Below, piece after piece: positions 1-64,000 of a stretch of DNA of 64,000 nt (its first letter is position 1; each line of letters begins with the position of its first letter). This stretch comes from Acidimicrobiales bacterium. GTDB taxonomy: Bacteria > Actinomycetota > Acidimicrobiia > Acidimicrobiales > Aldehydirespiratoraceae. Made by a program: the position numbers and the translations under genes. The notes under the pieces are model-generated. The model was not told the DNA's origin and made no database searches. It saw nothing but the letters and a program-made list of their open reading frames with translations. The DNA lies in NCBI GenBank assembly GCA_049437325.1, contig JBMTIM010000001.1, forward strand, positions 16,738 through 80,737. Reading direction: 5' to 3'.

Positions 1-826
1 GAAATCGGGCGCCATCACCCCAGCGACGCATCCTCCGCATCAACGGCGGCGACACATGCTGAAGGCTCAGATCGAAGTACGGCACCCCGGTGTCACAGAT
101 GGTGTCGATCAGGGCATCGTTGAGGTCGGAGGGGTACAGGTAGAGCAGGCGGACCCGGTCGACTCGGTGGGCGACCTGCTCGACGAGGGGGACGATCGAA
201 CGCTCCCCCACTCCCTGATCGCGACCGTACGCAGCAAGATCCTGGGCCACAAGCACGACCTCGCGGACACGGAGTTGCTCGACCTCAGTGAGGATCTGCT
301 CGATCGATCGGCTGCGTTGGGGACCCCGAAAGGAAGGGATGGCGCAGAAGCCACAGGCACGATCGCACCCCTCGGCGATCTTGACGTACGCCCACGGCCT
401 CCCCGATGCCGGCCGAGGCAGGTTGAGCAGATCGAAGTCGGGGGTCCGGCGGGTCGGGCCGAGTGACACCGGCACCGATCGGATACGAGGGGTCGACACA
501 AGTGAAGCACCGAAGGGTGCGATGCGATCGATCTCGGGCAGTTCTGCAGCGAGTTCGTCACCGTGTCGCTCGGCCAGACAACCGGTCACCACCAGTTCGG
601 CTCCCGGGCGCCGCTGTGCAGCGAGCGAAAGGATCGTGTCGATCGACTCAGCCCGAGCCTCGTCGATGAACGCACAGGTGTTGACGACCACGACATCGGC
701 TTCCTCCGCCGATGTCACGCGCTGGAGGCCGTCAGCCGTCAGGGTGCCTTCGAGCTTGTCGGAGTCGACCTGGTTCTTCGGACAGCCGAGAGTCTCGAGG
801 AAGTAGGTGCTCGGCAGTTCGCTCAC
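1..826 (-). CDS. rimO: Ribosomal protein S12 methylthiotransferase RimO, N-terminal ~275 codons (3' end runs off the window start)
   Basis: My own minus-strand translation from GTG at 826 gives VSELPSTYFLETLGCPKNQVDSDKLEG...VVNTCAF...VTGCLAE (the three-Cys MTTase N domain), then the radical-SAM motif CDRACGFC. It is absent from the ORF track because there is no stop codon inside the window. Confidence 0.85.
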   Translation of the reverse strand, partial: MSELPSTYFLETLGCPKNQVDSDKLEGTLTADGLQRVTSAEEADVVVVNTCAFIDEARAESIDTILSLAAQRRPGAELVVTGCLAERHGDELAAELPEIDRIAPFGASLVSTPRIRSVPVSLGPTRRTPDFDLLNLPRPASGRPWAYVKIAEGCDRACGFCAIPSFRGPQRSRSIEQILTEVEQLRVREVVLVAQDLAAYGRDQGVGERSIVPLVEQVAHRVDRVRLLYLYPSDLNDALIDTICDTGVPYFDLSLQHVSPPLMRRMRRWGDGARF

Positions 827-875
827 CGTCCCAGCCTAGAGGCGTGCTCTGGTGACCTCGGAGAGCGGCACCGGT

Positions 876-1853
876 TCAGAAGCCGAGTGCAGTGCTCTGC
901 ACGGACTCGCCGCCCGAGAGTACGACCACGGAGACGACCCACAGGAAGAACAACACGAAGGCCTTGGGTCGGTCCACCTTGCCGCCCACGACCATGAAGA
1001 CCGCACTGACGAGCACGATGCCGACCATCAGCACCGAACCGGTCTGCGCCATGGTGGTGTCGACGATCGGCCCGGGCCCGATCAGTCCGATGATGCCACC
1101 GACCGCAAGGCTGTTGAACACATTCGATCCGAGCAGGTTGCCGACCAGGAGGTCGGTCTCACCCTGCCGGGCGGCCTGCACACTGGTGACGAGTTCCGGC
1201 GCCGACGTTCCGAGTGCAACAAGGGTGAAGCCGACGAATCCACCTGAGAGTTCGAGTGCCTCGGCGACGCGTTCAGCACCGTCGACGATGAACCACGAGG
1301 CGACGACCACGCCGACCAGTCCGTTGATGGTGCGAAGCAGTTCGTAGCGAAAGTGAAGCGGTTCGTCACCGACGATATTGGAGACGTCGTCGTCGAAGCT
1401 CACATCACCGCTGGCACCGGCCCGAAGGATCACGGCGAGGAAGATCGCAATGAGGAGGGCGAGCAGTGCTCCCTCGAGACGCGTGATCTCACCCTGGATG
1501 AGAAGGGCGAAAACGATCACCGACGCAAGCGAGATCGGTACTTCCCGTTTGACCGTGCTGGAGCTGACCGGAACGACTGCGACCGTCGCAGCAGCCGCCA
1601 GCACGAGGCTGATGTTCGCCACGTTCGACCCGACGATGTTGCCGACCCCGATGTCGAGATCTCCGCGACCTGCGGCAAGACCGGACACAACCATCTCGGG
1701 GGCACTGGTTCCGAACCCGATCAGTACCGCGCCGATGACGACCGGGGACACCTTTCTTGCGACGGCGATTCGGGCGGCTCCGCGTACGAAGTGGTCGGCC
1801 GCCACTGCGAGCACGGCAAGACCGGCAAGGGCGAAAACCAGTCCGAGGAGCAT
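876..1853 (-). CDS. Ca2+/Na+ antiporter, CaCA (YrbG-like) family
   Basis: 325 aa and highly hydrophobic. It has two alpha-repeat motifs, GFGTSAPEMVVS and ALGTSAPELVTS, typical of cation/Ca2+ exchangers. Confidence 0.85.
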   Translation of the reverse strand: MLLGLVFALAGLAVLAVAADHFVRGAARIAVARKVSPVVIGAVLIGFGTSAPEMVVSGLAAGRGDLDIGVGNIVGSNVANISLVLAAAATVAVVPVSSSTVKREVPISLASVIVFALLIQGEITRLEGALLALLIAIFLAVILRAGASGDVSFDDDVSNIVGDEPLHFRYELLRTINGLVGVVVASWFIVDGAERVAEALELSGGFVGFTLVALGTSAPELVTSVQAARQGETDLLVGNLLGSNVFNSLAVGGIIGLIGPGPIVDTTMAQTGSVLMVGIVLVSAVFMVVGGKVDRPKAFVLFFLWVVSVVVLSGGESVQSTALGF

Positions 1854-1868
1854 CGATGCGAAGGGTAC

Positions 1869-4277
1869 TCAGCTCTGGCCGCGCCGAGCAGCAAGTTCGT
1901 CGGGGGTCACGAGCACGTCCCGTGCTTTCGAACCTGTCGACGGGCCGACCACTCCGGCCTCTTCCAGCAGATCCATGATCCGGCCGGCGCGGGCAAACCC
2001 CACGCGAAGCTTGCGTTGCAGCATCGACGTCGACCCGAGTTGGGTCTCGACGACGAGTTCCATGGCTTGGCCGAGCAGTTCGTCGCCGTCTTCCTCGGCC
2101 TGCGGGGGCGCAGCGGTGATGGCGTCGAGGCTCGGAGGCGTGTTGGTGACCCCACCCGCTCCCGGGATCGGGGCATCGGCCGAGACGTTGGGACCGGTCG
2201 GGTCGGAGGTCGCCGTGCCGGCAGTCACGGTCTGCTCGTCCGGGGCGGCCGGAGCTTGGTCGATCCAGTGCTTGACGATCGTTCGGATCTCACCCTCCTC
2301 GACCCAGCAACCCTGCACCCGGTGCGGGGTCGACGACGACGGCCCGAGCATCAGGAGATCACCCTTGCCGACCAGCCGCTCGGCGCCAGGCTGATCGAGG
2401 ATCACCCGAGAGTCGGTGAGGCTCGAGACTGCGAAGGCCAGACGAGCAGGCACATTGGCCTTGATGACGCCGGTGATGACGTTGACCGATGGGCGCTGTG
2501 TGGCGATCACGAGGTGGATACCGACCGCACGAGCCATCTGCGCAATGCGGGCGATCGACTCCTCGACGTCGCGCGCCGCAACCATCATCAGGTCGGCGAG
2601 CTCGTCGACGACGACGAGCATGAACGGGAGCCGCTTGTACTCGAGCGGATCGCCGCTCTCGTCGACCTCCCCGAGGCCGGGTTCGATCGTCCCCGCATCG
2701 ACGGCATTGTTGTAGCCGGTGATGTCGCGGAAGCCGACCTTGTGCAAGAGGTCGTACCGACGTTCCATCTCGCGCACCGCCCAGGCCAGCGCATTGGCGG
2801 CCTGGCGTGGATCGGTCACCGGGGCGGTGAGCAAGTGGGGCGCCCTGTCGTACTGACCCATCTCGACCCGCTTCGGGTCGATGAGGATCATCCGAACCTG
2901 CTCCGGCGTGGTCCGCATGAGAATCGATGTGAGCAACGAGTTGAGACACGATGACTTGCCCGCACCCGTTGCGCCGGCGATGAGCAGGTGCGGCATCGTG
3001 GCCAGGTTGACCAACACGTTCTTGCCATTGATGTCGCGACCGATGGCCACCTCGAGCGGATGCTTCGCGTGACGGGCTTCCTTCGATCTGAGGATGTCGC
3101 CGAGTGCAATGACCTGACGGTCGGTGTTCGGAACCTCGACGCCGATCGCTCGGCGACCTGGGATCGGTGCGAGGATGCGAACGTCGGGAGACGCCATGGC
3201 GTAGGCGATGTCCTTGCGCAGGCTCTCGAGCTTCGACACTTTGACGCCTTCACCCAACTCCAGCACGTAGCGGGTGACGGTCGGGCCGACCACCGGATCG
3301 AGCAGTGTCGTCGGCACACCGAACTGGTCGAGCGTGAACTGGAGCAACCGACCGCGGTCGGCCACCTCGTTCCGATCGACCGTCTTCGCCTCGCTGCGGG
3401 CCAGGATCGACATCGGCGGGAGCTTCCACTTGCCGTTGCTGGACGGCAGCGACAGCGACTCCTGGGTCGCCTCGGCGACCGGTTCGGCCTTCTTGCGGCC
3501 CTTCGTTGCGGTCGGCTCGACGGGTTGTGGCTCGGGAGCGGGTTCGGGCTCGGGTTCGGGCGGCGAGTGCACCACGGGCTCGGAGGGGCGGGACTCGAGT
3601 GCTGCGTCGCTGACCTGAGTCGGATCGTGGAAGAGCGATGCCATCGCACGCCGAACCAGCGTGCCGAGCGGAGCGACCGCCCGCCCGAGCCCACCACCGA
3701 AGGCCCGAGCCGAGGAGCCAGTGACGACGAGCGCTCCGGTGATGCCGATTGCTGCCAGCACCAGCAGGCTGCCTGCAGTATCAGCTGCAGCGTGCAGCGG
3801 GCCGCCCACCGCCCAACCGAGCCCACCACCGGCTGCGCCGATCTCTTCGATGGGGTCGTCGATTCCGGGGCGACCGCGCACGACGTGCAACACGCCCGTC
3901 ACCGCCACCGCAACGAAGAACCCGCCGACCATGAACCGAGCGATCCGCTCGACATCGTCATCGGCCTCTGGGTCGCCACCGCGCACGAGCGCCACACCCC
4001 CGGCGACGAGCGCGATCGGCACGACCGATCGACTCACGCCGAGCACCAGCGCCATGCCGTCGTCGAGCACCTGACCGATGATTCCGGCAGACCCGAGCCA
4101 GGTCGCGGCACCGGCCAGGAGACCGACAAGGATCAGTCCGATCCCCCACAGGTCGGCTCGGTGGCTCGCCATGACCGAACCGAACGCGTCGCGTGACACG
4201 GGCGCACCACCCCGCTTCGCAGTGGGTTTGCTCGCGGCCTTCTTGCCCGCCGGTTTCTTGCGTTGTTGCGTGGCCAC
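1869..4277 (-). CDS. ftsK: DNA translocase FtsK/SpoIIIE
   Basis: Walker A GATGAGKSS, Walker B LVVVDELADLM, and a C-terminal gamma wHTH (GSTSMLQRKLRVGFARAGRIMDLLE). There is a PEPEPEPAPEP linker and N-terminal TM helices. The ORF track extends to 4520, but that extension overlaps the 4366..4809 gene. I place the start at the in-frame GTG 4277 (VATQQRKKPAGKK), which has a GGGGG stretch just upstream. The start is uncertain. Confidence 0.9.
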   Translation of the reverse strand: MATQQRKKPAGKKAASKPTAKRGGAPVSRDAFGSVMASHRADLWGIGLILVGLLAGAATWLGSAGIIGQVLDDGMALVLGVSRSVVPIALVAGGVALVRGGDPEADDDVERIARFMVGGFFVAVAVTGVLHVVRGRPGIDDPIEEIGAAGGGLGWAVGGPLHAAADTAGSLLVLAAIGITGALVVTGSSARAFGGGLGRAVAPLGTLVRRAMASLFHDPTQVSDAALESRPSEPVVHSPPEPEPEPAPEPQPVEPTATKGRKKAEPVAEATQESLSLPSSNGKWKLPPMSILARSEAKTVDRNEVADRGRLLQFTLDQFGVPTTLLDPVVGPTVTRYVLELGEGVKVSKLESLRKDIAYAMASPDVRILAPIPGRRAIGVEVPNTDRQVIALGDILRSKEARHAKHPLEVAIGRDINGKNVLVNLATMPHLLIAGATGAGKSSCLNSLLTSILMRTTPEQVRMILIDPKRVEMGQYDRAPHLLTAPVTDPRQAANALAWAVREMERRYDLLHKVGFRDITGYNNAVDAGTIEPGLGEVDESGDPLEYKRLPFMLVVVDELADLMMVAARDVEESIARIAQMARAVGIHLVIATQRPSVNVITGVIKANVPARLAFAVSSLTDSRVILDQPGAERLVGKGDLLMLGPSSSTPHRVQGCWVEEGEIRTIVKHWIDQAPAAPDEQTVTAGTATSDPTGPNVSADAPIPGAGGVTNTPPSLDAITAAPPQAEEDGDELLGQAMELVVETQLGSTSMLQRKLRVGFARAGRIMDLLEEAGVVGPSTGSKARDVLVTPDELAARRGQS

Positions 4278-4365
4278 AGTGCCCCCGACGCTACCCGAGC
4301 GACCTCCCTCGACCGGGGCACCCCTGTGGACAACGTACAACGATTCGTGCGATGGGCCGTCCGTC

Positions 4366-4809
4366 TCACCCGGTGCGATTGGCGGCGTCGAGCGTCGCAT
4401 TGATCGCTTCGACTGCTCGCCGGATCCGGTGACCGGATGCACCGTCGACCAGCCGTATCCGGACGCGAGTGCCGTCGGCGGCAACGAGCGCAAGTGTCTT
4501 GACCCGACGGGGGTCGGCAAGCTCTTCGGTCCACTCGTATGGACCGAGCGGCTTGATCTCGAGCCGGGCTCCTTCGGCCTTGATCACCTGTCGCTTCACC
4601 CAGTTGACCACCACGAGATCGTCGTCGTTGGCGCACCACACACCACGCCGCCACCATCCGAAAAGCAGCAGAAGAACCCCGACACCGATGAACAGGGCGC
4701 GTCCGAGGCCGTCCTCCTGCCCCGCTGCGCTGATGACGGCAGGAACGGTGAGGGCAGCGAAGACGATCGCGTAGCCCCAACCCGGGCCGACCACCCGAAG
4801 CGATGTCAT
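4366..4809 (-). CDS. Hypothetical membrane protein (two N-terminal TM helices plus a small soluble, PH-like domain)
   Basis: 147 aa. Hydrophobic stretches GWGYAIVFAALTVPAVI and LFIGVGVLLLLFGWW are followed by a beta-rich C-terminal part. Third-position G/C bias supports coding. I cannot name a firm family motif. Confidence 0.6.
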   Translation of the reverse strand: MTSLRVVGPGWGYAIVFAALTVPAVISAAGQEDGLGRALFIGVGVLLLLFGWWRRGVWCANDDDLVVVNWVKRQVIKAEGARLEIKPLGPYEWTEELADPRRVKTLALVAADGTRVRIRLVDGASGHRIRRAVEAINATLDAANRTG

Positions 4810-4820
4810 GCTCGCCGGAC

Positions 4821-6482
4821 TCAGTCCTCGCGCACGACCGGCACGATCATCGGTCGACGGCGTGTGCGGTCGTTGACGGTTCGACCCGCAGCACGACGAG
4901 CGATCTGGGTCATGCGTTCGATGTCGGCATCGGGATCGTGGAGCGCATCGAGCAGATCAGCCTCGACGGCATCGGCGACTGCGGCCTCGTGCCCGGCGAG
5001 TGCGGGCACTTCGACCCAACCGCGGGAGATGACATCGGGACCGGCGAGGATCTCTCCCCGATCCAAGTCGAGGTGGACCACGACTGCAACGAAGCCGGCG
5101 GCGCCGAGGGGGGGTCGCGCGGCGAGCACGGTACTTCCGAGATCGCCGACCATGCCATCGACGTAGAGGTGCTCACCACCGATCGATCCGAGATGCTCGA
5201 CCCCCTCATCGGACAGGACGATGCGGTCTCCGTCCTCACACAGGACCACCCGTTCGTCGGGCATGCCCATCCGTAGGGCGAGTTCTCGGTGGGCCACCAG
5301 GTGCGCGTACTCGCCATGGACGGGCACGAACCATTCGGGAACAGCGACCGAGTGAAGCGTCTGGAGTTCCTGTTGCTTGCCGTGCCCACTCGTGTGCACA
5401 TCGACGATTCCGGAGTGAAAGACCCTCACCCCGTGCCGGGCAAGACCGTTACGCACCGACGCCACGGCGGTCTCGTTTCCGGGGATCGGGTGTGAGCTGA
5501 AGATGACCGTGTCGTGCTCGTCGAGCTGCAGCCATTTGCTCTGACCGATCGCCATCTGGGTCAGCGCAGCACGCGGCTCGCCCTGCGATCCGGTGCACAC
5601 GATCAGCGCCCTGGAACGATCGAACTCGTCGAGATCGTCGATATCGCGGATGTTGGCATCCGGAATCCGCAGGATGCCCAGATCGCGAGCGAGCTTGACG
5701 TTGCGGCGCATCGACAACCCGAGCGTGACGAGAACGCGACCGCTGTCGACCGCTGCATCGGCCAATTGCTGGATGCGATGGACGTGACTTGCGAACGACG
5801 CGACGATGACCCGCCGCCCTTCCTGACTGCGGATGAGATTCGTCAGATTTCGACCGATCTCCGTCTCCGACTTCGATGCACCTGGACTGTCGGCGTTCGT
5901 CGAATCGGCCAGGAGGAGACGAATGCCGGGATCGGATCCAAGCGCGCCGATCCGACTCAGGTCGGTGCGACGACCGTCGACCGGGGTGAGGTCGAGCTTG
6001 AAATCACTCGAGTGAAGGATCACGCCTTGATCGGTGTGGAACGCGGTGATGTTGCCGGATGGGATCGAGTGAGTGACCGGAAGGAACTCACAGTCGAACG
6101 GACCGACGTCGAGTCGATCGCCGTCGCTGATCGGTCGAAGGTCGGCCTGGTCCTGCAACCCCCGCTCACGAAGTTTGTGCTCGATGAGTCCGAGCGTGAA
6201 CGGTGAGCCGAAGATCGGGATGGCCATGTGCGACAGCAGATAGGGCAGGGCCCCGATGTGGTCTTCATGGGCATGGGTCGCAATACACGCCTCGACTCGA
6301 TCTGCGTTCTCGATCAAGTAGGTCAAGTCGGGGAACACGGCGTCGACACCCGGAAGGTCGTCACCGCCGAACATCTGGCCGCAATCGAGCACCACGATCC
6401 GACCGTTTGTCTCGATGGCGGCACAGTTTCGCCCGATCTCTCCGAGCCCGCCGAGGAAGGTGATGGTGACCGGTGCAGCCAT
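4821..6482 (-). CDS. rnj: Ribonuclease J
   Basis: 553 aa with the metallo-beta-lactamase motif HAHEDHIGALP and a beta-CASP layout. It sits in the conserved actinobacterial position next to dapA. Confidence 0.9.
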   Translation of the reverse strand: MAAPVTITFLGGLGEIGRNCAAIETNGRIVVLDCGQMFGGDDLPGVDAVFPDLTYLIENADRVEACIATHAHEDHIGALPYLLSHMAIPIFGSPFTLGLIEHKLRERGLQDQADLRPISDGDRLDVGPFDCEFLPVTHSIPSGNITAFHTDQGVILHSSDFKLDLTPVDGRRTDLSRIGALGSDPGIRLLLADSTNADSPGASKSETEIGRNLTNLIRSQEGRRVIVASFASHVHRIQQLADAAVDSGRVLVTLGLSMRRNVKLARDLGILRIPDANIRDIDDLDEFDRSRALIVCTGSQGEPRAALTQMAIGQSKWLQLDEHDTVIFSSHPIPGNETAVASVRNGLARHGVRVFHSGIVDVHTSGHGKQQELQTLHSVAVPEWFVPVHGEYAHLVAHRELALRMGMPDERVVLCEDGDRIVLSDEGVEHLGSIGGEHLYVDGMVGDLGSTVLAARPPLGAAGFVAVVVHLDLDRGEILAGPDVISRGWVEVPALAGHEAAVADAVEADLLDALHDPDADIERMTQIARRAAGRTVNDRTRRRPMIVPVVRED

Positions 6483-6490
6483 CGGCAGGC

Positions 6491-7390
6491 TCAGCCTTTG
6501 CCGAGCCCGGCCAAGACGGCCTTCGCTTCGATCTCGACGAATTCGGGTTCGGGCCCCATCGGCGGTCGAGTCGGTCCTCCCGGCAGGCCCAGAAGGCGCA
6601 GCATCGCCTTGGTCGGGATCGGGTTCGGTGCATCGTCACCGGTCTCGAAGGCATAGCTCGGGAGCAGGGAGCGGTTGATCTCGATCGCCCGGTCGACGTC
6701 GCCGTCGAAGAACGCAGTCATGAGATCCTGGACCTCGTTCCCGATCCAATGTGTCGCCACGCCGATCGTGCCGACGGCACCGATCGACAGCAGCGGAAGC
6801 GTGAGTACGTCATCGCCGCTGTAGACCTCGGTGTCGGGTGGTGCCATCGACAGAAGCCTCGCCGTCTGCGCCGGGTCACCGTTGGCGTCCTTCACCCCGA
6901 TGATGTTGTCGACCGTCTCGAAGAGTTCGACCATCGTTTCCAGGGCGATGGGGCGACCGGTGCGGCCCTTGATGTCGTACAGCAGTACTGGCATGTCGGT
7001 TGCGGCGGCACACGCTCGGAAATGGTCGGAAAGCCCGACCTGCGACGGGCGGTTGTAGTACGGCGTGACGTGCAGGAGCCCGGCTGCACCGGCTTCGGTC
7101 GCTCGCTCGGTGAGTTCGACCGCCGCACGGGTGTCATTGCTCCCTGCCCCGGCGATGACCGGGCCGTCGATGGCATCGACGACTGCACCGATCAACTCGA
7201 TTTGTTCATCGTGGGTGAGGGTCGGGCTCTCACCGGTGGTCCCAGCGATGATCAGCCCATCGTTTCCGCCCTCCGTGGTGAGCCACGTCGCCAGCTTCTG
7301 TGCACCGTCGAGGTCGAGGTTCCCGTCGGGAGTGAACGGCGTGACCATGGCGGTCAGCACTCGTCCGAACGTGGGGATTGCGGTGGTCAT
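6491..7390 (-). CDS. dapA: 4-hydroxy-tetrahydrodipicolinate synthase
   Basis: 299 aa with the motifs GTTGESPTLT and VTPYYNRP of the DapA/NAL TIM-barrel family. It is syntenic with rnj. Confidence 0.9.
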   Translation of the reverse strand: MTTAIPTFGRVLTAMVTPFTPDGNLDLDGAQKLATWLTTEGGNDGLIIAGTTGESPTLTHDEQIELIGAVVDAIDGPVIAGAGSNDTRAAVELTERATEAGAAGLLHVTPYYNRPSQVGLSDHFRACAAATDMPVLLYDIKGRTGRPIALETMVELFETVDNIIGVKDANGDPAQTARLLSMAPPDTEVYSGDDVLTLPLLSIGAVGTIGVATHWIGNEVQDLMTAFFDGDVDRAIEINRSLLPSYAFETGDDAPNPIPTKAMLRLLGLPGGPTRPPMGPEPEFVEIEAKAVLAGLGKG

Positions 7391-7437
7391 ACCTCAAGCC
7401 TGCCACGCTGCGGCGCTCCTGCCGCGCTGCGTCCCTC

Positions 7438-9564
7438 TCAGGGCTGATGCCCGGCCAGCGAACCACCGTCGGCGGCCAGACGCTCGAGCAGCGGAGAAGG
7501 CGTCCAGTGTGCGCCACCGAGGCGATCGCCATAGCTCTTGATCTTGTCGACGATCTCACCGAGACCGACCGCGTCGGCCCAGTGCATCGGGCCCCCGCGA
7601 TACATCGGCCACCCGTACCCGTTGACCCACACGACGTCGATGTCGCTGCCCCGAATCGCAATGCCCTCCTCGAGGATCTTCGCACCCTCGTTGACCATCG
7701 GGTACAGGAGGCGTTCGAGAATCTCTTGGTCGGTGACCTCACGCTGCTGATGGCCGCGTGCTTCGGCGAAGTCGCGGATGAGCTGCTCGACCTCGGGGTC
7801 GGGCGTCGCAGCACGAGTTTCGGCGTCGTAGGTGTAGTAGCCGCGACCGTTCTTTTGCCCTCGGCGACCGCTCTCGCACAGCACCTCACGGATCGTCGAC
7901 GACGAACTTCTCTCGGCCTTCCAGCCGATGTCGAGGCCGGCAAGGTCACTCATGGAGAACGGACCCATCGGGAACCCGAAGTCGTACAGCACACTGTCGA
8001 TCTGTGCCGGTGTGGCTCCCTCCATCAGCATCCGCTCCGCTTCGGCGCCCCGCATCGCGAGCATGCGATTCCCGACGAACCCGCGGCACACGCCGACCAT
8101 GGCACAGACTTTGCCGATCTGCTTTCCGATCGCCATCGTCGACGCAACGACAGTGTCGTTGGACTTGTCGCCGCGCACGTTCTCGAGGAGCTTCATCACG
8201 TTGGCCGGCGAGAAGAAGTGCATGCCGATGACCCACTCGGGCCGCGTCGTCGCCGATGCGATCTCGTTCACGTCGAGGGCGGACGTGTTCGACGCCATGA
8301 TCGCGCCGGGCTTACAAATCTGATCGAGTTCGGCGAAGATCGTCTTTTTCAACTCCATGTCCTCGAACACGGCCTCGATGACGATGTCGCAGTCGGCGAA
8401 GTCTTGCTTGTCGGTCGAACCGGTGATCAGTGCCATTCGCTCCTCGACAGCCTCTGCCGGGATCGAGCCCCGACTCGCTGAACGTTCGTAGTTTTTGCGA
8501 ACGACCCCGAGTCCACGCTCGAGCGCCTCCTCACTGACTTCGACGATGGTGACCGGGATGCCCACGTTTGCGAAGTTCATGGCGATCCCTCCCCCCATCG
8601 TGCCGGCGCCGAGCACGCCGGCCCGATGGACATCGATGGTCGGCGTGTCCTGCGCTATGTCGGGGATCTTGTTGGCCGCCCGCTCGGCGAAGAAGTAGTA
8701 GCGCTGCGCGGCCGACTGGGGGCCGCTCATGAGTTCACGGAACAACGTTGCTTCGACCTGCAGCCCTTCGTCGAACGGCATGCTCACCGCAGCCTCGATG
8801 CACCGGATGTTGTATTCGGGCGCGAGGAAACCACGGGTCTTCCGTGCGATCTTGTCGCGGAAATCGCTGAACACCTGCGGATCGACACCTTCGACCTTGT
8901 CGTTTCGGTCACGAACTTTGACCAGCGGCAGCTTGTCGGCAACGGCCCGCTCGGCGAACGCCACGGCTGCGATTCGCAGGGCAGCCACGTCGCCGTCGAC
9001 CACCTCGTCGATCAAGCCGTCGGCGTTGGCCTCGGCTGCCGGCATATGGCGGCCTGACGTCATCGCTTCGAGCGCCTTTGGCACCCCGATCAGGCGCGGC
9101 AATCGCTGGGTGCCACCGGCGCCCGGGAGCAGGCCGATGTTGACCTCGGGAAGGCCGTACCTCGACGACATGAGTCCGACCCGGTAGTGGGCCGCCAGGG
9201 CAACTTCGAGTCCACCTCCGAGTGCGGTGCCGTGGATGGCGGCGATCACCGGGATCGTCGCATGTTCCATCACGCCTTGGACATCGGCGAGACTGGCCGA
9301 GGCGGGGACGTTGCCGCCGAACTCGCTGATGTCGGCACCAGCGATGAAGGTCCGTCCCGCACAGATCAACACGACCGCCTGCGCGCCGTCTGCACTCGCC
9401 TGGACGAGGCCGTCGAAGATGCCTTGACGTACATGCCAACTGAGGGCATTGACCGGTGGGTTGTCGACGGTGATGACGGCGATGTCCCCCTCGGTGTCGA
9501 TCGAGACAGATTGCGTGATGTCGGTCATCCGGGGAGTCTCGCGTCCCGATGTCGATCGGGCCAC
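7438..9564 (-). CDS. Fused enoyl-CoA hydratase / 3-hydroxyacyl-CoA dehydrogenase (FadB/FadJ-like)
   Basis: 708 aa. The N-terminal part has a crotonase fold (ITVDNPPVNAL, AAIHGTALGGGLEVALA). The central part has an NAD-binding motif GVLGAGTMGGGIA of the 3-HACDH type. An alternative ATG at 9528 (MTDITQS) is equally plausible. Confidence 0.88.
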   Translation of the reverse strand: MARSTSGRETPRMTDITQSVSIDTEGDIAVITVDNPPVNALSWHVRQGIFDGLVQASADGAQAVVLICAGRTFIAGADISEFGGNVPASASLADVQGVMEHATIPVIAAIHGTALGGGLEVALAAHYRVGLMSSRYGLPEVNIGLLPGAGGTQRLPRLIGVPKALEAMTSGRHMPAAEANADGLIDEVVDGDVAALRIAAVAFAERAVADKLPLVKVRDRNDKVEGVDPQVFSDFRDKIARKTRGFLAPEYNIRCIEAAVSMPFDEGLQVEATLFRELMSGPQSAAQRYYFFAERAANKIPDIAQDTPTIDVHRAGVLGAGTMGGGIAMNFANVGIPVTIVEVSEEALERGLGVVRKNYERSASRGSIPAEAVEERMALITGSTDKQDFADCDIVIEAVFEDMELKKTIFAELDQICKPGAIMASNTSALDVNEIASATTRPEWVIGMHFFSPANVMKLLENVRGDKSNDTVVASTMAIGKQIGKVCAMVGVCRGFVGNRMLAMRGAEAERMLMEGATPAQIDSVLYDFGFPMGPFSMSDLAGLDIGWKAERSSSSTIREVLCESGRRGQKNGRGYYTYDAETRAATPDPEVEQLIRDFAEARGHQQREVTDQEILERLLYPMVNEGAKILEEGIAIRGSDIDVVWVNGYGWPMYRGGPMHWADAVGLGEIVDKIKSYGDRLGGAHWTPSPLLERLAADGGSLAGHQP

Positions 9565-9592
9565 TTCACGACGTGGCGCCTACGCTGCGGTC

Positions 9593-10465
9593 ATGTCTCC
9601 TCGTGCCGCATCTGTCCTCGCCGTCATCGTTTCGCTCCTGCTCGGGACTGCCATCGCAGCAGCGGGCAGCGACGGTGGAGAGGAGACCGGAGGCCTCCCC
9701 ACATTCACCTGGCTCGTCATCATCGCCTTCGGTGTCAATCTGGTCGTGTACATCCCGTCGTTTCTGAAGCAGACCGAGCAGTACTTCGATCTCACGGGCA
9801 GCGTCACGTATCTGACCGTGACCGTCATCGCGATCACCACGACGGCCGACCTCGACACTCGAACGCTGCTTCTCGGCGCAGCGATCGTGCTGTGGGCCGG
9901 ACGCCTCGGCACCTTCCTGTTCCGCCGGGTCACTCGCGATGGCGGTGACGGCCGCTTCGACACGCTGAAGCTCGATTCGCTCGTCTTTCTCCGCGTCTGG
10001 ATGTTGCAGGGCCTGTGGGTCACGATCACCGCAGGCGCCGCCCTCGCCGCAATGACGTCGGGGGCGAAGCAGGATCTCGGGATCGTCGGCGTGATCGGCC
10101 TTGCGCTCTGGGTCGTCGGCTTCGTGATCGAGGTCATCGCCGACCGGCAGAAGTCGGCCTTCAGAGCAGACGAGGCCAACGACGGCCGCTTCATCACCAC
10201 CGGCCTGTGGGCGTGGTCTCGCCATCCGAATTATTTTGGGGAGATCATCCTCTGGCTCGGTATTGCGATCCTGGCGACCCCGGCGCTCGCCGACTGGCAG
10301 ATCGCCACCCTGATCTCACCGCTGTTCGTGTTCGTGCTGCTCACCCGGATCAGCGGTGTGCCCCTGCTCGAACGTCGAGGGCTGAAGCGCTGGGGCGACG
10401 ATCCCGAGTATCAGACCTACCTGGCCACAACGCCGGTTCTGATGTTGCGGCCGCCGAGCCGTTGA
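9593..10465 (+). CDS. DUF1295 / steroid 5-alpha-reductase-like integral membrane protein
   Basis: C-terminal motif WSRHPNYFGEIILWLG and multiple TM helices. I moved the start to ATG 9593 (MSPRAASVLAVIV) because the ORF-track extension from 9449 overlaps the fadB-like gene. Confidence 0.75.
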   Translation: MSPRAASVLAVIVSLLLGTAIAAAGSDGGEETGGLPTFTWLVIIAFGVNLVVYIPSFLKQTEQYFDLTGSVTYLTVTVIAITTTADLDTRTLLLGAAIVLWAGRLGTFLFRRVTRDGGDGRFDTLKLDSLVFLRVWMLQGLWVTITAGAALAAMTSGAKQDLGIVGVIGLALWVVGFVIEVIADRQKSAFRADEANDGRFITTGLWAWSRHPNYFGEIILWLGIAILATPALADWQIATLISPLFVFVLLTRISGVPLLERRGLKRWGDDPEYQTYLATTPVLMLRPPSR

Positions 10466-10517
10466 GCGGATCGGGAGGCCACCTCATGCACCGATTGCGG
10501 GCACGGGCTGGCTCGAG

Positions 10518-11654
10518 GTGGCAACGAAACGATCCAGTCTCGGCTCGCCACCGAGTCAGAGCAGGCTAACTTCTTCGGCGATGGGTGCGAGCAGCGAGAT
10601 ACCAGCCCGCGACGCCAAGGATCTTGTCGACGAGCGGGTCGGAGGTCTGCAGAACCTCGGTTCGAGGGCGCTCCTGGTCACCATGGTCGTGGCCGAGTGC
10701 GTAGCGATACTCGCCTTGCTCCTCCCCGCCGACACGACGTCGTCGTCGGTCAGAGTGCTCCTCGTCTACAACGCCCTGCTGCTGTGTGCGCTTGCAGCCT
10801 GGCGACGTTCCAGCGATGCGATCCGTCGCGCGTTCCTCTACATCATCTTGACCATCTCGCTCTTGCGATGGTCGTTTGCGTGGTGGGGGGACGACGTCGC
10901 CGACACCCATATTGCGGTCGTGGCCACCCTCGTCCAGATCCCAACCCTCCTGATCGCCGTCTTTTTGATGCATCAGAAGCGGATCGGACTGGGGATCGGG
11001 ATGTCGTGGCTGATGACCCTCGGGGTGGTTGCGTTCGCCGGAGCGCAGCGGGCCACCTTTGCCGACGGTCCGTTGAGCGACTGGCGTCTCGGGCCGTTCA
11101 TGGTCGCGATGAACCTCGGCCTGTTGATCATTCTCGGATGGTGGGTCCGCGAACACGAAGACTTCCTCACCGCCAGCCGTGAGCAGATCGAACTGATCGA
11201 TGCTGCGAATCTCGATCCGCTCACCGGCCTGGCGAACCGCCGCTCGATCCACCAACATCTCGACGGGCTGCATCGCATCGGGCACGTGTCAGTGGTGGCG
11301 CTGTTGGACATCGATCACTTCAAGTCGATCAACGACAGCTTCGGACATCACGGCGGCGATGCTGTGCTTTGTCGCGTTGCCGACGAGCTCACCGGGGCAA
11401 TCCGACCGATCGATGTCGTCGGCCGCTGGGGAGGCGAGGAGTTCGTCGTCGTGGCGAAGGGCCTCGACCCCGCACTGGCCGAACAGCTCGTCGAACGACT
11501 GCGGTCCGTTGTCACCGCCGCCAACATCACTGCCAGCGTCGGATGGACACTCTGGGATCCGGCCAAGGAGTCGTGGAACGAAGCGATGCATCGCGCCGAC
11601 ATCGCCCTGTACGAAGCAAAGGAATCCGGACGTGATCGGGCGGTGTCGGCCTGA
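10518..11654 (+). CDS. Membrane-anchored diguanylate cyclase (GGDEF domain)
   Basis: Active-site motif RWGGEEFVV, with an RPID (RxxD I-site) exactly 5 residues upstream, and DHFKSINDSFGH. The N-terminal ~200 aa carries about 6 TM helices. The start is uncertain (GTG 10518 or ATG 10581). Confidence 0.88.
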   Translation: MATKRSSLGSPPSQSRLTSSAMGASSEIPARDAKDLVDERVGGLQNLGSRALLVTMVVAECVAILALLLPADTTSSSVRVLLVYNALLLCALAAWRRSSDAIRRAFLYIILTISLLRWSFAWWGDDVADTHIAVVATLVQIPTLLIAVFLMHQKRIGLGIGMSWLMTLGVVAFAGAQRATFADGPLSDWRLGPFMVAMNLGLLIILGWWVREHEDFLTASREQIELIDAANLDPLTGLANRRSIHQHLDGLHRIGHVSVVALLDIDHFKSINDSFGHHGGDAVLCRVADELTGAIRPIDVVGRWGGEEFVVVAKGLDPALAEQLVERLRSVVTAANITASVGWTLWDPAKESWNEAMHRADIALYEAKESGRDRAVSA

Positions 11655-11662
11655 CGGCCGCC

Positions 11663-12436
11663 TCACGAGCCGTCGGCGACCTCGCGAAGTCGCCGACGCA
11701 GGATGTAGAGGTAGGTCAGCGCCCCGCTGACCGAAAAGAAGAACCACTGAAATGCGTACGACAGGTGCGGTCCGTCGTCGAGGACCGGTGGTGGGACCGG
11801 CACCGGTACCTCGTTTCGGGGTGGATCCTGCGACTCGAGTTGCACCCACCGTCCAACGACATCGACGCCCAGGAGCCTCGACACGACGTCGAGTTCGACG
11901 CGATTGATCTCCGGCAGCGATGTCCGACTCTCACCGATTCGACCCCCATCGACACTGTCGAAGAGGCGTCCGGCGATCACGACATCTCCGGTGGGCGTCT
12001 CGATCGTCGCCACCGCCTCGGTCGCCACCATGGTGCGGGGAACCCACCCTCGGACAACGACTGCGAGACGCCCGTCAGCGAGCTCGACCGGCGTTGCGAG
12101 CCAGCTACCCGGTCGGGTGTCGAAGGTTCGGTTGGCAACCAGGAAGCTCAAGTCGGCGCGATAGTTCCCGGTGACGGTCACCGCCGTGTGGTCGAGAACG
12201 CCGGGATCGTCGAGCACGTCCTCGATCGGCCGGGCCGGCGCATCGGACGCCGCTCGGATCTGGTCGTTGTCGGCCTTGCGAGCCTCGAGTCGGTCGAGTT
12301 GCCAAAACCCCAACCCGATCATCGCCACGACCATGCAGACGGCGAACACGTGAGACAGCACCCAACCGGGCGTGAGCAGGGAGCGCACGACAGATCGATC
12401 AGAGACCGAGGTACGCGTCGAGTCCGACCGTGACAC
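11663..12436 (-). CDS. SURF1 family cytochrome oxidase assembly protein
   Basis: 257 aa with two TM helices flanking a periplasmic domain and the C-terminal motif HLSYAFQWFFFS. The GTG start at 12436 overlaps the dapB 3' end by 38 nt, so the true start may be slightly downstream. Confidence 0.8.
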   Translation of the reverse strand: MSRSDSTRTSVSDRSVVRSLLTPGWVLSHVFAVCMVVAMIGLGFWQLDRLEARKADNDQIRAASDAPARPIEDVLDDPGVLDHTAVTVTGNYRADLSFLVANRTFDTRPGSWLATPVELADGRLAVVVRGWVPRTMVATEAVATIETPTGDVVIAGRLFDSVDGGRIGESRTSLPEINRVELDVVSRLLGVDVVGRWVQLESQDPPRNEVPVPVPPPVLDDGPHLSYAFQWFFFSVSGALTYLYILRRRLREVADGS

Positions 12437-13127
12437 CGGGAAACTCTGCGATGCGCTTCACGGCGACGAGAACACCGGGCATGAAGGATGTGCGATCAGT
12501 GGTGTCGTGACGAATTGTGAGTGTCTGCCCCATCGCACCGAGAAGGACCTCCTGATTCGCCACCGCACCGACCATCCGGACGCTGTGGACCCGGATACCG
12601 CCCGGACCAACTCCCCCCCGAGCGCCGGGATACACCTCGTGGGTCGTCGGGTCTGCGGCCCAGTCGGCCGATGCTGCCGCCATGCGCTCTGCGGTGTGCG
12701 TGGCAGTTCCCGAGGGTGCATCGAGCTTGTTGTGATGATGGAACTCGATGATCTCCGCCGTCTCGAAATGAGGGGCCGCAAGCTCGGCCATTCGAATCAT
12801 GAGCACTGCACCGATGGCGAAGTTGGGCGCGATGAGGGCGTTGCTCGTCGTGAATCGAGCTCGAATCTCATCGAGATCGTCGTCGCTGAACCCCGTCGTC
12901 CCGACGACAGCATGGATGTCGTTCGCCGCTGCGAACACCAAGGTCTCACGAGCGACGTCGCGCACGGTGAAGTCGACGACCACCTCTGCACCATTCGCAG
13001 TCAACAGATCGAGTGAATCCCCTTGGTCGATCTCGGCAACCAGTTCGGTTCCCGCATCAGCCTCGATCGCGCGGCACACCTCTCGGCCCATTCGGCCGGC
13101 AGCACCGACCACTCCAACTCGGATCAT
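12399..13127 (-). CDS. dapB: 4-hydroxy-tetrahydrodipicolinate reductase
   Basis: 242 aa. The N-terminus MIRVGVVGAAGRMG is a dinucleotide fold, and the DapB signature EFHHHNKLDAPSGTA is present. Confidence 0.92.
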   Translation of the reverse strand: MIRVGVVGAAGRMGREVCRAIEADAGTELVAEIDQGDSLDLLTANGAEVVVDFTVRDVARETLVFAAANDIHAVVGTTGFSDDDLDEIRARFTTSNALIAPNFAIGAVLMIRMAELAAPHFETAEIIEFHHHNKLDAPSGTATHTAERMAAASADWAADPTTHEVYPGARGGVGPGGIRVHSVRMVGAVANQEVLLGAMGQTLTIRHDTTDRTSFMPGVLVAVKRIAEFPGVTVGLDAYLGL

Positions 13128-13187
13128 GCCCGCAGGTTAGGCGCCAAGACCTCCCCACCGGCGGCCCCATCCACTACCGTCGGTCTC

Positions 13188-13652
13188 ATGCTTGCAGCCA
13201 TCGGTGACACGCCGTACAACATCATGCTCTTCCTCCATATCTTGACCGGTGTGGTCGCGTTCGCTCCGGCGTTCACCCATCCCGTGATCCAAGGCAAGAT
13301 GGAGCGCGCCGGGTTCGACGGCCGCTCGACCGTCATCGGTTACATGGCGTCATACGGCATGAAGATCTACGGCTCGGCGCTCGTCCTCTGCGGCTTGCTG
13401 GGGTTCGGAGTTGCGGGGATGAGCGACGACGTGTTCAAACTCAGCCAGGGATGGCTCGTCACCGCAGTCATCGTGTGGATCGTCATGAATGGCCTGCTCC
13501 ACGGCGCGATCCTGCCGTCGGAAAAAGCGATCGGTCTCGCCGGTCCTGACGGCGCCCCAGCGGCGGAGAAAAAACTTGCGACGGCCGGGGGGCTCATCAC
13601 CGTGCTCTTCCTCGTCCAGCTCTACCTGATGGTGTTCCGGCCGGGCCTCTGA
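13188..13652 (+). CDS. Hypothetical integral membrane protein (about 4 TM)
   Basis: Start taken at ATG 13188 (MLAAIGDTPYNIMLFLHILTGVVAF); the longer ORF-track form overlaps dapB. The sequence has hydrophobic periodicity and a strong third-position G/C bias. No family motif recognised. Confidence 0.6.
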   Translation: MLAAIGDTPYNIMLFLHILTGVVAFAPAFTHPVIQGKMERAGFDGRSTVIGYMASYGMKIYGSALVLCGLLGFGVAGMSDDVFKLSQGWLVTAVIVWIVMNGLLHGAILPSEKAIGLAGPDGAPAAEKKLATAGGLITVLFLVQLYLMVFRPGL

Positions 13653-13686
13653 CGCACACGTGGGTTCGCCCGGCTGCGGTGCTCGT

Positions 13687-14955
13687 TCAGCCCGGAGCCA
13701 CCACGCTCACTGCGGACGGTCCGGCGAGAACGTCGGCGATCACCCGCTGCACGTCGGTTGCACTCACGGCACGGACTGCGTCGAGGTATTCGTCGACGCC
13801 CACGACCCGGTCGCGGATCAAGACGTTGGTGGCGAGTCGAGACATCCGGCTTCCGGTGTCTTCGAGGCCCAGCACCGTCGCCCCCTCGAACCCCCCGCGC
13901 GCCACTTCGAGTTCACGCTCGCCCGGTCCGTCCTCGGCGAGCAGTGCGAGTTGTTCGTCGATCACCGACCGAAGTTCGGAGAGCCGTTCAGGTGCAGTCG
14001 CTGCGTAGACCGAAATGGTGCCGGCATCGACGAACGAACTGCCTGAGGCGAACACCGAGTAGCTCAAGCCCCGCTTTTCGCGGACCTCGCGGAAGAGACG
14101 ACTCGACCAGCCGCCGCCGAGCAACTGCGTGGCGACGGCAAGCGCATACCGGTCGGGGCTGTGCAGCCCGGGTGACCGCCAGCCCCTGGCGAAGTGGGCT
14201 TGCTCGATCGAGCGATACGTACTGGTGTCGGACGCCTCTGCGTCGACCGGCTCGATGCGGGTGGGCGCTTCTCCCCCACTACGTCCGCCCAGTGCCGCAT
14301 CGACTCGGGCCACGATCTCGTCGTGCTCGACCGGACCGACCACGGCAACCACGATGTTGGGCCGGCGGTACCACCGGTCATGAAAGGAGCGGACATCGTC
14401 GACAGTCATCGATCGAATCGATCTTGGGGTACCGAGCACCTCCCACCCGAGTGCGTGATTCGGGAAAAGGCGTTCGGCGAGAACCGAATGCACAACGTCG
14501 TCGGGGGTGTCGGCGCTCCACGCCAACTCCTCGAGAATGACCTGCCGTTCGGCATCGAGATCCTCAGCGGTGAAGCCCGGATCGACGAGCACGTCGAGCA
14601 GTGTGTCGAGGCCGAAATCGAGATCCCAGGCAGGGACCCGAGCGTGAAAGGCGGTGTACTCCTTCGAGGTGAACGCGTTGAGATCGCCACCGACAGCATC
14701 GATGCCTTCGGCGATCTCGTGAGCCGTCCTCGACGAGGTTCCCTTGAAGAGCAGGTGTTCCAGAAAATGCGAAACACCCGCCAGTTCGGCCGGTTCGTCA
14801 CGGTTGCCGACACCGACCCAGACGCCGATCGCCGCCGACCGCGAGTGCGGGAGCGTCTCGGTGACGACCCGGAGTCCGCCGTCGAGTCGGCTGACGCACA
14901 CCGGGTCGTCCTCCTCGAAGGACGACCCGGGCGCGTGCAACGTACGTTCAGTCAA
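13687..14955 (-). CDS. M16 family zinc peptidase (PepR-like)
   Basis: 422 aa with the inverted zinc motif HFLEHLLFKGT. It lies immediately downstream of pnp, as in other Actinobacteria. Confidence 0.88.
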   Translation of the reverse strand: MTERTLHAPGSSFEEDDPVCVSRLDGGLRVVTETLPHSRSAAIGVWVGVGNRDEPAELAGVSHFLEHLLFKGTSSRTAHEIAEGIDAVGGDLNAFTSKEYTAFHARVPAWDLDFGLDTLLDVLVDPGFTAEDLDAERQVILEELAWSADTPDDVVHSVLAERLFPNHALGWEVLGTPRSIRSMTVDDVRSFHDRWYRRPNIVVAVVGPVEHDEIVARVDAALGGRSGGEAPTRIEPVDAEASDTSTYRSIEQAHFARGWRSPGLHSPDRYALAVATQLLGGGWSSRLFREVREKRGLSYSVFASGSSFVDAGTISVYAATAPERLSELRSVIDEQLALLAEDGPGERELEVARGGFEGATVLGLEDTGSRMSRLATNVLIRDRVVGVDEYLDAVRAVSATDVQRVIADVLAGPSAVSVVAPG

Positions 14956-14970
14956 CGGTTGGTCCGTCGA

Positions 14971-17358
14971 TCACCGACGACCGCGGCCTCCACGACCACG
15001 CCCACGGCCACCGCCGCCTCCGCCGGAGCGACGAGGCGCCTCTGGGCCCAGGTCGCCGAACTCGGATGCAAGATCTTCGTCGAACGACGCATCGAACGAG
15101 ACGGCGACCCGATCACCCGACTCCTCGCCTGCGTCCTCGGACGAGTCGCTCGGCGAGGAGTCCGAAGCACCACCGCCGGTGGCCTCAGGACCGTCGCCGA
15201 CCGGCTTGAGCGAGATCTTCCCGTTCGGATCGACGTCTTCGACGACCACCTGAACTTCCTGACCGAGCTCGAGCACATCCTCGACCCGATCGATGCGCTT
15301 GCTGCCCCCGATCTTGGAGATGTGAAGCAGACCATCGCGGCCGGGAAGGATGTTCACGAACGCTCCGAACTTGGTGATGTTCACGACCCGACCGGCGTAC
15401 TCGGCGCCGACTTCAGCCGTCGGCGGATCGAGGATCAGCTCGATCTGTCGCTTGGCCTCGGCCACAGCACCGTTGTCGGTACTGGCGATGGCGACGATAC
15501 CGACCATGCCGTCATCGTCGACGGAGATGTCAGCGCCCGTCTCTGCCTGGATGGTGTTGATCACCTTGCCCTTGGGGCCGATGACTTCGCCGATCTTGTC
15601 GATCGGGATCTCGAAGCTGACGATCTTCGGGGCGGTGTCGCGCACCTCTTCTCGCGGCTCGGGGATTGCCTCGAGCATGATGTCGAGAATGTCGAGCCGT
15701 GCCTCGCGAGCTTGAGCAAGCGCACCGGCCAGCACGTTGGCCGGGATGCCGGCGATCTTCGTGTCGAGCTGGAGTGCGGTGACGAAGTCGGTCGTGCCGG
15801 CGACCTTGAAGTCCATGTCGCCAAAGGCGTCTTCGGCGCCGAGGATGTCGGTGAGCGTCACATACTCGCCCTCGGCGTGCACGAGACCCATCGCAATACC
15901 GGCGACCGGCGCCTTGATCGGGACACCGGCATCCATGAGCGACAGCGTCGAGCCGCAGACCGACCCCATCGACGACGAACCATTCGATGCCATGACCTCG
16001 GACACGGTGCGCACGGTGTAGGGCCATTCCTCGAAGCTCGGCACGACCGGGAAGACCGCGCGCTCGGCAAGCGCACCATGACCGATCTCACGACGCTTCG
16101 GACCACGCATGAAGCCGGTCTCGCCGGTGGAGAAGGGCGGGAAGTTGTAGTGGTGGAAATACCGCTTCTTCTCGGTCGGCGAGAGGTCGTCGATCATCAT
16201 GTCGCTGCGGCCCATCCCGAGCGTCGTGATGTTGAGCACCTGCGTCTCACCGCGCTGGAAGAGGCCGGAACCGTGCGACGTCGGGATGACACCCACCTCG
16301 GACGAGACGGCGCGCAGCTCGGCCGGCTTGCGACCGTCGATGCGGATACCTTCCTCCACGATTCGCTTGCGAACGACCTTCTTCATCACCGAACGAGCGG
16401 CGGCCTTGATCTGCTTGCCGGCATCGGCGTTGTCAGCGAACTGGCCTTCGAGTTCTGCAACGAGGGCGGCGGAGACCTCGGACTCTGCATTCTGGCGATC
16501 GGTCTTGTCGGCGATCATCTGGGTGGCGGCGATGCGCTCGGTACCAGCAGCCTCGACCGCAGCGTAGATCTCGTCGGTGTAGTCGATGGAAAGTGGCGCC
16601 TCCATCTTCTCGATCTCACCGAGTTGCTCGAGGCACGCCTGCTGGAGTTCGATCATCTCACGGATCCAGACCTTGCACGCCTCGAGGCCACCAGCGAGAA
16701 CGTCCTCGTCGACCTTCGGTGTCCCCGACTCGTAGAGCGGCCAGCTGTTGGCCGTTCCGCCGGCTTCGACCATCATCACGGCGACGTCGTCACCGTCGAG
16801 CCGCCCGGCCACAACCATTTCGAAGGCCGACTGCTCGGACTCTTCGTAGGTCGGGAACGGGATCCACTCACCCTCCGGCGACCAGCTCATGCGAACACCG
16901 CCGATCGGACCGTCGAAGGGGATCGGTGATGCACAGAGCGCGAGCGAGGCCGCATTCAGGGCGAGGATGTCGTACGGGTTCTCTTGATCGGCGCCGAGAA
17001 CGGTGCCGACAACATGCACTTCGTTGCGGAAACCATCGGGGAAGGCGGGACGAAGCGGACGGTCGATCAGGCGACAGGTCAGGATCGCCTGCTCACCGGC
17101 CCGCGCTTCACGACGGAAGAACGAGCCGGGGATCTTGCCGGCGGCATACATGCGCTCTTCGATGTCGACGGTCAGCGGGAAGAAATCGGCGCCGTCGCGG
17201 GGCGACTTGGCGCCCGTGGCGGTGACGAGGACGACGGTGTCGCCCATGCGAGCCGTGATCGAGCCTCCGGCGAGGGGCGCGAACTTGCCGACTTCGAACG
17301 TGGCGTCCTTGCCCTCACCGCGGCTGAACGCGCCGGTGACGGAAGTGGTTTTGGTCAT
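14971..17358 (-). CDS. pnp: Polyribonucleotide nucleotidyltransferase (PNPase) with an extra C-terminal acidic/RGG tail
   Basis: Two RNase PH modules plus KH and S1 domains (AEYAGRVVNITKFGAFVNILPGRDGLLHISK). Start at ATG 17358 (MTKTTSV); the ORF track gives 17385. The last 75 aa are low complexity and end in GGGGGGRGRGRGGRGRR. Confidence 0.93.
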   Translation of the reverse strand: MTKTTSVTGAFSRGEGKDATFEVGKFAPLAGGSITARMGDTVVLVTATGAKSPRDGADFFPLTVDIEERMYAAGKIPGSFFRREARAGEQAILTCRLIDRPLRPAFPDGFRNEVHVVGTVLGADQENPYDILALNAASLALCASPIPFDGPIGGVRMSWSPEGEWIPFPTYEESEQSAFEMVVAGRLDGDDVAVMMVEAGGTANSWPLYESGTPKVDEDVLAGGLEACKVWIREMIELQQACLEQLGEIEKMEAPLSIDYTDEIYAAVEAAGTERIAATQMIADKTDRQNAESEVSAALVAELEGQFADNADAGKQIKAAARSVMKKVVRKRIVEEGIRIDGRKPAELRAVSSEVGVIPTSHGSGLFQRGETQVLNITTLGMGRSDMMIDDLSPTEKKRYFHHYNFPPFSTGETGFMRGPKRREIGHGALAERAVFPVVPSFEEWPYTVRTVSEVMASNGSSSMGSVCGSTLSLMDAGVPIKAPVAGIAMGLVHAEGEYVTLTDILGAEDAFGDMDFKVAGTTDFVTALQLDTKIAGIPANVLAGALAQAREARLDILDIMLEAIPEPREEVRDTAPKIVSFEIPIDKIGEVIGPKGKVINTIQAETGADISVDDDGMVGIVAIASTDNGAVAEAKRQIELILDPPTAEVGAEYAGRVVNITKFGAFVNILPGRDGLLHISKIGGSKRIDRVEDVLELGQEVQVVVEDVDPNGKISLKPVGDGPEATGGGASDSSPSDSSEDAGEESGDRVAVSFDASFDEDLASEFGDLGPEAPRRSGGGGGGRGRGRGGRGRR

Positions 17359-17402
17359 GTGTTGTATTCCTTGGGACAAACACACAACCGCCAGTTCCCA
17401 GT

Positions 17403-17434
17403 CGTGAATCGCTGAGCATGCTCAGAGACTCACG
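17403..17434 (-). promoter_or_regulatory. Imperfect 12-bp stem-loop in the pnp 5' leader (candidate processing or autoregulation hairpin)
   Basis: CGTGAATCGCTGAGCATGCTCAGAGACTCACG. Positions 17403-17416 pair with 17421-17434 with two mismatches and a 4-nt loop. It lies 45 nt upstream of the pnp ATG, inside the 204-nt rpsO-pnp spacer. Confidence 0.4.
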
Positions 17435-17521
17435 ACTACGCACCAACCGTCGTGTGCTCGATTGTTCGCAGGACGTTCCTGCTACTGGGATTCGTCGGGT
17501 TTCCACGGAAACGATCCGGCG

Positions 17522-17552
17522 GAAACCGAAAGGGCGACCCGGAGGGCCGCCC
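17522..17552 (-). terminator. Intrinsic-terminator-like hairpin after rpsO (probable partial terminator/attenuator ahead of pnp)
   Basis: The minus-strand RNA reads GGGCGgCCC-UCC-GGGuCGCCC followed by UUUCGGUUUCC. It begins 11 nt after the rpsO stop. Confidence 0.5.
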
Positions 17553-17562
17553 TCACATCTTG

Positions 17563-17844
17563 TCAGCGACGCAGACCGAGGTGTGCGATCACCGCACGGT
17601 AGCGTTCGACGTCGTTGTCCCGGATGTAGTCCAGGAGACGACGACGGCGGCCGACCAGCATGAGGAGGCCACGCTGGGTGTGGAAGTCCTTCTTGTGGAC
17701 CTTCATGTGCTCGGTGAGGTGGTTGATTCGCTCCGAGAGGAGCGCAACCTGAATCTCGGGCGAGCCGGTGTCGTTCTCGGCAAGACCGAAGGCCTTCGCC
17801 ATGTCGGCGATGGTTTCGCTCTTGTCACGCAGATTCACTGCCAT
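17563..17844 (-). CDS. rpsO: 30S ribosomal protein S15
   Basis: 93 aa with [47 protein letters not shown]. The rpsO-pnp arrangement is canonical. Confidence 0.97.
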
Positions 17845-18045
17845 GGTCGTGTGCGTCTTTCCTTGGGTGCGTTACCCGGCCGTCCGTACCGCTGTGCGAG
17901 CAGGACCGCGGGTCCCCGCGATGAGGACCCCTCGAGGATAGCGGGCCGCTGTGGAAATCGTTTCGTGCAGCTGCACCGAACTCGCAATCGTGACCAGCAG
18001 CCCGGCGCTCTCCGGCTCGCCCGACCCGACCCTGGAGCTGCAGGT

Positions 18046-18570
18046 TCACGGGGTCAGATCGAGTTCCCAGGTCCCCTCGACGTCGAGAATCCTGACCAGC
18101 GCTTCCCGATCGACCGGGCCGGCGGTGCCGCCTTCGGCTGTCACCCGGCAGGCGATCTCGCGCCCCACCACGATCACGACCCGTGATTCCGCGCAACGAA
18201 CCAACGCCGTATCCCCGAGGTCCGCATCGAGGCGGGCTGCTGCGTCGAGCTCGACCGCCGACACGTCGAGAACCGGCGTCTCGAGCGCAACCGTCACTTC
18301 GACCGATTCAGCATCGGCACGGATCAGTGCAACATCGAGCACGACCTGGTCACCACCCAGGACCCCAGCGCAGGTGATCAGCTCGAACCCGCCCTCGGGA
18401 ATCGGTGCCAGCTCCTCGACCCTCGGACACCCGATGTCGGCGATTCCGAGATCGCCAGCCGCCCCGGCGACCGCTGCCTCGACATCGGAGCGCTGCAGGT
18501 CGGGAAGCTCCTCCGCACACGCAACCGTGCCTGCAAGCAGCAGAAGCAACAGGGTCAGGTGGCGAGCCAC
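18046..18570 (-). CDS. Secreted or lipoprotein-like protein, DUF4333-like
   Basis: A signal/lipobox-like stretch LLLLLAGTVAC is followed by two Cys-containing ~70-aa modules. The start is inferred at GTG 18570; the longer ORF-track form overlaps the upstream gene extensively. Confidence 0.6.
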   Translation of the reverse strand: MARHLTLLLLLLAGTVACAEELPDLQRSDVEAAVAGAAGDLGIADIGCPRVEELAPIPEGGFELITCAGVLGGDQVVLDVALIRADAESVEVTVALETPVLDVSAVELDAAARLDADLGDTALVRCAESRVVIVVGREIACRVTAEGGTAGPVDREALVRILDVEGTWELDLTP

Positions 18571-19187
18571 AACACCACTCCCACCTGGCCGAGATGGCCG
18601 GTGGCGTGCACCAGTGCGTTGCCTCCCGGCGCCGGAGCGACGAAACGGTTCCATGTGACCAACGCCGCCGATGCGAAGAAGCACCCACCGCCGATCGCTG
18701 CGATCAAGACACCGGTACCAGCCGCAAGAATCCCGAGCAACGCGGCAGTGAAGAGCGCGCCGGCGATCAGAATGCCGGCCGCCGGGTGTTGTCTGCGGGC
18801 GCCGTCGATGATCTGCGGAGCCGCCCCGATCCCGATCCCGACGTAGAGCAGTGCGGCGACGACAGCGGTTGCCGGTTCGACCGCCTCGACGAGGGCAGCA
18901 GCGAAGAGCACGTGGGCAACGACGGTGGCAAGAATCCCAGCCTCGAAACGGGCGTCAGGAGTCGAGAGCACCACGTCCCCCACGAGGGCCGCTCCCAACG
19001 CCGCAACGATGAGTCCACGGGTGATGTCCGCCGGCGTTTCGATCGCAAGCGCGGCCCCGATCAATGCGATGTCGACCAACGGCTTGGCGATGAACTCGAC
19101 ACTCACCCGCCGACGAGCAACACCCCACCAGTCGACCAGCGCCGCGATGAGCGCCAGCGCAAGCAGGAGGTCCGCTGCGACGGTCAC
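18555..19187 (-). CDS. Polytopic membrane protein, YhhN (lysoplasmalogenase)-like
   Basis: 210 aa with about 7-8 hydrophobic helices. The family assignment rests on overall pattern only, not a verified motif. Confidence 0.5.
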   Translation of the reverse strand: MTVAADLLLALALIAALVDWWGVARRRVSVEFIAKPLVDIALIGAALAIETPADITRGLIVAALGAALVGDVVLSTPDARFEAGILATVVAHVLFAAALVEAVEPATAVVAALLYVGIGIGAAPQIIDGARRQHPAAGILIAGALFTAALLGILAAGTGVLIAAIGGGCFFASAALVTWNRFVAPAPGGNALVHATGHLGQVGVVLWLAT

Positions 19188-19193
19188 CCGGAA

Positions 19194-20396
19194 TCAGACC
19201 TCGGCTGCGATGGCGTCGGCGAAGCTGGTCCCATTCTCGATCATGGTCTTGTACTGCATGACATGGCGCGGACGATTGAATCCGAGGACACCGACAAGCT
19301 TCCCTTCCCGACCGTAGAGCGCCGCAAACCGATGATCTTCGAGGGTGCCGGTGACGACCTCGACCTCGTCATCGGGTCGAACCCGACCGGCGAGCTGGAT
19401 CTTGCGGTCGTACTGATCGGACCAGAACCACGGGACCGGCGCAAAGGGCTGCGCCTCGGCATCGGGGGTCAGGAGCCGCTCTGCTGCATGCACGCCCTGC
19501 TCGATCGCATTGTCCCAGTGCTCGACCCGCATCACCTCGTCGAAGCGATGATTTGGCCAACGGGCAACGTCACCCGCTGCGGTGACGCCCGGCCCAGCAA
19601 GCATGGTCGCATCACAGACGACACCGTTGTCGATGGTGAGCCCAGACCCCTCGAGCCATTCGGTGTTCGGAACGACGCCGATACCGACGACGACGAGGTC
19701 GGTGTCGATTTCGGTGCCATCGGTCAACACAACCGACGTGACGCGGCCCCGCTCGGCCTCGACGCGATCGACACCGACATTGGTCCGCAAATCCACACCG
19801 TGGCGGCGGTGAACCTCGGCACAGACCTCTCCCATCCGTTCGCCCAGGACTCGGCCAAGTGGCGTCGGCAGGGCTTCGACCATCGTCACGTCGAGCGCAC
19901 GCTGGCGGCACGTGGCGGCGACCTCTGCACCGATGAACCCGGCACCGACGACGACAACCCGCCGGGGGCCCGCCTCGAGCTCGGCCCGCAACGCCAGGGC
20001 CTGATCGAGGTCGCGCAACACGTGGACCCCTCCGATGGTTTCGGCACCGGGCAGGGTGCGGCAGCGCGCTCCGGTGGCGACCAGCAGCCCGTCGACCACG
20101 TCGTCACCATCGCTGGTGGACAAGGTACGGCTCTCGAGATCGAAACCCGTTGCGCGCACACCGAGACGAAGGTCGAGCCCCAACTCGTCGAGGGTCTGCG
20201 GTTTCGTCAGTTGAATGCGATCGGTGTCCCAACTGCCGGCAAGGACCTGCTTCGACAGCGGTGGACGGTCGTAGGGCAGGTGGGACTCGGCACCGATCAG
20301 GACAATGCGACCGTCGAATCCGCGACGACGGAGCGCCTCGACAGCACGGATCCCGGCAAGCGATGCACCGACGACATGGATCGATTGTCGAGGCAT
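19194..20396 (-). CDS. NAD(P)H-dependent ferredoxin reductase (putidaredoxin/rhodocoxin reductase class flavoprotein)
   Basis: 400 aa with two dinucleotide folds (IHVVGASLAG and RVVVVGAGFIGAEVA). It begins 12 nt downstream of a small ferredoxin gene. Confidence 0.85.
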   Translation of the reverse strand: MPRQSIHVVGASLAGIRAVEALRRRGFDGRIVLIGAESHLPYDRPPLSKQVLAGSWDTDRIQLTKPQTLDELGLDLRLGVRATGFDLESRTLSTSDGDDVVDGLLVATGARCRTLPGAETIGGVHVLRDLDQALALRAELEAGPRRVVVVGAGFIGAEVAATCRQRALDVTMVEALPTPLGRVLGERMGEVCAEVHRRHGVDLRTNVGVDRVEAERGRVTSVVLTDGTEIDTDLVVVGIGVVPNTEWLEGSGLTIDNGVVCDATMLAGPGVTAAGDVARWPNHRFDEVMRVEHWDNAIEQGVHAAERLLTPDAEAQPFAPVPWFWSDQYDRKIQLAGRVRPDDEVEVVTGTLEDHRFAALYGREGKLVGVLGFNRPRHVMQYKTMIENGTSFADAIAAEV

Positions 20397-20408
20397 CGAG
20401 CTTGCGAC

Positions 20409-20600
20409 TCAGTCCTCGAGCGAAATTGCCTGCTTCGGGCAGCGCTGGACGCACTCCTCCATCCGCGCACGATCACCCTCGTCGGGGTGCTCGTTGAGGA
20501 CGTAAAGGAAGTCGTCATCTCGGACCTCGAACACATCGGGTGCAATCTGCATGCAAATGGCGTTGCTCTCGCACAGATCGAAATCGACCACGATCTTCAT
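20409..20600 (-). CDS. Small single-cluster ferredoxin ([3Fe-4S]/[4Fe-4S] type)
   Basis: 63 aa: MKIVVDFDLCESNAICMQIAPDVF...CVQRCPKQAI. The Cys pattern is C-x5-C ... C-x3-CP. Confidence 0.85.
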   Translation of the reverse strand: MKIVVDFDLCESNAICMQIAPDVFEVRDDDFLYVLNEHPDEGDRARMEECVQRCPKQAISLED

Positions 20601-20635
20601 TGGACGTCCTCCCCGGACCGGTTGCTGGCCGCAGA

Positions 20636-21640
20636 CTATACGCCACCGGGATACCCGAAGACGTCGGCGGTGAGCTCGATCGAGTGCAGGCGCTGTTGCG
20701 TGGTCGGCGACGGGTGCACAGTGATCAGCTCGTCGACGTCGGCTTCCTGTGCAAGGTTCTCGAGGTAGCGCTTCACGAGTTCGGGCGAGCCGGCGGCGGT
20801 GTAGTGGGTCATCTGGGCAATTCCCTGGCCCTGCGGGGAGGCCAGCAGCTCGTCGGCCTCGTCGTCGGTGAGTTCGCGCGGGACGCGGAGGAACCGAGCG
20901 ACCCTCTTACGGGTGACGGCGAGTCGCTGCGACTCGGCGTCGGCGTCGGTATCGGCAGCAATCACATTGACCCCTGCGATCGCATACGGCTCGGACAGGC
21001 AGGCGCTCGGCTCGAACCGTTCTCGGTACAGCTCCACGGCCTGCAGGAGCGCTCCGGGAGCGAAATGAGACGCAAAGGCGTACGGCAGACCGAGCGTTGC
21101 CGCGAGCTGAGCGCCGAACAACGACGAGCCCAGGATGTAGAGCGGTACATGCGTTCCACCGGCCGGCACCGCCTCCACGCCGGGCACGAGCGATTCGCCC
21201 GCCAGGTAGGCCTGCAGTTCCAGTACGTCTTGCGGGAACCGGTCGGAGGCCGCCGGATCGACACGCATGGCACGCATCGTCATCTGGTCGGTGCCCGGCG
21301 CGCGTCCCAGGCCGAGGTCGATGCGACCCGGATGCAACGTGGCCAGCGTGCCGAATTGCTCGGCGATGACGAGCGGGGAGTGATTGGGCAACATGACGCC
21401 ACCAGAACCGAGCCGGATCGTCTCGGTGTGGGCAGCCACATGTGCGATCAGCACACTGGTCGCCGACGACGCGATCGACGCCATGTTGTGATGCTCGGCG
21501 TACCAGACCCGCCGGTACCCGCGGGCCTCTGCCGTCTGCGCCATTGCGACGCTGTTGGCAAAAGCCTGGGCCGGTGTCTCGTCAGAGCCGACGATCGCGA
21601 GATCGAGGATGGAAAGGACCGGACGATCTGCGAATGCCAC
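20636..21640 (-). CDS. LLM-class flavin-dependent oxidoreductase (luciferase-like, YhbW-type group)
   Basis: 334 aa with SILDLA...[13 protein letters not shown]...[24 protein letters not shown], typical of the luciferase-like monooxygenase fold. Confidence 0.85.
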
Positions 21641-21696
21641 CCGCTCAGCCTAGAGACCTGGACCCGACTGTTCGAACCGGGGCAACCGATCGAACG

Positions 21697-23298
21697 TCAC
21701 GTTCCCGGGCGCTGTTTGACGTCGATTCCGAACGTCGCACGAACGCGAGCGTCGATGTCGGCGGGGATGTGGTCGGGCCAGTGGTTCTCGAGCAGGTCGT
21801 TGGCTCGCTCGTGTGCTCGAACCAGTTGATCCTTGCCGCCGGCGTCCATCCAGTTGTCGGGGGTGTCGCGATCCCCGACCTCGGGGTAGAGATACTCGCG
21901 TTGCATCAGGTCGAGTGTCTGTTGTGAGCCCAGGAAGTGACCGGCCCCGGTGACCACGTCATGGATGACCTGGGTCGAGAGCGTCTCCTCGTTGACTTCG
22001 ATCCCGCGGACGGTGCGGTTGATCGCACCGAGCATGTCGTTGTCGATCACGAGGCCCTCGAACGAGCAGCTGAGCAGCGATGCGAGCATGCCGGCCGATT
22101 CGTACACGAGATTCGCACCGGCATGGCCGGCAAGCGCGATGTTGAGCCCTTTTTCGTAGCCGGCTTGATTGTCGGGGACCTTGGAGTCGGCCATACCGGC
22201 CGCAACCCCTGACGGCAGTCCGAGCCAGTTGGCTGTCTGGGCTGCGGCGGCGTTGAGCACCCCCTCCTCACCCGAACCCCCGCTCATGGCACCGGTGCGA
22301 AGATCGGACACGAAGGGCCACAGTCCCATCACGCACGGGTGCCCCGGAGACATCAGATTGACGGTGGTGAGGCCGGCGAGACACTCGGCCAAGGCCTGCG
22401 CCAGCGAACCGGCGAGCGCAGCCGGCGAGGTCGCACCGGCCTGTCCGGCCGACAACAGGTTGATCGGCATGCCGCACTCCACCTGGGCGACCATGCACCT
22501 GATCGACTCCTCGGCGAACCGCATCGGTGGGACCACGAAGGTGTTGTTGGCCGCCACGATCGGGCGCCGACGAAACTCCCCCTCTCCTCCCATCAACATG
22601 TCGAGCATTGCCACTGTCTCATACACGTGGGGTTTCTCGAACCACGACGTGCCGATCGGCTTGCGACAGCCGGCGACGGCACCGTACGCAGTGTTGAGAT
22701 CGAGCAGTCGACTGTCGGCGTGATTCCGGGCCACCACGGTGCGGACGTAGAAGTGAATGTTGTCGAGTGCATCGACGAGACGGCCACAGTCGTACACATC
22801 GTCACCGGTGGAGTGACGAAAGGAGTTCGTCGGATAGTCGTACATGAGCACGGCCGCCCCACCCGTGCCGAAATGGACTTTGTCGCCGCCGACCTCGATC
22901 GAGTGCGACTCGTCCCATGCGTGCCATGTCCACGTCTTCGCAGCCGTCTCGATCGCCCGCTCGACGATCGCCTTCGGGTAGTAGAGGCGATCACCATCGA
23001 CCCGGCCTCCGGCGGCGGTGACGACGTCGATGAACTCGGGGATCGGTGAGCCCATCCCCACGTTCTCGAGCAGCCAGATCGCCGCGTCGTAGACCTGCTG
23101 CAGATCGGCTTCGGTCAGCGGCTTGTACAGACCGCCGGCAAGGCCGGGGCGGACCGGCCGCATGTCCTTGCCGAGCGGCGCCTGGCGAGCGGCAACTCTC
23201 CCGGCACGACCGCCGGAGCGACGCCGCGACGGGGGCCCATCGATCGTCGTGACGTCGAGGTCGCCGGTCTCACTCAATTCGGTGTCCTGTTCGTTCAT
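21697..23298 (-). CDS. MttB-superfamily (trimethylamine methyltransferase-like, non-pyrrolysine) quaternary-amine methyltransferase homolog
   Basis: 533 aa. An Arg-rich N-terminal leader (SRRRSGGRAGRVAARQ) is followed by LTEADLQQVYDAAIWLLENVGMG and a TIM-barrel-length body, as in non-Pyl MttB homologs. There is no in-frame TAG. The start ATG overlaps the upstream stop as ATGA. Confidence 0.8.
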   Translation of the reverse strand: MNEQDTELSETGDLDVTTIDGPPSRRRSGGRAGRVAARQAPLGKDMRPVRPGLAGGLYKPLTEADLQQVYDAAIWLLENVGMGSPIPEFIDVVTAAGGRVDGDRLYYPKAIVERAIETAAKTWTWHAWDESHSIEVGGDKVHFGTGGAAVLMYDYPTNSFRHSTGDDVYDCGRLVDALDNIHFYVRTVVARNHADSRLLDLNTAYGAVAGCRKPIGTSWFEKPHVYETVAMLDMLMGGEGEFRRRPIVAANNTFVVPPMRFAEESIRCMVAQVECGMPINLLSAGQAGATSPAALAGSLAQALAECLAGLTTVNLMSPGHPCVMGLWPFVSDLRTGAMSGGSGEEGVLNAAAAQTANWLGLPSGVAAGMADSKVPDNQAGYEKGLNIALAGHAGANLVYESAGMLASLLSCSFEGLVIDNDMLGAINRTVRGIEVNEETLSTQVIHDVVTGAGHFLGSQQTLDLMQREYLYPEVGDRDTPDNWMDAGGKDQLVRAHERANDLLENHWPDHIPADIDARVRATFGIDVKQRPGT

Positions 23299-25778
23299 GC
23301 GCGGAGCGCAGCATTGGCCGGGTCGTACGCTGCATCGGCGAGCACGGTGGCGGTGCGACGAACGCCGAGCATGTCGAGTTCGAAGATCGACCCGGGCGCC
23401 TCGTAGTCGGGCGCCACATAGACGAAGCCGAGGGATTTGCCGACCGAGTGGCCAAACGCACCGGATGTCGCAATTCCCATGACCTTGCCGTCGTTGCCGT
23501 AGGCGGGTTCGTTGCCTCGAAGGTCGGATGCACCGTCGGAGATTTCGCAGTAGACGAGCACCATCGACAGCGGGTCGGCCTGATCGCGACGGTCGATGGT
23601 GGCGTCCTTGCCGATGAAGTCACCATCGAAGTCGACGAAGCGTTCGAGACGGGCCTCGATCGGCGTGATCTCGGTGGTGAGCTCGGAGCCCCAGGCCTTG
23701 TAGCCCTTTTCGATCCGCATGACGTTCATGGCGTACGAGCCGAAGTGGACCATTCCGAGTGGCTCGCCGACACCGACGAGGGCGTCGTACACCTCCCCCA
23801 TGGTGTCGATCGGCATGTGGAGTTCCCAGCCGAGTTCGCCGACGTAGCTCACCCGCAGGGCCTTCATCTCGACCCCGGCAACGGTGATCTCTTGGGCGGT
23901 GAGCCAACGGAAGGCCGGCGCATGCAGGTCGGCCTCGGTCAATTGGGAGAGCACGTCTCGGGCCCGGGGCCCGGTGACCGCAATAATGCCGTTGGCATCG
24001 GTGACATCGGTGACGGTCACGTCCTCACCGTCCAGGATGTGGCTGTTGAGCCAATCCTCGTCGTGGGTGGTTCCTGTGATTGCCGAGTTGAGGTAGTAGC
24101 GCCCCTCTCCGAAACGGGTGATGGTCATCTCGCACTCGATGCCACCGAGCTCGGTCAACATGTGCACGAGACGCATGGCCCCGTCCGTGCTCGGAATCCT
24201 GTTCGCGCTGACCCGGTCGAGAAGGTCGGCCGCCTGGGGCCCCGTGACCTCGAACTTGGCGAACGCGGTGAGGTCGGCGATGCCGACCCGTTCGCGCGTT
24301 CCTCGGACTTCTTCGCCGACAAGCTCGTGGGCATTGGACCGGAGAAAGGTGTGTCGTTCGGGCGCACCGAAGTATTGGGGACGCTCCCAGCCGTAGACCT
24401 CTTCCCATTGAGCACCTCGGGCATCGAGGCGGTCGTACAGCGGATTGATCTTCTGCTTTCGGGCCGCCGGGTGATGTTCCCCCGGTGGACGGGTGGCGTA
24501 CATGAGGTGGTATTCCTCGATCGCCTTGTCCACCGCAAACTGACCGGACGCGCCTGCGTGGCTGCCGAAGCGGCGCGGGTCCATCCCCCGCACATTGATC
24601 TCGGTCTGGCCGTGGACGATCCACTGGGCCAGGTACTTTCCGGCGCCCGGACCCTGCGTGATGCCGATCGATGCGCCACTGCAATGCCAATAATTGTGCA
24701 GACCGGCTTCGGGGCCCATGAGATAACCCGAGTCGGGCGTATGGGTGATCGGACCCGACACGACCTTCTTGATGCCGCTTTCGGCCCACGCCGGCACGCG
24801 TTCGAGCGCCACGGTGAGACAGTCGGCGATCGCATCAAGATCGGGCGGCGTGAGGTAGAAGTCGAGGTTCCAGTCGATCCCGTCGACGCCGTAGGTCTGA
24901 GCGCCGCTCGTCTCGTACGGACCGATCAAGATTCCATCGATTTCTCGGCGGTAGTACGACGACGAGACTGGATCACGGGTGACGGGGATCTCGACATCGA
25001 GCGCCTTCATCGCGTCGAGTGGCTCGGTGATGATGTACTGGTGGATCACCGACACGATCGGTACGTCGATCCCGACCATGGCGCCGAGTTGTGGTGCATA
25101 GTGACCGGCAGCGTTGACAACGTGCTCGGCGACGATCCGTCCCTGCTCACTGATGATCTCCCAGCGACCGTCAGGCAGCTGGTTCATGTCGGTGACCCGG
25201 TTGTGTCGGATGATTTCGGCTCCGAGTTGTCGGGCCCCTTTGGCCATCGCGTTGGTGACACCGGTCGGGTCGGCCCAGCCGTCGTTGGGCGTCCAGAGCG
25301 CCGACTGGACATCGTCGATGTTTTCCATGAGCGGGTTGAGCTCTTGGATTCGAGCCGGGCCGACGATCTCGTTCTCGATACCCAGTTGGTCGAGTTGGGC
25401 ACTCACCTGGCGGTGCCAGAGGACGTCGTTTTCCGAGATGGCGAACCGCAGCGCGCCGCAACCGTGCCAACCCGACGAGAGGCCGGTCTCTGCTTCGATC
25501 TTCGGATAGAGCGAGACGGCTTCCTGATGGACCTTCGCCATGTTCAGATCGCCGATGAAATTCGGGACGAGTCCGGCGGCATGCCATGTCGACCCGGAGG
25601 TGAGTTCACCCTTTTCGATCAGTACGGTGTCCGGACCCCAGCCCTCGTGGGCCAAGAAGTACAGCAATCCGACGCCCATGGCTCCGCCGCCGATGATGAC
25701 GCAGCGCGCTTCATCCCTCACGGTTGATGCCCCCTCGAAGTAGACGTTCCGCGCAACCCAATGACGCCAGCGTTTCAC
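23295..25778 (-). CDS. Dimethylglycine/sarcosine dehydrogenase-family flavoprotein (FAD DAO domain + GcvT folate-binding domain)
   Basis: 827 aa with an FAD fold CVIIGGGAMGVGLLYFLA and a C-terminal aminomethyltransferase-type domain (RVSYVGELGWELHMP). The ORF-track start is GTG 25778. An alternative GTG at 25721 would leave a 101-nt divergent promoter region. Confidence 0.88.
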   Translation of the reverse strand: MKRWRHWVARNVYFEGASTVRDEARCVIIGGGAMGVGLLYFLAHEGWGPDTVLIEKGELTSGSTWHAAGLVPNFIGDLNMAKVHQEAVSLYPKIEAETGLSSGWHGCGALRFAISENDVLWHRQVSAQLDQLGIENEIVGPARIQELNPLMENIDDVQSALWTPNDGWADPTGVTNAMAKGARQLGAEIIRHNRVTDMNQLPDGRWEIISEQGRIVAEHVVNAAGHYAPQLGAMVGIDVPIVSVIHQYIITEPLDAMKALDVEIPVTRDPVSSSYYRREIDGILIGPYETSGAQTYGVDGIDWNLDFYLTPPDLDAIADCLTVALERVPAWAESGIKKVVSGPITHTPDSGYLMGPEAGLHNYWHCSGASIGITQGPGAGKYLAQWIVHGQTEINVRGMDPRRFGSHAGASGQFAVDKAIEEYHLMYATRPPGEHHPAARKQKINPLYDRLDARGAQWEEVYGWERPQYFGAPERHTFLRSNAHELVGEEVRGTRERVGIADLTAFAKFEVTGPQAADLLDRVSANRIPSTDGAMRLVHMLTELGGIECEMTITRFGEGRYYLNSAITGTTHDEDWLNSHILDGEDVTVTDVTDANGIIAVTGPRARDVLSQLTEADLHAPAFRWLTAQEITVAGVEMKALRVSYVGELGWELHMPIDTMGEVYDALVGVGEPLGMVHFGSYAMNVMRIEKGYKAWGSELTTEITPIEARLERFVDFDGDFIGKDATIDRRDQADPLSMVLVYCEISDGASDLRGNEPAYGNDGKVMGIATSGAFGHSVGKSLGFVYVAPDYEAPGSIFELDMLGVRRTATVLADAAYDPANAALRA

Positions 25779-25795
25779 TGAATGGAACGTTTCGG
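25771..25795. promoter_or_regulatory. Candidate IclR operator in the DMGDH / iclR divergent region
   Basis: There is an imperfect inverted repeat CGTTTCA-N5-TGGAACG (25771-25789), followed by the AACGTT core in GGAACGTTTC. A reverse-complement partner ACGTTCC lies at 25744-25750. The stretch is unusually AT-rich for this sequence. Confidence 0.3.
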
Positions 25796-25822
25796 TCTGT
25801 GGCCACTAGTGTAGCTCTTGGC

Positions 25823-26557
25823 ATGCAATCAATCGACCGGGCGTTCACCGTTCTTCGTGCCGTTGCGTCTCGCGCCGGAACCTCGTCGCTTGCAGACGTC
25901 ACGAAGGCATCGGGCCTCCCCAAGTCGACCGTCCTCCGACTGTTGACGGCGCTCGAGGAGCAGGGTGCGATCCAGGTCCTCGGTGGCCGGTTCGGGATCG
26001 GCCCGGGACTCGCGGTGCTCTCCCATGGTGGAGCACCGGTGAGTGCCCTCAAGGAGATTGCACGCCCTCATCTTGTCGAACTCGCCGAACAGATCCAGGA
26101 AAACGTGTCGCTGATGATTCCCGACGGTGAGGTCACGCTCTACATCGACACCGCCATCTCGGAGAGTTCGGTCATGGTCCAGGACTGGAACGGGGAACGA
26201 CTGCCCTATCACGGTTCGGCCGGTGGCCTTGCGCTGTTGTCGTCGTGGACCGATGTCGAGATCGCCAAGCTCGCCGCCAGCGGCCTCGAGGCGTACACCG
26301 CGACCACGGTGACGACGCTGGCCGGCCTCATGGCAAAGGTCGAGCACGCTCGCCGAACGGGTGTTGCGCTCACCCATCAGGAGTTCAGTGACGACGTCAA
26401 CGGCTTCGGCTCGCTGGTGACCGGACCCGACGGGGAGCCGCTCGCTGCAGTCAACGCCTACGGACCCGACTACCGCTTCCCTGGCGATCGAGACGCTGCC
26501 GAGATCAGTGCTGCGGTCCTCGAAACCGCCCGGGCGATCACCGATCGACTGGGCTGA
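25823..26557 (+). CDS. IclR family transcriptional regulator
   Basis: Start at ATG 25823 (MQSIDRAFTVLRAVA). It has an N-terminal wHTH (LADVTKASGLPKSTVLRLLTALE) and a C-terminal IclR effector domain. It is divergent from the DMGDH-MttB operon. Confidence 0.88.
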   Translation: MQSIDRAFTVLRAVASRAGTSSLADVTKASGLPKSTVLRLLTALEEQGAIQVLGGRFGIGPGLAVLSHGGAPVSALKEIARPHLVELAEQIQENVSLMIPDGEVTLYIDTAISESSVMVQDWNGERLPYHGSAGGLALLSSWTDVEIAKLAASGLEAYTATTVTTLAGLMAKVEHARRTGVALTHQEFSDDVNGFGSLVTGPDGEPLAAVNAYGPDYRFPGDRDAAEISAAVLETARAITDRLG

Positions 26558-26599
26558 TCGGCGGTTGCGTTCACCGGGCACCCCTGCTGTGATCTGCCC

Positions 26600-28018
26600 A
26601 TGGTCGAACTCACCAGCTCACTGACCGCCATCGTCGACGCACTCGAATCGAGAGCGATTGGCGCCACCGAGCTGCTCGACGCCCATCTGGACCGAATCGA
26701 GCGGCTCGACGCGGAGATCAACGCCGTCGTCACACTCGCTCCCGATCGAGCCCGCACCGAGGCGCATGCTGTCGACACCGCTCGCACAGCGGGCGAGCCT
26801 CTCGGCCCACTGGCAGGCGTCCCCATCACTGTCAAGGACGCACTCGCCACCGCCGGCATCCGTTCCACCGGTGGCGCCGACGAACTCGTCGATCATGTGC
26901 CCACCGACGATGCCACGGTCGTCTCGACCGTTCGCAACGCAGGAGCGTTGGTCTTCGGCAAGACCAACGTGCCTCGCTGGTCGGGCGATTACCAAAGCTT
27001 CAACAAGCTCTTCGGCACGACGAACAACCCGTGGGATCTCGAACGTACGCCGGGTGGCTCGTCGGGCGGACCGGCAGCGGCAGTTGCGATGGGATTCACC
27101 GGTTTCGAGATCGGCACCGACATCGGTGGATCGATCCGGGTGCCAGCGTCATTTTGCGGGATCTATGGCCACAAGCCGAGTTTCGGCGTGATCCCCACCT
27201 ACGGCTACCTCGACAGCGTTCGGTTTCACCGCAACGTCAGTGACGTCAACGTCTTCGGCCCGATGGCTCGATCGATCGATGACCTCGAGCTGCTCTTCGG
27301 TCTGTTGGCAGGCCCGAACCCCGACGACGCACCCGGTTGGAAGCTCGACCTTCCTCCATCTCGAGCCGAGGCGATCGGTGACTTCCGGGTGGCGGCGTGG
27401 CTCGACAGCGACTTCGCCCCAATCGATCCCTCCGTCGCAACCGTGCTCGCCAACGCCACCGACGCGCTCGAGCGTGCCGGCGCCCGCATCGACCATGGCC
27501 GGCGGCCGGCAATCGATGCCACTGCAGCCGCCCTCAACGGCTCGGCGCTGATCGGTCTTGCCACCCGCATCTCCGACAGCGACAGCCCGGACGGCCCGGA
27601 GCCTCCGGGCGCACCGGTCCCTCATCGTCAGTGGGATGTCCGCCACCGCGAGCGAGGTGTCGTCCGACGGAGGTGGGCCGAGTTCTTCGACGAGATCGAC
27701 ATCCTGCTGTGTCCTGTCACACCGATCCCGGCGTTCCGTCATGTGCACACCGACGACGGATCGAACTGGACGCACGCCCAGATCGAGGAGTTCGGCGACC
27801 TGCCGTACGGACAGCTGGTGCTGTGGAACTCGCTCATCGGCAGTGCCTACCTCCCCGTCACCACCCCACCGGTCGGGTACACGGCCGACGGGCTTCCGGT
27901 GGGGATTCAAGTCGTTGCTCCCTACCTGCACGACCGCACCGCGCTCACGTTCGCCCGACGGATCACCGAGGTCCTCGGGGGCTACACGCCACCACCGCTG
28001 GCGGTCGATCGGCCGTGA
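26600..28018 (+). CDS. Amidase-signature family amidase
   Basis: 472 aa with an intact Ser-cisSer-Lys triad context: ITVKDAL, TPGGSSGGPAAAVA, GTDIGGSIRVPA. Confidence 0.88.
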   Translation: MVELTSSLTAIVDALESRAIGATELLDAHLDRIERLDAEINAVVTLAPDRARTEAHAVDTARTAGEPLGPLAGVPITVKDALATAGIRSTGGADELVDHVPTDDATVVSTVRNAGALVFGKTNVPRWSGDYQSFNKLFGTTNNPWDLERTPGGSSGGPAAAVAMGFTGFEIGTDIGGSIRVPASFCGIYGHKPSFGVIPTYGYLDSVRFHRNVSDVNVFGPMARSIDDLELLFGLLAGPNPDDAPGWKLDLPPSRAEAIGDFRVAAWLDSDFAPIDPSVATVLANATDALERAGARIDHGRRPAIDATAAALNGSALIGLATRISDSDSPDGPEPPGAPVPHRQWDVRHRERGVVRRRWAEFFDEIDILLCPVTPIPAFRHVHTDDGSNWTHAQIEEFGDLPYGQLVLWNSLIGSAYLPVTTPPVGYTADGLPVGIQVVAPYLHDRTALTFARRITEVLGGYTPPPLAVDRP

Positions 28019-28084
28019 CACGGGCGGTTCGATGTGTGAACGGAACGCTGTCGACCAGGTCGACCTCCACAACGGTGCTCGGCG

Positions 28085-29413
28085 TCAGGGCGACCAGAAG
28101 GCAACGTCACCCTCGCTCACCCGTATCGCACTGTCACTGTCGAGTCTGCGGACCCAGATGCTGTCGCCGAGTTCGTCCTGAGCGGCGTAGACGATCGCAT
28201 TGCTACCCGGCGACCAGATGCGCGGCGACTCGGTGTACTGCCACGAGAAGAAGACGTAGTTCCGAAAGAACGTGAGCGTGGGCCGAAACGGTTCGAGTCG
28301 GGTCGTCGACTCACCGTCCCAGATCACCCAAACCGCACTGTCACGTGCAGCGCTGGGCTGCATCAGCGCGAGCTTCGTGCCGTCGGGTGACCATTCGGTC
28401 CAGATCGACAGTTCGTCGGAGATCGGGGTGCGCTCTGCGGTCTCGAGATCGATGATTTCGGTCGATGCAGTCACCGCTGCGGGTGCGAAACCGACCGTGA
28501 CATTCCCATCTCCCCCCGGACCGACCGCGTGGGCGAGCACGGCCCGCCGTCCATCCGGCGACACTGCGATGCCGATCGAACCATCGACCGGCCCGAGGTC
28601 GACAGACTCCAACGTGTCGACGTCGAGGCGAGTCAGTCGGCCGCCCGTCACTGCTTCTTCGACGAGCAAGACGTGCCGCGTCCCCGGGATCCAGGCAGGG
28701 GCGAGAAACGACTGACCAGGCTCACCGAGGGGTTCGACAGTCGTGAGGTCGGTCGGATCGCGCACCAACTCGAGCACTCGATCGCGGTGAATGACGAGGT
28801 CGTCTCCTCCACCTGGCTCCCAGGCCAGGTAGAAGCTCGCAGTGTCGAGGCTGTCGTCGCTCACCGGAACTCCATCCGGACCAAGGATGTCCAGGGAGGT
28901 TCCCAGCGGACCGGGCCCGAGGGCTGCGATGTACGCGCCGTCGGTACTCCAGGAGTAGAAGAAATAGGGCCGACGGGACGGTCGAATCGTGACCGCCTCA
29001 CCCTCCACCGCCACGGTGGTGACCGGCTCTGCGACGGCGGTGGCGATGATGTTCGCCCCGTCGCGCGACCACGTGGGCTGGGTCACGGCAACACCCGCCG
29101 TCGGGAAGCTCTCCACCGTGCGTCCCGACGGATCGGTGACGACCAGGTTGCGAAACCCACCAATCGCGAGAAGGCCACCCAGACCATCGCCGAGCGAAGG
29201 TGTCGCCTCGCTCGCCGGAACCGTCGTGGTGGACGCTGGTCCGTCGGCCGAGGGCGGCGCAGAGGTTGTCGGTGACGATGTCGCCTCGACCTCGGTGACC
29301 GTCGAGTCCGGACTCGAGAATCGGGCGTCGAGCTCCTCGGGACTCACCGACGTGCAGCCGCCCGCGAGGAGCGCACCGATGACGAGGGCCGCGCAGCGAG
29401 GGATGACGGGCAC
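28085..29413 (-). CDS. Lipoprotein with a TolB-like (PD40/WD40-like) beta-propeller
   Basis: Signal + lipobox VIGALLAGGCTS, then an S/T/P-rich linker. Repeated W-S-x-D-G motifs follow (WSRDGANI, WSTDGAYI, VSPDGRRA, WSPDGTKL). Confidence 0.75.
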   Translation of the reverse strand: MPVIPRCAALVIGALLAGGCTSVSPEELDARFSSPDSTVTEVEATSSPTTSAPPSADGPASTTTVPASEATPSLGDGLGGLLAIGGFRNLVVTDPSGRTVESFPTAGVAVTQPTWSRDGANIIATAVAEPVTTVAVEGEAVTIRPSRRPYFFYSWSTDGAYIAALGPGPLGTSLDILGPDGVPVSDDSLDTASFYLAWEPGGGDDLVIHRDRVLELVRDPTDLTTVEPLGEPGQSFLAPAWIPGTRHVLLVEEAVTGGRLTRLDVDTLESVDLGPVDGSIGIAVSPDGRRAVLAHAVGPGGDGNVTVGFAPAAVTASTEIIDLETAERTPISDELSIWTEWSPDGTKLALMQPSAARDSAVWVIWDGESTTRLEPFRPTLTFFRNYVFFSWQYTESPRIWSPGSNAIVYAAQDELGDSIWVRRLDSDSAIRVSEGDVAFWSP

Positions 29414-29482
29414 CTACGGACCGTACTCCGGCCGGACGGCTTGTCGCGACCGTCCAACCCGCCTGCTGGGGTCCATCCTCGA

Positions 29483-31933
29483 CTAGTCCGCGAGATGCGG
29501 CCGCCGATTCTGGGGGTCGTACCACGAACGGATCGAGGCCGAGACGGGCACCCGCCGGCCCCCGATGTTGGTTTCCCACTCGCCATCTTCGAGCCAGGCC
29601 GCCGTCACTGCTTCACCGCCGGGATGCTCGACGTATCCCATTGCACAGCAGCGGTCCTGCGTGACCGACCACATCGACGACGACGTCCGCCCGACGACGA
29701 CACCACTGCGGTACAGCGGCTCGTCGTGGTAGGTCAGAAGGTCGGGATCCTCGATCCGGAACTGGATCAGCCGTTTGCTTCGAGGCTGCTCGCGCTGGGC
29801 CAGGAGCGCCTCGCGGCCGACGAAGTCGCCCTTGTCCCAGTCGATGACGAAACCGAGCCCTGCCTCGAGCGGGGTGTCCTCGTCGGAGATGTCGTGACCC
29901 CAATGGCGCATGCCGGCTTCGAGACGCAGCGAATTCATGGCGTGGTACCCGGCCAAGACCAGCCCGTAGTCTCCACCTGCTGCTACCAGAGCGTCGAAGA
30001 CGGCGCCGGCACCGTCGTTGCCGACGTACAGTTCCCAGCCGAGCTCGCCGACGTAGCTCATTCGCAGTGCCAGACAGGTCTGCCCCGCGACCTCCATGCG
30101 CTTGCTCCAGCCAAATGGAAAGCTCTCGTTCGACAGATCGACATCGGTCAGCTCCGACAACAATGCGCGGCTGTTGGGACCCATCACCCCAAGCATCACG
30201 AAATCGTGTGTGACGTTGGTGATCGTGACGTCCTTGCCAGCTGCGGCCCGCCGTAGCCAGGTCCAGTCGCGGGTCTCGGCGGCTGCGGCCGTGACGACGA
30301 AGAAGCTGTCGTCACTCATTCGCGTGACTGTGAGATCGGCCTCGATCCCACCCCGCGCGTTGCACCACTGGGTGTAGATCGCCTTGTGCATCGGGGCGTC
30401 GATGTTGGCAACGGAGATCGTGTCGAGCACCTCGAGAGCATCAGGACCCTCGACCCGAAATTTCGCGAACGAGGTCTGATCGAACAGGCCGACCGCCTCC
30501 CGCACGCCGACGCACTCGCGGACCATGTTGTCGTGCCAGTTCTGCTTCCCGTACGAGTAGTCGTATGCGCGAGCCTGGCCCTCCTCGGCGAACCAATTCG
30601 GACGCTCCCAACCGGCGGTCTCGCCGAACACGGCGTTGGCGGCATCGAGCCGATCGTGCAGGGGCGACAGTCGCATCCCGCGAGCTGATTCGTACTGCCG
30701 GAACGGCCAGTGCATCGCATAGAGCAGACCGAGACTTTCCGAGATTCGGTCGGTGAGGTAGCCGACATCACCCTGGAACGGCTGGGCTCGGCGAATGTCG
30801 ACCGAGTTGAGATCCATCGGTGGGTGTCTGTCTGCGATCCAATCTGCGAGCGCCCATCCGACACCCCCGGCCGACTGAATACCGACGGAGTTGAAGCCGG
30901 CGGCGACGTAGCAGTTGTCGACCTCAGGGGCCTCCCCCATGTAGAACACGCCGTCGGGGGTGAAGGCTTCCGGGCCGTTGAAGAACAGCTGCAAACCGAC
31001 CTCACCGAGCACCGGCACGCGATGCATGGCGGCCTCGAAGATCGGTCCAACGTGCTCCCAGTCCTCGGGAAGACTGGCAAAGCTGAAGTCACGCGGGATC
31101 CTGTCGGTGCGCCAGATCTTGCCGCGCGGCTCGAAAAAGCCGGCCATGATCTTGCCGGTCTCTTCTTTGAAATAGGTGTAGTTGCCGGGATCGCGCAGCG
31201 TCGGGGTCCCGGGATCGAGTCCCTCGATCGGCTCGGTCACGATGTAGAAGTGCTCGCACGCCTGCAGGGGAACGTTCACGCCGATCTGCGCGGCAAGATG
31301 ACGGGTCCACATGCCGGTGGCGAGCACCACAATCTCGGCCTCGATCTCGCCCTGCTCGGTGACGACGCCCGTCACCTTGCCGTTGCTGGCAGAGAGCTGG
31401 GTGACGGCGACGTTCTCGATCACTGTCGCCCCGCGTGCCTTCGCACCCTTGGCGAGCGCCATGGTGGTGTCGACCGGCGAGGTCTGGCCATCCCTCGGGA
31501 TGTACAACGCGCCCACAAGATCGTCGGTGCGCATGTGTGGCCACTTTTCCGACGCTGCCTGGAGATCGAGAATCTGCGTCTCGACTCCAACCCCTTCGGC
31601 CATCGTTGCACCACGGAGGATCTCTTCCCACCGCTCGTCGTTGTCGGCCACACTCAACGAGCCCGGAGTTCGGTAGCCCGTCGCCTGTCCGGTTTCGTCT
31701 TCGAGCTCCTCGAACAGCCGGGCGGAGTAGGTCGCCAGCTTCGTGAGCGAGTGGGTGGCTTTGAGCTGACTGACCAGGCCGGCTGCGTGCCAGGTGGTGC
31801 CGGCCGTGAGCGTGTTCTGCTCGAGTACGACGACGTCGGTGATGTCGCGACGGGTGAGGTGATAGGCGATGCTGCAACCGACGATCCCACCACCGACGAC
31901 GACGACGTGCGCACGATCCGGAACGCGTGACAT
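29483..31933 (-). CDS. Second dimethylglycine/sarcosine dehydrogenase-family flavoprotein (FAD + GcvT domains)
   Basis: 816 aa with an FAD fold HVVVVGGGIVGCSIAYHL and a GcvT-type C-terminal domain (RMSYVGELGWELYVG). It is a paralog of 23295..25778. Confidence 0.88.
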   Translation of the reverse strand: MSRVPDRAHVVVVGGGIVGCSIAYHLTRRDITDVVVLEQNTLTAGTTWHAAGLVSQLKATHSLTKLATYSARLFEELEDETGQATGYRTPGSLSVADNDERWEEILRGATMAEGVGVETQILDLQAASEKWPHMRTDDLVGALYIPRDGQTSPVDTTMALAKGAKARGATVIENVAVTQLSASNGKVTGVVTEQGEIEAEIVVLATGMWTRHLAAQIGVNVPLQACEHFYIVTEPIEGLDPGTPTLRDPGNYTYFKEETGKIMAGFFEPRGKIWRTDRIPRDFSFASLPEDWEHVGPIFEAAMHRVPVLGEVGLQLFFNGPEAFTPDGVFYMGEAPEVDNCYVAAGFNSVGIQSAGGVGWALADWIADRHPPMDLNSVDIRRAQPFQGDVGYLTDRISESLGLLYAMHWPFRQYESARGMRLSPLHDRLDAANAVFGETAGWERPNWFAEEGQARAYDYSYGKQNWHDNMVRECVGVREAVGLFDQTSFAKFRVEGPDALEVLDTISVANIDAPMHKAIYTQWCNARGGIEADLTVTRMSDDSFFVVTAAAAETRDWTWLRRAAAGKDVTITNVTHDFVMLGVMGPNSRALLSELTDVDLSNESFPFGWSKRMEVAGQTCLALRMSYVGELGWELYVGNDGAGAVFDALVAAGGDYGLVLAGYHAMNSLRLEAGMRHWGHDISDEDTPLEAGLGFVIDWDKGDFVGREALLAQREQPRSKRLIQFRIEDPDLLTYHDEPLYRSGVVVGRTSSSMWSVTQDRCCAMGYVEHPGGEAVTAAWLEDGEWETNIGGRRVPVSASIRSWYDPQNRRPHLAD

Positions 31934-31966
31934 GCCCGGAGGGTAGTACCCCGGGGCGAAAGCCCC

Positions 31967-32815
31967 TCAGCCGTTCACCGCCGAGATGATCGTGGCGTAA
32001 CGATCGAGGATCGGCAGGATCGTGGCGGCGGGTGCCGGCGGCAGGCCGAAGATGAACCGCTTCACACCGCCGTCCTCGTGGACCTTTGCGGCATCGACAT
32101 CCGGCGGCGCCATGTAGAGCGACAGTTCGATCTCGGAGACCTCCCGATCATGCTTCTTGCACTCCTCGGCGAGGACCGCAAGGTCGTCGAGCATCGTGCC
32201 CCCGCGTCCGTGGATCGGCATCCAGCCGTTGCCGTAGCGAGCAGCTCGGCGCGGACCATGCGGAGACGAACCGCCGACGTGAATCGGTGGGTGCGGTTGC
32301 TGCACCGGCTTCGGCTTCGAGAAGATCGGCCCGAAATCAACGAAGTCACCGTGGTACTCGGCTGGATCATCGGCCCAGATCGCCTGCATCGCTTCGACCC
32401 GTTCCCGCATGAGCGTGAAGCGGGAGCGGAAGGCCGTTCCGTGGTTCTCCATCTCCTCGGCATTCCATCCACCACCGATGCCGAAGAGAAAACGACCCCC
32501 CGAGACATGATCGATCGATGCAACCTCCTTGGCAGTGACGATCGGGTCCCGCTCGACCACGAGGCAGATACCAGTCCCAACCTTGAGGTTCGTCGTCGCG
32601 GTGGCTGCCGCAGTCAATGCCACGAACGGATCCATCGTCTCGTAGTACATCTGCGGAAGCTCGGCACCGCCGGGCCATGGGCTGCGGCGATCGGCCGGGA
32701 TGTGCGTGTGCTCGGCGACCCAGTACGACTCGAAACCACGCTCCTCGAGGGCCACCGCCAACTCGGCCGGATGCATCGCATCCTCGGTCGGAAAGAGACA
32801 AACCCCGAAGTCCAC
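31967..32815 (-). CDS. LLM-class F420-dependent oxidoreductase (Mer-related fold)
   Basis: 282 aa: MDFGVCLFPT...GFESYWVAEHTHIP...GGRFLFGIGGGWNAEEME...HPPIHVGG, typical of the probable F420-dependent LLM subgroup. Confidence 0.8.
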   Translation of the reverse strand: MDFGVCLFPTEDAMHPAELAVALEERGFESYWVAEHTHIPADRRSPWPGGAELPQMYYETMDPFVALTAAATATTNLKVGTGICLVVERDPIVTAKEVASIDHVSGGRFLFGIGGGWNAEEMENHGTAFRSRFTLMRERVEAMQAIWADDPAEYHGDFVDFGPIFSKPKPVQQPHPPIHVGGSSPHGPRRAARYGNGWMPIHGRGGTMLDDLAVLAEECKKHDREVSEIELSLYMAPPDVDAAKVHEDGGVKRFIFGLPPAPAATILPILDRYATIISAVNG

Positions 32816-32846
32816 CTGGATCTCCTCTACATGAGGCCGCCCGCAC

Positions 32847-35800
32847 TCAGGCTGCGGGGGCGTTGGCTTCGTTCACCTTCTCACTCACGACTCGGCTGCT
32901 GCCACCCGACTTCATCGACACGCCATAGAGACAGTCAGCCGCCTCCATCGTGCGTTTCTGATGGCTGACGAGAAGCAGTTGCGCATCGGCACGGAACTCT
33001 TCGACCAACGAGAGAAAGCGGTGCAGGTTGACATCGTCGAGCGCAGCTTCGACCTCGTCCATCACATAGAACGGCGATGGTCGGCTCCGGAAGACGGCAA
33101 AGAGGAAGGCCAGCGCCGTGAGAGTGCGCTCACCGCCCGACAGCAACGAGAGCTTCTTGATGTTCTTGCCCGACGGCTTGGCCGAGATCTCGATGCCGGT
33201 ATTGAGCAGGTCGTCGGGCGACGTGAGTGAAAGAGCGCCTTCGCCGCCCGGGAACAGCGTCTCGAACAACTGGGTGAAGTTGACCGATACATCGGCGAAT
33301 GCCGAGGCGAACACGGTGACGATCTCTTCGTCGATGCTGGAAATCACCTTCGACAGTTCGCGCCGGGTGGAGCGGATGTCGTCGAGCTGCCCCTGCAGGA
33401 ATGTATGGCGGTCCTGCAGCGCTTGGTATTCCTCGAGTGCCAACGGGTTGACCGGGCCGATGATGTCGAGCTCGGCCTCGAGCATCTCGACACGACGACC
33501 GGCGCCGATCCCGTCGGGAAGGTCCGGGCATGGCGCGGACACTGCGATATCGGGAGCGAGGTCGTGATCGGTGCGAAGACGGTCCAAGGTCGCCTGCAGA
33601 CGGGTCCGCACCTCGGCCTCCTCCACCTCGGCCTTCGCCAGCGAGGCGCGCAACCCTTCGAGGTGATCCTGTGCCTCGCCACGGCGCCGACGCAGATCAT
33701 CGAGTCGTTGGGCGATCTCCTGTGCCGCCCGGGATTGCGCCTGGCGACGGTCACGAACGTCGGCAAGTCGAAGCTCGAGAACAGACGTGCGAACTTCGAC
33801 GGCCATCACGAGCGCAGCAAGCACCGCTGCACAACGGTCGAGACCCACCCGCTGCGCTTCCAACGCAGACCGCTGCGCAACATCTCGTTCCAACCGCTCG
33901 TCGAGTTCGGCAAGACGGGTGACCAACGTTGCCCGTCGCTCGTCAAGGCCTGCGGAGCGAACGTCGACGTCTGAGCGAAGGGCGCCGACCATCGCTGCGC
34001 GCTCCTCGATCTCGGCTCGCGCCTCGGCCAGGCGACGACCCGCTTCGAGCGATGCTTCCTCTGCCGCCTCGAGAGTCGGGAGCTGCATCTCGAGTTCACC
34101 GACGCGGTTGGTTTCGCGCTCGAGTCGCGATGCCAGTTCGTCGAATCGCGCCTGGAGTGCGTCGGCCTCTGTGGCAACTTCGCGTCGATCCGCATCCGTG
34201 CGCTGGAGGGCGTCTGCAGCTGCGGTAAGGCCAGCTTCGATCCCGTCGAGCTGGTCGGCCAGCTCAGCAGCTCGCATCGTGCGATCGGCCAGTTCCCGTC
34301 GCGCCGTCGCAGTGGCGTCGGCCGCCCCGACACATCGCCGCTGCGTCACCGCTGTCTGCTCCTCGGCCTCCACCAGTGCCGCACCGGTTGCACCGGCGCT
34401 TCCCCTTCCGATTCGCCACCCGGAAGGACCGAACCGGTCGCCACGGCGGGTGACGATGACGTCGGCGGGATTGCCCACACTCATGTCGAGTGCAGCCTCC
34501 CACCCCCCGTCGACGGCGATGGCGTCACCGATGAGCCGGTCGAGAAGGTGATCGAGTCCCTCGACGGAGCCGCTGACGTGGGACCGAACGAAGTGCTCAC
34601 CCGAAGGCGGCGCAGTTCGCTCTACAGCCCCCAGGGCGAGCACCGCACCGGCGACATCACCGTCGGCGAGGGCCGTCAGCGCGACCTGTGCCGTATCGGT
34701 ACTGTCGACGATCACGGCCCGCAGTGCCTCACCGGCCGCTGCTTCGAAGGCGGCTTCCCAACCTTCGTCGACGACGACGAGGTCGAGCAGCGTGCCGAGA
34801 ACCCCTTCCACCCCGGCGAGGTGGGCAGCACCACTGCGGGCTCGGGCCTCGTCGAGCGCAAGCGAGAGGGCCTCGGCTCGAGCCACCCATCGGTGATGCT
34901 CGGATTCGGCGTCGGCCTGCACAGCCACTGCACGGGCGACCTCGTCGTCGGCCGTGCTCTGCGCCGATGTTGCCGCTTCGAGCGCAGCCACGAGCGGTTC
35001 TTCCTCGTCGTGAAGAGCAGCAAGGTCGGCGCGCCGTTGTGCAGCTGACGCCTCGAGGTCCTGGCGCCGCTGATCGAGCTCGGTGAGCCGCACCTGGAGC
35101 CGCTCGGACTCGCTGGAGCCTCGTTCGATGGCGGAGCGCAGCACACCGAGTTCGCCGCGCATTTCGGCTGCTTGCCCGCTCGGAACCGGCACGCCATCGC
35201 CCCATTCGTCGCGAAACGCCGCCCGATCGGCAGCAAGTGTCGCCTCCTCATGCACGAGACGAACTCGATCGGGCTCGAGCTCCGCGAGTTCGGCAGTGAC
35301 CCGTTCGAGATCGTTTCGACAGCGTGCTGCCTCGGCCTCGAGGTTGGCGATCAGGGCCCGATCGGCGAATGCAGATCGTTCTCGTTCGACACCACGCTGC
35401 CGTTCGACAAGAACGGCGTTGAGCCCGCGCGCCCGTTCGCGCATCGACTCGAGCCGGGCGAGCGTGTCACCGAGATCATCACCGCCGTGATCAGCGAGCG
35501 ACCGTTCATCGGTCGATACCCCACGCTCGAGCGCTTCGAGCTCGGTGCGGGTCGCTCGTTCCTGCTCGACACGGGTACTCCGGAATTCGGCGTTGGCGTG
35601 GAGCTTGGCGCGCAGTTCGGCAATGTCACGGCCTGCGAGGTGGACGCGCAGCTCGGTGAGTTCTTGGATGAGATCACTGTGACGTCGGGCTGCTTCGGCC
35701 TGCTTTTCGAGCGGACGCAGTTGGCGACGAACCTCACGCATCAGATCCTTCACCCGTGTCAGGTCACCGTCGGTTGCCGCGAGCCGGCGCTCGGCCCGCT

Positions 35801-36323
35801 CTTTCCGTTTCCGAAATTTCAGGACACCGGCAGCCTCCTCGATGACGGCGCGGCGGTCTTCGGGTCGGGCGTTGAGCACTCCATCGATCTGCCCCTGACT
35901 GACGATCACGTGCTGCTGGCGACCGACCCCACCATCACTGAGAAGGTCGGTGATGTCGAGCAGCCGACACGGCACCCCATTGATCGCGTACTCGGAATCA
36001 CCGGTGCGAAAGAGGGTCCGAGTGATCTTCACCTCGTTGAACTCGAGGGGCAGCATGCGGCTGTGGTTGTCGATCGTGAGCGAGACCTCGGCCCGACCGA
36101 GCGCCGCCTTGCCTGTGCTGCCGGCGAAGATGACATCGTCCATCTTGCCAGATCGCACGGCACTCGGTGCCTGCGCTCCGAGCACCCACGCAATGGCGTC
36201 GACGACGTTGGACTTGCCACTACAGTTCGGCACCACCACGACAGTGACACCTGGTTCGAGGTCGATCGACGCCTGATCGGCGAACGACTTGAAGCCCTTC
36301 AGCGTGAGGTTCTTCAGATGCAT
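32847..36323 (-). CDS. smc: Chromosome partition protein SMC (with a non-canonical Walker A)
   Basis: 1158 aa with N-terminus MHLKNLTLKGFKSFAD, long coiled coils, a hinge, the signature motif LSLLSGGERTL and Walker B FYVMDEVEAALD. Walker A reads VPNCSGKSN instead of GPNGSGKSN. Confidence 0.93.
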   Translation of the reverse strand: MHLKNLTLKGFKSFADQASIDLEPGVTVVVVPNCSGKSNVVDAIAWVLGAQAPSAVRSGKMDDVIFAGSTGKAALGRAEVSLTIDNHSRMLPLEFNEVKITRTLFRTGDSEYAINGVPCRLLDITDLLSDGGVGRQQHVIVSQGQIDGVLNARPEDRRAVIEEAAGVLKFRKRKERAERRLAATDGDLTRVKDLMREVRRQLRPLEKQAEAARRHSDLIQELTELRVHLAGRDIAELRAKLHANAEFRSTRVEQERATRTELEALERGVSTDERSLADHGGDDLGDTLARLESMRERARGLNAVLVERQRGVERERSAFADRALIANLEAEAARCRNDLERVTAELAELEPDRVRLVHEEATLAADRAAFRDEWGDGVPVPSGQAAEMRGELGVLRSAIERGSSESERLQVRLTELDQRRQDLEASAAQRRADLAALHDEEEPLVAALEAATSAQSTADDEVARAVAVQADAESEHHRWVARAEALSLALDEARARSGAAHLAGVEGVLGTLLDLVVVDEGWEAAFEAAAGEALRAVIVDSTDTAQVALTALADGDVAGAVLALGAVERTAPPSGEHFVRSHVSGSVEGLDHLLDRLIGDAIAVDGGWEAALDMSVGNPADVIVTRRGDRFGPSGWRIGRGSAGATGAALVEAEEQTAVTQRRCVGAADATATARRELADRTMRAAELADQLDGIEAGLTAAADALQRTDADRREVATEADALQARFDELASRLERETNRVGELEMQLPTLEAAEEASLEAGRRLAEARAEIEERAAMVGALRSDVDVRSAGLDERRATLVTRLAELDERLERDVAQRSALEAQRVGLDRCAAVLAALVMAVEVRTSVLELRLADVRDRRQAQSRAAQEIAQRLDDLRRRRGEAQDHLEGLRASLAKAEVEEAEVRTRLQATLDRLRTDHDLAPDIAVSAPCPDLPDGIGAGRRVEMLEAELDIIGPVNPLALEEYQALQDRHTFLQGQLDDIRSTRRELSKVISSIDEEIVTVFASAFADVSVNFTQLFETLFPGGEGALSLTSPDDLLNTGIEISAKPSGKNIKKLSLLSGGERTLTALAFLFAVFRSRPSPFYVMDEVEAALDDVNLHRFLSLVEEFRADAQLLLVSHQKRTMEAADCLYGVSMKSGGSSRVVSEKVNEANAPAA

Positions 36324-36419
36324 CGCCTCGAACCTAACAACCCGAATTACATCCGTGTAGTCCCCGGCCTGTGGATTTCATGTGGAAACCGGCAACGCCC
36401 CTGCCGAGTCCCGCTCCAC

Positions 36420-37253
36420 TCACACCTGCGTTTCGCAGAAGTACGTCCAGGCACCACCGAACTTGACCCGCTGGATCGGAAGTCGGCTCCGGCTGCTGAG
36501 TTGGCCGTGCTTGCCCCAGACATTGAGATGGTCGGCGAAGTCGCCGGAAACGCCGAACGGATCGACGAACGGCCGATCGGGTGTGGATGTCCCCCGGTAT
36601 TTGATTGCATCGTGGAGCGTCTGCACGAGTGCTCGATGCAGGCGACGGATCTCCTGACTCGACAGTGCATTCGACGGACGGTCGTACCGCAACCCCGCCT
36701 CGAACAGGATCTCGTCGGCATAGATGTTGCCGATACCGACCACGAACGAGTCGTCGGTGAGGAGTGTCTTGAGCTTCGTATCGCGCTGGAGCAACGCCCG
36801 GCCGAACTCGGTCCACGAGATCGGCTCGTCGACCGGGTCGAGGCCCAGACCGCCGAGCGACGGGACCTCGTCGATCAGCGCCTCGCTGTCGACCACGAAC
36901 ATCTGGGCGCTGCCGGCGGCATCGATCAACCGCAGCTGGCCGTGTTGGGTGAAGGTGATCACCACCTCCGTGTTGTCCTCGATGGCGTCCCGATTGGCGT
37001 TCCGACGCAACGACCCGGAGGAGCCGAGATCGACCACGAGGGTCGAGCCGCCATCGAACCCAATCGTCAGATACAACCCACGACGCGCCACACCAATGAT
37101 CTTCATGTCGTCGAGCTGGCCCGTGAACGACTTGCGGTTCTTGTAGCGACCGAGCGTCTTCATGCTCATCGCCTCCGCAGACCTCACCTTCTTGCCGACC
37201 AAATCGCGATCGAGTTCACGACGGACCGTTTCGATTTCCGGCAGCTCAAACAT
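36420..37253 (-). CDS. mutM: Fpg/Nei-family homolog (formamidopyrimidine-DNA glycosylase position) with degenerate catalytic and zinc-finger residues
   Basis: 277 aa in rnc-fpg-smc synteny. The H2TH region VVGIGNIYADEILFEAGL and RGTS are present. However, the N-terminus is MFELPEIE (Phe instead of Pro-2), RRGLYL replaces RRGKYL, and the C-terminus GQLSSRSRLPIQRVKFGGAWTYFCETQV retains only 1 of 4 zinc Cys. Confidence 0.8.
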   Translation of the reverse strand: MFELPEIETVRRELDRDLVGKKVRSAEAMSMKTLGRYKNRKSFTGQLDDMKIIGVARRGLYLTIGFDGGSTLVVDLGSSGSLRRNANRDAIEDNTEVVITFTQHGQLRLIDAAGSAQMFVVDSEALIDEVPSLGGLGLDPVDEPISWTEFGRALLQRDTKLKTLLTDDSFVVGIGNIYADEILFEAGLRYDRPSNALSSQEIRRLHRALVQTLHDAIKYRGTSTPDRPFVDPFGVSGDFADHLNVWGKHGQLSSRSRLPIQRVKFGGAWTYFCETQV

Positions 37254-37256
37254 CGG

Positions 37257-37886
37257 TCACTCCATCTCCGCCGAACGAGTTCGATAGGCAGCCTCTGCCG
37301 CCCGCTGCTCGGCTTCCTTCTTCGACGTGCCGTCACCGGCGCCTTGTGCCACCCCACCGACCAGAACGGTGGCGTGGAATCGTTTGTGGTGGTCAGGACC
37401 GCTCTCACTCAATCGGTAGACGGGCGGCCCGTGCCCGTCTTGGGCGGTCACTTCCTGCAGCTGTGTCTTGAAGTCGGCAGACCCGGGCCGACGAGCGGCG
37501 GTGTCGATTCGGTCGGTGAGCATGTCGAGAACGAGGCGACGCACCGGTTCGATGCCTCCATCGAGATACGCAGCTCCGATCACCGCTTCGACCGCGTCTG
37601 CCAGGATCGATGCCTTCTCACGGCCACCCGATGCGTCTTCACCCTTTCCGAGCCGAAGGTCGGGACCGATCCCGAGGTCGATGCCGACCGCTGCGAGCGC
37701 ATCGGCCGAGACGACCGCAGCCCGAGCCTTTGCCAGCTGCCCCTCGGGCAGGTCAGGAAATCGGCTGAACAGGTCGTCGGTGACGACCAACCCGAGGACG
37801 GCATCACCGAGGAACTCGAGGCGTTCGTTCGAGGGATCGCCGGGGTGCTCGGCACACCAGGAACGGTGTGTCAGCGCGTGAGCCAA
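37257..37886 (-). CDS. rnc: Ribonuclease III
   Basis: Signature ERLEFLGDAVLGLVV and a C-terminal dsRBD (KTQLQEV...GTSKKEAEQRAAEAA). The ORF-track start is TTG 37886. Homology continues upstream to about 37930, so the real start may be the CTG at 37955. Confidence 0.9.
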   Translation of the reverse strand: MAHALTHRSWCAEHPGDPSNERLEFLGDAVLGLVVTDDLFSRFPDLPEGQLAKARAAVVSADALAAVGIDLGIGPDLRLGKGEDASGGREKASILADAVEAVIGAAYLDGGIEPVRRLVLDMLTDRIDTAARRPGSADFKTQLQEVTAQDGHGPPVYRLSESGPDHHKRFHATVLVGGVAQGAGDGTSKKEAEQRAAEAAYRTRSAEME

Positions 37887-37958
37887 CAGGGTCGCGTCAG
37901 CGAATCGGTAACCGATCCGCTCCTCGAGCGAGGTCGAAGGTGCCGCAGCAGGCAGAGC

Positions 37959-38216
37959 TCAGCCCAACTTCGCGACGACGTAGTCGACGGCATCGCGGAC
38001 GGTCCGCAGGTCTTCCAGATCCTCGTCCTCGATGCGGAAACCGACCGAGCGCTCTGCGAGTTCCTCCTCGATCGCCTCGACAAGTTCGATGAGCGCCAAC
38101 GAGTCTGCGTCGAGATCGTCGGAGAACGCATCACCTTCGCCGATGGCCGACGGCTCGATCTCGAGGATCTCGGCCAAACGGTCCTTGACGAGCGTGAGTA
38201 CTTCATCGCGTCCCAT
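37959..38216 (-). CDS. acpP: Acyl carrier protein
   Basis: 85 aa from ATG 38216 (MGRDEVLTLVKDRL). The phosphopantetheine attachment motif is DLDADSLALIELV. The plsX-acp-rnc-smc order resembles other Gram-positive lineages. The ORF-track N-terminal extension was rejected. Confidence 0.85.
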   Translation of the reverse strand: MGRDEVLTLVKDRLAEILEIEPSAIGEGDAFSDDLDADSLALIELVEAIEEELAERSVGFRIEDEDLEDLRTVRDAVDYVVAKLG

Positions 38217-38346
38217 GGGTTCTCCCTCCACATGCGTTTCGGCAGGCATCAGCTCTCCAGTTGCCCCAAAATGCGCCCAAGAGGGCGCAAACACCGCCCG
38301 CACCCTACAGGCATTCCGAGCTTGCGCGCTTGTGAATACGGGCTGA

Positions 38347-39336
38347 TCAGTCCGACACAGCAGCGGACGTGAGGTGGTCGACCATCCCCACTTCGACCAT
38401 TTCATGGGCAACGCGGATGGCGTTGACGATCGCAGCGGGCGAGCTCGAGCCGTGGGAGATCACACAAATCCCCTTGATACCGAGCAGGAGCGCCCCACCC
38501 ACCGAGTCCGGGTGGAGCTCGGAAACCATCTGGTCGAGCGCTGGACCGAGTGCAGCGCCGGCGGCACGGGTCTCGTCGTCGGTGTCGATAGCGACGAGAA
38601 GTCGACCGATGAGCGCTCTCATTGCACCTTCGAGTGTCTTGAGGGTGACGTTGCCGGTGAAGCCGTCGGTCACGACGACGTCGACTTCGTCGGTCATGAC
38701 ATCGCGCCCCTCGACGTTCCCGATCCACTCGCAACCGGCGTTGGCGGCCCAGACAGGGTCGCTGAGATGGTCGAAACACTCTTTGACGAACGGGCTGCCC
38801 TTGCCCGCTTCCTCACCGATCGACAACAAGCCGACCTTCGGGCGGACGATCGAAAAACGATCTCGGGCGTAGACAGCACCCATCTGGGCGAACTCGACCA
38901 GCCACTCGGGGCGGCACTCCGCGTTTGCCCCGGCATCGAGGAGGGTTGTCGGGGTGCCTCCGGGGACCGGGATCGGTGTGGCGATCGCCGGTCGGTTGAT
39001 GCCTTTGATTCGGCCCATACGCAGCAGTGCAGACGCCATCGTTGCGCCGGTGTTGCCGGCCGAGACCATGGCCGACGCAGCCCCGTCGCGCACCGCCTCG
39101 GCGGCCCGCACCAGCGAGGAGTCCTTCATCTTTCGAACGCTCGACCCGGGCTCGGCATCCATGGCGATGACCTCGGACGCTTCGATGACCGAGAGTCCCC
39201 CGGTGTCGCCGATGTCGTCCGGGCGCCCAACGAGGACGACCGGAATGCCGAACTCCTGATTCGCCCGTTTGGCTCCGTCGACGATGGCTGCGGGCGCGAA
39301 GTCGCCGCCCATGGCGTCGACTGCGATCGGCAGCAT
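38347..39336 (-). CDS. plsX: Phosphate acyltransferase PlsX
   Basis: Start at ATG 39336 (MLPIAVDAMGGDFAP), with SAGNTGA and GFTGNV motifs. It lies downstream of rpmF. Confidence 0.92.
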   Translation of the reverse strand: MLPIAVDAMGGDFAPAAIVDGAKRANQEFGIPVVLVGRPDDIGDTGGLSVIEASEVIAMDAEPGSSVRKMKDSSLVRAAEAVRDGAASAMVSAGNTGATMASALLRMGRIKGINRPAIATPIPVPGGTPTTLLDAGANAECRPEWLVEFAQMGAVYARDRFSIVRPKVGLLSIGEEAGKGSPFVKECFDHLSDPVWAANAGCEWIGNVEGRDVMTDEVDVVVTDGFTGNVTLKTLEGAMRALIGRLLVAIDTDDETRAAGAALGPALDQMVSELHPDSVGGALLLGIKGICVISHGSSSPAAIVNAIRVAHEMVEVGMVDHLTSAAVSD

Positions 39337-39341
39337 GGAGA

Positions 39342-39521
39342 TCAGTCGACCTCGACGGCCTGGCGACCGGAGTACCAACCGCAGTTGCCGCACGCACGAT
39401 GAGGGCGCTTGGCCGCCTCACACCGAGGGCAGGTGGAGCGGGCCGTGCGGCCGACACGCCACGCCGAGGCCTTCCGGCTGCGACTCTTCGACTTGGACAT
39501 CTTCCGCTTCGGGACAGCCAT
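39342..39521 (-). CDS. rpmF: 50S ribosomal protein L32
   Basis: 59 aa from ATG 39521: MAVPKRKMSKSKSRSRKASAW...CPRCEAAKRPHRACGNCGWY (Cys4 zinc-ribbon form). Confidence 0.93.
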   Translation of the reverse strand: MAVPKRKMSKSKSRSRKASAWRVGRTARSTCPRCEAAKRPHRACGNCGWYSGRQAVEVD

Positions 39522-39609
39522 GATGCGATTCCTGTGTGCGATCGAGTGTCGGCGAACGGCCGACGAGAACACTGAATGTTAGCGACGAACCCGTTGCGCT
39601 CCTACTGCT

Positions 39610-40155
39610 TCACGACCGTTCCTCGCCGACCTCGTCGGCGACGTCGTCGAAGGTGAGGGCATCGAGCGCCGCCCATCGAGGGTCGCGCGGTGGCTCCGGT
39701 GATTCGGCCTCGTCGGCTCCCTCGACCGGACCGGTCGGGAACCGTTCGGTGTCTGGCCCGGCACAGTCGTCTCGACACAGTGGCGCCAGCGGAAGAGCGA
39801 GGAGGGCCAACTCGCGAACGACGGGCGTCAGATCGATGCGCTCGTCTTCGATCGGCCACGTCTCACCTTCGCTCGGATGCCGCTCGAAGATCTCGCGCAG
39901 CTCGATCTCGAACGGCTCGTCGACGTCGTCGAGGCAACGTCGACATGGCGCCCGCGAGACACCGCGCACGGTGCCGCTGACCACGATGCCCTCGGTCGCC
40001 GCTTCGACCACGACATCGACTGCGAGCGAGCCGCCCACGATCGACCGATCTCCGACCGCAGTGTCGGCAAGCACGAGATCTGCACCGACGCTGCGCCGGG
40101 TACCGGTGCGCCGCTGGAGTTCGACGATGTCGACGACGAGGGTCGCCTGGGTCAT
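39610..40155 (-). CDS. yceD: DUF177 / YceD family protein
   Basis: About 181 aa containing CRRCLDDVDEPFEIELREIF ... LALPLAPLCRDDCAG. It sits in the canonical position upstream of rpmF. The ATG at 40155 overlaps the upstream stop as TGATG. Confidence 0.85.
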   Translation of the reverse strand: MTQATLVVDIVELQRRTGTRRSVGADLVLADTAVGDRSIVGGSLAVDVVVEAATEGIVVSGTVRGVSRAPCRRCLDDVDEPFEIELREIFERHPSEGETWPIEDERIDLTPVVRELALLALPLAPLCRDDCAGPDTERFPTGPVEGADEAESPEPPRDPRWAALDALTFDDVADEVGEERS

Positions 40156-40736
40156 CAATCGTCCTGGTCGAAGAACCCCTCGGAACGCTGAGGCTCCTCA
40201 GGTTCGACCTGCGCAATCTCGGCTTGCGGTTCGGCACCCTGCAGCCGTGCTCGACCAGACGCAACCGTCTTCATGGTGCGTTCGAGTACGACCTCCATTG
40301 CGCCGAGCTTCTGATCGCACCAGTCCTCGGTCTCGAGCTTCAGTTCTCGGGCGTGATCCTCGGCTGCTGCCACGATTCGCCGAGCTTGTTCCTCGGCTGC
40401 CTTGACGAGTTCGGTTCGCAGCACCCGCCGCTCAGCCTCGGCGCGAGCGGTTGCAATGAGCTGGTCCCCTTCGGCCTGCACCCGTGCAAGGAAGTTGTCT
40501 CGCTCCTTGAGCAACCAGCGGGCTGCTCGCAGCTCACCGGGCAGACCTTGCGCGGCAGCCTGCAACACGGCCAAGACTTCTTCCTTGTTGATCATCGACG
40601 ATGCCGAAAGCGGCATCGGCCGCGCCTGTTCGACGAGCTCGATGGCCTGTCGGATCAGCGCCTCCGCCTGGGGACTCCGGTACTCGGGAGGACCACCGGT
40701 CGACCCCGGCTCCACCGCAGGCGGCTGATCACTCAC
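40155..40736 (-). CDS. Coiled-coil protein (ATP synthase b / DivIVA-like heptad pattern); function not assignable
   Basis: 193 aa, rich in A/E/R/L heptads (LARVQAEGDQLIATARAEAERRVLRTELVKAAEEQARRIVAAAEDHARELK). It lies between coaD and yceD. I could not verify any motif. Confidence 0.55.
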   Translation of the reverse strand: MSDQPPAVEPGSTGGPPEYRSPQAEALIRQAIELVEQARPMPLSASSMINKEEVLAVLQAAAQGLPGELRAARWLLKERDNFLARVQAEGDQLIATARAEAERRVLRTELVKAAEEQARRIVAAAEDHARELKLETEDWCDQKLGAMEVVLERTMKTVASGRARLQGAEPQAEIAQVEPEEPQRSEGFFDQDD

Positions 40737-41212
40737 GCGTATCGTTCCTTGATCCGGCGATTGACGCCGTCGGGCACCATCTTCGACACGTCACCGCCGA
40801 ACTTTGCGATCTCTCGAATGAACTTCGAGGCGACGAACGACGACTTCGACATCGACGGAATGAAGATGGTGTGCACGCCGGAAACGGCGTTGTTCATCTG
40901 AGCCATCTGGAGTTCGTTCTCGAAGTCGGAGACGGCTCGCAGACCCTTGATGATGAACGATGCTCCCAGTTCGATCGCAAGATCGACGACCAGTGAGGAG
41001 AACATGGTGACCTCGACGTTGCCGAGGTGCTCGACGGCCTCCTCGATCATCGCTTGGCGCTCTCCGAGATCGAAGGCTCCGCCGCCTTTCTGGGGGTTGC
41101 GCATGGCGGCCACCACGACCTCGTCGAACAGTTCCGAGGCGGTGGAGATGATCTCGATATGGCCGTTGTGCACCGGATCGAAGGATCCGGGGTACAGAAC
41201 ACGGGTGGTCAC
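40733..41212 (-). CDS. coaD: Phosphopantetheine adenylyltransferase
   Basis: YPGSFDPVHNGHIEII nucleotidyltransferase motif. The start at GTG 41212 overlaps the rsmD stop (GTGA). The ORF-track extension to 41293 was rejected. Confidence 0.9.
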   Translation of the reverse strand: MTTRVLYPGSFDPVHNGHIEIISTASELFDEVVVAAMRNPQKGGGAFDLGERQAMIEEAVEHLGNVEVTMFSSLVVDLAIELGASFIIKGLRAVSDFENELQMAQMNNAVSGVHTIFIPSMSKSSFVASKFIREIAKFGGDVSKMVPDGVNRRIKERYA

Positions 41213-41745
41213 GCTGCTTCTTCCCCTTGTGGGCTTGCCGTGGCGAGCGTCACCACGGTACCCCCGTATCTCTTCACCCTGTGAACAACCCACCCGAAAG
41301 GGGGGTCTACTGCACGGTCGGACTCGATGACGACGGTGCCGGATTCGATACTCGACAGCAACGCACTCCAGCCGTCGAAACCGTACGGCGGGTCGAGCAA
41401 GATCAGGTCGTAGTCGCCCATCGTCTCTAGATGCCGCAGACCGTCACCGGCGATCACCGTGGTCTGCGATGCGATTCTCAACGTCTCGACGTTCTCCCGC
41501 AGTGCTGCCAGGGCCGCCCGACCCTGCTCGACGAACGTTGCGTGGGCTGCGCCCCTGCTCAACGCTTCGATCCCGAGTGCACCAGAGCCGGCGAACAGGT
41601 CGAGCACCCGCGAACCGTCGATTGCGTCGAGAGAGAACAGTGCGTTGAACATCGCCTCGCGCACCCGCTCCGAGGTCGGTCGGGTGTCCTCCCCCGCTGG
41701 GGAAACCAGCTTTCGACCGCCGAGCGATCCGGCAACAACACGCAT
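41209..41745 (-). CDS. rsmD: 16S rRNA (guanine966-N2)-methyltransferase RsmD
   Basis: 178 aa with RPTSERVREAMFN, LDLFAGSGALGIEALSRGA and LLDPPYGF motifs. The rsmD-coaD pairing is conserved. Confidence 0.9.
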   Translation of the reverse strand: MRVVAGSLGGRKLVSPAGEDTRPTSERVREAMFNALFSLDAIDGSRVLDLFAGSGALGIEALSRGAAHATFVEQGRAALAALRENVETLRIASQTTVIAGDGLRHLETMGDYDLILLDPPYGFDGWSALLSSIESGTVVIESDRAVDPPFGWVVHRVKRYGGTVVTLATASPQGEEAA

Positions 41746-41787
41746 GGTCGCCAGTGTGCCGCATGATCGGGCCGGTACGGTCGGACG

Positions 41788-41955
41788 ATGCCCATACCCC
41801 GAACGATCACCTGCGTCGATTGCGGCGGCGAGTGCTCACTGATCAGCTACGAGCCCGACGAGGGGTGGGAGCCCGGCGACATCGTCGCCTTCCGATGCCG
41901 CGACTGTCTCGACCGCTGGGACGTCGAACTCACCGCTGACGACATCGAGCCTTGA
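41788..41955 (+). CDS. Small zinc-ribbon protein (55 aa), not in the supplied ORF track
   Basis: My own translation: MPIPRTITCVDCGGECSLISYEPDEGWEPGDIVAFRCRDCLDRWDVELTADDIEP*. It has a CxxC-x21-CxxC pattern. By hand count, 46 of 55 codons end in G/C. It fills the otherwise empty 228-nt gap between rsmD and the FGGY kinase. Confidence 0.55.
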   Translation: MPIPRTITCVDCGGECSLISYEPDEGWEPGDIVAFRCRDCLDRWDVELTADDIEP

Positions 41956-41973
41956 CTCGGGTGCGCACTGCCG

Positions 41974-43392
41974 TCACCGATCGAGTGCGGCGATCGCCTC
42001 GGTGATCGGATCGAGGTGCTGATGCATCAGTGCTTCGATCGCCGCCAGGTCGGCGTAGCGATCGGTGTGCTCGGCGATGGGCTCGAAGCTCTCCGCACGC
42101 TGGACGAGCAGGTCGACTGCCTCGTCGGGTGACGACCACACGCCGGCGAAGGTACCGGCGTGCACGGCGCAACCGATCGCAGCCGATGAACGAAGTCGGT
42201 TCCGGCTCACCGGGACCCCATGGACGTCGGCGAGGATCTGCAGCATGACGTCGGAGTTGGCACCGCCCCCACTCACGACCAATTCGTCGAACGGCCGAGC
42301 GAGTTCGTCGGCCATCTGCTGCATATGGCGCCGCAGTCGCAGGGCGATTCCCTCGAGTATCGACCGGTACACATGGGCTCGGCCGTGACGGCCGTCGAAG
42401 CCGATCAACGCTCCTTTCCGAAATGGCGCATGAGGTGGAGCAGCCCAGTCGTGCACGGTCAGCAAGCCGTCACAACCGGGCGGCACCGTCTGCGCCTCGA
42501 CATCGAGCTCGCGTTCGGACGTCCCCGCTGCGAACTGGTCTCGGAACCAACTGACGCTCCACATGCCGCGACGAACGCCCCAACACTCGTAGAGGTACTG
42601 CCCTGCGATCGCGGCCTGGAATGTCCAGAAGGATTCGGCATCGGCGAGCGGCGCTGCACCATGTGTCATCGCCGCGATGTAGGTACCGAGCGAAATCAGG
42701 CCGACCCCCGGGTCGAGCGCCCCTGAACCGAGAGCTTCGACAGCCTTGTCGTGGGCCGTTGCGATGACCGGGAGGCCCTCGGGCACGCCGAGCTCGGCAG
42801 CGACCGAAGCGGAGAGTCCGCCGATCTTCTCCCCTGGTTTCACGAGGTCGAAGACCTGGTCACGACGAAGTCGGCAGACATCCCATTGTGTCGCGTCGGT
42901 CGACCAGTCGAGCGCACGATCGTCGACGGGCCACCATCCGATCAGGTTCGCACACGTGTCCACCCGCTCTCCGGTGAGCCGGAATCCGATGTACCCCGAG
43001 CTCGTGGTGATGTGGCTGACGTCACCGTAGTGAGACTCGTGGGCGTGGGGATGATCCAGACGCTCGTCCATCCAATTGATCACGGGGTGGGCGAGTGATC
43101 CGTCGGCCCGAAGCAGGACCCGACAACAGCGAATGACACAAATGCCCATCGCGCCGATGTCGGCGGTGTCGTGCCCGGCAGCAGTGAACCCAGCGATGGC
43201 CTCACGGAACGCTGCAACGGTCCCGTCCCACAGGTCGTCGGCGGGATGGATCGCTCGGTTGGGAGACGGGATCACCAGTTGGCGGAGCTGCTTTCGGCCT
43301 TGGGCAACAACCTCGCCCGACTCGGCGAAGACGACAACCTTTGCGCTCTGGGTCCCGATGTCGACCCCGATCACGAACCGTTGTTCGGCCAT
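41974..43392 (-). CDS. FGGY-family carbohydrate kinase (xylulokinase/glycerol kinase-like)
   Basis: 472 aa with N-terminus FVIGVDIGTQSAKVVVF (the actin-fold phosphate-1 motif) and a C-terminal VVSGGGANSDVMLQILADV. Confidence 0.85.
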   Translation of the reverse strand: MAEQRFVIGVDIGTQSAKVVVFAESGEVVAQGRKQLRQLVIPSPNRAIHPADDLWDGTVAAFREAIAGFTAAGHDTADIGAMGICVIRCCRVLLRADGSLAHPVINWMDERLDHPHAHESHYGDVSHITTSSGYIGFRLTGERVDTCANLIGWWPVDDRALDWSTDATQWDVCRLRRDQVFDLVKPGEKIGGLSASVAAELGVPEGLPVIATAHDKAVEALGSGALDPGVGLISLGTYIAAMTHGAAPLADAESFWTFQAAIAGQYLYECWGVRRGMWSVSWFRDQFAAGTSERELDVEAQTVPPGCDGLLTVHDWAAPPHAPFRKGALIGFDGRHGRAHVYRSILEGIALRLRRHMQQMADELARPFDELVVSGGGANSDVMLQILADVHGVPVSRNRLRSSAAIGCAVHAGTFAGVWSSPDEAVDLLVQRAESFEPIAEHTDRYADLAAIEALMHQHLDPITEAIAALDR

Positions 43393-43545
43393 GGCGGAGC
43401 AACCTAGCGGTCACGCCGCCCCTCCACCCCGGCCAGCCCCTCATCCTCACCCCTTCGGCTCGACACTCCAGCGGAGTCGCGCGGCGGAGGTGCCGTGCTG
43501 CAAGAACTACGCCGCCCCGGTTCGGGCGTGAGAGGCTCACGCCCG

Positions 43546-44709
43546 ATGAGTGGAACGACCACGGCCGACGAGGCAATCCTGACGTGGAGGACGCTGCCAT
43601 TCCTCGTCGGTGGGTTTCTCGGGCCATTCGGCACCATGGTCGTGATCTCGATCTACCCGGAATTGCGCACCACCTTCGACGCTTCCACTGCCGCCGTCAC
43701 ATGGTCGTTCTCGGGCTATCTCTTCGCGATGGCGGTGTGTCTGCTGGTCTCGGGAACGATCGGCGAACGGTACGGCCGCAGGCGGGTCACCCGCATCACG
43801 TTCTGCGTCTACGCCCTGGCATCGATCGTCGCCGCGTTCACGCCCACGCTCGGCCTGTTCATCGCAGCCCGCATCGTGATGGGTGCCGCCAACGCCTTCA
43901 TCACGCCGCTGTTGATTGCCGGACTTTCCGAGATCGTCGAGGAGCGCCGTCTCGGCCGGGCCGTTGGTGTCTACGCCGGCTTCCAGGCTGCCGGGTCGGC
44001 AGTCGCTCCCTTCGCCTCCGGACTCATGGCCGAGATCGACTGGCGATGGACGTTCATCCTCGTCGCCGCCGTGTCGATCCTGCTCAGCCTCCGGCCCGCC
44101 CCCGGCGAACCGCGGCAGTCGCTGAACGCACCACCGATCCGCCCGCTCTTTCGGCTTGCGATGACACGGCTGTGGCTTGGCGCGTTCACCGCTGCAGCCG
44201 GCCCACTGGGCCTTGCCGTGCTGGTCGGGGTTCGACTGCGCGATGAACTCGACGTCTCGTCGTCGGGTGCCGGGGCGATCCTGCTCACCTCCGGCCTTCT
44301 CACCATGGCGACGAGCCCGCGATGGGGCTCGGCCATCGACCGTCTCGGCGGTCGCCGGGCGTCACTGCTGAGCCTCGGGGCGACCGCAGTCATCGGCGCC
44401 ACCCTCGGCATCTTCGGCGAGGTGACGACGTTCGTCGTCGTGTGGCTTCTGCTGTCGGTCGTCGTCGGTCTGATCCCACTGAACCTGCAGCGTCTCGCTG
44501 CGATCGCCGTGCCAGAGAACCGCGGTGGTGCCCTGAGCTCGGTGCTTGCGTTCCGCTTCTTCGGTCACGCTGCCGGTCCGCTCGTGTTCATCCCGATGCT
44601 CGAGTGGTCGAGTTCGGTTGCGCTGGCCGTCGCCTCGGGACTTGGACTGGTCACCCTCGCCGTCTACATGGCCGCTGAGCGGCCGGAGCATCACTCCTCG
44701 ACCGGGTAG
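43546..44709 (+). CDS. MFS transporter
   Basis: About 12 TM helices with an MFS loop motif GTIGERYGRRRV between TM2 and TM3. The start is taken at ATG 43546; the ORF track gives 43495. Confidence 0.82.
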   Translation: MSGTTTADEAILTWRTLPFLVGGFLGPFGTMVVISIYPELRTTFDASTAAVTWSFSGYLFAMAVCLLVSGTIGERYGRRRVTRITFCVYALASIVAAFTPTLGLFIAARIVMGAANAFITPLLIAGLSEIVEERRLGRAVGVYAGFQAAGSAVAPFASGLMAEIDWRWTFILVAAVSILLSLRPAPGEPRQSLNAPPIRPLFRLAMTRLWLGAFTAAAGPLGLAVLVGVRLRDELDVSSSGAGAILLTSGLLTMATSPRWGSAIDRLGGRRASLLSLGATAVIGATLGIFGEVTTFVVVWLLLSVVVGLIPLNLQRLAAIAVPENRGGALSSVLAFRFFGHAAGPLVFIPMLEWSSSVALAVASGLGLVTLAVYMAAERPEHHSSTG

Positions 44710-46148
44710 ATACAACCGAGGTTCATGATCCCATTGGGGTCGAACTCGCGTTTCAGGCCCTGCATCAGGCGGTAGGCCGAACCATGCTCCTCGGCCGTCC
44801 ACGCCGCGCGGTACTTGCCGATCCCGTGGTGATGGCACATCGAACCCCCTGCCTTCAGCGCCTCCTCGACGAAGATCGCGTTCAGCGGGATGTGGTACTT
44901 CTCACGCTCCTCTTCGATCGTGCAGTCGACGACGTCGTAGTCGTAGACGAAGTACATGTTCGTACCGGTCTGGTAGCTGTGCGAAGAGTGTCCACCGAGC
45001 ATCGTGACATCGGCGATGTGGGGAAACTCTTCGCGTACTCGTCGGATGCCGTTCTCGTAGATCTCGTTGATGATCGACCAGTTGCCGGAGACCTCGGTGG
45101 TGTAGCCCATCCGCAGGTTCTCGCGGATGAACGCTCGCTCCTCGGCGAGTTTCTCGGGACCCCAGTTGAGATGCTCGAACCAGGTCTTGATGATGGAGGT
45201 GTCGACCGGGGTGACCTCGGGGCGCGCGTCGACGATCTCGGCGATCCCCTCGGCGGTGGCGGCGGAAACCCCGGCCGGACCCTCGGTGGTGAAGATCAGC
45301 ACGCACTGTCCGGGGGCGAAGGCGTCGAAGCCGTGCTGTGCTCCGTCCTCGGCGTCGTAGAGCCGAGCGACCGACGGTTTGAAGCCGGCGGCCATGACGT
45401 CGCGCAGGATCTCGAAACCCGGCTTCATCTCGTCGAGTCGCCACCCCAGGTACCGGTTGTGCTCGGGGTAGTGGGTGAACAGCTTGACGGTGACTTCCGT
45501 GATGTAGCAGAGGGCGCCTTCGTTCCCGATGATGACGTGACGGATGTCGGGGCCACCCGCTCGACGGGGAACGTCCTTGATCCTCACGATCTCGCCCGAC
45601 GCCAGCACGGCCTCGAGACCCATGACCATGTCCTCGATACCGCCGTAGAGCGTGGAGAACTGACCGATCGAACGAGTTGCGACCAGGCCACCGAACATTG
45701 CGAGGGGCTTCGACTGGGGCGAGTGTCCGGTCGTGAGACCGATCCCTCGCACACGATCTTCGAGATCCTGCAACTTCACCCCGCACTGGACAGTTGCCTG
45801 CATGTTGAACTCGTCGATGTGCAGGATCTGATCCATCCGCTTGCCGTCGATCACGACCGAGTTTTCTGCGATCGTCTCGAGACCACCTTCGGTGGCAGTG
45901 CCACCGGTCTTCGGTACGACATTGATCCTGTGCTCGTTGCAGAAGGCGAGCGTCGAGGCGACATCGTCGGTGCTCTCGACTCGCACGACGGCAGCCGGGA
46001 TCGGCAGGCGGTAGATCCCGAAGATGTCCTCGAGTTTGCGGTAGCGGTCGAGACTGTTCTCGTTGAGCGTCTGCGCATCGGTGTCGACTTTTTCGGGGCC
46101 GAGCAGCGCGCGCAGCCCTTCAACGATGGCTTCTCGAGTGAGGGGCAT
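44691..46148 (-). CDS. FAD-linked oxidase (FAD_binding_4 / GlcD / alkyl-DHAP-synthase-like)
   Basis: 485 aa with PAAVVRVESTDDVASTLAFCNEHRINVVPKTGGT and a C-terminal HHHGIGK motif. Its 3' end overlaps the convergent MFS gene by 19 nt. Confidence 0.82.
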   Translation of the reverse strand: MPLTREAIVEGLRALLGPEKVDTDAQTLNENSLDRYRKLEDIFGIYRLPIPAAVVRVESTDDVASTLAFCNEHRINVVPKTGGTATEGGLETIAENSVVIDGKRMDQILHIDEFNMQATVQCGVKLQDLEDRVRGIGLTTGHSPQSKPLAMFGGLVATRSIGQFSTLYGGIEDMVMGLEAVLASGEIVRIKDVPRRAGGPDIRHVIIGNEGALCYITEVTVKLFTHYPEHNRYLGWRLDEMKPGFEILRDVMAAGFKPSVARLYDAEDGAQHGFDAFAPGQCVLIFTTEGPAGVSAATAEGIAEIVDARPEVTPVDTSIIKTWFEHLNWGPEKLAEERAFIRENLRMGYTTEVSGNWSIINEIYENGIRRVREEFPHIADVTMLGGHSSHSYQTGTNMYFVYDYDVVDCTIEEEREKYHIPLNAIFVEEALKAGGSMCHHHGIGKYRAAWTAEEHGSAYRLMQGLKREFDPNGIMNLGCIYPVEE

Positions 46149-46184
46149 GGTGGGCCGTTTCCTGGGGTTGTCGGTGGGAACGAG

Positions 46185-46973
46185 CTAGCGAACGAGATAA
46201 CCGCCGTCGACCGCCAACACGTGGCCGTTGACATAGTCGGCAGCACGACTGGCGAGGAACACACAGGCTCCCATCAGATCCTGGATCTGACCCCATTCGC
46301 CGGCAGGCACATGATCGATCACCGCCCTGTCGGTCTCGGGATCGGCCCGGGTCTCGCTGGTCAGTTCGGTGGCGAAGTAACCGGGCGCGATGCCGTTCAC
46401 CTGCACCCCGAACGGTCCGAGTTCGTCGGCGTAGGCCTTGGTGAGCCCGGCAATACCATGCTTGGTCGCCGCGTAGGCCGGTGAACGACGACCGCCGAGG
46501 AACGAGAACATCGAACACACATTGATGATCTTGCCGCTGCCCTGCTCGATGAAGATCGGGGCGACGGCGTGGCTCATCTCGAATGCCGCAGTGAGGTTGA
46601 CGGCGACCATCGGGTCCCATTTGCTTCGATCGAAGTCACGGACGTCGTCGACGTTGAGACCGATTCCGGCATTGTTGACGACGATGTCGACACCGCCGAG
46701 GGTGTCGACGCAGGCCCGGACGACGTCGGCAGGAACTCCAACGGCCGTCAGGTCGGCGTATTCGACGATGCACCGGCGCCCCTCGGCCTCGACGAGTTCA
46801 CCCGTCGTCCCGTCGTCGTCGGCAATCGTCGGGATGTAGATGTCGGCCCCGGCCTTCGCCATCGCCACCGCGTACCCCTGCCCGAGGCCGCGGTTTCCAC
46901 CGGTGACGATGGCACGCTTGCCCTCGAGGGAGAAGAAGTCCAGCGAGAAGTCGCGAAGAGGGCGTTCGGTCAC
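46185..46973 (-). CDS. SDR family oxidoreductase (KduD/gluconate-5-dehydrogenase-like)
   Basis: 262 aa with LEGKRAIVTGGNRGLGQG, NNAG and a YAATKHG (YxxxK) catalytic motif. Confidence 0.88.
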   Translation of the reverse strand: MTERPLRDFSLDFFSLEGKRAIVTGGNRGLGQGYAVAMAKAGADIYIPTIADDDGTTGELVEAEGRRCIVEYADLTAVGVPADVVRACVDTLGGVDIVVNNAGIGLNVDDVRDFDRSKWDPMVAVNLTAAFEMSHAVAPIFIEQGSGKIINVCSMFSFLGGRRSPAYAATKHGIAGLTKAYADELGPFGVQVNGIAPGYFATELTSETRADPETDRAVIDHVPAGEWGQIQDLMGACVFLASRAADYVNGHVLAVDGGYLVR

Positions 46974-47033
46974 AGTCGTCCAAATCTAGGCGGTTCGATT
47001 TCGGGCTGGCACAGATCTCCAAAAATGGCAGCG

Positions 47034-47534
47034 TCAGAGCAGGTCGTCGTAGTGACGCCGGGAGCTGTCGCTGAAGCAAACGAAGAGGACCCGTCCGACG
47101 GTCGTGTCGGTGCTGCGGACGGCTGCGAGCGCCACCTTCGCCGCAGCGTCGACCGGGTAGCCATACACCCCGGTGGAGATCGCAGGAAACGCAACGGTGT
47201 CGGCACCGACGCCGTCGGCAAGCTCGAGGCAACGCCGATAGCACGACGCCAGCAGATCCGGCTCGCCGTGGGTCCCGCCTCGCCAGATCGGACCGACGGT
47301 GTGCACGATCCACGGTGCAAGCAGACCAAAGCCCGGGCTGATCGTGGCGTCGCCGGTTTCACAACCCCCCAGCGTGCGACAGAACTCGAGGAGTTCGGGG
47401 CCCGCAGCGCTGTGGATCGCCCCGTCGACACCACCACCACCCAGCAACGACTGTTTCGCAGCATTCACGACCACGTCGACGTCGAGCGTCGTGATGTCAG
47501 CGGACACCGCTTCGAGGGTGGGCATGTGTCGCAC
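47034..47534 (-). CDS. Macro-domain protein (O-acetyl-ADP-ribose deacetylase, YmdB-like)
   Basis: [28 protein letters not shown] and [10 protein letters not shown] motifs. An alternative ATG lies at 47525. Confidence 0.85.
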
Positions 47535-47593
47535 CTTCGCACAAGACAGCCGACGTCCGCCACGATCGGCACATGCCCGAAACGCCGTTGCTG

Positions 47594-49732
47594 CTAATCC
47601 TTCAGCAGGTAGTCGGCATCGTCATCACCGAGGAGCAGATCGAGCTCGTCGGCGAGACCGGGGTGGTCGTCGAGTTCCTCGTCGGCATCGATGATCTCGA
47701 TCGCAACCTCTCTCGCTGTGGTGACCCACTCCCTGTCGCGACGAAGCGATGCCAGCTTGAGGTCGTTGCGGCCCTTTTGCCGGTCCCCCATGATCGTGCC
47801 CTCGCCGCGGAGTTCGAGATCGATCTCTGCCAGCTCGAACCCGTCGGTCGACGCCACCAGTGCCTCGAGGCGAGCCTCACCGTCCGTGGTGGTCGGGTCA
47901 CCGACGAGGAAGCAACGGCTCGCATGTTCTCCACGGCCGACCCGGCCGCGAAGTTGATGGAGCTGGGCGATGCCGAATCGGTCAGCATCGAGAATCACCA
48001 TCACCGTTGCATTCGCAACATCGACACCGACCTCGATCACCGTGGTGGCGACGAGGACGTCGGTTTCGGCTCGCCGGAAGGAGGCCATGACCTCGTTCTT
48101 TTCGGCCGGGGTGACCCGCCCGTGGAGGAGACCGACCCGCAGATCGGCGAGCTCGGTGGCTTGCAACGCACGATAGGTGTCCTCGGCGGACCTGACCTCG
48201 AGCGTCTCCGACTCGTCGATGAGCGGACAGACGACGTAGGCCTGGCGACCGTCGGCGACCGCAGCCCGAACTGCACTCCACACCGCCTGCTCGCCCGCTT
48301 CGTCTCGTGCCCACTCGGTCACGATCGGTGTTCGGCCCGGGGGCAACTCGTCGAGAACGCTCACATCGAGATCGCCGTAGACGGTCATCGCCGCTGTGCG
48401 CGGAATCGGTGTTGCGGTCATGACCAGCACATCGGGAGCGGCGATCGCGTCACCCTTGTCCCGCAGCGCCGCTCGTTGTTCGACACCGAAGCGGTGCTGC
48501 TCGTCGATCACGACTGCACCGAGCGCCGCGTATTCGACCTTGTCCTGGATCAGTGCATGGGTGCCGATGACGATGTCGACCTTGCCCTGAACAAGGTCGG
48601 CCAGGATCGTTCGACGCTCCGCCACACCGACGCGGTTGGTCAGCAACTCGATCCTCAGTGGCCGATCGCCCATGAGCGTCGTCGGGTCGGGAACCGACAG
48701 ATCGCCGAGCATCGCCGTGACACCGGCATGGTGTTGTTCGGCGAGCACCTCGGTCGGCGCCATGAATGCACCCTGGTATCCGCCTTGGACGGCGACGAGC
48801 AAGGTGTGCACGGCGACCAAGGTCTTTCCCGAGCCCACATCTCCCTGCAGGAGTCGATGCATGGGTCGACCGAGCACAAGGTCGCTGTTGATCTCGTCGA
48901 TTGCTCGTCGTTGGGCATTCGTCAGGGGGAACGGCAACCGCTCGACGAAACGTTCGGTGAGCTCACCTGCGGTTCCGTGCACGATTCCTGCAGTTGCTCG
49001 TTCGATGCGACGCTTCCGGCGAACGAGTTCGAGCTGAACCCGCAGCAGCTCGTCGAAGACGAGCCGACGCCGGGCCTCGTCCCTGTCGGTCAACGTCTCG
49101 GGTTGGTGGATCCCGCAGACGGCCTCGGCACGAGCGACGAAATCGAACCGTTTGCGCACGTCCGCCGGCAGCGGATCAGCGAAGCCACGGGGCAAGCAGC
49201 GGGCCAGCGCTTCCTCCACGAAGGCTGCGATGTCTCGGGTGAGCAGGCCCGACTTCTCCGACTGCGGATAGACGGGCACGATCCGGCCGGTCTGGTCACC
49301 CGCCAGGTCGACGATCGGACCTGTCATCTGCCGCTGGCCTCGATAGATCTCACAGGTGCCGTGCACGATCACCGTCATGCCCGGTGTGAGCTGCTTCTCC
49401 CGCCAACGCTGGTTGAAAAACGTCAGCGTGAGCTGATTGCCGCCGTCGCCGATGATGACAGTGGTGAGTGTGCGTCGCCCTTTGAGCTGCCGGGTCGACG
49501 AACGGCGGACTTCTCCGAAGACCGTCGCCTCGTCGCCGGCGCCGAGCTCGCCGATGGAGGCTTCTCGGGTTCGGTCCAGGTACCGGCGGGGGTAATGGGT
49601 GAGGAGATCGAGCACCGATGCGATCTCCGCCGAGGCGAGTGCTGCGCCCTTCTTCTCACCGACGCCGCGCAATCGGCTGACAGGAATCGCCTCGAGATCC
49701 CGCAGCGTCAGGGGCGGGTCACCGGCCGGCAC
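47594..49732 (-). CDS. recG: ATP-dependent DNA helicase RecG
   Basis: 712 aa with an N-terminal wedge/OB domain, Walker [20 protein letters not shown] (DEQH) and a [12 protein letters not shown] motif. Confidence 0.93.
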
Positions 49733-49740
49733 CCTTGCTC

Positions 49741-51438
49741 CTACTCCAGCCCGAAGTAGTAGGGATACAGGGGCTGCCCGCCCTCGTGGATCTCGACCTC
49801 GACATCGCTGTGATGCTCGTCGAGCCAGGCCTCGATCTGGGCGGTGCTGTCGTCATCGGCGTCCTCGCCGGCGATGATGGTGAGCAGCTCGTGCTCGCGA
49901 TCGAGCATTGCGTCGAGCAACTCGATCGCAGCCTCGGCCATCGTCGGCTGCACGGCACAGATCCCTTCCCGACGGATTCCGAGCCAGTCACCTTCCGCAA
50001 TCGGCCCCGCCTCGGAGGTGGACTCCCGCACAGCCTGCGTCACCTCCCCGGCAACCACGCCCGAGGCCGTTTCGGTCATGTTGGCTGCATTCGTCTCCGC
50101 CGTCGTCTGCGGGTCATAGGCCATCAGGCTGGCGATGCCTTCTGCGATCGTGCGAGTGGGCACGACGCGAACGATTCGGCCGGTTTGTGCATCGACCTGC
50201 TCGGCGACCGGGATGATGTTCTTGTTGTTGGGCAGCACCACGACCTCGGAGGCCGGGACGGATTCGACGGCAGCGACGAGATCGGCGGTAGACGGATTCA
50301 TCGACTGTCCACCGGCGACCACGGCATGCACTCCCATCGACTTCAGGATCGACACGATGCCGTCGCCGACGGCAACCGCAACCACTGCGGTGGGAACCGG
50401 ATCACCGCTCGGTCCGTTCGGTCCGTCCGCTCCGATCTCGGCTGCGACCCAGTCCTCTTCGCGCTGCGCCTCGAGTTCCTCGAGCAGGTCGGTGACGCGG
50501 ATGTTGTGAGGTCGGCCGACGTCGATGCCGCACTCGATCGCTGCGCCGATGTCGTCGCAGTGAATATGGCAGTTGAAGATGCCATCACCGCCGACGACCA
50601 CGATCGAATCTCCGACCTCGGACCATGCAGCCTTGAACCCGGCGATCGTGTCGTCGGGAGCATCGAGCAAGAACATGACCTCGTAGCGCAGATCGGCGAT
50701 CGACGGCTCGTGATCGCCGCCGTCATCGCGCTCGAGGTCGAACGTCGGCGGTGCTTGCACATCCGGTTCGGGGATGGGTCGACCGTCGGTGACGGAGAGT
50801 GCAGCGTCGAGGAACAGCAGAAAACCACTTCCACCGGCATCGACCACACCGGCATCGGCCAAGACCTTCAGCAGCGTCGGCGTGCGAGCGAGCGACGCTG
50901 TTCCCTCCGTTCGTGCAGCATCGAGCACCGCCACCAGGTCAGCACCGTTATCGGCGGCCGCCTGCGCTGCCTCGCTGGACTCGCGCACGACCGTGAGGAT
51001 CGTTCCCTCGACCGGGTTGCCAACCGCGCCGTATGCCCCCTCCGACGCCGCCACAAGCGCGTCGGCGAAGACCCGCCCGTCGATCTCGACAGCATCGGAT
51101 ACGACACCGGAGAACCCTCGGAGGATCTGCGACATGATCACGCCACTGTTGCCGCGTGCCCCCATGAGCGATCCGTGAGCGACCGCACGACACACCGACG
51201 CCATGTCGGCGTCAGCGTCGGCGAGTTCGTCGCACACCGAGCGCAGCGTCAGCGACATGTTGGTTCCGGTGTCCCCGTCGGGCACCGGATAGACGTTCAG
51301 ATTGTTGATCGCCTCGCGATGATCTGCGAGGGCGTTGCTGAAGGCCTCGATAGTCGAGCAGAGGCCGAGGGCGTCGAGGGTAGAGCCGGACACGGCGACC
51401 GATCGTACCCGGCTCTGCGTCGTCGGCGTGACCTTCAT
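49741..51438 (-). CDS. DAK2 domain-containing protein (YloV family)
   Basis: 565 aa with DGDTGTNM at the N-terminus (DAK2 phosphate-binding) and a conserved position upstream of recG. Confidence 0.88.
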   Translation of the reverse strand: MKVTPTTQSRVRSVAVSGSTLDALGLCSTIEAFSNALADHREAINNLNVYPVPDGDTGTNMSLTLRSVCDELADADADMASVCRAVAHGSLMGARGNSGVIMSQILRGFSGVVSDAVEIDGRVFADALVAASEGAYGAVGNPVEGTILTVVRESSEAAQAAADNGADLVAVLDAARTEGTASLARTPTLLKVLADAGVVDAGGSGFLLFLDAALSVTDGRPIPEPDVQAPPTFDLERDDGGDHEPSIADLRYEVMFLLDAPDDTIAGFKAAWSEVGDSIVVVGGDGIFNCHIHCDDIGAAIECGIDVGRPHNIRVTDLLEELEAQREEDWVAAEIGADGPNGPSGDPVPTAVVAVAVGDGIVSILKSMGVHAVVAGGQSMNPSTADLVAAVESVPASEVVVLPNNKNIIPVAEQVDAQTGRIVRVVPTRTIAEGIASLMAYDPQTTAETNAANMTETASGVVAGEVTQAVRESTSEAGPIAEGDWLGIRREGICAVQPTMAEAAIELLDAMLDREHELLTIIAGEDADDDSTAQIEAWLDEHHSDVEVEIHEGGQPLYPYYFGLE

Positions 51439-51456
51439 GGGGCTACGCTGCGGCCC

Positions 51457-51678
51457 ATGCAGGGAGTGATCAAGAGCTACGACCCCGGCACCGGCGACGG
51501 GGTGCTGATCGACGAGTCGAACTTCGCCGAGATCGACCTCGCCGCCGACGCCCTCGACGGGTCGCTGTTTCGCATGCTCCGTCAGGGGCAGCGGGTCAAC
51601 TTCGAGCTCGATTCCGAGGGTCGTGCCACCGCCCTCAAGCTTGGCTCCGAAGCCGATATGAGCACCCCCGATCTCTAG
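51457..51678 (+). CDS. Small protein (73 aa) with a cold-shock-domain-like N-terminus lacking RNP aromatics
   Basis: It is the real 3' part of the artefactual ORF 49735..51678: MQGVIKSYDPGTGDGVLIDESNFAEIDL...QRVNFELDSEGRATALKLG. Third-position G/C bias is very strong. The pattern G-x-V-K-x-Y-D-x-x-x-G-x-G resembles CspA, but FGFI is replaced by DGVL. Confidence 0.65.
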   Translation: MQGVIKSYDPGTGDGVLIDESNFAEIDLAADALDGSLFRMLRQGQRVNFELDSEGRATALKLGSEADMSTPDL

Positions 51679-51731
51679 GGTTTGTCTGCGGGTGGCCGAT
51701 CGGCTTGGATCGCTCGCGCCCCCGGCGAAGC

Positions 51732-52844
51732 TCAGCTCCAGATGGCGTCAGACGCGCGCACGACGAGTTCAAGTTTGGCGCGCTGCTCGGACTCGGTGAG
51801 CAGGTTGCCTTCTTCGGTCGATGCGAACCCGCATTGGGGTGCAATGCCGAGTTGGTCGAGGTCGACGTACCGGCTCGCTGCGTCCACTCGCCGCGCCAGT
51901 TCGTCGACTGACTCGAGTTCGGCCGTCTTGGTGGTGATCAGACCGAGCATGATTCGCTTGTCGCCTGCAGGAAGCAGCCGGAGCGGTTCGAGACCACCGG
52001 CTCGCTCGGTGTCGTATTCCAGGTAGTACACGTCCACGCTGGTCGCATTGAAAATGGCGTCGACCGCCGGGTCGTAGCCGCCGGTTGCGGCGTGGGTGGA
52101 GCGGAAGTTGCCGCGACACAGATGCATCGCGATCGTCAGGTCGTCGGGTCGCCCGGCGATGGCGATGTCGAGCATCGAGGCATAGCGGGCGATGAGATCA
52201 TCGGGATCGAAACCTTCCGCCCGTTTGGCTGCCCGCTGATCGGGATCGCACAGGTAGGCGAAAAAGATGTCGTCGATCTGCAGGTAGCGACATCCGGCGT
52301 CGTAGAAGGCGGCGACCGCCTTGGCGTACGCCCCGGCAATGTCGCTCAACAAGACATCGAGATCCTGATAGCGCTCGGGAGCGATCGCAGAGGCTGCCGT
52401 TCGGAAGTGGACGGTCGACGGACCCGGAATCGAGATCTTTGGTGTTGTCGGGCAGATGGCAGCCAAGGCCCGGAAGTGATCGAGCATCGGGTGATCGGCG
52501 GGGAAGTCGATCGGACCCGTGATGGTCGGGTAGAAGGGCCGCAAGGTCGTCCCTTCGAACCGGAGGCCACCCTTCGAGGGGCGATGTTCGACGGTGACGC
52601 CGTCGAGCAGATCGAGGAAGTCGTAGTGCCAGAACGACCGGCGGAACTCGCCATCGGTGGCGAGTGGCAGCCCGATCTCGGCCTGCATGGCGACCACTTC
52701 TGCGATCAAGCGGTCTTCCAAGGAGCGAAGCGCTCCACCACTGTGAAGCTGATCCGCACCGATGTGGTCGGCCCGCGCTTCGATCAGCGGCATCGGCCGC
52801 AGCAGGCTGCCGACATGATCGGCACGAACGCGAGGACCGGTCAG
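51732..52844 (-). CDS. Cobalamin-independent methionine synthase (MetE C-terminal-domain-like, MetE-II family) methyltransferase
   Basis: About 370 aa with the N-terminal motif RADHVGSLLRP and zinc-ligand contexts IAMHLCRGN and IAPQCGFAST. The ORF track fuses it to a long antisense-of-pckA artefact (to 54404). The start is inferred at the CTG at 52844 because no ATG/GTG/TTG precedes the conserved motif. Confidence 0.78.
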   Translation of the reverse strand: MTGPRVRADHVGSLLRPMPLIEARADHIGADQLHSGGALRSLEDRLIAEVVAMQAEIGLPLATDGEFRRSFWHYDFLDLLDGVTVEHRPSKGGLRFEGTTLRPFYPTITGPIDFPADHPMLDHFRALAAICPTTPKISIPGPSTVHFRTAASAIAPERYQDLDVLLSDIAGAYAKAVAAFYDAGCRYLQIDDIFFAYLCDPDQRAAKRAEGFDPDDLIARYASMLDIAIAGRPDDLTIAMHLCRGNFRSTHAATGGYDPAVDAIFNATSVDVYYLEYDTERAGGLEPLRLLPAGDKRIMLGLITTKTAELESVDELARRVDAASRYVDLDQLGIAPQCGFASTEEGNLLTESEQRAKLELVVRASDAIWS

Positions 52845-53077
52845 AGGTTCACGATCGGGCAGAGCAGGGTCCGCTCGACGCCCGAGAGGTTGCCGACGGC
52901 GTTCACGACGATGCCACCGAGTCGGTCCATGTCCGATGCCGCCGCACGCGCAATCACGTCGTAGGGCCCCATGGCGACCTCGGCACTCTCGATTTCGTCG
53001 ATCTGACGCACCGCTGTCGCCACGTCGGCGGCGCTGCCAACTTCGGCTTGGATGAGAATGTATGCATTCACGGTCAT
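52841..53077 (-). CDS. Stand-alone Lrp/AsnC-type RAM (ligand-binding) domain protein, no HTH
   Basis: 78 aa: MTVNAYILIQAEVGSAADVATAVRQIDEIESAEVAMGPYDVIARAAASDMDRLGGIVVNAVGNLSGVERTLLCPIV. It has a beta-alpha-beta-beta-alpha-beta RAM pattern. Confidence 0.78.
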   Translation of the reverse strand: MTVNAYILIQAEVGSAADVATAVRQIDEIESAEVAMGPYDVIARAAASDMDRLGGIVVNAVGNLSGVERTLLCPIVNL

Positions 53078-53210
53078 CGCCTGAAACGATAGGGGTTATC
53101 GTAAAGGACTGCGTTGGTTGCTCCCGTCGGTTACTTCCGCACCACCTACCGTGGTGCACCCAGGGCTTAGGTGAGCCATTGGGCGAGCAAGAGCAAAGAA
53201 GGGCTCTTCC

Positions 53211-54878
53211 ATGACTATCCCGACCGCCGATGTGGCAACACAGCTGGAGTCCCGCTTTGGGATCACCGGACTCGAACTGCGTGCCAACCTCTCGCAATCC
53301 GAACTGTTCGACGAGGCGATCGCAAACGATCGGGGTCGGGTCACGGTCGGCGGACCGGACAACGCGCAAAAAGCATTCCCGACTTCGCTCGGCAAAGACG
53401 GCCCCCTGATCTTCTTCTCCGATCCGGAGTGCACCGGCCGGCCCGTTGCCGACACGTTCTGCGTCGACCGCCCCGACACCACCGACCGGGTGTGGTGGAA
53501 GAACGGGTTCAGCAAGTTCGATGCTGCAGCCTTCGATGCCCTTCTCCCCCGCGTGGTCGAGCATCTCAATCAACGCGGTGAACACCTCTACGTCACCGAC
53601 GTCTTCTGTGGCTGGGATCCCACCTTCGCCGAGCCCTACCGCTTCGTCGGGGAATTCGCGACGCACGCGTATTTCTGCAACATCATGTTCCCGAGCGGGG
53701 TCCGCGACGACGCCGACCGGGCCGATTCGGGCTGGACGCTCATCAACGCACCGTCGTTCGTGACCGATCCGCAACGCGACGGCACCCGAAGCAACCGGGC
53801 CGTGATCATCGACATCGAGAACCGGGTCGGTCTCGTCCTCGGGCCGGCCGACTACTGCGGCGTGAACAAGAAGACCATGTTCACGATCATGAACTTCGTG
53901 CTCCCCGACAGGGGTCAACTGTCGATGCACTGCTCGGCCAACGTGGGCGGCCGTGGCGACACCGCGATCCTGTTCGGCCTTTCCGGAACCGGGAAGACCA
54001 CCCTTTCCGCAGATCCCGCACGAGAACTGATCGGCGATGACGAGCACGTCTGGACCGACGCCGGCATCTCCAATTTCGAGAACGGCTGCTACGCAAAGCT
54101 GATCGATCTCGACAAGAACGCCGAACCGATCATTGCGGCTGCCATGTCGATGCCGGGGACGCTGATCGAGAACGTTCCACCCCTTCCCGGAAAAGCGATC
54201 GAGGAGACCGATCCACAGGAGTTCGATCTCACAGACGGTTCCATCACCGAGAACACCCGGTTCGCCTATCCGTTGCTCGCGAATCCGAACGTCCGCGAGG
54301 GTGCGGCGGGTCCACACCCCGAAACGATCGTCCTGCTCACGGCCGATGCCTTCGGCGTGCTGCCCCCCGTCTCGATCCTCGACAAGAGCGAAACGATGTA
54401 CCACTTCGTCATGGGCTTCACGTCGAAGCTCGCCGGTACCGAGGTGGGCGTTACCGAACCAGAGCCGAACTTCTCGTCATGCTTCGGCGCACCGTTCATG
54501 TCCCAGAAGCCGAGGGTGTACGCCGAACTGCTCGCGAACCGCATGGCCGAGAACAACACGCGTTGCATCATGCTCAACACCGGCTGGACCGGCGGCCCGT
54601 ACGGCAAAGGCGAGCGCATGTCGCTCAGGGACACCCGAGCGCTGCTCGATGCAGCACTCGACGGCGCGTTCGACGGCGCCGAGTTGGTGACCCAACCCAT
54701 CCTCGGCGTGAAGATGCCCACGACATGCGACACGGTCGACGACACGATCCTCAACCCGCGCGACACATGGGATGACCCCGAGGCATACGACGAGGCCGCT
54801 ACCCGGCTGCGCGACATGTTCCGAGCCAATTACGACGAACAGAACTACGCCGAACTCGGAATCGAACCTGCAATGTGA
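53211..54878 (+). CDS. pckA: Phosphoenolpyruvate carboxykinase (ATP-dependent type)
   Basis: 555 aa with the kinase-1a loop LFGLSGTGKTTLSADP, IGDDEHVW, and NTGWTGGPYG near the C-terminus, all typical of ATP-PEPCK. Confidence 0.92.
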   Translation: MTIPTADVATQLESRFGITGLELRANLSQSELFDEAIANDRGRVTVGGPDNAQKAFPTSLGKDGPLIFFSDPECTGRPVADTFCVDRPDTTDRVWWKNGFSKFDAAAFDALLPRVVEHLNQRGEHLYVTDVFCGWDPTFAEPYRFVGEFATHAYFCNIMFPSGVRDDADRADSGWTLINAPSFVTDPQRDGTRSNRAVIIDIENRVGLVLGPADYCGVNKKTMFTIMNFVLPDRGQLSMHCSANVGGRGDTAILFGLSGTGKTTLSADPARELIGDDEHVWTDAGISNFENGCYAKLIDLDKNAEPIIAAAMSMPGTLIENVPPLPGKAIEETDPQEFDLTDGSITENTRFAYPLLANPNVREGAAGPHPETIVLLTADAFGVLPPVSILDKSETMYHFVMGFTSKLAGTEVGVTEPEPNFSSCFGAPFMSQKPRVYAELLANRMAENNTRCIMLNTGWTGGPYGKGERMSLRDTRALLDAALDGAFDGAELVTQPILGVKMPTTCDTVDDTILNPRDTWDDPEAYDEAATRLRDMFRANYDEQNYAELGIEPAM

Positions 54879-54923
54879 GCGGGCCCGACGTCGATCTCGG
54901 CGTCGAACATCCCCGACCTCCGG

Positions 54924-55382
54924 TCAGGGCTCCATCAACAACATGTCGACCGTGATCTCGAGGTGCCCCAGATGCTGGGTGAGTTCCTCGTAGGCATGAA
55001 GGACGGCTGCGCCAACGGTCCAGGCCTGCCCGAGCGGTTGCTCGGTCGCAGGTTGATGCACCGTGGCCGTCGCCACCGCAAGATCGGGAGCAAGATCGTC
55101 GAGCAGGTCGAGGACTGCTTGTGCCGCTGCGTGGAGGTCCGCCACAGTGCCGGACGCGACGAACTCATCGTCGCGAACCCGGCTGCTCGGCCGCCCGAGG
55201 ACCACGTGCGAGCACCACCACTCCGCAGCCGAGAAGGCGTGGGTGGCGAGTTGGAAGGGCGTGTTCGCACCAACGTGGCCGAGTCGACGGTTCACGAGTT
55301 CGTCGTCGAGTCGGTCGATGGCAGCAAGTGTGCCGGCGATCGTGCGACCGCAGAACAACCGGAAGTCCTCGAGGGTGATCAT
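54924..55382 (-). CDS. DinB-superfamily protein (DinB_2 / mycothiol-dependent isomerase N-terminal-like four-helix bundle)
   Basis: 152 aa with helical His-containing segments (FQLATHAFSAAEWW ... VLHAYEELTQHLGHLE), consistent with a DinB-type metal site. Confidence 0.65.
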   Translation of the reverse strand: MITLEDFRLFCGRTIAGTLAAIDRLDDELVNRRLGHVGANTPFQLATHAFSAAEWWCSHVVLGRPSSRVRDDEFVASGTVADLHAAAQAVLDLLDDLAPDLAVATATVHQPATEQPLGQAWTVGAAVLHAYEELTQHLGHLEITVDMLLMEP

Positions 55383-55407
55383 CGGGCGCTCCCCCCACAG
55401 CCACCAC

Positions 55408-55770
55408 TCACGAGAGGAACATCGCTCGGATCCCGAGCCCGGTCACCCAGAGGGTTCCCAAGCCGAAGAGTAGGTAGGGGCGGTCGCGCATCTCGGTGCG
55501 TCCGGCATAGATGATCGACAGCGAGCCGAACGCAACGAACCCGTACGCCTGATGGGTACCGGCATCGACTTCGCGTTGGATCTGCAGTGCAACGCCGAGT
55601 GCCGTCTGTACGACGACGATGGCCCAGCCCACGCCGATCGCAATCCACACATGGCGGCCACGGACGGACTCGACGGAATGGGCGATGAGGGCCAGCACCG
55701 CAGCTGCACCGTTGGCAATGACAAACACCCAGCTCACGATGTCGTGAAGATCGGCGATCATTGGGTCCAC
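55408..55770 (-). CDS. Hypothetical small membrane protein (4 TM)
   Basis: 120 aa with four hydrophobic helices. Its start overlaps the upstream GrpB gene's 3' end by 13 nt. No motif recognised. Confidence 0.55.
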   Translation of the reverse strand: MDPMIADLHDIVSWVFVIANGAAAVLALIAHSVESVRGRHVWIAIGVGWAIVVVQTALGVALQIQREVDAGTHQAYGFVAFGSLSIIYAGRTEMRDRPYLLFGLGTLWVTGLGIRAMFLS

Positions 55771-56312
55771 CCGACCGTCGCTGCCCAGTGCTCGGCGCCC
55801 CGAAAAATGATGTCCATCACGGGGTCCTTGACGTCGTAGTACTTCTCGGGCTCATCGGGGTACGCACGGGCGATCACACCCTTGAGTTCGGCGTACCCGT
55901 CGCGCACCGCCTCGTCGGCGCGAAGGTGGTCGCGGAAGAGCAGCGCATATCGCTGGTTCAGACACCCAGCGACCCGAACATGGATGTTGGCCCGCCGGTC
56001 GCCGGGTCGCTCGTTGAAGTACAGCTTTCGCAGCTCGGCGGGCTGATCACATCCCGTCAACAGATCGGTGTCGATGTCGTCACGGTGAACGAACCCTGCA
56101 TCGACCATCGCGTCGACGATGGCCGGATCCAACGACGCCACCGTGACTTGCACGTCGATGATGTCCTTCGCCGCAAGCCCCGGGACCGATGTCGAACCGA
56201 TGTGGTCGATGCGCAGCGCGGTCGATCCGAACACGGCGTCGAGTTCCCGTTCGATCTCGACGAACTGGGCGGGCCATGCGGGGTCGGGGGCGACGAGCTC
56301 GATCAGTGGCAC
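55758..56312 (-). CDS. GrpB family protein
   Basis: VPLIELVAPDPAWPAQF ... IDHIGSTSVPGLAAKDIIDVQV motif of the GrpB/nucleotidyltransferase-like family. The start is inferred at GTG 56312; the ORF-track extension overlaps the upstream gene. Confidence 0.78.
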   Translation of the reverse strand: MPLIELVAPDPAWPAQFVEIERELDAVFGSTALRIDHIGSTSVPGLAAKDIIDVQVTVASLDPAIVDAMVDAGFVHRDDIDTDLLTGCDQPAELRKLYFNERPGDRRANIHVRVAGCLNQRYALLFRDHLRADEAVRDGYAELKGVIARAYPDEPEKYYDVKDPVMDIIFRGAEHWAATVGWTQ

Positions 56313-56355
56313 CCTCGAATTCTCACAGACATTCGGCCTCACGCTGGTGCGCAGA

Positions 56356-57177
56356 TCAACCAAGTCGCGAGAAAATGTCGCGCTGGTACGGCTCACCGGA
56401 TCGCGGTGCGCCTCGCTCCACGAACCACTCGACGCCGAACGCTCGGACGAAAGCATCGGCCGGAAGGCGGAGAAACACGGAGTCGTCGGTGATCTGCGAC
56501 CGATGAGCAGCCATTGCCGATCGCTTGGCCTCGATCACGGCCGAAACATCGATTGCATGGGTGATGTCGGCAGCCGGCGTCCCCAGCTCTGCTTCGAGCA
56601 GGTCACGTTGCCCGGCGCCGTCGTCGTCGCTCGACCCGTCGTCGATCGTCTCGGCCCATGCCGGGTCGTCGGCGAAACCCTTCATCTGCTCACGGTTCAT
56701 GGTCGATTCGAAGCAATGGGGCACACCTGCGAGTTCGGCGGCCCGCTTCCCGACTCGGTGCACCTGGATGTGGTCGGGATGGTTGTAGCCACCGATCGGG
56801 TCGTAGAAGGTGATGAGCTGTGCATTCTCGATGCGCAGAATCGCTGCGAGTCGTTCTGCGGCCTCGTCGACGTCGGCTTGCCAGAAGCAGCCCGGATCAT
56901 CGTTGGTCGCCTCGCCCTCCATCCCTGAATCTCGGTAGCCGAGGAACTCGAGCCGGCTGACACCGAGCACGTCACCGGCTGCACGGAGCTCGCGAGCTCG
57001 TACGTCGGCGAGTGTCTCCCCGACCGGAATCATCTCGGGTGCTGCTTCGCCCCTCCCACCGTCGGTGGCACAGACCAGCACGATGCGATGGCCACGCTGG
57101 GCCCCGATCAGCATCGTGCCACCTGTCGCGATCGCCTCGTCGTCGGGATGGGCGTGGAAGAAGACAGCGGTCGCCAT
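56356..57177 (-). CDS. PIG-L (LmbE) family deacetylase (MshB/Mca-like)
   Basis: 273 aa with the N-terminal motif VFFHAHPDDEAIATGG and the later motif HPDH. Confidence 0.82.
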   Translation of the reverse strand: MATAVFFHAHPDDEAIATGGTMLIGAQRGHRIVLVCATDGGRGEAAPEMIPVGETLADVRARELRAAGDVLGVSRLEFLGYRDSGMEGEATNDDPGCFWQADVDEAAERLAAILRIENAQLITFYDPIGGYNHPDHIQVHRVGKRAAELAGVPHCFESTMNREQMKGFADDPAWAETIDDGSSDDDGAGQRDLLEAELGTPAADITHAIDVSAVIEAKRSAMAAHRSQITDDSVFLRLPADAFVRAFGVEWFVERGAPRSGEPYQRDIFSRLG

Positions 57178-58319
57178 CAGGCGATTGCGCCGCTGTCTCG
57201 AAGCGACGCAATCTCGTCCACGCCGAATCCATAGTCGCTGAGGACCTCATCGGTGTGCTGACCGGCGTGGGCCGGGGGACGCTGGATCTCGGAGTCGGTG
57301 CGGCTGAACCGGGGGGCCGGACGAGGCTGCGTGATGCCCTCGTACTCGATGAAGGTGCCGCGATGGACGTTGTGAGGATGCTGGGGAGCCTCGGCCAGCG
57401 ACAGCACCGGGGCGAAGCAGATGTCGGTGTGTTCCATCACATCACACCACTCGTCGCGCGTGCGGGTCTTGAAGATCGCTGCCAGCTCTTCCTTGAGTTC
57501 GGGCCAGGCGCTCCGACTCATCTGCTGATCCCACTTCGGGTCGGTGAGGTCGAGCTTCTCGCGCAGTTCGGCATAGAACTGGGGCTCGATCGAACCGATC
57601 GACACATATCGGCCGTCGCTCGTCTCGTAGACATCGTAGAAGTGTGATCCAGTGTCGAGCATGTTGGTGCCGCGCTCGTCGTTCCAGACCCCCATCGCTC
57701 GGAAGCCATGGATGAACGACATGAGCGACGCTGCACCATCGACCATCGCCGCATCGACAACCTGACCCTGCCCACTCCCGCGGGCCTCGAGAATCGCACA
57801 GACCATCCCGAACGCCAGGTACATGCCCCCGCCGCCGAAGTCGCCAACCATGTTGATCGGCGGAACGGGGGCCTGCCCCCGGCGGCCGTAGCTGTCGAGC
57901 GCCCCAGCGAGCGAGATGTAGTTGATGTCGTGACCAGCTGCATGGGCATACGGGCCGTCCTGCCCCCAGCCGGTCATGCGCCCGTAGACGAGCGCAGGGT
58001 TGCGGGCCAGGCAGTCGTCAGGGCCGAGACCGAGACGCTCGGTGACACCCGGCCGAAATCCCTCCATCAATGCGTCGGCCGACTCGACCAGACGCATCAC
58101 GGTCTCGACGCCGCCCGGCGACTTCAGGTCGACCCCGATCGAACGACGACCGCGGTTCATCACGTCGGCCGGCGGCGTGCTCGGATCGCCACCACGGACG
58201 GCGCCGGCTCGATCGACGCGGATCACGTCGGCCCCCATGTCCGCCAACATCATTGCGCAGAACGGGCCGGGTCCGATCCCGGCGAGTTCGATGATGCGGA
58301 CTCCGGCGAGTGGACCCAT
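57177..58319 (-). CDS. Family III CoA-transferase (CaiB/BaiF; alpha-methylacyl-CoA racemase-like)
   Basis: 380 aa with N-terminus [34 protein letters not shown]. Confidence 0.85.
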
Positions 58320-58388
58320 GGCGTGCTCCTGAAAATGTCTGAGGTGAGGCTCGTCGATGCTAGTTCGCCAGGAAGAAACGGACGCAGC

Positions 58389-59228
58389 TCAGGCGAACGT
58401 GCGAGCGGTGAGAGCAGTGGTTGCTTCGATCAGTGGCGGCCACATCTGGTACACGAAGTCGTGGGCAAAGCCATCGATCTCGAGATAGTCCGCACCCGGT
58501 ATGAGTTCGGCGGTGCGGCGACCGTGCTCGGGCAGGACCAGGGTGTCGTTCTCGCCATGCACGACGAGCGTCGGAACGTCGAGATCCCGCAGCGCGTTCA
58601 TCCAGGCGGGCGAACGCATGACAGCGGCGTACTGGCGAAGTCCGCCACCACTGTCGAACTGCCGCTCGTAGACAGCAGCGAAGAATGCTCGAAGGGCATC
58701 CGCATCGAACCAATCGGGATTGGACCACAGCCGGCGAGACTCGATGTCGGATTCGATCTGCGCTTCGATCGTCGCTTCGCCCGGCTTCACCAGGGCCGCA
58801 ACGATCTCCGGCGCGGCAGCCGGCAGGGCGGGGTCACCGCACGACGAGGCGACCGAGACCAGCGCTCGGAGCCGATCGGGATGGTCGATCGCCGTCTGCT
58901 GGGCAACCATCCCCCCGAGCGACATGCCGAGTACGACGACCTTGTGCACGCCGGCTGCGTCGAGCACCGCCGTGACGTCGGCCGCCATGTCCGAGAGGGT
59001 GTATTCGAGCGACGCATCCGTCTTGGTCGACAGTCCGACGTCGCGGTTGTCCATGCGGAGCACGAAGAAGCCTCGGTCGACGAGTGCGTGGCAGAACGCA
59101 TCGGCAAAGATGATGCACTGGCTTCCCATCCCGGGGATGCAGATGATCGCCGGGTCGTCGGACCCGTCGACGGGAAACCCGAAGGTGTCGTAGTAGAGCT
59201 CGATGTCACCGTTGTGCGCCGTGGCCAT
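58389..59228 (-). CDS. Alpha/beta hydrolase
   Basis: 279 aa with the nucleophile elbow VVLGMSLGGMVA and a C-terminal His context (DGFAHDF). Confidence 0.8.
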   Translation of the reverse strand: MATAHNGDIELYYDTFGFPVDGSDDPAIICIPGMGSQCIIFADAFCHALVDRGFFVLRMDNRDVGLSTKTDASLEYTLSDMAADVTAVLDAAGVHKVVVLGMSLGGMVAQQTAIDHPDRLRALVSVASSCGDPALPAAAPEIVAALVKPGEATIEAQIESDIESRRLWSNPDWFDADALRAFFAAVYERQFDSGGGLRQYAAVMRSPAWMNALRDLDVPTLVVHGENDTLVLPEHGRRTAELIPGADYLEIDGFAHDFVYQMWPPLIEATTALTARTFA

Positions 59229-59269
59229 GGATCGACCATAGTTTCGATCGCACTCGACGCCTGACGGTC

Positions 59270-60208
59270 TCAGTCGAACCGGAGGACGCGAGCGGGATCG
59301 ATCCGGAAGCGAACGTCGTCACCCACGGCCGGCGGATCGTCGAGCAGGAACCGCAGCATCCGACCGTCGGGGGTGCGCAGCCGAACGGAGTAGGACGTTC
59401 CCCGGAACTGCACACGATCCACGGTCGCTTCGTGCGATCCTGACGGGTCGACGATCATCGCATCTGCACGCCACACGACTGTGGCCGAGTCGTCGACGAT
59501 TTCGTTGGTGTGGCCGAGTACTCGAGCCACGGTGATCGACGCCGGTGCCGCCCAGACGTCACCGGGCGGTCCGACCTGAAGCAGTTTCCCGGCATGCATC
59601 ACCGCCAGTCGATCGCCGATCGCAAACGCCTCGTCGTGATCGTGGGTCACATGAATCGCGCCGGTGCCGGTTTCCTGCAACACGTCGGGGAGTTCGTCGA
59701 TGAGCCGCTCGCGGCGGTGCCGGTCGAGTGAACCCAGCGGCTCGTCGAGGAGCAAGATCTTCGGCGCAGGTGCCAATGCGCGGGCGAGCGCAACCCGCTG
59801 TGCCTCGCCACCCGACAGCGTTGCGATCTCGCGACCGCCGAAGCCCTCCAGCCCGACGAGCGCCAACATCTCCCGCACACGCCGGGTGCGGGCCCGGTCT
59901 GCTTCACCAGCCATGCGAAGACCGAACGCCACGTTCTGTTCCACGGTGCGGTGCGGGAACAGCGCATGGTCCTGGAACATCAAGCCGATGGGTCGTTGGT
60001 CCGGCGCAGCATGGCTCAGGTCGGTGCCATCGACCGACACTGTCCCGTCACCGGCTTCGAGGCCTGCGATCGCCCGCAGCAAGGTCGACTTGCCACATCC
60101 GCTCGACCCGAGCACGGCGAGCCGCTCCCCTTCCGCCAACTCGAACGAGACGTTGTCGACCGCACGGACACCTCCGAACCGGACGGTCAATGCATCGACT
60201 CGCAGCAT
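59270..60208 (-). CDS. thiQ: ABC transporter ATP-binding protein (thiamine importer ThiQ-like)
   Basis: Walker A GSSGCGKSTLL, signature LSGGEAQRVALA, Walker B ILLLDEP. It is the last gene of an operon headed by a TPP riboswitch. Confidence 0.8.
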   Translation of the reverse strand: MLRVDALTVRFGGVRAVDNVSFELAEGERLAVLGSSGCGKSTLLRAIAGLEAGDGTVSVDGTDLSHAAPDQRPIGLMFQDHALFPHRTVEQNVAFGLRMAGEADRARTRRVREMLALVGLEGFGGREIATLSGGEAQRVALARALAPAPKILLLDEPLGSLDRHRRERLIDELPDVLQETGTGAIHVTHDHDEAFAIGDRLAVMHAGKLLQVGPPGDVWAAPASITVARVLGHTNEIVDDSATVVWRADAMIVDPSGSHEATVDRVQFRGTSYSVRLRTPDGRMLRFLLDDPPAVGDDVRFRIDPARVLRFD

Positions 60209-61824
60209 CAGAGTGACCCTTCCGTCGTCCCGTGCGATGACTCGATCACGAACACCGACACCGAGACGAGCACCATGAGCACCACGGCAAGCGCCATCGC
60301 CTGACCTCGGAGGAGATCGCCCGGTGTCGACAGGAGTCGGAAGAGTGCGACCGGCGCAGTCACGTCGTCGGGGCGCCGGGGGAGGAACGACGTTGCCCCG
60401 AACTCACCGAGCGAAACGGCAAAGGCGAACCCGCCCCCCACCAGAGCCCCGCGAGCACCGATCACGAGGTCGATTTCGCGACGAACACGCCGTCGAGATG
60501 CACCGAGCACAGCAGCGGCTTCGCGAATGGACGGGTCGATCGATCGCAGAAGAGGGACCATCGTGCGAACCACGAAGGGAACTCCGACCAGCGCGTGGGC
60601 GACGGGAATGATCCACCAGCGGGTTCGAAAGTCGACCGGCGGCTCGTCCAGCGCAACGAGCATGCCGAACCCGATGGTGACGGCGGACGTCCCGAGCGGC
60701 AGGGTCAGACCGAGGTCGAAGAGCCGCCGCCAGCCCGAGCGCCCGTGGACAACCACCACCGAGGCCACCACGCCGATCAGCACGGCGAGTGCAGTGGCCA
60801 ACACCGCATAGTGGACCGAGTTCCACAACGCCGTGGTCGCCGGTGCCGGAAGTTGACGGACTCGGGTGCCGAGCGCCTCGTAGTGTCCGAGACCGTAGCC
60901 GGTGCCGGTCGAGAACGAGCGCTCGACGAGAACGGCGAGCGGAACGCCGAGGAGCGCACCGGCGACGACGGTGTTGATCCACCGGCCCGATCGCGATCTG
61001 AGTGTCGGCGTCGAGCGTGCCATTCGGATGGGTGCAGGACGGCGGCGCTCGAGCCAGGTCGACACGGTGACCAGCGCAAGGACCGCTGCCAGTTGGACCA
61101 CCGCCAACGCAGCAGCGCTGGTCAGATCGGTGCGACTGACGGCATAGCGGTAGATCTCCGTCTCGAGCGTTGCCCGCCTGGGTCCACCAAGAATCAACAC
61201 TGCACCGAAGGAGGTGAACGAGAACAGAAAGACGATTGCCGATGCCGAACTGATCGCCGGGCGGAGCAACGGCAACGTCACCTCCCGCCATGCCCGCCAG
61301 CGGGAGGCGCCGAGCACTCTCGCAGCCTCCGCCTGCCGGCCGTCGAGTCCAGCCCATGCGGTTCCCACCACCCGAACGACAACCGCATAGTTGAAAAAGA
61401 TGTGCGCGATCAGGATCGCCCACACCGTGTGCCGGAGCCGGAATGCACCGGTGTCGAGCCCCGTGGCGAAAAAGAGCTCGTCGAACGCACCGGCGACGAC
61501 GACTGTGGGCAGGACGAACGGCACGGTCACGAGCGCTCGCACGACACGGCGAGCCCGGTCGCTCAATCCGCCGACCGTGGCAGCCGCCGGCAGGGCGACT
61601 GCGATGGTGAGCACAGTGGAGACCACTGCTTGCCAGAACGTGAACCAGAGAACGCTGCGTTGTCTCGACGACCTCATCAGCTCGTCGACGGCATCGAGTC
61701 CCTCACCGCCCAGTCCCCGCCCCACGACCATGCCGACCGGGAACAGAAAGAACAGACCGATGAACAGGATCGGCAGGAGCATCAGGGCGCCGCCGGCACC
61801 GATGCCGAGCCGAGTTCGCATCAC
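60208..61824 (-). CDS. thiP: ABC transporter permease, duplicated (ThiP-like)
   Basis: 538 aa with about 12 TM helices and two permease halves. It has 1-nt and 4-nt overlaps with the flanking ABC genes. Confidence 0.8.
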   Translation of the reverse strand: MMRTRLGIGAGGALMLLPILFIGLFFLFPVGMVVGRGLGGEGLDAVDELMRSSRQRSVLWFTFWQAVVSTVLTIAVALPAAATVGGLSDRARRVVRALVTVPFVLPTVVVAGAFDELFFATGLDTGAFRLRHTVWAILIAHIFFNYAVVVRVVGTAWAGLDGRQAEAARVLGASRWRAWREVTLPLLRPAISSASAIVFLFSFTSFGAVLILGGPRRATLETEIYRYAVSRTDLTSAAALAVVQLAAVLALVTVSTWLERRRPAPIRMARSTPTLRSRSGRWINTVVAGALLGVPLAVLVERSFSTGTGYGLGHYEALGTRVRQLPAPATTALWNSVHYAVLATALAVLIGVVASVVVVHGRSGWRRLFDLGLTLPLGTSAVTIGFGMLVALDEPPVDFRTRWWIIPVAHALVGVPFVVRTMVPLLRSIDPSIREAAAVLGASRRRVRREIDLVIGARGALVGGGFAFAVSLGEFGATSFLPRRPDDVTAPVALFRLLSTPGDLLRGQAMALAVVLMVLVSVSVFVIESSHGTTEGSL

Positions 61825-62864
61825 CCGAGAACGATCTCGACCCAGCGGTCGACCCAGGCATCTCGGTTCGCCTCGATCTCGGCAGGATCCATGATGTGTG
61901 GCGCGATCGGAACCGTCGTGTGCTCGACGAATTCCGGCGGCAACGCAGCCGACTGCGATGCCGGGAAGACGAACATGTTGAGCGGCACGTCCTCCTGGAA
62001 GGTGTCGGTGAGCATGAAATCGATCAGGGCAGCCGCACCGGCGGGATTGGCAGCACCGGCGAGCACGCCGGCGAACTCGATCTGACGGAAGCAGGAGTCG
62101 AGGAGGACCCCGGTGGGTGCAACGTCGATCGGGGGGTCGGCGAAAATCACCTCGGCCGGGGGACTCGACGCATACGAGACGACGATCGATCGCTCACCGC
62201 CGCCGGCGATGAACTCCCCGTAATACGCGTCCTCCCAGCCGGCTGCGATGCCGACGTCGTTGGCGACCAGATCGGCCCAGAACTGCTCCCAATCATCGGT
62301 ACCGACGATTGTGGCCAACAAGAACGCAAGCCCCGGCGAAGACGTCTCGGGTGACTGCACCACCAGCTGACCTGCATAGCGCTCGTCCGTGAGGTCCTCC
62401 AGCGTCGTTGGCACCGCAGCACCGGGGAGTGCATCGATCCAGTAGTTGATGCACACATCCCCGAAGCTGATCGGAGTGACACGGTTGTCGCCGTCGAGCT
62501 TCAGCTCGTCGAACACACGATCGAGGTTCGGGGACTCGTAGGGTTGGAAGAGCGAAGCGTCGAGTCCGCGCTGGAGAAAGGTGTTGTCGACTCCGAAGAG
62601 CACATCGGCGATCGGCGCGTCCTTGGTGAGGATCGCCTCGCTCACCATCGCCCCCGCATCACCCACTTGGAGCAGTTCGACAGTCACGCCTGTCTCGGCC
62701 GTGAAGGCTTCCCAGACCGAGTCAGAAATCGCGAACGAGTCGTGCGTCATCAGTGTGACGGTCGTTCCACCCGGGTCACTCCCGAACTCCCCTGCTCGAT
62801 CTTCACTACCACATGCTGCCGTGAGCGCCACGACAGCCAGCAACGAAAGCGACCGCCTTTTCAT
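61821..62864 (-). CDS. thiB: Thiamine/TPP ABC transporter substrate-binding lipoprotein
   Basis: Start at ATG 62864 (MKRRSLSLLAVVALTAACGS, a lipobox), preceded by GGAGGAAG 3 nt upstream. The ORF-track ATG at 62882 lies inside the riboswitch core (UAAUGCCAGCG). Confidence 0.8.
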   Translation of the reverse strand: MKRRSLSLLAVVALTAACGSEDRAGEFGSDPGGTTVTLMTHDSFAISDSVWEAFTAETGVTVELLQVGDAGAMVSEAILTKDAPIADVLFGVDNTFLQRGLDASLFQPYESPNLDRVFDELKLDGDNRVTPISFGDVCINYWIDALPGAAVPTTLEDLTDERYAGQLVVQSPETSSPGLAFLLATIVGTDDWEQFWADLVANDVGIAAGWEDAYYGEFIAGGGERSIVVSYASSPPAEVIFADPPIDVAPTGVLLDSCFRQIEFAGVLAGAANPAGAAALIDFMLTDTFQEDVPLNMFVFPASQSAALPPEFVEHTTVPIAPHIMDPAEIEANRDAWVDRWVEIVLG

Positions 62865-62865
62865 G

Positions 62866-62957
62866 ACTTCCTCCGCTGGCATTACCCAGATCAGGTTCTG
62901 TCGGGTCGTCGACAGCTGTCGACCTCTCAGCCCGGCGTTGCGAGCTCCCCGGTTGGT
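62866..62957 (-). promoter_or_regulatory. TPP (THI-box) riboswitch
   Basis: The minus-strand RNA reads ACCGGGGAGCUCGCAACGCCGGGCUGAGAGGUCGACAGCUGUCGACGACCCGACAGAACCUGAUCUGGGUAAUGCCAGCGGAGGAAGU. It contains the conserved elements GGGG..., CUGAGA, and ACCUGAUCUGGGUAAUGCCAGCG. Its 3' end includes the Shine-Dalgarno sequence of thiB. Confidence 0.9.
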
Positions 62958-63077
62958 TGTCTCCGGTCAGTGTAGGCAACGCAATGCGACTGCGCAGCCC
63001 ACCTGGCACAGTCGAGGCCACGCGAACTGTTGTGATCACTCAGCGGATAGTCAGATACCGACCGGAGAGCGGATGGA

Positions 63078-64000
63078 TCACCGGGCAGCTGCTGCCGCAG
63101 CATCGACGAGCTGATCGACCTGCGCTTCGGTGCTGACGAGCGGCGGACAGAACCCAATCGAGCCAGCCATCGGCCGCACGATCACCCCGTGGTCGAGCGC
63201 CCGCCATCGCACACCGATGGGGTCTTGGTCGTCGTGGGTGACCAACGCATAGACGAAACCATCACCTCGCAGTTCGGCGTAGAGACCGTCATCGGCCAAG
63301 GTCTGGAGGCCCTCTCGGAGTCGGGCGCCGAGCACCCTGGCGCGTTCCAAAAGCCCCTCTTCCTCGGTGACCTCGATGCAGGCCAGAGCTGCAGCACAGG
63401 CGGTCTGGTGACCCGAGTAGGTGAAGCCGTGATTGAGCTTCCATTCCGGATTGTTCTCGAGCATGCCGAGCGCTTGCTCACCGACGATCACACCGCTGAG
63501 CGGCACATACCCGGAGGTCACCGCCTTGGCGAATGTGACCATGTCGGGCTCGATGCCGTAGTGCTGCGCGCCGAACCATTGACCCAGACGGCCGAAGCCA
63601 CAGATGACCTCGTCACTGATGTACAGCGCACCGTGTTCGGAGCAGAGCCGACGAATCGCTTCGAGATATCCCGGTGCGGGCGGAATGACTCCACCGGCAC
63701 CCTGCAATGGTTCGGCAATCACAGCAGCGATACGAGCGCCGTGCTCGGCAAACACCGTGGCGAGCGCCTCGATGTCATTGCCGGGCACATGGACATGATC
63801 CGGTACCAGACCGCCCCAGCCCTCGCGATACACCTCGAATCCCTGGGCCGACGTGCCGCCGTAGTTCGTGCCGTGATAGCCGTTCGAGCGAGAGATCACG
63901 ATCGTCTTGTCCGGGTGGCCCGCCTGCACCTGGGCGGCCCGTGCCAGTTTGAGGGCTGTGTCGACCGCCTCGGAGCCGGACTGACCGAAGAACACCTTCC
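63078..64000 (-). CDS. Class III (omega) aminotransferase, C-terminal ~305 codons (5' end beyond the window)
   Basis: DEVICGFGRLGQWFG and the PLP-lysine context VTFAKAVTSGYVPLSG. The ORF is open to the window end. Confidence 0.85.
   Translation of the reverse strand, partial: KVFFGQSGSEAVDTALKLARAAQVQAGHPDKTIVISRSNGYHGTNYGGTSAQGFEVYREGWGGLVPDHVHVPGNDIEALATVFAEHGARIAAVIAEPLQGAGGVIPPAPGYLEAIRRLCSEHGALYISDEVICGFGRLGQWFGAQHYGIEPDMVTFAKAVTSGYVPLSGVIVGEQALGMLENNPEWKLNHGFTYSGHQTACAAALACIEVTEEEGLLERARVLGARLREGLQTLADDGLYAELRGDGFVYALVTHDDQDPIGVRWRALDHGVIVRPMAGSIGFCPPLVSTEAQVDQLVDAAAAAAR

Follow-up and report, generated by a model that had tools for sequence, protein, structure and literature searches.

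The closest described system is MtgBCD, an aerobic cobalamin-dependent glycine betaine demethylase of Ruegeria pomeroyi, Phaeobacter inhibens and Sinorhizobium meliloti, some components of which also belong to a split methionine synthase, MtgCDE (Mausz et al. 2025, PMC12478193). The parts of this system are often unlinked (PMC12478193): genes for MtgC, MtgD, RamA and DUF1638 frequently lie apart from the MttB-family gene, while genes for later demethylations are often close by. The mtg genes are scattered both in R. pomeroyi, which requires mtgC and mtgD for glycine betaine use, and in P. inhibens, which requires mtgB1 and mtgC (PMC12478193; bioRxiv 10.64898/2025.12.19.695462). All characterised members of the MttB superfamily methylate a corrinoid (PMC12155760, PMC13080624). 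One of them is the glycine betaine:corrinoid methyltransferase MtgB of the anaerobe Desulfitobacterium hafniense (DSY3156; 2QNE, 9YCE), which is encoded next to MtgC and MtgA.

We analyzed a 64-kb stretch of the chromosome of a marine Acidimicrobiales bacterium (hereafter, the window) that encodes an MttB-family protein and two dimethylglycine dehydrogenase (DMGDH)-type flavoproteins (Table 1). As with MtgBCD, the host is an aerobic heterotroph that encodes a PF06253 methyltransferase, and the module is of aerobic type; unlike the MtgBCD hosts, this one belongs to the Actinomycetota, which were not covered genome by genome in PMC12478193. An earlier, sequence-only reading had described an MttB operon lacking any corrinoid partner, coupled to DMGDH1 and followed by an LLM oxidoreductase and a ferredoxin/ferredoxin reductase (Fdx-FdR) pair. 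Its open reading frames, their minus-strand orientation and the spacing were reproduced exactly, including the ATGA overlap between the DMGDH1 stop (TGA, 23297-23295) and the MttB start (ATG, 23298-23296) and gaps of 56 nt (MttB-LLM), 35 nt (LLM-Fdx) and 12 nt (Fdx-FdR), and profile searches returned the same five protein families and the divergent IclR regulator. The GTG at 25724, with GAGGGGG 8 nt upstream of it, is a more likely start of DMGDH1 than position 25778, and the IclR protein more likely begins at the ATG at 25823 (MQSIDRAF...). The YhhN gene that follows FdR was absent from the earlier description.

Table 1. Genes and sequence features of the MttB locus, in window positions.
Feature	Positions	Strand	Profile match or remark
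YhhN	18555-19187		6 nt after FdR
FdR, ferredoxin-NAD(P)+ reductase, Fdx partner	19194-20396	-	Pyr_redox_2 + Reductase_C
Ferredoxin Fdx, 63 aa, single-cluster	20409-20600	-	Fer4_13/15/19
MsnO8/YhbW-type LLM oxidoreductase	20636-21640	-	Bac_luciferase; TIGR03558, 397.7 bits
MttB, 'W' subfamily, 533 aa	21697-23298	-	PF06253, 349.7 bits
PYLIS_3-like segment within MttB ORF	22095-22194	-	Rfam match
DMGDH1	23295-25778 (likely true start GTG 25724)	-	DAO + FAO_M + GCV_T + GCV_T_C
IclR-family regulator, divergent	25823-26557 (ORF opens at 25724)	+	HTH_IclR + IclR_C
DMGDH2	29483-31933	-	DAO + FAO_M + GCV_T + GCV_T_C

The new point of the analysis is that, judged by sequence, the window MttB is a member of a distinct, uncharacterised subfamily, here termed 'W'. 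Its best match in the PDB was D. hafniense MtgB (2qne/9yce, E=1e-64, residues 58-522), with which it shares the superfamily and the TIM-barrel fold, ahead of MttB 7xcl (E=3e-55), and it scored 348.7 bits against TIGR02369, under the cut-off of 525. It is not an orthologue of canonical MtgB, however, having 27-29% identity compared with 41-45% between canonical MtgBs and the D. hafniense enzyme. The alignment to DSY3156 proposed by the sequence-only reading upheld superfamily membership, but all four glycine-betaine-binding residues of MtgB (Y97, R312, H348 and F356) mapped to replacements (G147, G364, E400 and L408), and the position equivalent to pyrrolysine is Met369, with no pyrrolysine codon in the gene, where MtgB has Leu. 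All characterised quaternary-amine members of the superfamily keep R312, but the W-type protein does not, and E400 is the counterpart of H348E, a change that, like R312L, abolishes MtgB activity (PMC13080624). Lacking MtgB's four binding residues, the W type is therefore not assured of glycine betaine as its substrate.

W-type proteins are 63-85% identical across Acidimicrobiia, and throughout the clade the tetrad reads G, G/S, E/Q, L, while Y, R and H are retained by the canonical MtgB orthologues that these genomes also encode. The pattern is shared by uncharacterised alphaproteobacterial paralogs in S. meliloti (LZK74_28410), on the R. pomeroyi megaplasmid (SPO_RS21400) and in Roseovarius indicus (RIdsm_RS26915), which are 42-47% identical to the window protein by multiple alignment (44-50% by tblastn) and likewise neighbor one or two FAD/GcvT demethylases. 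These loci differ in that their regulator is of the LysR rather than the IclR type and, in R. pomeroyi, in having an additional aminotransferase and TPP enzyme. The proteobacterial order is MttB and then the DMGDH-like gene, as in R. pomeroyi and Roseovarius, with the DMGDH-like gene first in S. meliloti. Within the window MttB gene, a PYLIS_3 match (53.2 bits; gathering score, 38) starts at the codon aligned with pyrrolysine (M369). Matches also occurred in the W-type genes of four other loci (L024, L032, L064 and L084) and in none of the canonical mtgB genes checked, and the segment most likely reflects coding-sequence homology to true mttB genes rather than a functional element.

Comparison of neighborhoods revealed a conserved unit of DMGDH2, DMGDH1 and MttB, accompanied in the nearest relatives by the divergent IclR gene, which occupies the same position in L008, L012, L024, L035, L048 and L081. 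DMGDH1 lies directly upstream of MttB in all 58 Acidimicrobiia-type loci with enough flank, and in most relatives DMGDH2 adjoins this pair, either immediately before DMGDH1 or immediately after MttB; in the window, an inserted amidase gene and a gene of unknown function separate it from the rest of the triad. The association of this paralog with the MttB module, as originally proposed, is thus borne out. Both flavoproteins have, from sequence alone, the four-domain architecture of mitochondrial dimethylglycine dehydrogenase, sarcosine dehydrogenase and Arthrobacter dimethylglycine oxidase, and match human DMGDH (5l46) at 560 bits (DMGDH1) and 461 bits (DMGDH2). DMGDH1 is accordingly predicted to be an FAD- and tetrahydrofolate (THF)-dependent demethylase of the dimethylglycine dehydrogenase type, and DMGDH2 a second one of the DMGDH/sarcosine dehydrogenase type. 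The mitochondrial enzymes pass electrons to ETF, whereas none is encoded in the window. MttB together with two THF-dependent flavoproteins agrees with the earlier proposal of an aerobic quaternary-amine demethylation module, but not with its undescribed wiring, as relatives keep the corrinoid partner genes.

The window itself contains no B12-binding, Pterin_bind, RACo/RamA, P450 or Rieske domain in Pfam scans that covered nearly every coding-like ORF, all but a few short ones, and tblastn with S. meliloti MtgC, MtgD, RamA and DUF1638 found no match in the 64 kb, in line with the sequence-only reading. In three relatives (L032, L063 and L173), however, genes for MtgC (B12-binding), DUF1638, a Virulence_fact-domain protein, MtgD (Pterin_bind), RACo/RamA and canonical MtgB come directly after a W-type MttB gene (65-66% identity), in the same orientation. 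In a fourth (L053) the W-type gene is followed by MtgC, DUF1638 and MtgD as far as the contig end, and a similar linkage occurs in an alphaproteobacterial locus (L075). In two further genomes the genes share a chromosome at a distance: on OY763490.2 (4,152,568 bp), ~3 Mb separates the W-type cluster (L004, 78% identity; 3.10 Mb) from the mtgC operon (L169; 0.12 Mb), and on OZ220743.1 (4,121,895 bp), ~1 Mb lies between the W-type cluster (L028, 77%; 0.46 Mb) and the operon (L170; 1.52 Mb). In 12 cases W-type MttB and MtgC matches fell on contigs identical in size. The operon is that of MtgBCD, and the MtgC proteins of the Acidimicrobiales relatives share 76-79% identity with their S. meliloti counterpart. 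The evidence of linkage comes from L032, L053, L063, L173 and L075, and that of a shared chromosome from the two genomes; neither extends to the nearest syntenic relatives (L024, L081 and L172). An MttB without any corrinoid partner is not supported by these loci; the partner set is documented in relatives' genomes, not in the window's own.

The LLM oxidoreductase and the Fdx-FdR pair had been counted as part of a five-gene unit, of which only DMGDH-MttB proved conserved. An LLM homologue was found in 0 of 80 genome loci and only in three metagenome contigs (L088, L089 and L108) 99% identical to the window; its slot in relatives holds an SDR gene and a 107-aa ORF (L081), an opposite-strand gene (L024) or nothing (L172). 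The LLM gene is a species- or strain-specific insertion beside the conserved module and outside it. Fdx-FdR stays beside MttB across several genera (74-81% identity) within a family-level synteny of smc, the cluster and Fdx-FdR-rpsO-pnp, but not in most Acidimicrobiia (L001-L004, L010-L011 and L016-L061), and in L024 the opposite-strand gene cuts it off from MttB. In other actinobacterial contigs (L090-L111) the two genes are paired with no MttB or DMGDH nearby, and FdR neighbors there include PepN, NUDIX, YhhN and thiolase-like genes but never P450. Fdx and FdR are probably syntenic neighbors rather than module-specific components.

These observations bear on how the module is wired. In the model raised by the sequence-only reading, MttB would pass its methyl group, independently of a corrinoid, to THF bound by DMGDH1, its translationally coupled neighbor, in the GcvT domain, and Fdx-FdR would be a reductive activator or an electron acceptor replacing ETF. 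The ATGA overlap, the universal DMGDH-MttB adjacency, the 64 kb devoid of corrinoid, pterin and RamA genes and the placement of Fdx-FdR downstream of MttB in the nearest relatives all speak for it, yet consecutive pathway steps explain the adjacency equally well, the characterised superfamily members all use a corrinoid, Fdx-FdR has the scattered distribution just described, and orthologues are clustered with mtgC-DUF1638-mtgD-ramA or lie on the same chromosome as that operon. We consider this model highly improbable, and rejected corrinoid-free wiring given the partner operons in relatives and the published unlinked layout. It is also unlikely, if somewhat less so, that Fdx-FdR serves a corrinoid-dependent module as upstream electron source for RamA-type Co(II) reactivation or as electron sink for the DMGDH-type dehydrogenases. 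In L005, L007-L009, L013-L015, L024, L081 and L172, MttB is likewise followed by a variable slot and then Fdx-FdR, the mtgB clusters of S. meliloti and L075 contain an unrelated 234-aa ferredoxin, and no ETF genes were found among Pfam-scanned ORFs of the window; but equally close loci (L001-L004, L010, L011 and L028) and every more distant member of the Acidimicrobiia lack this arrangement, and elsewhere the pair has unrelated neighbors at 51-66% (FdR) and 65-81% (Fdx) identity. As the pair borders rpsO-pnp in the window's family, shared descent suffices for the adjacency, although selection could also be reflected in it.

A more serious contender, which we regard as plausible though somewhat short of even, retains the corrinoid wiring but has the W-type MttB demethylating another trimethylammonium compound, probably bulkier or non-carboxylate, with the DMGDH pair acting on its dimethyl and monomethyl products and canonical MtgB taking glycine betaine. 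It would account for the clade-wide replacement of the binding tetrad, including positions at which R312L and H348E inactivate MtgB, and for the co-occurrence of W-type and canonical genes in one genome, even in one cluster, which may mean that the W type has a different job. If glycine were the end product, the class III aminotransferase and the TPP enzyme also encoded in the R. pomeroyi megaplasmid operon would be superfluous, and an Aminotran_3 gene lies near the L174 cluster. Conversely, DMGDH1 strongly matches the mammalian dimethylglycine dehydrogenase, and the Acidimicrobiia clusters show no transporter or extra enzyme indicating another substrate. Nor did the examined Acidimicrobiia loci show a second DMGDH/SarDH pair around the canonical mtgB operon, so the W-type-adjacent pair may process dimethylglycine.

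On balance, the locus probably encodes a corrinoid-dependent unit that removes all three N-methyls of a trimethylammonium substrate, with its partners encoded elsewhere and LLM and Fdx-FdR independent of it, although none of those partners was seen in the window. We infer that DMGDH2, DMGDH1 and MttB, under the divergent IclR regulator, would act on glycine betaine or a related betaine. In the first step, the MttB-family TIM-barrel enzyme would demethylate the quaternary nitrogen and load the methyl group onto Co(I) of a distinct corrinoid protein, MtgC, from which the pterin-binding methyltransferase MtgD would pass it to THF, with a RamA/RACo-type activase and DUF1638 re-reducing oxidized cobalamin. 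The two flavoproteins would then oxidize the tertiary amine and the secondary amine, with THF receiving each methyl to form 5,10-methylene-THF. The strain-specific LLM insertion would have no part in this, and Fdx-FdR would adjoin the cluster through family-level synteny. Because close relatives hold the B12 helper genes in a separate operon, the gene layout is ordinary, and by likeness to those relatives and to the published aerobic MtgBCD system, the MtgC, MtgD, RamA and DUF1638 genes would be expected to form a shared hub elsewhere in this genome, alongside a canonical mtgB.

We mapped the window proteins onto 80 genome loci around MttB homologues. The nearest homologues belong to Acidimicrobiales/Acidimicrobiia MAGs, many of which are from marine habitats or sponges. 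In all Acidimicrobiia-type loci with enough upstream sequence (58/58), the gene immediately before MttB, in the same orientation, is DMGDH1, and DMGDH2 usually abuts either DMGDH1 upstream or MttB downstream. The usual order in Gamma- and Alphaproteobacteria is MttB first, followed by one or two DMGDH-like genes, with an exception in Sinorhizobium meliloti, where a DMGDH-like gene precedes MttB. This conservation defines the core of the cluster as a triad of one MttB and two FAD/THF demethylases. Its stripped-down layout in the family is seen in L172, a 3.3-Mb relative, in the order smc ... DMGDH2-DMGDH1-MttB-Fdx-FdR-rpsO-pnp-dapB-...-rnj-ftsK. Two of the loci, L008 and L017, are titled as Gammaproteobacteria and Verrucomicrobiales MAGs yet have the Acidimicrobiia organisation, with proteins 65-76% identical; these labels are probably binning errors in public records.

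The window has a G+C content of 63-67% and carries the core chromosomal genes ftsK, rnj, dapA, dapB, pnp, rpsO, smc, fpg, rnc, plsX, recG and pckA. A megablast search of 22 kb of it against plasmids returned no close relative, which argues that it is chromosomal. As the sequence-only reading had described, DMGDH1 and MttB overlap by ATGA and the following intergenic gaps are exactly 56, 35 and 12 nt; all five of its family assignments scored above curated thresholds in profile searches. A scan of 17400-33000 gave no promoter-like site and one terminator-like site against ~6.5 expected by chance, and is uninformative on co-transcription. The interval from smc to rpsO-pnp (18555-32815 in the window, 2600-13500 in L172) varies in content around a constant core: in L172 it holds nothing but DMGDH2-DMGDH1-MttB-Fdx-FdR, to which the window adds the F420-type LLM, a 442-aa protein, an amidase, IclR, the MsnO8-type LLM and YhhN. 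The 442-aa protein is kept at 50-53% in L008 and in another relative, L024.

Features of the window and of comparison loci
Sequence	Feature	Coordinates	Strand	Remark
Window	rpsO	17563-17844		One border of the interval
Window	YhhN	18555-19187	-	
Window	FdR	19194-20396	-	
Window	Fdx	20409-20600	-	63-aa ferredoxin
Window	MsnO8/YhbW-type LLM	20636-21640	-	
Window	MttB	21697-23298	-	
Window	DMGDH1	23295-25778	-	
Window	IclR	ends 26557	+	
Window	Amidase	26600-28018	+	
Window	442-aa protein	28085-29413	-	No Pfam match
Window	DMGDH2	29483-31933	-	
Window	F420-type LLM	31967-32815	-	
Window	smc	32847-36323		Other border of the interval
Window	PYLIS_3 match	22095-22194	-	
L024	PYLIS_3 match	11006-11105		
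L032	PYLIS_3 match	11006-11105		
L064	PYLIS_3 match	10985-11084		
L084	PYLIS_3 match	14985-15084		
L032	MtgC	11862-12467		
L063	MtgC	11835-12458		
L053	MtgC	3093-3692		
L168	MtgC	16632-17330		Reference, S. meliloti

Farther along the window, a TPP riboswitch (62851-62961, minus strand; 54.6 bits, barely over the gathering score of 54.3) sits at the start of a solute-binding-protein ORF (61821-62966), followed by a permease (60208-62193) and then an ABC ATPase (59270-60403), which together look like a putative thiamine-type ABC importer.

The suggestion that MttB, DMGDH, LLM, Fdx and FdR form one conserved unit held for the DMGDH-MttB linkage and failed for the LLM and Fdx-FdR. No homologue of the MsnO8-type LLM was present in any of the 80 loci, and outside the window the gene turned up only in metagenome contigs that match it at 99% identity, namely Ga0181560_10003633, Ga0181558_10002957 and Ga0181577_10001205. 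Its slot between MttB and Fdx is empty in the relatives L172, L005, L008, L009 and L014, and is filled by an SDR gene and a small ORF in L081, by an oppositely oriented 390-aa gene in L024 and by ~5 kb of other genes in L007, L013 and L015. Because it is missing from all relatives, we rejected the LLM as a pathway member. Fdx-FdR follows MttB in these same relatives only, and no copy lies within 10 kb of MttB in the equally close L001-L004, L010, L011 and L028 and in all more distant Acidimicrobiia. A scan for FdR relatives recovered the Fdx-FdR pair in ~20 other contigs (FdR 48-66% and Fdx 65-81% identical), none of which has MttB or DMGDH nearby; their neighbourhoods contain genes for aminopeptidase N, NUDIX, YhhN, thiolase-like and CoA-transferase proteins, with no P450 or Rieske gene seen. 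The pair is therefore a self-standing unit, and shared chromosomal position best accounts for its lying next to MttB. The oxygenase that a P450/Rieske redox chain would call for is not encoded nearby: neither domain was found in the window or among the Pfam-scanned neighbours at the comparison loci L090, L092 and L100.

Pfam scans of essentially all coding-like ORFs in the 64 kb detected no B12-binding, Pterin_bind, RACo/RamA, P450 or Rieske domain, and tblastn with MtgC, MtgD, RamA and DUF1638 proteins of the S. meliloti mtg cluster (L168), searched against the window and the collected loci, found nothing in the window, bearing out the absence of these genes reported from sequence alone. In relatives, the partners are present. 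Two Acidimicrobiales loci (L032 and L063) carry a 65%-identical MttB orthologue with MtgC, DUF1638, MtgD, RamA and a further MttB-family gene downstream in the same orientation, and in L053, MtgC, DUF1638 and MtgD lie beside the orthologue up to the contig end. Together with L173, these loci hold orthologues 65-66% identical to the window MttB with adjacent partners, and Pfam resolves L173 into a nine-gene array of DMGDH2, DMGDH1, MTTB, B12-binding, DUF1638, Virulence_fact, Pterin_bind, RACo and MTTB. A similar linkage of MttB and partners occurs in the alphaproteobacterial locus L075.

Linkage at the level of the chromosome was also found, with 12 cases in which an MtgC match and a match or locus for an MttB of the window's subfamily (hereafter the W type) lie on equally long contigs, two of them confirmed by coordinates. 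On OY763490.2 (4,152,568 bp), the DMGDH1-MttB cluster (L004; MttB 78%) lies at 3.10 Mb and an operon of mtgC, a 257-aa ORF, Virulence_fact, mtgD, ramA and MTTB at 0.12 Mb (L169), adjoining leuS; the 257-aa ORF occupies the DUF1638 position without a Pfam match. OZ220743.1 (4,121,895 bp) has its W-type cluster (L028; 77%) at 0.46 Mb and its mtgC operon (L170) at 1.52 Mb. Of the nearest syntenic genomes, neither L081 (4,481,363 bp) nor L172 (3,328,718 bp) is among the MtgC matches listed (at least 120, all at least 93% identical to the query). A corrinoid, MtgA and RamA set elsewhere in the genome, which the sequence-only reading had named as grounds for refutation, is thus found in family-level relatives, and by analogy with them we infer one for the window's own genome. 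The claim of an MttB lacking a corrinoid partner is not supported by this comparison, in which the mtgC/mtgD/ramA set adjoins orthologues or shares their chromosome. With its LLM limited to the species, its Fdx-FdR free-standing and orthologues linked to the mtgC operon, the corrinoid-free module wired to LLM and Fdx-FdR is likewise unsupported.

MtgC is itself strikingly conserved. The Acidimicrobiales proteins are 76-79% identical to S. meliloti MtgC, far above MttB (45-47%), RamA (52%) and MtgD (61%), and the matches listed (at least 120) are at least 93% identical. This suggests either very strong constraint on a shared methionine-synthase hub or transfer between phyla.

The window MttB matches the MTTB profile (PF06253/COG5598) over residues 27-521 with 349.7 bits against a cut-off of 25, which upholds its placement in the superfamily. 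It scores 348.7 bits against the TIGR02369 equivalog for MttB proper, below the cut-off of 525, and its ORF has no internal stop, with Met369 aligned to the pyrrolysine of Methanosarcina barkeri MttB (7xcl). With a score below the TIGR02369 cut-off and no in-frame UAG, it is by these sequence measures not a pyrrolysine MttB. The 9YCE structure of Desulfitobacterium hafniense MtgB with bound glycine betaine, combined with mutagenesis, assigned Y97 and F356 to cation-pi contacts and R312 and H348 to the carboxylate; R312 is kept in MtcB, MtpB, MtyB and MthB, and R312L and H348E abolish activity (PMC13080624). In the alignment to DSY3156 MtgB that the sequence-only reading had proposed, the residues at Y97/R312/H348/F356 are G147, G364, E400 and L408, with agreement between the multiple alignment and the HMMER alignment. 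The protein thus lacks the glycine betaine residues of MtgB and, at 29% identity to DSY3156, is not an MtgB orthologue. G147, G364 and E400 are invariant and L408 is nearly so across the Acidimicrobiia family of the window MttB, and a G, G/S, E/Q, L pattern recurs in homologues from S. meliloti (LZK74_28410), the Ruegeria pomeroyi megaplasmid, Roseovarius, Anderseniella and Granulosicoccaceae. The second MttB-family gene of the mtgC operons (L032, L063, L169 and L170) retains Y, R and H, as does the S. meliloti gene next to mtgC, and these proteins are 41-45% identical to D. hafniense MtgB and 26-28% to the window MttB. These differences in pocket residues and identity separate two subfamilies, canonical MtgB and the W type, which co-occur within one genome and at times in one cluster. 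Judged by residues and orthology, the W type is an uncharacterised subfamily with a distinct substrate pocket, and the window MttB is not a canonical MtgB. The S. meliloti annotation was taken from CP090106.1, a mislabelled chromosome record, the pSymA record being unannotated.

The Rfam element PYLIS_3 scores 42-53 bits inside W-type genes, against a gathering score of 38, and the window match begins at the Met369 codon, which aligns with pyrrolysine; no match was obtained in canonical mtgB genes or in the R. pomeroyi paralog. The ORF lacks an in-frame UAG, so we rejected the element as a functional pyrrolysine insertion signal; the match probably reflects coding-sequence homology. It marks the W clade as nearer to true mttB in that segment.

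Both flavoproteins contain DAO, FAO_M, GCV_T and GCV_T_C domains, as expected of the DMGDH/SARDH family, and their top PDB matches are the DMGDH entries 5l46, 4pab and 4p9s. The likely start of DMGDH1 is GTG 25724, preceded by a GAGGGGG motif, and that of IclR is ATG 25823, in both cases rather than at the longest-ORF start. These starts leave a 98-bp divergent control region (25725-25822), a candidate IclR operator in which a near-palindrome, CGAAACGTTCC with core AACGTT, lies together with a GAAAC motif that recurs.

Flavoproteins cannot oxidise a quaternary nitrogen, because it lacks a lone pair. MttB-family enzymes transfer one methyl to Co(I) by SN2 chemistry, and DMGDH-type enzymes take tertiary and secondary amines as substrates and pass the methyl carbon to THF. 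The MttB-family enzyme would accordingly move the first methyl of the quaternary nitrogen to Co(I) and the two DMGDH-type enzymes would take the remaining methyls and deliver the carbon to THF, the set needed to convert R-N(CH3)3+ to R-NH2. DMGDH1 and MttB are closely spaced or overlap, which suits enzymes of consecutive steps. We regard corrinoid-dependent wiring with unlinked partners, as on the relatives' chromosomes, as probable. Under the alternative without corrinoid, the W-type MttB of this lineage would pass the quaternary-amine methyl directly to THF bound by the GcvT domain of the translationally coupled DMGDH1, making betaine demethylation aerobic and B12-free; set against orthologues that adjoin mtgC operons, this is highly improbable, even with the partners missing from the 64 kb.

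If the wiring is corrinoid-dependent, glycine betaine and another substrate seem to us about equally plausible. The matches to mammalian dimethylglycine dehydrogenase, strong for DMGDH1 (560 bits) and weaker for DMGDH2 (461 bits), favour a route from glycine betaine through dimethylglycine and sarcosine to glycine. On the other reading, the W subfamily would be a new substrate class of corrinoid-dependent methyltransferase that, with two DMGDH-type enzymes, fully demethylates a trimethylammonium compound other than glycine betaine. Its altered pocket and the co-occurrence of canonical MtgB point this way, as do the class III aminotransferase and TPP enzyme of the W-type operon in R. pomeroyi; we give this reading somewhat less than an even chance, which still makes it far likelier than the B12-free one. 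The R. pomeroyi megaplasmid operon (L085, 11929-21249) comprises LysR, a W-type MttB, a class III aminotransferase, two FAD/GcvT demethylases and a TPP-binding enzyme. Together these genes resemble a full pathway that would take a trimethylammonium compound to an aldehyde or oxo-acid and further, a gene content that hints at some substrate besides glycine betaine. The W-type gene and its DMGDH neighbours there are SPO_RS21400-21380.

Aerobic glycine betaine demethylation has been described by Mausz et al. (2025) with the PF06253 protein MtgB, cobalamin-binding MtgC and pterin-binding MtgD, the latter two doubling as parts of a split methionine synthase and supported by the RamA activase and DUF1638, and with mtg genes scattered round the genomes of R. 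pomeroyi and Phaeobacter inhibens (PMC12478193). A 2025 preprint further reported deletion of mtgB1 and of mtgC in P. inhibens and called the other three MttB paralogs uncharacterised (bioRxiv 10.64898/2025.12.19.695462). The window cluster is likened in function to this aerobic MtgBCD plus DMGDH/SARDH system, with its partner genes known from relatives. Its MttB shares a superfamily with MtgB, but is neither pyrrolysine MttB nor canonical MtgB. What stands, from sequence comparison, is a known kind of system in Acidimicrobiia whose first enzyme belongs to an uncharacterised subfamily.

Finding a single MttB-family gene in an aerobe does not count as evidence of B12-independent chemistry: the corrinoid hub of MtgC, MtgD, RamA and DUF1638 usually lies elsewhere in the genome, and methionine synthesis shares it. 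This removes a false lead. The comparison also extends the aerobic MtgBCD-type system to marine and sponge-associated Acidimicrobiia, and singles out the W type as a widespread, well-delimited MttB subfamily always tied to DMGDH-type genes. Reads labelled 'mttB' in ocean and sponge metagenomes are often mistaken for markers of trimethylamine use or methanogenesis, and knowing the W-type substrate would improve their annotation.
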